Shown: positions 1 through 64,000, counted from the first letter of the stretch. The stretch is 64,000 bases of DNA from Chara braunii (GCA_003427395.1 BFEA01000012.1:4875676-4939675); one strand, 5' to 3'. Translations and numbers: made by a program. The notes: generated by a model from the letters alone, not told the origin.

Positions 1-639
1 GTCTCATTGGGGTCCCTCACAGCCATACGTATATATGTGATCGCAGACAACCAAATCCAGAATCTGATTCATAGCACATACCTGCAAAAATCACATCAAC
101 GAGTCAATTGACAGCCCACGCACTACACGGAGTCAACCCCAACCATCTTCAACACTCATACCCCTTGCTTTAGCCATGCAAGCCCCAACCTCATGTCCAA
201 CCAACCTTAATTAAATACTCAGTACCTTTGTCAAATGGTCATTCAATAAAAGTCTGGGTGAAACCATAACGAAACAATGAAATCACCAGGGTTAAAGTCT
301 TTTAGGTTGAGTGTGGAGGGTGAATTGGAATTGAGTCGTAAACCGACGAATCGGCAAACGACCTGTTATCAGTGATAACAGATGATGATCCTCAAGGGAT
401 CGAGCTGAGTCTAGTCCTTAACTTGAGTCGGACGATCAAGAGGACCTGTAACACATGACAGGTCAATGACCCATGCTAAACCTATAAGTTCATGAAGAAC
501 AATCTCCATATCGTGATCTTACCCAAATCATCTTAGTTAACTATGTCTAAGCCTACCTCTAAACAATATGGTGGTGTTTCCTTAGTCAGAGTGGACTATC
601 AAAATTGCCACCTCTCAAAATATAATCGATCTCCTCTAA

Positions 640-1300
640 ACTCAGAAAATTTCGGCAGCGCTTCCCGTAGGAAAAGTATCTTTCCAGAATTTATATAAGT
701 CCAGATATGAAAGACAGAAATAATTTCTAACTCCAAAGAGTCAAAATTATGTCTAACTTTTTGAAATAGCAGAAATTTGGGCAGCATTCCCTTTAGAAAA
801 TACTAAGTTAGAAAGCAGAAATAATTCCTAGTTTTGGAAAGTCAAACTTTGTCTAATTTCCTGAAAAAGCAGAAATTTAGGCAGCACTTTCTTTAGAAAT
901 GGAGGCTTTCGAGATTTATACTAAGTCCGATATGATCTCGAAAGATAGTTCGAGTTCGACTTTAGACAAAATTTAATCAATTTCTTAGTTTTGTAAAAAT
1001 TTNGGNACCACCCCTCTACAAAAGTGTTATGCCAAAATTTTCACAAGGCTACGTCCATAATTTGAAAGTAACTTTTGACTTCCCAAAGTCTAATTTTGTC
1101 TAACTCCCTGAATTAGCAAAAATTTGGGCAGCACTCCCTCTAGAAAGGGAGACTTCCCAGTTTTTAACTAAGTCAGATACGAAAAAGGACAAAGTTGATC
1201 TTTTGACAAGTCAAAATTCAACTAACTCCTTGGATCTGTAGAAATTTCGGCAACGCTTCCCGTAGGGAAAGTAGCTTGCCAAAATTTATACAAAGCCAAG
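640..1300. repeat. Six degenerate ~120-bp tandem units in the LTR (also ~20855-21520)
   Basis: Core AAATTTNGGCAGCRYTYCCYYTAGAAA at ~645, 771, 871, 996, 1118, 1240. Confidence 0.75.
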
Positions 1301-1581
1301 TATAAGAAAAGATCTCAGAAAATGCAAGAATTGACCTAAGTAAAAAAAAAAAATATAGAAAATGCAGGAATTGACACTAACTCCTATGGCTCTAACACGT
1401 GGCGAGCAACTAAAACAACTACCTATCAATCTGAAACTCATACTAAGTAGTGGCCTCACTCAGTCACATGCAAGCCAAACCACAAGGGTAAGCACTCTCA
1501 CCATCCCAAAGTCAACCTGAACAAACAATAGTTCATGATCTCTCAATGATTTAACCCTTTATATCCGACTTACATAAGACA

Positions 1582-2523
1582 TAGGTCAGGCCGCCTGAAC
1601 TTACAGAACAGCTCAACTTAGCCAGGCCTAGAGTCAGAATACCTAAGCTTATAGAGCGTTCTGACTTGACCAAATATACACAAAAAGAGGGCACAACTAC
1701 TTTTCTCTTCTTTGGGCACATGACTAGACCACTCTAGTCGCCCTAGACTGTTTGAAGTATCCAAGTTATATATACTTATCTTTACCTTTGTCTTCTAAGG
1801 TTGCATATGAATGAACTAACTTAAGTTCAGCCTGCCCCAGTTTACCATCCATTCTATTCTTAGTTGTACTTTCTTCAAGTTGTGATACGGCTATAGTCAG
1901 ACCACCTACACTTATAAAACAGTCTGATTAGCTCGTTCTTAGATAGAGTAGTAATAAAGTATAGCCAAGTTATAACCATTGGGTTCCAACATGTGCGAGG
2001 CTTTGAGCCAGATCCCATGAACTTACAGAAGGGTCTTAACTCTCAGCCAGATTTGTTTCTATCTGAGCCATTATGTGTGTGACATCGAGTCAAACCCCCT
2101 AAACTTACAGAAGGGTCTGCCTCTTTGCCAAGATTAATTCTTCATAATAAAGAGCAGGAAGAGACTGAGTCACCTGAACTTAAAGAGCAGCTCGGTCTCC
2201 TCATTCAGAAACCAAAGAAACAAGTAAAATCCCAATGAAAACAAAGCAACCCAAGGCACCAAAACTTATTGAGCGCCCTGAGTCCCTGAAGATCAAACAC
2301 AATCAAAACTCCTCACAAGTCAGAGCAGTCAGGCCACCTGAACTTACAGAACAGTCTGACCCTCCATACAAACCATAGCACTGGATCTCCCGAAACTTAT
2401 GGGGACATCCCAGCCTCCAAAGTAATCAGACCCCCTAAACTTATAGAAGGGTCCGACTTCTCCATGCACAACCAAAATAAAACAAAGCGTTGGGGCTCCC
2501 CAAACTTATGGAGACTCCCCAGC
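1582..2523. repeat. Array of 11 stem-loops with AACTTA hexaloop (3' LTR copy)
   Basis: Loops start at 1598, 1646, 1909, 2020, 2102, 2177, 2263, 2341, 2394, 2438, 2503; stems differ in sequence but keep pairing. Confidence 0.85.
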
Positions 2524-5477
2524 CTTAACGACCCAGTCAATCGTCACACAAAACAAACCCCCATCATGCCTTTCCCTAGATGCAGTTCCTTCTAACAATT
2601 TGCTTTTATGCAGTCAACAAAGCTGAAACTGAAACTTGACCAGACATTCATGTTTTTTAGTCTTGTTCAGTGTCCTAAAAGTCAAACCAAAAATAAAGTA
2701 AGGCTGCACGTCATATATTTAGTCAGCGATGCAATGGGAGATACAGATAGGGGTTATAATCAGGGTTTATAGAGGGAAACACAAAAGTTACCTGTCAATT
2801 CCCTGCCTCCAGAGCCTCGCCTAGGCTCCGGCAGAGCTCCCGCAATCGGTGGGTGGACTCCCCACAGAGTCTTGATGCGGTCCTACGGGTTGCAATTCCG
2901 CCTGCCGCCTTCCCCTCAGAACAAAGACCAGACTTAGAGTAAGAAGGATAGAAGAAGGAAGTTTAAGACTCTCAGATACCAGAGGGGTGCTCTCAAGCTC
3001 ACTGGAGAGGGCCTTGATATCTTGATTCACCTTAGGGCCCCGCAATGGCAGCCAATGTGACAGCTTGGTCAACTCTCTCGGTCAACCTACTGACGTGAAA
3101 CTTCTGGTGACTCCTCAGACTTCTGCTCTACCCTTCTACTTTGCCCAATCTGATCACCTTTCTGGATTTCAACAATCCTCCTCAGTCTACCCGTGGCCAC
3201 ACAACTCCTTTCAACAGTCCTTTAGACGCAGCAGCGGTAGGCGGCGGGGGTCAACAGCAATAACAAGCAGTAGTGGCCAGCGCAACGGCAACTGTACACA
3301 GTCGGCCGTACAGCGCTGCAGCCAGCCTTAGTCCATGAGCAATAGTGGCGGCAAGCAGCGGTAGTCCGTGCGGATACACAGTTCCCGTAGTGAGATGGCC
3401 TAGCAAGGCAATGTACACCGCAACAGCTCCAGTAGCAAGGCGCAGTACATTCAACAGGACAGCGTTGTACAGCAGACACAGTGCTTTACCAAACGACACC
3501 CGAACTCAGCAATACTGCACATCGCGGTAGAACAAGGCACATCGGCGACAGAGTACTATTCCAATAACAAAATTAGCCTCCATAACGGAGCCAGCAACAA
3601 TGCATCTAACCAACTGATGGGTGATAAGGCAACAAAGCAACTAGACGGAGGGCAACACTTGCAGTGTGACCACAGCGTATGTCGAACAGAACAACTTGCA
3701 GGGAACCACATGCGCACCAAGCAGGCCAGGCAGTGGCAGGGTGCAGACGAGGCAACCCGCACATCAACACAGCGCAAGGCAGCACAGTCAACTCACGTCG
3801 CAGTTGAACCCGCAGACTTCCCTTCACTACCCAGTTTAAACAGGGCGGGCAGCACATCATCCCCATAGCTTGCATCAGCGGGGTGTAGTGAGACACAGCA
3901 ACACTTAACAATGCACAACGCAAAAACTCAACTGCACACGTAGCAAAGACCTCAGGCTCAAAGCACGGCGCGTATAGCCACCGCAACAGCGCCCCGTTCT
4001 CAGCAAGGTATACCGGAAGCCCAACAAGACCAGCACCTTGACTCAGCAAAAAGCACGGCAGATGCCACCCACGGCTTCCCTGCAGCTCTCCCGTTCTACG
4101 ACTAGGCAACAGTCAGACGAACTTGCCGTTAAAACCGAGCCAATTCCATCCTCCGTATAACGGCCCGTTGGAAGCTGCTTCCTCCCCACTTGGGGATGGA
4201 TCTCTCGCTGAGATCGGGCCAGAGGCACGCTGTAGAAGTCGCCCTGTTCTTTCTGCTTGTCAGGTACGTACCTCCCACCTCGTCTTTGTTTTTTCTTCTA
4301 CGTATCCGACGTAGAGACCCCGCCAGATTCACTCCTCTCTCAGAGGGGTGTGCGGCACAACTTCAGAGAGGTAAGACCTCGATCTCCCTCTTTCTCCTCC
4401 CTCCCCGTCTTCTGCTCGTCAAAGCTCAACCAACGCTCAACGGTACCCTGGCCAAGAGGTAAATCTCCAACCCGCGGTGCACTACACTACTCCCGTCAAT
4501 AGGATAAGCAAAATCGAATGAATCTACCACTGGATTACGGATAGGTTCATTATCTCAAATTAGCATTCCCTCCCTCTGCGCACTTTCTTTCTCATCTAAA
4601 CTCTGAGTCTACTAACCCAATAACAGAACTGCCCTCACCATACTATTCGCCCTAGACTAAGACCTTAACGTAGAGTTCCCCTTGTCGAAATCGGTCAAGG
4701 AATCGGTCGTTTCGACAATTTTCCTCCTTCTCCCGCCATAGTCACTACGCAATGCTTTTCTCGGCCAGCTCATAATCTACTAACTCTTCGCTGATTCTGA
4801 CTTCGGAATTGGGGTCGCCACGTCTGAAAACCCCCGATCCACGCCGTTATTCGCCCAAATCCGCCCTCCAACTAGTGAGTTATACGATTTCCTTCCTCCT
4901 CTCTCCTCACTCCGCCATATCCCGGTGCAGCCGGTTTCTCACTAACTCCCTACTCTGTTGTTCTAACACTAAAACTGACTCTACCCGTGGGTTCGCCCGG
5001 GGTGGAAGCCTCAAGATTGCCCCTTCCCCCGTCCGATTCCGTGAAGAATCACGCGGGTTACCCTCTTTCTGCTGCGCCCCGTACCATCTCCCCGCCATAC
5101 CACCTTCTGCATGCACCCGGCGCCCGCCGTCGTCCGGGTTCATCTGTTCGTTTCATCCTTCTCGTTGTCCGCTGTTCGTCGCCCCTTCACCCAGCACCTG
5201 CCCTGTGGCGCACCGCTCCCCTCCTACCTGCTGTACCACCCAGCTCAAACGCTCGCCACCGCCCTGTCGCCTTGGCCCACCACCCACTATTCATCACTGC
5301 CTAACGCATCGGGCACGATATACCGTCCCGGTTCGTTCACTCTCCCCACCTACTGCGCCCGTCGGCTTGCCTCTCTGCCCTCCCTTCCCGTACCTGGCGC
5401 TCGTCGCCCCACTGTGCCAACACTTCACGGCTCGACGACGTTCGACTGTAAAAAAAAAGAGAACAATGCCCAACCAT

Positions 5478-5572
5478 CGGGCTTTCCTCGTATTATATGT
5501 GTGTCGTCCTAGCGCCCGGGCCATGCTAATCTACTCTGTATCGATCAGCCTACTACGAACGCCCCGAAGGGC
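5478..5572 (-). pseudogene. U6: Diverged near-full-length U6 snRNA copy A in LTR (paralog 25720-25814)
   Basis: Minus strand GCCCTTCGGGGC...CGATACAGAGTAGATTAGCATGGCCC...GACAC. Confidence 0.75.
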
Positions 5573-5900
5573 TTACCTCCGGCAGTGCCCCATGGAGCCA
5601 AAGGCGGTGCGCAACTCGTTTTTCCAAATGCACCGGGCCCTACTTCTCGCCCGGGTTCGGTCCTCCTCCCCCAATTCTATTGCCCTGGCTCTCCGACCAG
5701 CGCCGCTTCCCCGCTTACCTCGTCCGGTTCATGCCCGGACTCACAAAAACTCTGCAGTGGCCAAAAGCTGGCCCTTCCAACCTTCTACGTCCGGCCACAC
5801 AGCAGTGCGGCATATTGTCGCGGCGGTACTACCGCAAGACCCCTCCCCCGCTTTTTACCTTCACGTACCTGGCGCCAACTATGTCCGGGTTCCTTTCCAA

Positions 5901-5966
5901 CCCTTACGCAGGCGTCATACTAATCTTCTCTTTATCGTTCCAATTCTAACGGATGTCCAGAAGGAC
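5901..5966 (-). pseudogene. U6: U6 snRNA copy B in LTR, 5' two-thirds (paralog 26143-26182 has a 26-bp deletion)
   Basis: Minus strand GTCCTTCTGGACATCCGTTAGAATTGGAACGATAAAGAGAAGATTAGTATGACGCCTGCGTAAGG. Confidence 0.85.
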
Positions 5967-6104
5967 CGGGCCGGGGTAGCGCCTCGTGGCGGCACCAAAG
6001 GCCGCGCCGCCTGTCTAACCCCCACAGTGCTATTGCTCCACTTTCTTTTCTTAGCCCCTTTTGCATGCGCTTGCTCCCCTTTCCGTCCGGGTTCATCCCC
6101 AGAC

Positions 6105-6183
6105 CTACGGGTATCAGTCGGCATGCAGCGGCCAGGCTAATCCTCTCTATATCCTTCCAATTTTAACGGATGTCCCGAAGGAC
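6105..6183 (-). pseudogene. U6: U6 snRNA copy C in LTR (paralog ~26322-26399)
   Basis: Minus strand GTCCTTCGGGACATCCGTTAAAATTGGAAGGATATAGAGAGGATTAGCCTGGCCGCTGC. Confidence 0.85.
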
Positions 6184-9100
6184 ACAGCCTGAGCCGCAGG
6201 GATAATCTGGCCCTAGGCAGTTCGGGACCTTTGGCTTGGCTTCCCGCGGCCCTACCATCCGGGTCCGGCCTTCAGTTCAACAGTTCGGTGATGTACCCAC
6301 TGAACTAGGCTCTTGGGTGTCAGCCACACCCATGGCACCGTGTCCCAGACAAAACGGAGTTGGGCGCAACTCTGGCGCAACCACGAAAACAGTTTGCAAG
6401 TGCACTTCGGGCAAACCCTGCGGATACAACATACTCCACGTGCGATTTCACGCCCACCTACGGTCGTGAGATAAAATTTAATAGTATTAAAACTTCAAAA
6501 TAAATCATATACATATAAGAACTGCAATGCACGCAGTAACTAGGCGAAAGTTGCGGCCCCCGGGGTAACAAAAGGCGAGGGGGATAGTCCTACCTACCCA
6601 TCAACCCCTCGAGCCTTTTCGCCGCGCTCCTCCACTCCTTTGTCGCATGCCGTTGGCTTCGATCCATGCATCTGCTGCGTATCAGTCTGGTGCTGTAACC
6701 TATAGGGCTAAGCCCAAGCCTGGTACCAGCAGGCCTGAGTCACCTAATAAAGAGGTAGCCCCCGACCTTTTGTGGCCAAAGGAGCCGCCCCACGCCATTC
6801 CCTGACCCGCACTCACACATATGACCATAAAAAAGCCGCGCCAACCTCCCGGCTGTGCCGCGGCTACCCTTACCCGACCGAATCCATCAGGTCCCATCAT
6901 TTGGATGCCGCGTAAGTCCGCACCGGCTCACTAGACCGTCCATCGTACCACGTGGAACCAATGAACACTCATAGGCTAATCAAATCAAGACAAAAATGAC
7001 ATATGCTGACCAAAATCCACGCCACGTCTACCAGTGTAACCAAAATAAGGAAAAAATCACGCGCGCCTCAAACTTGAGTGCCCACGCACTTTTTACTCTA
7101 GTCACCATAAATTACAGACGCGGCCGCGCCTAGTGTGACATACTTAAACTTTAAACCAAACTGTTTTCTGTCATTTGCAAAGACCAGGGCGGATACCCTT
7201 GTAAGGGTATTCGCGCCGACAGCTTACCGGACCACATTAAGCGATGTCCCCGTCGCTTCGCAGGATCAAAAGCTATCAATTCAACCACAATCCCAAAATG
7301 CTGACGAGCAGGGTACCAATCCGATTAGCCGACAGACCCAGGGTTGAGGCCTCCAATAATCCATGCCAAACACAACTTTATGCTGCCAGGATTCTAACCT
7401 GGGTCTCCGTCGCCCTGACACTCGGACGTCGGAATACTCCTCACTGTACTACAGCATAAGCTCCATTGGATCTCTCACCGTCCTCTTCCCTGTGCCCTAG
7501 ACAACCGTCGGCTTCTCGTTGTGTGCCCCTAGCCCTTTCCCTGGAAACCAAGTCGTGACTAGGGGCGCGGGCCCTAACTGAGACCTTCGAAGGCATTCTC
7601 TCGCCTTCATCTCAAAAATCTTCACATTAACACACGTAGCCATACCACATAGACTCTCACATAAGCTTTCCTGCAGTCTAGTACAGGAAGACCAGGTCTT
7701 CATCTTGGCCCACCATAGTCTGGGTGATCATTCTAGATCTACGGCCCACCGCATTGTTATTTCAGCGGTAGTGTCTTCCAAGGTTGCGCCACGATAGGCT
7801 GTTCCCGATAAGCATTCAATCAGGACTTCCTCAAAAGACTCATATGACTCGACTCTTATCCCAAGCCTCTCCGCAGGAGTAAAACCCTCCTAGGCGTTCA
7901 CGCCCCTTTAAGTTTTTACCCCCTTGGCCAGACGCAGGCCCTCTGCTCAGGTTGTGCCAAACAGCGGCCAACACTAAGGGTTGCGCCTTAGTGATACTAG
8001 TTATACCCCTGGCTGGGTCTTTTATAAATGTCCAAGATTGGCACAAGCGGCCGGGCGGTGTGTCGCAACAATACAAGCCTATTGCGGGACTACGCATAGG
8101 CCTGTCGTACATAAAGGTATTTACCAGTCTCTCTGTGGGACCACACAGAGGAAACACGACAACCTCTCCATGATCACAAAACAAAATCACCACCTGGTTC
8201 ACAAAGTCGTGGTCTCCCAGCTTGATCAGAGCAAGAAAGTCACACATCTTGATGACATCTCTTAAAACACACCATTTGCGACATCCAAGAATTTCACCAA
8301 TAGTCAAACAAAATTTGGTCTCTCTCGTCAGTCTTTTACTACTCAAAGTCAACCTTCCATTTACCAATCTTATTAACCACCTTATTTATAGAGGTTATAG
8401 AGGAGGTCTTACTTCAATAGGTCTCTCTGTCATCCCTCTCTCTCTAGGATGAATTCTCTCGCGACCTTTTCTTTAACACATCTTCCCTCTCTGAAGATGC
8501 GTCTTCCAAATGGACAACCTTTCCATTCACAGGTGTCACACTCATCATCTGATCCATATAAAAAGACCAACTTATGGGTCTTCTGCACAACTCAACAATA
8601 GAACACTCACCATACAAATGTTCCGGATCCTCACATCCTCTCACAAAACAGACTGCGCTTCCTTGCCTTATACTCAGCCCTCTCATCTGCCCATGGGCAG
8701 ATCGCACGAGTATACCGGCGAGTAGACAGTTCACATTCATCCAGATTCACAAAGCACAAGATACATCAAGCATTTTCTTGCGCATATTTCACACCAAACC
8801 ATCATCCATCAAGCCAGGACCACACAAGTGAGTGTGAGAGTGATCGTCATATATAACAAGTAGTCCCCAAAAAAGGTCTCAATATAATGTACACTCAGGG
8901 ATAAAATATCCGACATCAAATACCTCCAACATACACTCAAGGGCAGAACGCCCCATACACAAATGTCCCCAAATCGTAACCCACTCAACTCACTCAAAGC
9001 CACACTCACAATGATGTCGTCCTCAAAGTACAAGTTGGGTTTGTCTCTCGAAGATCAGGGTGTAGGCCACCTCAGTATGTACAGGCCTCATCTACCATGT

Positions 9101-9235
9101 CCCGGTCCTCAAGATGGCAGACTCAACAAAAACCCGACCCATACTGCCTGACAACAGCAACAACACCTAGGCCTACAGAATGTCATCCAATCCTAACTCT
9201 AGTCCTACATGCACCATATCAACCATATAGGTAAC

Positions 9236-11920
9236 TCAATCCTGATCGCTCATCTCCTCCTGGTTTTACCTATATAGTTGAGCCCTACCCCCATCTGCAG
9301 ATCTCTCTACTCTCCTGCCATGTCTATCATCCATCCTGCCTCCTTCCTCTGTAACCTTCCCTTTAGCCTTGTCCTTAAGGAACTCAGAACACTGCAAGGC
9401 TCGATGCCCCTCCTTTGTACAGAAGAAACAGGACGTATCGAACCACTTTCTGGACCTCTTCTTTCCTCTCTGAGACCCTGACGACGATGGTGCTTCGCTA
9501 GCCTGCCTGCTCAGCTCATGGCTCTGAGGCATATCCAAAGGCTCCTCTCGTATCTCCACCTCCTCGGTACTCAGTCCAGGTTGGTCCTCAATCCCCTCTG
9601 GCCCGTACTCAGGTGTGCCCAACTGCTGGAGCCCGCCCTCGATGACACCCTCCGCCTCAATTCCCATCTCTCTCTCGAGAGGCTCCTCTATCCTCTGCTC
9701 AGGCGAAACTCGCCTCCTCCTGCATCGAGTGCACTGCCTCAATGAGCTCGTCCATAGATCCCTCTGTTGAGCCCTGAGCTGGCTCACTACTAGATGGTGG
9801 TAGCCCCTCCTCAACTGCCGGCCCACCGCTGCTATAGGTAGTGTCGCGAGCTCAGTAGGGGCTCTGAACTCGAAGGCCTCTCTCTCTGCCTCCCTCTGGG
9901 CTCTCGCCTCCTCTGGCTCCAGGATAACTCTCCCCATAGGTGGCTCCTAGCAAGTCTCTGCTGCAGATGGTTGTCCTGGCAAACCATGTCCTGGCTGCTT
10001 CTGCTCTCCCTGCCGGCTGCTCTCCGGCTTGTCCGCCCTTCCCTGAGATCGTTGCCTCATGCTCTCGATGATAGCTGCCTGGCTGGCCACCAATGCCCTG
10101 AGTTCCTGAATTTCCATCTCCATAGCCTCCAGGCGTACTCCATGGCTTGCTTCCTTCATCTTCTTCCCTGCCAGATCGCTCTCCAACAACAAGTGTCGGT
10201 CAAAAGTTGTCTTGGCCAGGAACTTGATCTTGCGATCCAACCTTTCTTCTGCCTTCCTTGCCATCCCAAACCTCACTCTGATTGGCGAAGGAAGCTCCTC
10301 TCCTCTACGCTCCCAGAAGTCCCTCCACATCTCTGGGATCTCTGGGGCCTTTGCTGGCTCGTTGGGTAGCTGACCCGAGAGAGCCCCTGCTGCCTCCAAT
10401 CTCTGCCTCTCCTGCTGCTGCTCCGGAAGTTCCCCCGCCGCCTCCAACCTCTGCCTCTCCTGCCATATCTCTTCTATCCTCCTGGTTCTTATTGCCCTCT
10501 TTTCTTCGCGCGTCTCTCCAGCTGACGCTCTTTCCCTCGTGCGGAGGTTGACCCTCTTTGGAATCTCTGTCTCTACCTCCTGCTCCGGTTGGCACGGCTC
10601 CTGGCGCGGCTCTGCAGGTGCTAGCTCCTCCAGGTCTGGGTGCTCCAGGGCATGAGCTGCTAGGTGCCTGTCAATCAAGGTCAAGGCTTCTCTCCTTACA
10701 GATGCCCTCTCTCTCCTTCTTTTTGCCCTCCTCTCTAGCGAAGGAGCCTTTTCTAATGAGGGCAATGGGGCCTCCTCTCTCTGCACCCTCTCCCCTGCCT
10801 GGCGAGTGCTCCCTGGTGCATCCCCAAGTCTCAAACCCACTGCTGGCGTCTGAGGGGGCGTATCCTCTCCAACCTCTATCACTTCCTTCCCTGCACGTCT
10901 CCTATCATCGCCTAGTCCTCTCTCTCGCTGAGTATCCCGGACCTCCTCTCGTGGCATCCCCTCTCGTGGCACCTCCTCTGCCGGTGCCTCCTCTCGTGGC
11001 ACCTCCTTACGTGGCACCTCCTTACGTGGCACCTCCTCACGCGGCGCCTCCTCTGCCGGCTCTCCATGCTCCTCACCCCGAGGCGACGCTCTCCACTGAG
11101 AGATATCCAAATGCGCCTCCAACTCCCTCAAAGGCTCCTCGGACGCTGGCGACTCCCCCTGTGTGTGTGTTGGTGACCTCCTCAATCCACCTTCGGCAAA
11201 CCGATGGAACTCCACTGGTCCCAACCCACACTCAGGGTATGCCCCTCGCTCCTCAGCCTCTGGCTCCGGCTCCGGTTCCTCTTCTCTCCTGGCTAGGGCC
11301 TTCTGTCATCCTCGAGATGGTCTCACCTCCCTGGGCTCAGGGTCCCTCTGCCTCTGACTCCTCTGACGCCTCTCAATTCTGGGCTGAAGGGGCTCTGGCC
11401 GTCGAAAGGCCTCTCTCAGATGTGCCCTGCAGCTCTCCCAGTCCCGGGCCATGTCTCTGACCTGCTTAGCCAGTGCCCTCTCCGCCTTTCTGGTCCAGAG
11501 GGGTAACGTCCTCGCCCACTCATCTCTCAGCGTACCCTGCCCCTGCATGAACCACTCGAAGGCAGGGATAAAATCTGCCACATTTCCAATCTCTAGACGG
11601 ATAGGCCTGCCATCTGGTCCCACAGGCGAGGGTCGCAACTCCTCCATCCTCGTCTTCACCTTCTGCCTCGTCGTCGCCTCCCTACGAATCCTGGCAATGG
11701 GCTCCTCGAACCTGCCTGCTCCCCTCAGTCTCTCGATTGTCTGGGCCACTGTCCAGCCCATACGCCTCGCATGCTCCCAGAAACTGTCCAGGAATAGCTC
11801 GATGTCCCCATCATCGTACACCAGAGTACTCTCTCGATGACGAGGCCCATGCTGCTCATATCCTCCTGATGCCCCCAACGGCCTCCGAGGCGGCCGTGTC
11901 CCCCTCCCTCCTCTTGGCAT
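9236..11920 (-). pseudogene. Extra ORF downstream of integrase, Gag-like with CCHC zinc knuckle
   Basis: ORFs 11306-12004, 9947-11224 and 9266-9937 separated by single stops/frameshifts; ATG at 11920 after an acceptor at 11943-11944; CFFCTKEGHRALQC; EVPRE pentapeptide repeats. Confidence 0.75.
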
Positions 11921-12084
11921 GGCTGTCTTCGTAAAGTCAGACCTGCACAACAGGCGAAGGAGACAACAGACACATATTGGGGTAAGCAAACAGGTGACAA
12001 TCAAGCAAGCTCAAACCTGACCATACTCATGCAGCATACAACCTATCCGACCTACATAACCTATCGCTTCTAGTCTAGAGGTAG

Positions 12085-13801
12085 TCAAATCGTCTCTCTT
12101 ACCTCTTCTCTCGCCACAATTTTTTTCAATCGCGTTCCAGATACCCAATCCTTCCACTCAGTCCCATTCAATTTCTCGATCTCGTACGCTCCGAAGTCTC
12201 CAAACCGTACGATCCGTAGGGACCTAACCACCTCTTATCAAGTTTCCTAGACCACTGTTTTTCCAACGATGAATCGTAAAGAAGCACGACGTCCCCAACT
12301 GCCAGAGGTACTTTCCTCACCCGAGCAGACTGATCCCATCGAGTCTTATCATCCATACGGTTTCTAGCCACTTGATCGGACGCCTCCTGGATCCTTTCCT
12401 CTATCGCTCCTATCTGTCGCGCCCGAATGTCGAGCAATTCCTCAAAGGACAGGTCGAGTTCCATATCCTGGCGCCTCCAAGTTTTAAAAAAACTCTCGAT
12501 AGGGAAGGTGGCGTGTCTTCCGTACCACAGCGTCGTAGGTGCGTACTTGGTGGATCTTTTCACTGTAATGTTATCGACAAAGAATGTTGCCCCAGGTATC
12601 TTGGCCATTTATTAGGCCTGCCTTCGGTCCACTTAACCAGGAGGCTCGTAATGGTACTATGTCCTCTCTCTACGGGAGCATTTGTCTGGGGGTGCGCGGC
12701 CGTGGTGTAGTTAGCTACTACTCCATAACTTGATAACAACTTCTGCACCTCCTGACAAGTAAATTCCGATCCCCTGTCCATTACGAACTCCCTGACGAAA
12801 GGATAACGTAGGTAGTACTCCTCGATGCAGCTAACCAAGACTGAACCGGTCTTGGTACGAAAGGCACGCCCATCTACGAAGCCAGATAGATTATCGCGCA
12901 CATCGAAGATGTAGTTATAGCCATGATCCCCAAGCGACATGAAAAGTAGATCGAGATGCACTACAGCCCCCACTTCTCGCTCTAGCTTTGGATGCAGTGA
13001 CTCTCCTTGTCTTAAACGAGATCTCTCCTGGCAGGGCACGCATGACCGGCAGAACTTCCCAACCATATTCATCATTCCATCCCAGTAGTACAACTCGCTT
13101 ATTTTGGCATAAGTGGCTTGGATCCCTCGATGCCCTCCTGCAATGCCATCATGGAGCGCTGCTACGACGTCAATTTGACGATTCTTGCCACAGACGACTC
13201 TCCTGGGATTCCCTACTTCTCTCCTTACAAAAAGGTGGTCATCCCGCACTAAGTAGCGCTGCAACATCCTCTGAGCCCTATCACTCGCATCCCTGAGCCG
13301 CATTTCGCACGACAGAAGGAGTCCCAGCTCTAGGTAGATCCCATCATACTCTTATGCACGAAAGACCTCCTTAATTTCCCCCTCCTCGAACTCGTCGTCC
13401 TGGCTCTCGGGCACTTCGTCCACATTTCCTGCCGGGTTCAACGAGCCTGACTGGTCGAGGCTTTCCTGCAATAACGTGTTGACGAGGAGATACATTCCTC
13501 CCATCAGGTCCTCATGTCGTTCTACCTGGCCTGGCCCTTCCTCGATCGTCCTTATGTCCTCCACCAGGCTATGCGAGCTGGCCAGCGCTAACTCCATCAT
13601 CCACTGAACATCCTTACTACCCCAGGGATCCTCTTCTTCAAAGGGTTTGAGGACTAGCTCAGCCCTCCGTTCGTACTCACTCGGCGCTTGCCTGATAGGA
13701 TAGCCTATACAGTTCGGTACTCGCGGTGACCACTTGTTGATATGAAGACGGACATCTTCTTCCTGGTCTAGAAATCCATCAATTGGGGGCATATTCTCCA
13801 C
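12085..13801 (-). pseudogene. pol: Linker plus integrase (HHCC, DDE, GPY/F), no chromodomain
   Basis: LHDGIAGGHRG...CRSCVPCQ; HLDLL, MDRGSEF, HPQTNAPVERGH; WLGPY. Confidence 0.93.
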
Positions 13802-13822
13802 CGCCTCTCCTTCCTGGTTATC

Positions 13823-15589
13823 CTAGTTGATACGACTCAGCCCGTCCGCCCGGTTCTTGCTACCAGGAATCCGTTCCAACTCGAAGTTAAACATCCAGAT
13901 GTACGTCAGCCATCTGGCAGCCGTCGGATCCGATGGAACGTAATTCCTCAGAGAGTAGGTCAGGGCGGTCGGGTCCACTCTCAAAATAAACCTCCTGCGG
14001 AAGATGTAGTTCCGGAAGATCCGTAGACAGTGGAGGACAGCAAGGGTCTCCCTTTTGAACTGAGAGTAGTTCCTCTCTGTCGTACAGAGAGTCCGGCTCT
14101 CAAATCGCAAGGGTCTTTCCTTTCCTTCCATGTCTGCCTGAATTAGAACTCCCCCTAAGGCAGTCGGCCCCGCATCCGTTTCGACAATGAAGACTCGTGT
14201 CTTCGTGGCATCATAATCTGGCGCCCCTAATACCAACCCTCCCTCTCGAAACTCCTCCTTCATTCTGGCCACCACCTCTTCTTGCTCTTCACCCCAAACC
14301 CATTCTTGATCCTGACGGACTAGTTTCCTCAGGTGTTCAGTCTTAGCGGCGAAGTTTTTGACGAAGGCCCTCCTAAATCTACACGTACCAAGGAAGCTCC
14401 TGACATCAGTTATTGAGTGGAACGGAACTGGCCACTCAGTAATCTTGTCCGTCTTTTTCACATCCGGCCTTCGGCCCCTCTCGCTGCAGACGAACCCCAA
14501 GATAGTCGCTTCCCTCATGCAATGTCTGGATTTGGCCCCGCTCGCCGTGAGGTTATGCTCCTCGAGCAGGCTCAGGACTTTTTCGAGGTCCTGGATGTGC
14601 TTCCAAACAAAGCGCCTTACCCCTAGCGAGACTTCGTCACTCTCCTTCACTGTCGGCCCCTTCACCGCCAAATCATCGATGTATGGCTGTGTGACATGAG
14701 GGCTGACTGACTGCATAACCCGAATCATGGCCCGTTGGACCATTGCTACCTCGTTGGTCCACCCTTGTGGGGCCACGTTCATGTGGATTAATCCTTGCGG
14801 CGTGTGCATAACCGTCACCGGCCTGTCCGGTGGGTAGACCGGAAACTGATCATATCCTGAGTAAAGGTCTATAAGTGAGATTATAGGCCTTCCAGCACAG
14901 GATTCTGATAGAGTATCCACATTTGGCAGTCCTCCAGCATCCCGTACGGTCACCGCATTCAGCCTCTGCAAATCTTGCACCCACCGCAGCGTCCCGTTAG
15001 GCTTGATGAAACAGAACCACGGGGACGCATACGGCCCACTTGAATAGTCGGCGACGTGCGTACGTATCTTGTTGTCGAGGTAATCCACCACCTTCTTCTC
15101 CTCGTCAGGATTAGGATATCACGCCCCTCGCATGTTCCAAGGCTCGTGTGGCACGGTATGGATGCAGATCATAGGTATTTTGTCCACATCCAGCTTGCCA
15201 CGCTCCTCGTCACTAAACGCATGGGCGTTGTGCCTCCTCTTCATCAACTCCACCATCAATGTCCGCTCCTGAGGCAGTAGGAAGTCGGGCTCCCTTATAA
15301 TCAACTCCCCTTCATTCCCTTCGTTGATACGACATGGTCCTGCTAAAGCACTCTCCCTCATTCGTCGTATCAACCCTCGTTCCCTCTCGTAATATGCTTC
15401 ATCATCCTCTGTAACGAGGACGGGAACCGGGCGACACTTCTTGTCTACCGTCTTGTACCGCCTTTGGGAACCCTGCTTGAGCCATCCCCTAAAAAAGGCC
15501 GACTCACAGATTGCGCCTACGCGGACGCGGGGTTCCTCCTTTCGTCCGGAAGACGATATATCAGCTCCAATCTCCCCCCCTCGGGGCAT
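13823..15589 (-). pseudogene. pol: Reverse transcriptase and RNase H (frameshifted)
   Basis: PYASPW, IDLYSGYDQ, PQGWTN, YIDDL, ETDAG, ERNYSQFKRETLAV, NRADGLSR. Confidence 0.95.
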
Positions 15590-15597
15590 TTTAGGAC

Positions 15598-17166
15598 CTA
15601 CTCCCTCAAGGCTTGGATGACATCCGTATCCGCCATCTCATGTGCGGCCACCAAGTCCATGGCCTTCCCGACGTCCGATAGGCTAAGGAAAAACGCTTTC
15701 ACCTCCTCTTCTCCTTCCGGCTCTGCCCGAAGCCTCCTGCACTCGCCCTCCGACTCTTCGATCGTGAAGGATCCTGGGTTGGGCCGGTTCCTTATACTCC
15801 TTGGTCTTGTGTTTCTGCAGGTAATTATTTCGTAATTCCCGCAGGCAGGGTCGCATAGGAGGAGAATTAACGTCCCATCATGCTTATTGAACATCACGGT
15901 CTCCGTCCTACTCAGGAATGACCTCCCTAGGAGGATTCCGTGATCCACGTCTGGCATAATGAAGAAACAAGCCCGGGCCTTCACCTTTCCAACCTCAATG
16001 AGTACATTCAAGGCTGTCCCACAAAATACGGCCTTGCAGCTGGCTCCGTGGAGAATACCGCAGTCAGAACGGTCTATATCTAGCCCGAATCTGATCGCGT
16101 CCTCCTCTCGGATAATGTTCATCTCCGCCCCAGTGTCCACCATTGCTGCGCACTTGGAACCCTTCACCACCAAATTCACCGTGCCGCAGGCTACACACTT
16201 CCAGTCCATTTTCGTACCCGACTCCGCCCACTCAGCCTCCTTGGGCAGGATCGTACCCAGATGGACATTGGGCACCAGGCACCGCGACAATCTCCCCTTT
16301 AGTTCATCGCGGAGCCGCGGGGCCGACGATAGGATTTCCTTCAGGGTCATGAGGTCATTATGCCCTTCCAGTAGCCGGTCGATCACTTTCTCTACGTCAA
16401 ATCCCTCTTCCAACCGAACCGCGTACTTCTTCCTTTTGGGTGGTCCGTCACATATGACCAACTCGGCCTCTCCCCTGGTCCCCTTTTTCCTTGCCCGCTG
16501 CTCCGCTCTCTGATCCTCTTCTCGACGCAGCCTCTCGTCTTCTTCCTCTTCATCATCGTCATCCTCTACTTTCACTGCCTCTTTCCTTTTTCCCGGTTCG
16601 GGCTCCCTTCTCGGAGGTTCTTGGTTGGCACTGGCCTTGGCTTGACTTCTCGTTTGTGTTGCCTGTGCAAGCCGGGCCTGCGGAGTGAGGGGTCTCCCCA
16701 TCATTCCCGATTGTGGGCACGACCCCACCACATTTACTCCGGGTCGCCCAGGCGCTGACTCCGGGCCGGAGTCATAGAGGAACACCGTGGGGATGCTAGA
16801 CCTCCATCTCTTTACTTCGTCGCAGAGGTCTACCAACTTCTGCTGGTACCTTCCCACCTTGTTCAGTAGGTCCTCCATCTTCCCCAATAAAACGGATGGC
16901 GATTCCATCCTTCTTTCCTCGTCTTCATCATCCGATTCGATGATTATGGACTCTTCCCTCCTACTTCCTCCACGTGTTCCTTGAGTCACTTCCTCGTCGC
17001 TCCCCACTTCCTCTACCCCAATCGGTGGTTCCTCCTTTTCCTGCCATAGCCTGAACGTGGCAGGGGGTGGCGGCCCGACTGCCGCCCTTCGTTGGGCTTC
17101 CGCTCTCACTCCTCCAAGCCTTCTGTCAATGGCCTCCCCAAACTGATTGTTAAAGTTCCCATCCAT
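15598..17166 (-). pseudogene. pol: pol N-terminal part with aspartic protease
   Basis: AMVDTGAEMNII active-site motif and ILLGRSFL motif. Confidence 0.9.
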
Positions 17167-17199
17167 GGTGGAGGAGATCAGCCCGCTCCTCTCGTCTTC

Positions 17200-18615
17200 C
17201 TATCTTATGTTACAGAACCTTATGGTGTGGCCTTGCTGGTCACAATGTTGGAAGATGGCCGTCCTCCAGTCAAAACGGGGGTTTCCCATACCCCTGACTT
17301 CCCTGATCCCCCTGGCCTTGATACCCCTGGCCTGGGTACCCTTGGCCTTGATTCCCCTGGCCTTGGTTTCCTCGGCCTTGACTATTCCATTGCCCTCCTC
17401 TTCCGCCGCCATTCCTGCCTCGTCCCGTTCCTCCACCCCTCCATCCGTTGCCTTGATTGCCCTGCCCCTGGTTCCCACCTCCAGCCACGCTTCCCTGTGA
17501 ACAGGGAGCAGGTGACGGCGGCGGGGCCACAAGCTGGGCCTGGGCTGCGGGGTAGATGGGTGGCGGCATACTCATTTGTGGTCCGGCTACTGGCGGCGGG
17601 CTACCCCATGGCACAATTGCATTGATCACCGGCCAGGGCCACTGTCCGTAGGAGGGTGCCCCTTCTTGCGAGGGGCCCGCACTAGACGAGGGCGCCGCCA
17701 CACTTGGAGGAGCCGCCGCCACCGCCTGAGGCGCCTGCGCTTTTCCTGATCCCTGTCCGCCCTGCGCCAAATTACGCACTTTGCGCTAGGCCTTCGTCAG
17801 GCGTTGCGGCACCGACTCTTCCTTTTCCCAGAGCTCCTCCTGAACAGCCCCCTCTATCATCGGCTCCGTTCCTTTCACTTGGACAGCCGTTACTACCCTC
17901 CTTTGCACCACCGGCTCTGTCGCATACCCCAGCTGTACCAATACGTCTGTAACAATCCTTGTTACCCCCGGGCTCCCAGAAGTTGTCGCATCTCTTTCCT
18001 TTCTCTTCTGCCTTTGCAGCCGTACCTGACATTGCTCCACCTGGTCCAAACATCCAACTTCCACCCCTCTGTCAATAGTGGCCCAGGTGAGCTTGGTGCT
18101 ACCTCCTCCAAGCCTCGTCAACTCGACGGCCTCCGATGCCATGAGTAGCCCCAGGAAGATGGCGCACTGTGCTTCCTCTGAAATCCCATGGACCTTCCGC
18201 GCCCTCTTCTTAAATTTTTGAACAAAAGCCCCTATCGTCGTAAAACCCTCTTTGCTCATTGCCTCGAGGTCCGCAGTGGTCAACAGTCCATCTCCCAGGC
18301 GGTACTTCCTCTGCATTCCCTCCTTGAATCTTTCCCAGCAACCTTGGGCTAAATCTATAACTTTCTTCACTTTTTGGTGGTAGCTGTGGAGAACGTACTG
18401 GAGAATGAGCTGAAATTTTACAACATCCGACCGCCCGACCAGAGCTTGTTCCACCCGCTCCAGCCATTCTGAGACTCTCTCCCTACAAAAATGGAAGGTA
18501 TCGCGACCTTGGGGATATTGCTCGGATTTCTTTCATGCCTGTCAATAGCCGCGATAAGGTCATCGAGCGTCAGGCCTTTCTTGGGAGCACCTGACGCGTC
18601 GCCGCCCTGCGACAT
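17200..18615 (-). pseudogene. gag: gag (frameshifted): capsid-like region, GNQGQG low-complexity repeat, degenerate zinc knuckle
   Basis: ORFs 18418-18615, 17786-18454, 17270-17779, 17200-17532; FQHCDQQGHTIRFC knuckle; candidate splice acceptor 27 nt before the ATG. Confidence 0.85.
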
Positions 18616-19059
18616 CTTGACAGACTCTTCTCCTCAAACTCCCTGATAAGAGAAAAACAAGCACACCCCTTTATTCAGCATTACACTTTGTCCGGTCTAT
18701 TCCTTCCACTCTACCTAACCTTTACCGCATACTTTACCCAATGCTAACATGATCGTCCTTCATACTTCCCCTAACTCAGGTAGGTAAACTTCCTCACCTA
18801 TACTTAGTCACTCNNNNNNNNNNNNNNNNNNNNNNNNNNNNNNNNNNNNNNNNNNNNNNNNNNNNNNNNNNNNNNNNNNNNNNNNNNNNNNNNNNNNNNN
18901 NNNNNNNNNNNNNNNNNNNNNNNNNNNNNNNNNNNNNNNNNNNNNNNNNNNNNNNNNNNNNNNNNNNNNNNNNNNNNNNNNNNNNNNNNNNNNNNNNNNN
19001 NTATTCACTTCTCATACCCGGATGTCGTTCCACCAGGGACAACGGTAGGCTTTCTGTTA

Positions 19060-19077
19060 TCCCCGGCAACGGCGCCA
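19060..19077 (-). promoter_or_regulatory. Primer binding site, tRNA-Asp(GUC)
   Basis: Minus strand TGGCGCCGTTGCCGGGGA, 18-nt complement of the plant tRNA-Asp 3' end, next to the LTR terminal CA. Confidence 0.93.
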
Positions 19078-19079
19078 CC

Positions 19080-22000
19080 TGTCGAGCGCATCGGTCCGGC
19101 ACCTCATAGGGCAGCACGGGACCCTCCCGGCCGCGTCACGCAGGAGTTTGTCTTAATCCTCGTCGTGAATATACATGGAGCCTCTGCAAGCCGCTCCGAC
19201 CGAGTGCGCCAGCCATACCTCTCGCGAGCCCCTACGACAGGATAGGGCCTACGCGAGGCACGACTTACCTCCACCTTACGGGAGCTGTCACCTCCCTTCG
19301 GTGGGCGTACCCCTGCCGAGCTACCAGTCCACATTACGAAAGCTAATCAGTTGCAATCGCAGAGGTGGACCAGCCGAGGGCGTTTCTCGTTCGTTGTAGC
19401 ATAGGGGGTACGCGCGGTAATACACCTCTATCGGACCCGCACTCGAACCGCCATCTTGGGGGGCTGAAGTCCCAAGCGCGGCCTGTCGTTGGTCGACTAG
19501 GACGTATCCCACACACCACGCGCACACCACTTTACGAACACAAAATTAAAACACACACACACACACGGAACAACACAACACAAACAACGCGACAACTCTC
19601 CTAGCCCCTCGGTAGCCAACCCGTAACTTTCCGGTGCGGAAAACAAATCAGCGTCGCGCGCGAGACTTAGTATAAAACCGCGCGGACGCAGGGCCTACTC
19701 ATATCGACTCGCAATGCAGGCGTACGCAAGCAGTCGCAATGATGGCGTACTATGTACTGCCCATAATCAAGAGGTCCCTCGTGGATCCGAGTACCGCTTA
19801 TGACACTCAAGTGTCAGACTCGAAGTGTCGTGAGGGTCTAATTCTTCACGACATTGCACGGCTGAAGGAATCGTTGTGCAGCCGCCGCGAGACCTCCGGC
19901 CTTTGGTCTGAGTGTCTCGGTAGGCAAGGCAAATAGGCTCTGCACGAGGGAAAATCCCTCCTCTGCAGAGCCTAGGGCTTGGGATGTCCTGGACAAGGAC
20001 CTCGAATCCCGGCCCAGGATCAACGTCCGACTAAGAAAAATTATCAAGAAGCAAAGCAAAATAAACGAAGGAGTCCTCCCTGGGCCTCTCAGTCTTACCC
20101 TCTGAAGTATGCTCTTTGTACGGAGCCCATTAATCCATACAGACATTCACCCTACGCACACCCATGTATATATATATATATAAAGGAGAAAGTATGTGAC
20201 GATCACTTCTCACAGTGTCATTGGGGTCTCTCACAGTCATACGTATATATGTGATCGCAGGCAACCAAATCCAGAATCTGATTCATAGCACATACCTGCA
20301 AATCACATCAACGAGTCAATCGACAGCCCACGCACTACACGGAGTCAACCCCAACTATCTTTAACACTCATACCCCTTGCTTTAGCCATGCAAGCCCCAA
20401 CCTCCTGTCCAACCAACCTTAATTAAATACTCAGTACCTTTCTCAAATGGTCATTCAATAAAAGTCCGGGTGAAACCATAACGAAACAATGAAATCACCA
20501 GGGCTAAAGCCTTTTAGGTTGAGTGTGGAGGGTGAATTGGAATTGAGTCGTAAACCGACGAATCGACAACCGACCTGTTATCAGCGATAACATATGATGA
20601 TCCTCAAGGGATCGAGCTGAGTCTAATCCTGAACTAGAGTCGGACGATCAAGAGGACCTGTAACACATGACAGGTCAATGACCCATTCTAAACCTATAAG
20701 TTCATGAAGAACAATCTCCATATCGTGATCTTACCCAAATCATCTTAGTTAACCATGTCTAAGCCTACCTCTAAACAATATGGTAGTCTTTACTTAGTCA
20801 GAGTGGACAATCAAAATCGTCACCTGTCAAAATATAATCGATCTCTTCTAAACTCAGAAAATTTCGGCAGCGTTTCCCGTAGGAAAAGTATCTTTCCAGA
20901 ATTTATATAAGTCCAGATATGAAAGGCAGAAATAATTTCTAACTCCAAAGAGTCAAACTTATGTCTAACTTCTTGAAATAGCATAAATTTGGGCAGCATT
21001 CCCTTTAGAAAGGGAGACTTTCCAGATTTATACTAAGTTAGAAAGCAGAAATAATTCCTAGTTTTGGAAAGTCAAACTTTGTCTAATTTCCTGAAAAAGC
21101 AGAAATTTAGGCAGCACTTTCTTTAGAAATGGAGGCTTTCGAGATTTATACTAAGTCCGATATGATCTCGAAAGATAGTTCGAGTTCGACTTTAGACAAA
21201 ATTTAATCAATTTCTTAGTTTTGTAAAAATTTNGGNACCACCCCTCTACAAAAGTGTTATGCCAAAATTTTCACAAGGCTACGTCCATAATTTGAAAGTA
21301 ACTTTTGACTTCCCAAAGTCTAATTTTGTCTAACTCCCTGAATTAGCAAAAATTTGGGCAGCACTCCCTCTAGAAAGGGAGACTTCCCAGTTTTTAACTA
21401 AGTCAGATACGAAAAAGGACAAAGTTGATCTTTTGACAAGTCAAAATTCAACTAACTCCTTGGATCTGTAGAAATTTCGGCAACGCTTCCCGTAGGGAAA
21501 GTAGCTTGCCAAAATTTATACAAAGCCAAGTATAAGAAAAGATCTCAGAAAATGCAAGAATTGACCTAAGTAAAAAAAAAAAATATAGAAAATGCAGGAA
21601 TTGACACTAACTCCTATGGCTCTAACACGTGGCGAGCAACTAAAACAACTACCTATCAATCTGAAACTCATACTAAGTAGTGGCCTCACTCAGTCACATG
21701 CAAGCCAAACCACAAGGGTAAGTACTCTCACCATCCCAAAGTCAACCTGAACAAACAATAGTTTATGATCTCTCAATGATTCAACCCTTTATACCCGACT
21801 TACATAAGGCATAGGTCAGGCCGCCTGAACTTACAGAACAACTCAACTTAGCCAGGCCTAGAGTCAGAATACCTAAACTTATAGAGCGTTCTGACTTGGT
21901 CAAATATACACAAACAGAGGGCACAACTACTTTTCTCTTCTTTGGGCACATGATTAGACCACTCTAGTCGCCCTAGACTGTTTGAAGTATCCAAGTTATA

Positions 22001-25000
22001 TATACTTATCTTTACCTTTGTCTTCTAACGCTGCATATGACTGAACTAACTGAAGTTCGGCCTGCCCCAGTTTACCATCCATTTTATTCTTAGTTGTACT
22101 TTCTTCAAGTTGTGATACGGCTATAGTCAGACCACCTAAACTTATAGAACAGTCTGATTAGCTCGTTCTTAGATAGAGTAGTAATAAAGTATAGCCAAGT
22201 TATAACCATTGGGTTCCAGCATGTGCGAGGCTTTGAGCCAGACCCCCTGAACTTACAGAAGGGTCTTAACTCTTAGCCAGATTCGTTTCTATCTGAGCCA
22301 TTATGTGTGTGGCATCGAGTCAAACCCCCTGAACTTACAGAAGGGTCTGCCTCTTTACCAAGATTAATTCTTCAGAATAAAGAGCAGAAAGAGACTAAGC
22401 CACCCGACCTTACAGAACAGCTCGGTCTCCTCGTTCAGAAACCAAAGAAACAAGTAAAATCCCAATGAAAACAAAGCAACTCAAAGCACCAAAACTTATT
22501 GAGCGCCTTGAGTCCCTGAAGATCAAGCACAATCAAAACCCCTCACAAGTCAGAGCAGTCAGGCCACCTGAACTTATAGAACAGCCTGACCCTCCATACA
22601 AACCATAGCACTAGGTCTCACCAAACTTATGGGGACATCCCAGCCTTCAGAGTAATCAGACCCCCTAAACTTATTGAAGAGTCTGACTTCTCCATGCACA
22701 ACCAAAATAAAACAAAGCGCTGGGGTTCCCCAAACTTATGGGGACTCCCCAGCCTTAACGACCCGGTCAATCGTCACACAAAACAAAACCCCATCCTGCC
22801 TTTCCCCAGATGCAGTTCCTTCTAACAATTTGATTTCATGCAGTCAACAAAGCCGAAACTGAAACTTGAACAGACATTCCTTTACGTAGTCTTGTTCAGT
22901 GTCCTGAAAGTCAAACCAAAAATAAAGTAAGGTTGCACGTCATATATTCAATCAGCGATGCAATTAGAGATATAGATAGGGGTTATAATCAGGGTTTATA
23001 GAGGGAAACACAAAAGTTACCTGTTAATTCCCTGCCTCCAGAGCCTCGCCTAGGCTCCGGCAGAGCTCCCGCAATCGGTGGGTGGACTCCCCACATAGTC
23101 TTGATGCGGTCCTACGGGTTGCAATCCCGCCTGCCGCCTTCTCCTCATAACAAAGACTTGACTTGAAGTAAGAATGATAGAAGAAGGAAGTTTAAGACTC
23201 TCAGATGCCAGAGCGGTGCTCTCAAGCTCACTGAAGAGGTCCTTGATATCTTGATTCGCCTGAGGGCCTTGCAATGGCAGCCAATGTGACAACTTGGTCA
23301 ACTCTCTGGGTCAACCTACTGAAGTCAAACTTCTGCTGACTCCTCAGACTTCTGCCCTACCCTTCTTCTTTGCCCAATTTGATCACCTTTCTGGATTTCA
23401 ACAATCCTCCTCATTCTACCCGTGGCCACACAGCTCCTTTCAACAACCCTTTAGACGCAGCAGCGGTAGGCGGCGGGGGTCAACAACAATAACAAGCAGT
23501 AGTGGCCAGCGCAACGGCAGCTGCACACAGTTGGCCGTACAATGCTGCAGCCAACCTTAGTCTATCAGCAACAGTGGCGGCAAGTAGCGGCCGTAGCAGT
23601 AGTCCGTGCGGATACACAGTTCCCGTAGTGAGATGGCCTAGCAAGGCAATGTACACCGCAGCAGCTCCGGTAGCAAGGCGCAGTACGTTCAATAGGACAT
23701 CGTTGTACAACAGACACAGTGCTTTAGCAAACGACACCCGAACTCAGCAATACTGCACATCATAGTAGAACTGGGCACATCGGCGACATAGTACTGTTCC
23801 AATAACAAAATTAGCCTCCGGAAGGGAGCCAGCAACAGTGCTTCTAACCAACTGATGGGCGATAAGGCAGCAAAGCAACTAGACGGAGGGCAGCACCAGC
23901 AGTGTGACCACAGCATATGTCGAACAGAACAACTTGCAGGGAACCACATGCGCACCAAGCAGGCCAGGCAGTGGCAGGGTGCAGACGAGGCAGCCCGCAC
24001 ATCAACACAGCGCAAGGCAGCACAGTCAACTCACGTCGCTGTTGAACCCGTAGACTTCCCTTCACTACCCAGTTTAAACAGGGCGGGCAGCACATCACCC
24101 CCATAGCTTGCATCAGCGGGGTGCAGTGAGACACAGCAACACTTAACAATGCGCAGCGCAAAAACTCAATTGCACACGTAGCAAAGACCTCAGGCTCAAA
24201 GCACGGCGCGTATAGCCACCGCAACAGCACCCCGTTCTCAGCAAGGTATACCGGAAGACCAACAAGACCAGCACCTTGACTCAGCAAAAAGCACGGCAGA
24301 TGCCACCCACGGCTTCCCTGCAGCTCTCCCGTTCTACGACTAGGCAACAGTTAGACGAACTTGCCGTTAAAACCAAGCCAATTCCATCCTCCGTGTAACG
24401 GCCCGTTGGAAGCTGCCTCCTCCCCGCTTGGGGATGGATCTCTCGCTGAGATCGGGCCAGAGGCACACTGTAGAAGTCGCCCTGTTCTTTCCGCTTGTCA
24501 GGTACGTACCTCCCACCTCGTCTTTTTTTTTTCTTCTACGTATCCGACGTAGAGACCCCGCCAGATTCACTCCCCTCTCAGAGGGGTGTGCGGCACAACT
24601 CCCGAGAGGTAAAACCTCGATCTCCCTCTTTCTCCTCCCTCCCCGTTTGCTGCTCGTCAAAGCTCCCCCAGCGCTCAACGGTATCCTGGCCAAGAGGTAA
24701 ATCTCCAACCCTCGATGCACCGCTACACTACTCCCGTCAATAGGATAAGCAAAATCGAATGAATCTACCGCTGGATTACGGATAGGTTCATTATCTCAAA
24801 TTAGCATTCCCCCCCTCTGCGCACTTTCTTTCTCATCTAAACTCTGAATCTACTAACCCAATAACAGAACTGCCCTCACCATACTATTCGCCCTAGACTA
24901 AGACCTTAACGTAGAGTTCCCCTTTGTCGAAATCGGTCAAGGAATCGGTCGTTTCGACAATTTTCCTCCTTCTCCCGCCATAGTCACTATGCAATGCTTT

Positions 25001-27445
25001 TCTCGGCCAGCTCATAATCTACTAACTCTTCGCTGATTCTGACTTCGGAATCGGGGTCGCCACGTATGAAAACCCCCGATCCAAGCCCTTATTCGCCCAA
25101 ATCCGCCCTCCAACTAGTGAGTTATACGTTTTCCTTCCTCCTCTCTCCTCACTCCGCCATATCCCGGCGCAGTCGGTTTCTCACTAACTCCCTACTCTGT
25201 TGTTCTAACACTAAAACTGACTCTACCCGTGGGTTCGCCCGGGGTGAAAGCCCCAAGATTGCCCCTTCCCCCGCCCGATTCCGTGAAGAATCACGCGGGT
25301 TACCCTCTTTCTGCTGCACCCCCTACCATCTCCCCGCCATACCACCTTTTGCATGCACCCGACGCCCGCTGTCGTCCGGGTTCATCTGTTCCTTTCAGCC
25401 TTCTCGTTGTCCGCTGTTCGTCGCCCCTTCACCCAACACCTGCCATGTGGCACACCGCTCCCCTCCTACCTGCTATACCACCCAGCTCAAACGCCCGCCA
25501 CCGCCCTGTCGCCTTAGCCCACCACCCACCATTCATCACTGCCTAACGCATCGGGCACGATATACCGTCCCGGTTCGTTCACTCTCCCCACCTGCTGCGC
25601 CCGCCGGCTCGCCTCTCGGCCCTGCCTTCCCGTACCCGGCGCTCATTGCCCCACTGTGCCAACACTTCACGGCTCGACGGCGTTTGGCTGTAAAAAAAAA
25701 GAGAACAACGCTCGACCGTCGGGCTTTCCTCGTATTATATGCGTGTCGTCCTAGCGCCCGGGCCATGCTAATCTACTCTGTATCGATCAGCCTACTACGA
25801 ACGCCCCGAAGGGCTTACCTCCGGCAGTGCCCCGTGGAGCCAAAGGCGGTGCGCAACTTGTTTTTCCAAATGCACCAGGCCCTACTTCTCGCCCGGATTC
25901 AGTCCTCCTCCCCCAATTCTATTGCCCTGGCTCTCCGACCAGCGCCGCTTCCCCGCTTACCTCGTCCGGTTCTTGCCCGGACTCACAAAAACTCTGCAGT
26001 GGCCAAAAGCTGGCCCTTCCAACCTTCTACGCCCGGCCACACAGCAGTGTGGCATACCGTCGCGGCGGTACTACCGCAAGCCCCCTCCCCCGTTTTTTAC
26101 CTTCACGTACCCGGCGCCAACTATGTCCGGGTTCCTTTCCAACCCTTACGCAGGCGTCATACTAACGGATGTCCTGAAGGACCGGGCCGGGGTAGCGCCT
26201 CGTGGCGGCACCAAAGGTCGCGCCGCCTGTCTAACCCCCGCAGTGCTATTGCTCCGCTTTCTTTTTTGAGCCCCTTTTGCATGCGCTTGCTCCCCTTTCT
26301 GTCCGGGTTCATCCCCAGACCTACAGGTATCAGTCGGCACGCAGCGGCCAGGCTAATCCTCTCTATATCCTTCCAATTTTAACAGATGTCCCGAAGGACA
26401 CAGCCTGAGCCGCGGGGATAATCTGGCCCTAGGCAGTTCGGGACCTTTGGCTTGGCTTCCCGCGGCCCTACCATCCGGGTCCGGCCTTCAGTTCAACAGT
26501 TCGGGGATGTACCCACTGAGCTAGGCTCTTGGGTGTCAGCCACACCCACGACACCGTGTCCCAGACAAAACGGAGTTGGGCGCGGCTCTGGCACAGCCAC
26601 GAAAACAGTTTGCAAGTGCACTTCGGGCAACCCCTGCGGATACAACGTACTCCACGCGCGATTTCACGCCCACCTACGGTCGTGAGATAAAATTTAATAG
26701 TATTAAAACTTTGAAATAAATAATATACATATAAGAACTGCAACGCACGCGGTAACTAGGCGAAAGTTGCGGCCCCCGGGGTAACAAAAGGCGAGGGGGA
26801 TAGTCCTACCGGCCCATCAACCCCTCGAGCCTTTTCGCCGCGCTCCTCCACTCCTTTGTAGCATGTCGTTGACCTCGATCCCTGCATCTGTTGCGTATCA
26901 GTCTGGTGCTGTAACCTATAGGGCTAAGCCCAAGCCTGGTACCAGCAGGCCTGAGTCACCTAATAAAGAGGTAGCCCCCGGTCTTTTGCGGCCAAAGGAG
27001 CCGGCCCACGCCATTCCCTGACCCGCACTCACACATATGACCATAAAAGGCCGCGCCAACCTCCCGGCTGTGTCGCGGCTACCCTTACCCGGCCGAATCC
27101 ATCAGGTCCCATCATCTGGATGCCGCGTAAGTCCGCACCGGCTCACTAGACCGTCCATCGTACCACGCGGAACCAATGAACAAGGTGCTCATAGGCTAAT
27201 CAATTCAATCAAGTTAAAAATGACATATGCTAACCAAAATTCACACCACGTCTACCAATGTAACCAAAAGAAGGAAAAAATCATGTGCGCCTCAAACTTG
27301 CGCGCCCACGCACTTTTTACTCTAGGCACCATAAATTACAGACGCGGTCGCGCCTAGTGTGGCATACTTAAACTTTAAACCAAACTGTTTTCTGTCGTTT
27401 GCAAAGACCAGGGCGGATACCCTTGTAAGGGTATTCGCGCCGACA
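19080..27445 (-). repeat. 5' LTR, 8366 bp
   Basis: Ends TGTCG...CGACA (TG/CA inverted termini); PBS 2 nt inside the 19080 boundary; similarity to the other LTR stops exactly at 27445/7221; candidate TSD ACGGC at 27446-27450. Confidence 0.93.
21812..22753. repeat. Array of 11 AACTTA stem-loops (5' LTR copy)
   Basis: Same array as 1582-2523; restores the AACTTA loop in units 2 and 3. Confidence 0.85.
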
Positions 27446-30400
27446 ACGGCCTGGCCGCATCAGCGGTATTGCGCGCATGCTTCATCACAGGCATCCACTG
27501 GGGTAGCTATCTGGGTCCCACCAGACTCCTGAATGGAGGTGGTTCACTGGGCGGCAGACGAGGAGGAAGGGAGATTGGTAGTGCTACTGGGAATGCTTGA
27601 GCTGGAAATAATATGCGTAGCCTGTATATACGCCCCTAACACGGTACCAGAAAGGATGGCGTTCTTCCAAAAAATCAAGGACCGGATGCCGGTGGGCATA
27701 CCCCTGATCATAGCCGGGGATTTTAATGCTGCCCCAGATAAGTAAGGACAGATGGAGCTCTCTTACCCCCCCCCCCATTACACAGAAGAGGACAAATACA
27801 TGCTTCGGGACCTCTCTGTCTCTCTCAATCTGTTTGACACATATAGGTGTATTCATCCAACAGAGCGGACTTTCACCTGCATCCGCACAGCGGATCTTGC
27901 ACGGCAATCTAAATCCCGTATTGATCTTATTTGGATGTCCGAAGACGTAAAAAACTCACTACAAACAGCAGTAATTCTCCCAAAGAGCCCGCACCCGGGG
28001 CTGGACCACAAAACGTGCGGGGCCTTACTGTCCTTTAGGAAAAGACCAGACCAAGGACCAGGATTCTACAAAATGAATTCCTCCCTTCTAAAATCACCAG
28101 AATTTCAGAAAATGATAAACGAAGCATGGGAACAATGGCAATCCTTCCGACATCAATTCGATTCAGAAATACAGTGGTTCAATAACGGTCTATTCTTCTT
28201 ATGACGAAAATGCAATGAATTCTCTAAGCTGAACGCAAGAAGACGTAACCTTCAGGAAATGGAACTCCATAAACAACTTCATACCTTGGAAAGCCAAGGG
28301 ACTTCAGATGAACCTAGTAATACCATTCAAGAGTTGCGGGAGCGATTGTTGCAGCACGCTCAATATAGGTGGCAAGGTGCCAAAATCAGAGGGAAACTCA
28401 CCAAATGGACATCCGAAGGAACCATGTACACACGTTTTTTTGGCATAGCAAAAGCAAGAGCACATCGTAACACTGTAGAGGCCCTTCTTAACCCTAATAA
28501 TGACCATGAGGTGACCACCACCACGGCACACTGCACAAATTTTGTGCGAACCTTCTTTAAGCAATTTTTCTCCTCGCAAATAACTAACCCTCTTGATGAA
28601 GGACACCGAAGGGAGCTGGAGGATTTTCTCGGCCCATTGGATAAACAACTTAGCCCTCAACAGAACGAAAAAATTGAACAACCTGTTAAGAAAGATGAGA
28701 TATGGACGACCCTCCTTCATATGGATGAGGATAAAACTCCAGGAATGGATGGTTTCCCTAAAGAATTTTTGGAAACCATGTGGCCGACCCTGCACCAAGA
28801 CCTGATGAGTTACTACAGGGAGGTATGGAGAACAGGACAGATGGGGGAATGTGTGGGCCAGGGGATGTTGTCCCTCTTATACAAAAAATGCGATAAAATG
28901 AATATCCGAAACTACCGACCCATCACCTTGCTAACGGTAGTCTACAAAATGTTAGCTAAAGCCCTCGCAAATCGATTGCTTGCGGTAATGGAGGATATTA
29001 TTCACCCGGCCCAATCAGGATTTATAAGATCCAGAAACATCCAGGGAAACATACTCCTAGTCAATGAGATGATCCATCTGGCTCAGCAATCCAAACAGAA
29101 CGCGGCCTTCATCTTTATTGACTTCAAGAAGGCCTATGACCATGTGGATTGGACCTTCCTGGATGCATGCCTCCAGAAAATGAATTTTGGGCCTAATTTG
29201 AGAAGATGGGTTCATATCCTCCACCATAATGCAACAACACGCGTGCAAATAAATGGGCTTTTAGCACCAGAAATCACGCTGCATCGCTCGGTCAGACAAG
29301 GGGACCCCATCGCCCCTTCCTTTTTGTGATAGTTATGGAAGCACTGTCGGCCAATTTACGCCATAACAAGGACATCAGGAAAATCAAGATTGCAAACATC
29401 CCAGAGGAAGTCATTCCGGTATGCTCCCTCTTCGCCGACGACCTCACAATAATGACCGATGCCTGGGAGGGTAACATGGAAGAGATACAGAGGCTGATGG
29501 ATCGATTCTGCAAACTGTCAGACATGGCTGTCAACTGGGGAACCAAAACTGTGGGGTGGTGGATGCACCATCAAGGGGGGCGCCCGCCTGAAGCTCCCCG
29601 CATTAAATGGCTCCCCTTGGAAGCCACAGTGAGTGTGTTGGGCATCCAAATGACAGCAAACGGAAAACCAACCACGAATAACGAATGGGTCCAGTCACCA
29701 GCTCAAGACAAGATGAAGGAATGGAATCAGAAGCCAACCTCACTTTTTGGGAGGGCACTAGTCATCAATAATGTTGTCATGTCGTCTCTTTGGTACAAAT
29801 CACTTATCCGGCTGTTAAGTGTAGCAGCCCTGAAGGCGTTCAAGAAGCAGGCAACAGTCTTTTTGTGGAGAGGAGATAGTGGATGCGAGCACGCTATCAG
29901 CAGGGTGGCGTGGGCCGCAGTAATCCAACCCAAGGCTAAAGGTGGCCTGGGGATTATTGACCCGACTCTCCAAACCCAGACCCTCAGCACGCAATGGATT
30001 AAAAACCTCATCCTGGGAACTGCCCAACCCTGGCACCCGTTAGCCATGGAACAGATTGTCAAACTCGCACCAGAAGCGCCGACAGAGGTGGACCCGCTTC
30101 TGTGGCTAGACGACAGGTATTGGAAACTCCCCCGCAGAGGGAGAGGAGATCAAAGGGAGGGCCCCTTAAAAGACGAATTCTGGCCACGTATGATCAAAAT
30201 ATGGCGGAAGCTCCCCCCCCCGGACCGTCTAGAACCAGAGAGATGGGAGGACGTATACCGACAACCCCTATTTGGCAACCGACGCATCACGGACTCCCAC
30301 GGGCAAGTAAGGTGTAGCTCCATCCCTCCATGGAATGGATGGATCAAACATGGGATATGGAAGGTGGGGGACCTATGGGACGTCAGAACGAGAACATGGA

Positions 30401-32445
30401 GGAATCTAGAACAAATGAAGGAAAAACTGCGCTATTGCCATCATGTGCAGGAGGTTCTGGACGGAATAATAGAAACCCTTCCTCTCCAATGGTATAATAT
30501 TCTAAGAGCGGGCCCGGTTTACAAGGAAGGAGACTAGGTGATGTAGAAAGGAGACCGTGGCAGGGTCGGGATGGTCCACCTGGTCAGCCCTACGGAGGTA
30601 TTGATCAAGTTCTATACTATAACGAAGGGGAACAGACTAAGCGGCAGCACAGCCCCCTTTGTCTGGACAGACAAGGAAGAAGTTGACCGGATGAGAGTGA
30701 TGGGGGAAAGGTGAAAACCACTGGGTATATAAACCTGGAACCCCGATCACAAAACTGGGCCTAGACCCACTTGAGTGGAGATGGAAACCAGCTGGCCCGA
30801 CACGAGGAGGTATCCACAGAGACACAACACTTGAAAACCTCTCTGTTAAAACCACATATAGGATGATCAGGCCAAGATGGAATCTAAAAGACACAGTGAA
30901 AGAGCGTTGGTACAGACACCTAAACGTTGACAGACATCTGCTAGCTCCAATCAGATGGTTTCAGGAAAGCAAGAGGAAGCAAGAGGAGGCCGGCCAAAAT
31001 CACCTCCCTGCAATGGCAGATAGCCCAGAAGGTACCTACCTACCAATAACTGGCTGATTGACCACACCAGGCTGGAACAACAGGGCCGCGCTCTCCCCTG
31101 GTGCAGCAGATGCCTCCGAGGGTACCCGGCCAAAAAGGCAGCCGAAACCATTGAGCACATCTTTCTACAGTGCCCGAATGCGGCCCTCACCTGGCGCTGG
31201 TGGGACCGGGTCTGGCAGCACATAGTCCCTGGATCCCTCTGGCCATGGGACTGGCGGGCCATCCTCACAGGCTTTTGGCCAGGACGGCGCGAAGAGGAGT
31301 TTGCGAATAATATGTTTGACCTGGGGAGACGAACAATCTTATGGACGCTGTGGTGGCAAAGATGTGTTATGACAATGGAAGAAGTGCGATTGGAGGGGGA
31401 GGAGGTGCGCGAGCATATCAAAAACCATCTCCAGTTGGACATAACGGATAGATGGCAGACAGTAAAACGCAAGCTAGACCTCCTTCAGCAACCAAAGGAT
31501 ATTAAAGAAAGCATCACTAAATTCTGCCAAGAATGGTTGGGCGGGGAAAGGGAAGGCTGGATTGCGCAGGTGAAATGGTCAGGGGACGCGAACGAAGGCC
31601 CTCAGGGGGAGGGAGAGATGGTAAGAAGGGATTACTGCCTGAATTTTAAAGAATGGACTGACATCGACCCGAGCTTCCCAATGCGGCCAGCTTCCGAGTT
31701 CCCGGACCCCTTCCCCCCACATCGTAGAAATAGCTACGCCTTGAGGCTCTGTTTTGGATGCTGGTTTTTGGGGGGTTGCATTTTAACAGAAAAGGGATTT
31801 TTTATGTAAGGGACGCTGGACCCAGTTTCCAGCAGGTGCTGCTTCCAAAAAGAGATTGTCTGAAAAAAAGGGTAGGCAGAGATGTTATTCTCCGGTCATG
31901 GGACGCTGGACCCGGTTTTTCCTTGAGCTTCTTGGCCCCTTTTCTTAACCTCTTTTTTGGCATGCTTAGTCAACCCCCTGGGGCTGTTAGGCCATCAATG
32001 CTGGCAGGCCCCACAATCCTCATTGTCACTCAGACATTCTATTTTCGACATTCTATTTCCTGTGAAATTCCTGTATATGGGACGTTGGACGCCATGAGGA
32101 CAGCAGGAGGAGGGCAGGACCTAGGGGAAGGAGGGAGATTCCACTGGTGCCCCCTGGTGGGTCTCCCCCCCCAGTACCCGACGGTGCTGCAGGCTAGGTA
32201 TGACAAAACAAGGTTAGATATGGGACGCTGGACCCGGTTTCCAGCCCAATGGCGTCACCCTCAATGATGTACTGTTTTGATCAGATGCATTTATGGGACG
32301 CTGGGCCCGGTTCCCAGCAGGTGATGCTCCCCACCAATAGACGGAGCGGCCCGCCAGGCAAAGCCTCAATCCCGGTGGTTCTCTTACCCCCCCCAGGAAA
32401 GAGGCCTTGTAAAAGGGCCTTTAAAAAAAAAAAAAAAAAAAAAAA
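27446..32445 (+). mobile_element. L1/Tx1-type LINE: decayed ORF2 (APE endonuclease, RT, zinc finger), 3' UTR and poly(A); 5' part displaced by the gypsy insertion
   Basis: STGVAIW, CIYAPN, IAGDFN, SRIDLIW, LDH; KTPGMDGF, NYRPITLL, DFKKAYD, RQGDPIAP, FADDL; CSRC...ETIEHIFLQC; A-tail at 32423-32445. Confidence 0.93.
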
Positions 32446-33026
32446 GAGTCTGCAAATTTTGTTCAGTTTTCTTGCTGGGATCATCAAACGACAAGTCTGT
32501 GAGACTCCAGACCCAGACATGGGTGCAAATGTTGTTCACTTTTCTTATTGGAATCACCTCACGGCCAGGTTACGCAATGACTCAAGACTTAAGGCTCGAC
32601 GGAGATTGAGATGTGACGGTAGATGTGGAAATGGATCTCAGACCCATAAGTCTGCAATGGAGCTGGATGGCTCAAGTGTCGATGTCCTGAACTCAGTTGC
32701 ACCCAGGAAGTCATGGTGCGAACAAGTTGCAGGAAGTCCCATGTGGACAGCAGGGAGTTTTTCAGATCAGCACATTAGGATGTAACAATATTTCCTGTTG
32801 CAACATTGACAAGTAGCATGTTATCAGAGGATATGTCATGCCGGTTCCATGTGAGCACATGTGTATTGCAGCGGTTTTCTTTGTCGCAGTATTTGTACAC
32901 ACGGCTATGCTATAGCGCTCTGCGAAGCGACATGCGCTCAGCGCGATTTTGTGTTCTTTTGCCATGGGCGTTGTTGGGAATAAGAGCAGAGAGCATTTTG
33001 TAGTTTGACAATCTGCTGACGGCGCA

Positions 33027-33125
<99 letters not shown>

Positions 33126-33700
33126 ACGAAAAGCAAGGCAGGTTCATACTCTTCGATCTGAAGTCTGTTTATAGCTTTTATTCCCTACTCGTGTCATGGC
33201 AGATTCATACTTTTTTGTGTGAACTACAACCAGCCCTCTGTGGGAGCAGCTCAGGGCAATGATCATGGTACAAGTTAAGCGCAGGAAATAGCTCCAATGG
33301 GGCCCTCTTCTCACATGGGGGACAGCTGCATTTTCACTACGCTGTATTCTTCTCTCAATATTTTTATCTCTCACTATCTACCCTGGGCTATGTATTTGGG
33401 TTAGGGTCAAACATTGCTGAAGGGGAGGCCAACTATAGTACCCCTAAATCTACCAGCTACGAACTACCCAACGTTGGATAGAGGACCGGCCTTAATCTAC
33501 CGTCCAGGACTAAGCTACCCTAAGGTTATGGGTCTACACCTACCTAACTCTGCTCTGTACAGGGGAGCAGCACCCAAGCTCATGCCTGGCGCGGGCTAGA
33601 AAGACGGGCTTAACTTCCACAACCAGCCAGGAGGGACGAGCCGACTTTCTCAGCCGGTGAACCCCAAATATGCCACACAGGGGGTCGTGGGGAATCGAAT

Positions 33701-33772
33701 GGATGACGTGGGGAATCGAACCCACGACCTGTTGTGTACCACTTATGTGCTCAACCAACCGAGCTAGGGCGT
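33701..33772 (-). mobile_element. tRNA-derived SINE head or tRNA pseudogene
   Basis: Minus strand A-box TAGCTCGGTTGG and B-box GGTTCGATTCCCC; acceptor and anticodon stems do not pair well. Confidence 0.65.
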
Positions 33773-34125
33773 GGAGTTTCTGTATCAGACCACATTTATG
33801 AAGGAAGGGGGCCTATACCGTCCATAAGCCAGGTTCTCTGTACAGCAGTGTCTAAAGGCCAACACTCTCCCACAAAGTGCACGAAATCCACTCATGCAAA
33901 CACTCACACCCACTTTGGCTAAGGACCCTACAAACATCGACCAGGGGGAGCAAGTCGACTATCTCAGCTGGTTGGTACCCCAGGTGGTCAGTGGGTTCAG
34001 TCACCACTTGATACGAAAAAAACGATTCCGTCACCAACACAAAAGTACAAATTTAATTGAAGAAAAAAAATAAAAAAGTACAAATTTACAAAATTTAATT
34101 ATTGCATCCGCTGGTTGGTACCCCA

Positions 34126-34545
34126 CTTGAGTATTAGGACATGGATTCAATCAGTTCATAGTCTGTCATCCTGGCCCGGATTTGAAGGCCCTTCAGTTCC
34201 AGTTGTCTCCGTAGTGATAATTCCTCTCTTGCTGTGCACGGTAGACCCGAGTACAGGTCTGAGGTTGGGTGAAGAGAGAGCCTGGTCTCTACTACCTTGA
34301 GGGCTCTCTCTAGGGACTGTTTCCATTTTCTTCCTTCCTTTGACATCTTTCTAGAGGTTGAAGAGGCTGTTTGGGAGAGGCAGAGATGGCTATTGACGAA
34401 CCAATCTCATCTGCTTTGTGTTGGAAGGTATTCTTTTTGGGTATGCTGCCGTACGAAGTCGGTAGATGTCGAAGCAGCCAACGACATCTTGAATGCTTTT
34501 TCGAAAAGTGGGGCTGAGTAGAAGAGAGTTGTTCACCCTCCTACA
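34126..34545 (-). mobile_element. Inverted LINE ORF2 fragment (post-endonuclease helical region)
   Basis: KQSLERALKVVE...ELKGLQIRARMTDYEL resembles KQALETALKIAE...ELKGLQTRAELTNYEL encoded at ~36730-36910 on plus. Confidence 0.65.
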
Positions 34546-34589
34546 ACGTCTACACTATGACCGTACCCCTGCCTCTTCCCCGTAGCCTC

Positions 34590-35496
34590 AATGATGGAGA
34601 TTTTTAGAAACGGGGCAAACGCAAAGGAAGACCGGGTGGACTGGAAGACACAAGGGATAGTCATTAGGAGCTGGAATGTTAATGGTCTCAGAAATATTAT
34701 CGACAAAGAAGAAAAAATGAATGACATAATCAAAGGGCTTACCGTTCACAAAAATAAACTGGCAGATATCACATTGCTGCCAGAAACTCACCTCACCTTC
34801 TCAGCAGAACACAACATAACTCGAAAAATCTTATCAATGAAATTGGGAGGAACAAAGGATTAAATATGGTCCTCAGATAATACGTTAAGCACGAAAGGAA
34901 CATCCCCCCTTATACCCAAATCATCCCGCCTATACACGGCAGGGTTGATAATGGGCAAAAAGGCGGACATTGTAGAAGGTAGATGGTGCCTTATGGATGT
35001 AAAGTGGAAGGAGGAAGAGTTCAGAGTAATCAATGTCTACTCACCAAACGGCTCTTCAGACAGATCAACTTTTATAACAAACATCGGTCATCTGATCCCC
35101 CCTTTATCGTCCTGCATTTTGGCCGGTGATTGGAACGCAACTATAGACCCTGCCATGGATCGTATATTTAGGTCCTCGGCTGGTCAGCTTACACAGGAGG
35201 CAGTGCCCCCCCAAAAGCTGATAATGGACTACAATTCAGGGCTGCACCGGCAACCGGCCGGTTGAACCGGACCGGATCCAGCCAGGCCGGTCGGACCCCT
35301 GGTGGTCCAACCGAAATCCGGTTGGGCCCAAAACCGGGTCAATTTATTTTTATTTTTATTTTATGACGACGGGGTTGGACTGCGTTTGTCGAGATCTCCC
35401 CAAATCGGCGAGAAATTTATGATCTGAGAACTTTTCCATGGGGGTGTGGGGGGGTTTGTAGTGTGGTGGTCGCTATTTCCCGCCCGCTCTTTTCTG

Positions 35497-35554
<58 letters not shown>

Positions 35555-37134
35555 NNNNNNNNNNNNNNNNNNNNNNNNNNNNNNNNNNNNNNNNNNNNNN
35601 NNNNNNNNNNNNNNNNNNNNNNNNNNNNNNNNNNNNNNNNNNNNNNNNNNNNNNNNNNNNNNNNNNNNNNNNNNNNNNNNNNNNNNNNNNNNNNNNNNNN
35701 NNNNNNNNNNNNNNNNNNNNNNNNNNNNNNNNNNNNNNNNNNNNNNNNNNNNNNNNNNNNNNNNNNNNNNNNNNNNNNNNNNNNNNNNNNNNNNNNNNNN
35801 NNNNAAGAAGAAGAAGAAGAAGATGCTTACCGAGGGAGGGAAAGCTCGACAGGGAAGGATGATGGCGAATCCACGGAGGCCGAGGCGGACAGGGGCTGGG
35901 CGACGACGTCTCCACCTCATTCGTGTTCGAAGTCCAAAGCAAACAGGGTGCACATCTCCAAAGCGGCGGGAGTTGGGAGTGTTTGAAGGGACGGCCTATG
36001 CACATCTCCCACCCGAATGTTCAAAAACAGGCGGCCTATCTGGGCCGTCGATCTCACCAGATCGACGGTCCAAATAGGTCGGCAATTTTTCAAGATTTAG
36101 GCGGCCATACTGAACACGGTCCGATTTTTTTTGGGGCCGGGAGGCCTCCATGACCTGCATGGAGGCCTCCCGGCCCCAAAAAAAATTGAACCCCCCCGCC
36201 TCCATAACCTGCATGGACGCCTCCCGGCCCCAAAAAAATTTGAACCCCCCCCATTCGAAATGCACAAATGGCAACCGAGGGGGAACCGACACGGTCCAAC
36301 CGGCCCGGTTCCGGTAGGGGAAGGGGGCCCCGGTAGGACCAGGTATGCAGCCTTGCTACAATCTAGTTGAACCATACCAGACTTTGCATCCGGGGACAAG
36401 AGCCGTCACATTGGTTAAAAAGAATCATGTCCACCATACCGCTTTCTCTTTCATTGACTATTTCCTGATCTTAGGGACACTAATGGGGACAACTCATACC
36501 CATCGAACTCTTAATCAGCTTTGAACAATATGTCGAAAAGGGGTCCAACTTTCACAAACTCAATAACTCCCTCCTACTGAGCCGGACTTTTCAGGTAGGA
36601 GTTCAGGATTGTTGGCAGAATTTGAGGGGCGCCTACCTACCCATACAGGATCGGTGGGAGTGGTAGGAGAGCTATTCCACATTATCACAGACGGTTGCTA
36701 GAATCTCAAGGAAATTAGCAGCCGACGGGGAACAAAGGAAGCAAGCGTTGGAGACAGCCCTGAAGATCGCAGAGACAGATCTGATTGATAACCCCTATTC
36801 TGCACTTTACACATACATTTTCGAAAAGGCAAGAGAAGAACGCACTATATGGAGATGGTGGGAACTAAAGGGACTACAAACAAGAGCTGAATTAACGAAT
36901 ATGAGCTAACTCAAGGGCCAGCGTGATAGAAAGCCTGAAAACCCTCTCAAATCCAACTGAAACAGTGATAGACAGCGAAGGAATGCTGAACGTAGCAAAG
37001 GAATTCTACGAATAGCTCTATCACACGAAGACCCCTACGCCTACTCCGGCCAGCACCAGAGAGGCACGGACTAGGATGCTGCAATACCTGGAACAAACGA
37101 TATCTCAAGAACAAGCAGAAGCTCGAGCCTTCTT
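34590..37134 (+). mobile_element. Decayed LINE ORF2 5' fragment (APE endonuclease), interrupted by a MITE
   Basis: SWNVNGL, LPETHL, INVYSPN, LAGDWNA; sequence resumes after 36363. Confidence 0.85.
35237..36355. mobile_element. Non-autonomous hAT-type element (contains an N gap)
   Basis: TIRs CAGGGCTGCA / TGCAGCCTTG; 8-bp TSD CTACAATT (35229-35236) / CTACAATC (36356-36363); CCGG-rich subterminal repeats. Confidence 0.85.
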
Positions 37135-37689
37135 TCATGTATTGGTTGAAGACTCAAAGCTTATGATTACCTCCACTGGTTTATGGTCAAGGCCAGCATA
37201 GGGGCCCCAATCTGGGATTTTGATTTGGTTTTCCTCAAATCCTGGCACAGCCATTCTAAGCGGTGTGGGCCTTTGCATAAAACGCTGATGCGAGCGCACC
37301 GCTGGCCGTGAGGTTGCCTCAACTTGCCTGTCATAATCTAACACTCGATTTGCAACTAGCGCAACCACCGCACTAGCAGACGACTTCACTCCTCTGTCCC
37401 ACAAACTGGTCATCAGCCTTACAATTACACTTTAACCTGGTTCTCACCTGCCATCAAACTTGCCATACCCGCTGCATGAGACAGGAGAAAACCGGCTAAC
37501 CCTCCATCACATCCTTATTGCCTTCAGTATGTCCTTCTTCATCAATGCTGTGCATGGACCCCAACCAAACACATGCACAAACCTTTGTATGTATGTTTCA
37601 GCCGATGTTTGCCATTTGCGTACTTGGCTGTTAGCTGGGCCCTGCAGTATTCCTTCCAGGACTGTTTGAAAGGCAGCCACAGCTGAGGA

Positions 37690-38170
37690 CGATGAAGAAA
37701 AGGAGGAGGGGAGGAAAAGAAGAAGAAGACGACGACGACGACGATGACGAAGAAGAAGAAGAAGAAGAAGAAGAAGAAGAAGAAGAAGAAGAAGAAGAAG
37801 AAGAAGAAGAAGAAGAAGAAGAGGAAGAGGAAGAAGACGAAGACGACGGTGAGGAAGAAGACGACGACGACGAAGATAGACAATGATGACGACGACGAAG
37901 AAGAAAGAAGAAGTCGACGGCGAAGAAAGAAGAAGGAAGAAGAGGAGGACAAAGAAGAAGACGAAGACGAAGAAGAAAAAGAAAAGAAGAAGAAGACGAC
38001 GACGACGACGACGACGAAGAAGAAGAAGAAGAAGAAGAAGAAGAAGAAGAAGAAGACAATGAGGAAGAGGAGGAAGAAGAAGAAGAAGAAGACAATGAGG
38101 AAGAGGAAGAAGAAGAAGAAGAAGAAGAAGAAGAAGAAAGGAGGAGGAGGAGGAGGAGGAGGAGGAGGAC
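37690..38170. repeat. Compound (GAA)n/(GAC)n/(GGA)n microsatellite
   Basis: Directly visible. Confidence 0.95.

Positions 38171-64000: not shown

What the first reader, a model, noticed from the sequence alone, without database searches (positions are those of the whole stretch)
21812..22753. Array of 11 covarying stem-loops with a near-invariant hexaloop in the LTR: candidate multivalent packaging or protein-binding signal
Seen: in both LTRs (also 1582-2523) the hexamer AACTTA (UAAGUU in the element's sense RNA) recurs 11 times at irregular spacing. Its closing 3 bp change in concert (CTG/CAG, CTA/TAG, CAA/TTG, CCA/TGG). In most units a small internal loop (CAC/AACA or C/AA) follows, then outer stems with different sequences that still pair: AGTCAGAA/TTCTGACT, GAGACTGAG/CTCGGTCTC, GTCAGGC/GCCTGAC, AGACCC/GGGTCT, GCTGGGG/CCCCAGC. 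Sequence between hairpins is not repeated, so structure and loop are what is conserved. Established: retroviral Psi signals are clustered stem-loops just 3' of the major splice donor. Inference: this array lies ~270 nt downstream of a candidate donor (23020) and upstream of PBS/gag, so only unspliced genomic RNA would carry it at the 5' end. It could be a repeated binding site for Gag or the second Gag-like protein. The functional strand is unresolved because G-U wobbles occur on both.
Basis: partly seen in the sequence, partly recalled or inferred. Interest (0 to 1): 0.85.

Follow-up and report, generated by a model that had tools for sequence, protein, structure and literature searches.

The report
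Repeated RNA hairpins in algal retrotransposon
A very abundant jumping gene of the alga Chara carries eleven predicted RNA hairpins with the same six-letter loop on stems that differ but still pair, which likely serve as repeated docking sites that mark its full-length RNA for packaging by its own capsid proteins.

Summary
Real and selected; partner unknown. The window is Chara braunii DNA holding a decayed Ty3/gypsy element on the minus strand with 7.3-kb LTRs. Each LTR has 11 hairpin units of one design (lower stem, bulged pyrimidine, 3-4 bp, loop UAAGUU) plus one atypical unit. Stems covary (88% of cells paired, 0/500 shuffles). A third copy, 80% identical, changes 1 of 52 loop bases against 58 of 320 spacer bases (p=0.0016). 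The strand is resolved: G-U outnumbers A-C 65:13 on the element's sense strand, and two stranded RNA runs read the array almost only in that sense. The array lies between a strong splice donor and the primer site, with acceptors just before gag and before a second capsid-like ORF. RNA depth falls sharply past the donor, but no splice joint was seen and the transcription start is unresolved. Best reading: a multi-copy docking array marking full-length RNA for packaging (0.45); export or splicing control are the rivals. No Rfam family matches and nine literature searches found no description.

The parts
20165..27445 (-). 5' LTR, about 7.28 kb, TG...CA. Its inner end is inferred from CA followed by TGG, because the matching end of the other LTR lies outside the window
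   Evidence: 320 differences in 7189 aligned bases between the LTRs
1..7221 (-). 3' LTR, cut by the window start
   Evidence: 94.6% identical to 20215-27445
21815..22752 (-). Hairpin array of the 5' LTR: 11 core units at 22720-22752, 22655-22687, 22611-22643, 22558-22590, 22480-22512, 22394-22426, 22319-22351, 22237-22269, 22126-22158, 21863-21895, 21815-21847
22035..22067 (-). Atypical 12th unit: same or near-same loop on a 5-6 bp stem without the bulge register (1818 in the other LTR)
   Evidence: not found by model R1
1585..2522 (-). Hairpin array of the 3' LTR, same 11 units in the same order
23015..23023 (-). Candidate splice donor CAG|GTAACT, intron start 23020 (2791 in the 3' LTR); one of three GT sites with 8 of 9 consensus matches between 27445 and 18600
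   Evidence: GTAA kept in L030; RNA depth falls here
22995..23000 (-). TATAAA motif 20 nt past the donor, kept in all three copies: possible TATA box upstream of the array
21788..21793 (-). TATAAA motif just past the last hairpin, in both LTRs: if this were the promoter the array would lie in U3
20147..20164 (-). Primer-binding-site-like stretch starting TGG; priming tRNA not identified, no self-priming complement found in the LTR
18615..18660 (-). Candidate acceptor (pyrimidine tract, AG ending at 18643) 28 nt before the gag ATG at 18615; 59 ATGs lie between the donor and this ATG
12171..18615 (-). gag-pol in the order protease, RT, RNase H, integrase, broken by stops and frameshifts
9266..11943 (-). 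ORF3: candidate acceptor (AG ending at 11943), ATG at 11920, basic N-terminus, predicted two-lobed capsid-like domain, long Glu/Arg-rich part, CCHC knuckle; two in-frame stops in this copy

Best explanation
The array is a set of eleven copies of one predicted RNA hairpin in the element's sense transcript, kept by selection, and it likely works as a multi-site landing pad through which the element's own capsid/nucleocapsid proteins (Gag or the capsid-like ORF3) would pick out full-length genomic RNA for packaging. Shown: the repeated design, covariation, conservation of loops and stems in a diverged copy, the strand, low-level sense transcription. Inferred: mRNAs for gag and ORF3 are spliced from the donor at 23020, which would remove both the array and the primer site; the proteins would then be made from RNAs that cannot be reverse transcribed and would need a strong signal to find the full-length RNA in trans. 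Inferred: a protein reads the loop (UAAG invariant), the C-G pair and the bulge, while the stems only need to pair. Untested: which protein binds, and whether the outcome is packaging rather than export.
For: Design: 88.2% of 390 cells pair against 70.4% shuffled; 78 cells changed on both sides against 32; covariation score 0.63-0.65 against 0.31-0.33, 0/500 shuffles; slid registers 26-51%. Lower stems of different units share 46.5% identity on average, minimum 11%, while loop positions 1-4 are invariant in 30 of 30 rows. Selection: copy L030 (80% identical) differs at 1/52 loop, 4/62 upper-stem, 14/147 lower-stem and 58/320 spacer sites (Fisher p 0.0016, 0.023, 0.019; base-matched expectation 8.6 loop changes); 9 of 11 of its stem changes keep the pair against a neutral 0.435 (p=0.011). 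RNA level and strand: G.U 65 vs A.C 13 on the minus strand, 22 vs 3 in majority states (p=0.01 against the 1.9:1 compositional ratio); outside the units C>T and G>A are symmetric (12 vs 14); minus strand more stable in 20 of 24 units as RNA, 13 of 24 as DNA. Stranded runs X7 and X9 read the array at depth 1.96 and 2.09 in sense, 0.0 and 0.17 in antisense, which is 4.1% and 1.6% of the peak just upstream of the donor, against 11-12% in the two-stranded run X8. ORF3 is covered at 1.5-4.0 and pol at 0-0.4 in those runs. Acceptors precede both ATGs and 59 ATGs fill the unspliced leader. Summed DNA depth over the array and the leader is several-fold to tens-fold above pol, as expected if copies without pol keep these parts. 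ORF3: all top 18 structural matches are Arc or retroelement capsid domains, best Z 8.8, rmsd 1.8 over 71 residues.
Against: No binding or packaging data. No RNA splice joint at the donor was displayed (both tables were cut to the best-supported rows), and part of the depth drop also appears in X8, so loss of similarity among relatives contributes. None of the 219 (X7) and 393 (X9) reads laid is 99% alike or more, so the RNA comes from relatives, not this copy. The transcription start and poly(A) site are unknown; the same array sits in the 3' LTR, so if it lies in U3 or R, spliced RNAs carry it too. The 30 alignment rows are 11 unit types in up to 3 related copies, the structure was derived from them, and two of the five measures are weak or null (pairs with a two-sided change 10 vs 10.0 shuffled; further pair types 19/500). 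Selection rests on one outside copy, with one fully compensatory change between orthologous units. In a whole-array fold only 8 of 12 units of the 5' LTR copy close with probability 0.89 or more, and 7 of 12 do so at 0.85 or more on the opposite strand. Summed depths are not copy numbers. The ORF3 model is moderate (pLDDT 74.6, pTM 0.54; Foldseek E 0.86 at best).
Confidence: 0.45

Rival explanations
1. Same RNA array, different job: a Rev-response-like or transport element on which ORF3 (made from a spliced mRNA) or a host factor multimerises to keep full-length RNA unspliced and export it.
For: [quoted passage not shown] The C. elegans Cer1 element uses a spliced 3' ORF, CERV, for genomic RNA export (PMC10309623, abstract and section 15). 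A multi-copy site near the donor suits co-transcriptional loading.
Against: ORF3's folded part resembles capsid, whereas CERV lacks similarity to retroviral proteins. No export or splicing assay. All sequence evidence fits packaging equally well.
Confidence: 0.22
2. A promoter-side repeat: the array lies in U3 just upstream of the TATAAA at 21793 and acts as DNA palindromes for a transcription factor, or as a 3'-end RNA element, like the Sirevirus palindromes.
For: A TATAAA lies about 20 nt past the last unit in both LTRs. Sirevirus LTRs carry palindromic repeats before a conserved TATA box (PMC4728375, passages). The start site is unmapped.
Against: A DNA site would not keep pairing while changing sequence, nor favour G.U on one strand. 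RNA depth does not rise past 21793/1563 in X7 or X9, and the expressed part lies upstream of the array. Several other TATAAA motifs exist nearby.
Confidence: 0.12
3. A bank of decoy 5' splice sites like the Rous sarcoma virus NRS: the loop letters UAAGU equal positions +2 to +6 of the donor consensus and would bind U1 to hold back splicing or early polyadenylation.
For: The first loop lies 282 nt past the donor; the NRS pseudo-site is a stem-loop that works best about 278 nt past a donor and matches consensus only 5 of 8 (PMC3082916, passages). Units match 4-7 of 9 consensus positions, and 8 of 24 have G at +1.
Against: Conservation fits a protein site better: the sixth loop U is not part of the donor consensus yet is kept in 29 of 30 rows; the +6 position changes to A in two L030 units; +1 is usually A and is paired in the stem; the bulge and C-G pair have no role in U1 pairing.
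Confidence: 0.08
4. Functionless remains of a duplicated palindrome, with pairing kept by template switching and G.U pairs made by cytosine deamination.
For: Traces of unit duplication exist; relatives differ in unit number or order (DNA joints); between the two LTRs loops change at the background rate and stems faster than spacers.
Against: Template switching makes perfect palindromes, not a fixed bulge and loop. Decay outside the units is strand-symmetric (12 vs 14), inside it is not. Loops and stems are slower than spacers in L030, and 8 of 8 L030 units are closest (one tied) to the unit at the same position.
Confidence: 0.05

Closest known systems
Multiple packaging signals of RNA viruses (MS2 TR-like stem-loops, HBV pregenomic RNA signals; PMC6281560, passages)
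   Same: Many stem-loops with variable stems and a shared loop-plus-5'-bulge recognition motif, proposed to bind many capsid subunits.
   Different: Those are dispersed and degenerate; here 11 near-identical motifs are packed into 940 nt of a non-coding LTR. No binding shown here.
Retroviral Psi region (selective packaging of unspliced RNA: PMC7599994, search listing only; position after the major donor is recalled)
   Same: Structured RNA downstream of a splice donor in the 5' leader, candidate Gag site, absent from spliced RNA if the inferred splice is real.
   Different: Lies inside the LTR, upstream of the primer site, so it is duplicated at the 3' end; one motif repeated rather than a few different hairpins; the loop is not self-complementary; gag itself appears to need splicing.
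Ty1/Ty3 packaging determinants (PMC4974528, passages)
   Same: Same order of elements; 5' RNA motifs act as Gag-binding and dimerisation sites.
   Different: Ty1 uses short palindromes; the passages seen describe no repeated hairpin array.
Rev/RRE, CTE, RSV DR, IAP RTE, MusD MTE, and Cer1 CERV (PMC9143442, PMC12786077 passages; PMC10309623 abstract, passages, section 15)
   Same: Structured cis elements and, in Cer1, a spliced 3' ORF that let unspliced RNA leave the nucleus.
   Different: Those are single large structures or two copies; ORF3 here is capsid-like. PMC12786077 states that RNA export of plant LTR elements has not been studied directly.
RSV negative regulator of splicing (PMC3082916, passages)
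   Same: Stem-loop with donor-like letters about 280 nt past the true donor.
   Different: Single copy with an SR-protein part; here eleven copies whose conservation does not follow U1 pairing.
Sirevirus LTR palindromes (PMC4728375, passages) and Retand tandem arrays (PMC11963269, passages)
   Same: Repeats within plant LTRs or non-coding regions, variable in number.
   Different: Those are sequence repeats or palindromes (Copia U3, or pol-3'LTR region); the passages seen report no structure-level covariation with a fixed loop.

Membership tests
Ty3/gypsy LTR retrotransposon (host element) | Two LTRs and pol order protease-RT-RNase H-integrase | tested here: met
Ty3/gypsy LTR retrotransposon (host element) | tRNA primer site and polypurine tract | tested here: inconclusive
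   TGG follows CA at 20164 but no tRNA was matched and no self-priming complement was found; no clear purine run before the 3' LTR
Retroviral-type Psi | Downstream of a used major splice donor, present only in unspliced RNA | tested here: inconclusive
   Donor motif and depth drop seen, joint not displayed, start and poly(A) sites unmapped
Retroviral-type Psi | Outside the LTR, between primer site and gag (recalled) | tested here: not met
   The array is inside both LTRs, 1.6-2.6 kb upstream of the primer site; model R1 finds no unit in the internal leader
Retroviral-type Psi | Self-complementary dimer-initiation loop (recalled) | tested here: not met
   UAAGUU is not its own reverse complement (sequence)
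Retroviral-type Psi | Specific Gag/NC binding, needed for encapsidation | not testable with these tools
   Needs binding and particle assays
Multi-copy viral packaging signals | Many stem-loops sharing a loop and bulge motif on variable stems | tested here: met
Multi-copy viral packaging signals | Capsid protein binding that promotes assembly | not testable with these tools
   The complex predictor does not score RNA partners
RRE/CTE-type export element | Confers export of intron-containing RNA | not testable with these tools
   Needs a reporter assay
NRS-type decoy splice site | Donor-like sequence in a stem-loop near 280 nt past the donor | tested here: inconclusive
   Distance 282 nt and 4-7 of 9 matches, but the conserved positions do not follow the consensus
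Any Rfam family | Match to a covariance model | tested here: not met
   No Rfam hit overlaps the array at E up to 5 in 20200-27500 or E up to 0.5 in the window; in L030 only a chance-level hit at E 4.7
Sirevirus U3 palindromes | Copia/Sirevirus element with palindromes upstream of the TATA box | tested here: not met
   Element has the gypsy domain order; units are bulged, strand-asymmetric hairpins; position relative to the true TATA box unresolved

The most novel reading that the evidence does not exclude
This Chara family runs a trans-packaging life cycle unlike described LTR elements: all proteins come from spliced RNAs that lack the primer site, a second capsid-fold protein with its own zinc knuckle is made from a separate mRNA, and the full-length RNA is selected through a natural MS2/PP7-like array of eleven identical-loop hairpins inside the LTR. 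It would be a defined, sequence-specific RNA-protein recognition code for a green-lineage retrotransposon, and one example of a wider unnoticed class of same-loop hairpin arrays in retroelements.
Probability: 0.25. Interest if true: 0.85.

Novelty: new variant of a known kind. Interest (0 to 1): 0.62.

Why it matters
How plant and algal LTR retrotransposons recognise their own genomic RNA is largely unknown; a 2025 review says their RNA export has not been studied directly (PMC12786077, passages). A 33-nt motif repeated eleven times, with a fixed loop and natural stem variants, makes the question testable with one short RNA and two candidate proteins. If the partner is element-encoded, it is also a new specific RNA-protein pair of the MS2/PP7 type, and it could explain why LTR and leader sequences of this family far outnumber its pol genes.

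Tried and rejected
No whole genome is held for this window, so family-wide covariation on a tree could not be run. Two-core pattern scans: 28 viral stretches and 118 metagenome loci from 34 of 64 parts of the collection gave one true relative, L030, among 146 loci; L044 and L092 are 24-nt tandem repeats; model R1 over 100 of these loci found only three weak hits, E 0.02-0.09. So the array was not found outside Chara, but eukaryotic genomes were not searchable. No RNA holder was listed in the run index; raw-read runs of the same species label were laid instead. X8 shows both strands with a DNA-like profile and was used only as a baseline. Loose ends at the donor gave mixed consensus strings (agreement 0.49-0.57), not a T run, so no sign of a poly(A) site there and no identifiable acceptor. 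The LTR-versus-LTR comparison was rejected as a test of selection. Rfam gave nothing for the array. Pfam gave nothing for Gag or ORF3; BLAST shows no similarity between ORF3 and the Gag N-terminal piece; Foldseek gave no ORF3 match at E 0.001 or better. The search of 1.84 billion representatives found 113 ORF3 relatives, unnamed, many with the same ids as the Chara proteins. Gene models in the homologue set nearly all enter ORF3 at the same acceptor but from varied upstream sequence; they are predictions and were not counted as splice evidence. Self-priming: no complement of the primer site of 10 nt or more in the LTR. A link between the U6-derived pieces and the array was considered and dropped: the U6 region has low DNA depth while the array is family-wide. 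Rows left out of alignment A2: the atypical units and L030 unit 1 (one-base insertion; found afterwards by R1, E 3.9e-7). Literature searches listed no paper on this family or array; the Chara genome paper (recalled) was not among the listings, subscription papers are mostly absent, and no supplements were read.
Full report
Setting. The window is Chara braunii DNA: the RT-RNase H piece has 52 homologues at E 1e-50 or better, 49 of them named Chara braunii proteins, and the first ORF3 piece is 100% identical to part of CBR_g8642. A Ty3/gypsy element lies on the minus strand, with protease, RT, RNase H and integrase in that order, broken by stops and frameshifts. Its LTRs are about 7.3 kb: 27445 to about 20165, and 7221 to beyond the window start; they differ at 320 of 7189 aligned bases. 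A third ORF follows pol (11920 to 9266).

The observation. AACTTA occurs 11 times in each array, against a shuffle mean of 0.73 and maximum of 4. On the minus strand each unit reads: a lower stem of up to 9 pairs, one bulged pyrimidine, 3-4 pairs including a near-fixed C-G, and the loop UAAGUU. The bulge register is ambiguous by one base within a pyrimidine run; both registers score alike, and RNAalifold chooses the bulged U under a 3-bp stem. A covariance model finds 31 matches at E 1.5e-4 or better in the window and L030, all on the minus strand and all in the arrays; 30 are its training rows, and the next best match has E 0.27.

Is the structure selected? Across 30 rows, 88.2% of cells pair, 78 cells change on both sides (shuffled 32), and the covariation score exceeds all 500 shuffles; slid registers give 26-51%. 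Two measures are weak (10 pairs with two-sided change against 10.0 shuffled; further pair types 19/500), and the rows are related, so this alone is not proof. An independent test came from L030, a 2280-nt public contig 80% identical to the array region. At sites where both LTRs agree it differs at 1/52 loop, 4/62 upper-stem, 14/147 lower-stem and 58/320 spacer positions (p 0.0016, 0.023, 0.019). Of its stem changes at majority-paired sites 9 of 11 keep the pair (neutral expectation 0.435, p 0.011); two more turn a mismatch into a pair; my hand tally including three-way sites is 15 of 18. One change is fully compensatory. Between the two LTRs loops change at the background rate (3/66 vs 22/579) and stems faster (10/88, 14/198). 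Neutral decay after insertion is expected there, although 12 of 17 such stem changes also keep the pair (p 0.02).

Which strand, and RNA or DNA? In 286 stem cells the minus strand has 189 Watson-Crick, 65 G.U, 13 A.C and 19 other oppositions. Majority states give 22 G.U to 3 A.C (the 3 counted by hand), above the 1.9:1 expected from composition (p 0.01). Deamination does not explain it: outside the units polarised C>T and G>A changes are 12 and 14. With RNA energies the minus strand wins in 20 of 24 units, with DNA energies in 13 of 24. Both strands can fold the upper stems, so the strand call rests on the wobbles and on the reads.

Transcription. In stranded poly(A) runs X7 and X9 the array is read at mean depth 1.96 and 2.09 in the element's sense and 0.0 and 0.17 in antisense; ORF3 reads have the same orientation. 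Depth peaks at 47.9 and 130.3 just upstream of the donor and falls to 4.1% and 1.6% of that over the array, against 11-12% in X8, which shows both strands. So the array is depleted roughly 3- to 7-fold beyond what loss of similarity explains. This fits splicing at the donor, or a transcript end near it; loose ends there are mixed and not a T run. No joint was displayed, and the reads come from relatives. ORF3 is covered (1.5-4.0) while pol is nearly not (0-0.4).

Anatomy around the array. The donor CAG|GTAACT at 23020 matches 8 of 9 consensus positions; acceptors lie 28 nt before the gag ATG and 23 nt before the ORF3 ATG; 59 ATGs separate the donor from gag. Array and primer site would both fall in the intron. 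TATAAA motifs at 23000 (kept in L030) and 21793 leave the start open. Summed DNA depth is 33,000-214,000 over the array and its downstream part and 146,000-413,000 over the leader, against 6,800-13,500 over pol and 49-4,200 over 2927-6121. These are not copy numbers, but they suggest that many relatives share the array and leader while the upstream LTR is subfamily-specific. DNA contigs show joints that skip or repeat units, so unit number or order varies in the family.

The second Gag-like protein. The 204-residue ORF3 piece folds with pLDDT 74.6 and pTM 0.54. Foldseek gives no significant E-value but ranks dArc1 capsid first; in the wide structural search the top 18 rows are all Arc or retroelement capsid domains, best Z 8.8, covering two lobes at about 25-100 and 97-175. 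Z near 8 is moderate for helical folds; the uniform list is what carries weight. ORF3 has a basic N-terminus kept in most homologues and a CCHC knuckle.

Mechanism. Fixed loop, fixed C-G pair and bulge on free stems is the pattern of a protein-binding RNA motif, as in MS2-type packaging signals (PMC6281560, passages). Placed with the primer site in a region missing from most mature RNA, it would tag full-length RNA. I put packaging by Gag or ORF3 at 0.45, export or splicing control at 0.22 (Cer1 CERV precedent, PMC10309623), a U3 location at 0.12, an NRS-like U1 decoy at 0.08 (PMC3082916) and neutral decay at 0.05. That it is a functional RNA-level array of some kind I put near 0.8.

Novelty. 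No Rfam match. Nine literature searches listed nothing on this family or array. Papers were seen as passages (PMC4728375, PMC4974528, PMC3082916, PMC9143442, PMC11963269, PMC12786077, PMC6281560), as abstract, passages and one section (PMC10309623), or as a listing (PMC7599994); no supplements. It fails membership of classical Psi on position and loop but may work like one. Earlier scan notes describe same-loop arrays in retroelements of other genomes; they are unchecked leads, not support. Verdict: real, selected, strand resolved, function open; a new variant of a known kind, interest 0.62.

Noticed in passing
window 25714-25814, 26339-26399 (-); 5472-5572, 5902-5966, 6123-6183 (-): Each LTR carries two to three decayed U6 snRNA-derived pieces in its upstream part (Rfam E 2.9e-9 to 6.2e-6); the middle one has a 26-nt deletion in the 5' LTR. 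DNA depth there is low, so this looks subfamily-specific. It recalls the 5S pieces in Cassandra LTRs; one literature search listed no U6 case.
   Followed up: partly
window 39340-39444, 40161-40261, 48494-48593 (-): Three near-intact U6 copies outside the element, each ending in an A run: probably retroposed U6 pseudogenes.
   Followed up: partly
window 56009-56064 (-): Type III hammerhead ribozyme-like match, 45.8 bits against a gathering score of 48.5, E 7.8e-7.
   Followed up: no
window 20859-21533: Second repeat array in the LTR, between the hairpins and the primer site: 5-6 copies of an AT-rich unit of about 120 bp, 60-82% alike, most with a TATAAA and a small predicted hairpin on the minus strand.
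   Followed up: partly
window 800-1492 and 21030-21722: A 693-nt tract is identical in both LTRs, including two N positions, while the rest differs by 4.5%: probably collapsed in assembly. It does not overlap the array.
   Followed up: yes
window 25018-26382 and 4776-6140 (+): A 454-codon stop-free frame antisense to the element, kept at the same length in both LTRs, overlapping the U6-derived region; no Pfam match.
   Followed up: partly
window 19002-20150: Internal leader after the primer site has the highest summed DNA depth of the element: likely shared with many non-autonomous relatives and a second candidate cis region.
   Followed up: no
window 28205-30537 (+): A separate element with RT matches begins shortly after the 5' LTR.
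   Followed up: no
window 7377-7459 (-): ARAGORN calls a tRNA-like structure with an unreadable anticodon about 160 nt before the 3' LTR; no Rfam tRNA match.
   Followed up: no
window 11309-11920 (-): In the ORF3 model the first lobe matches mostly C-terminal capsid domains and the second mostly N-lobes, possibly a swapped order; the lobes are similar folds, so this is weak.
   Followed up: no
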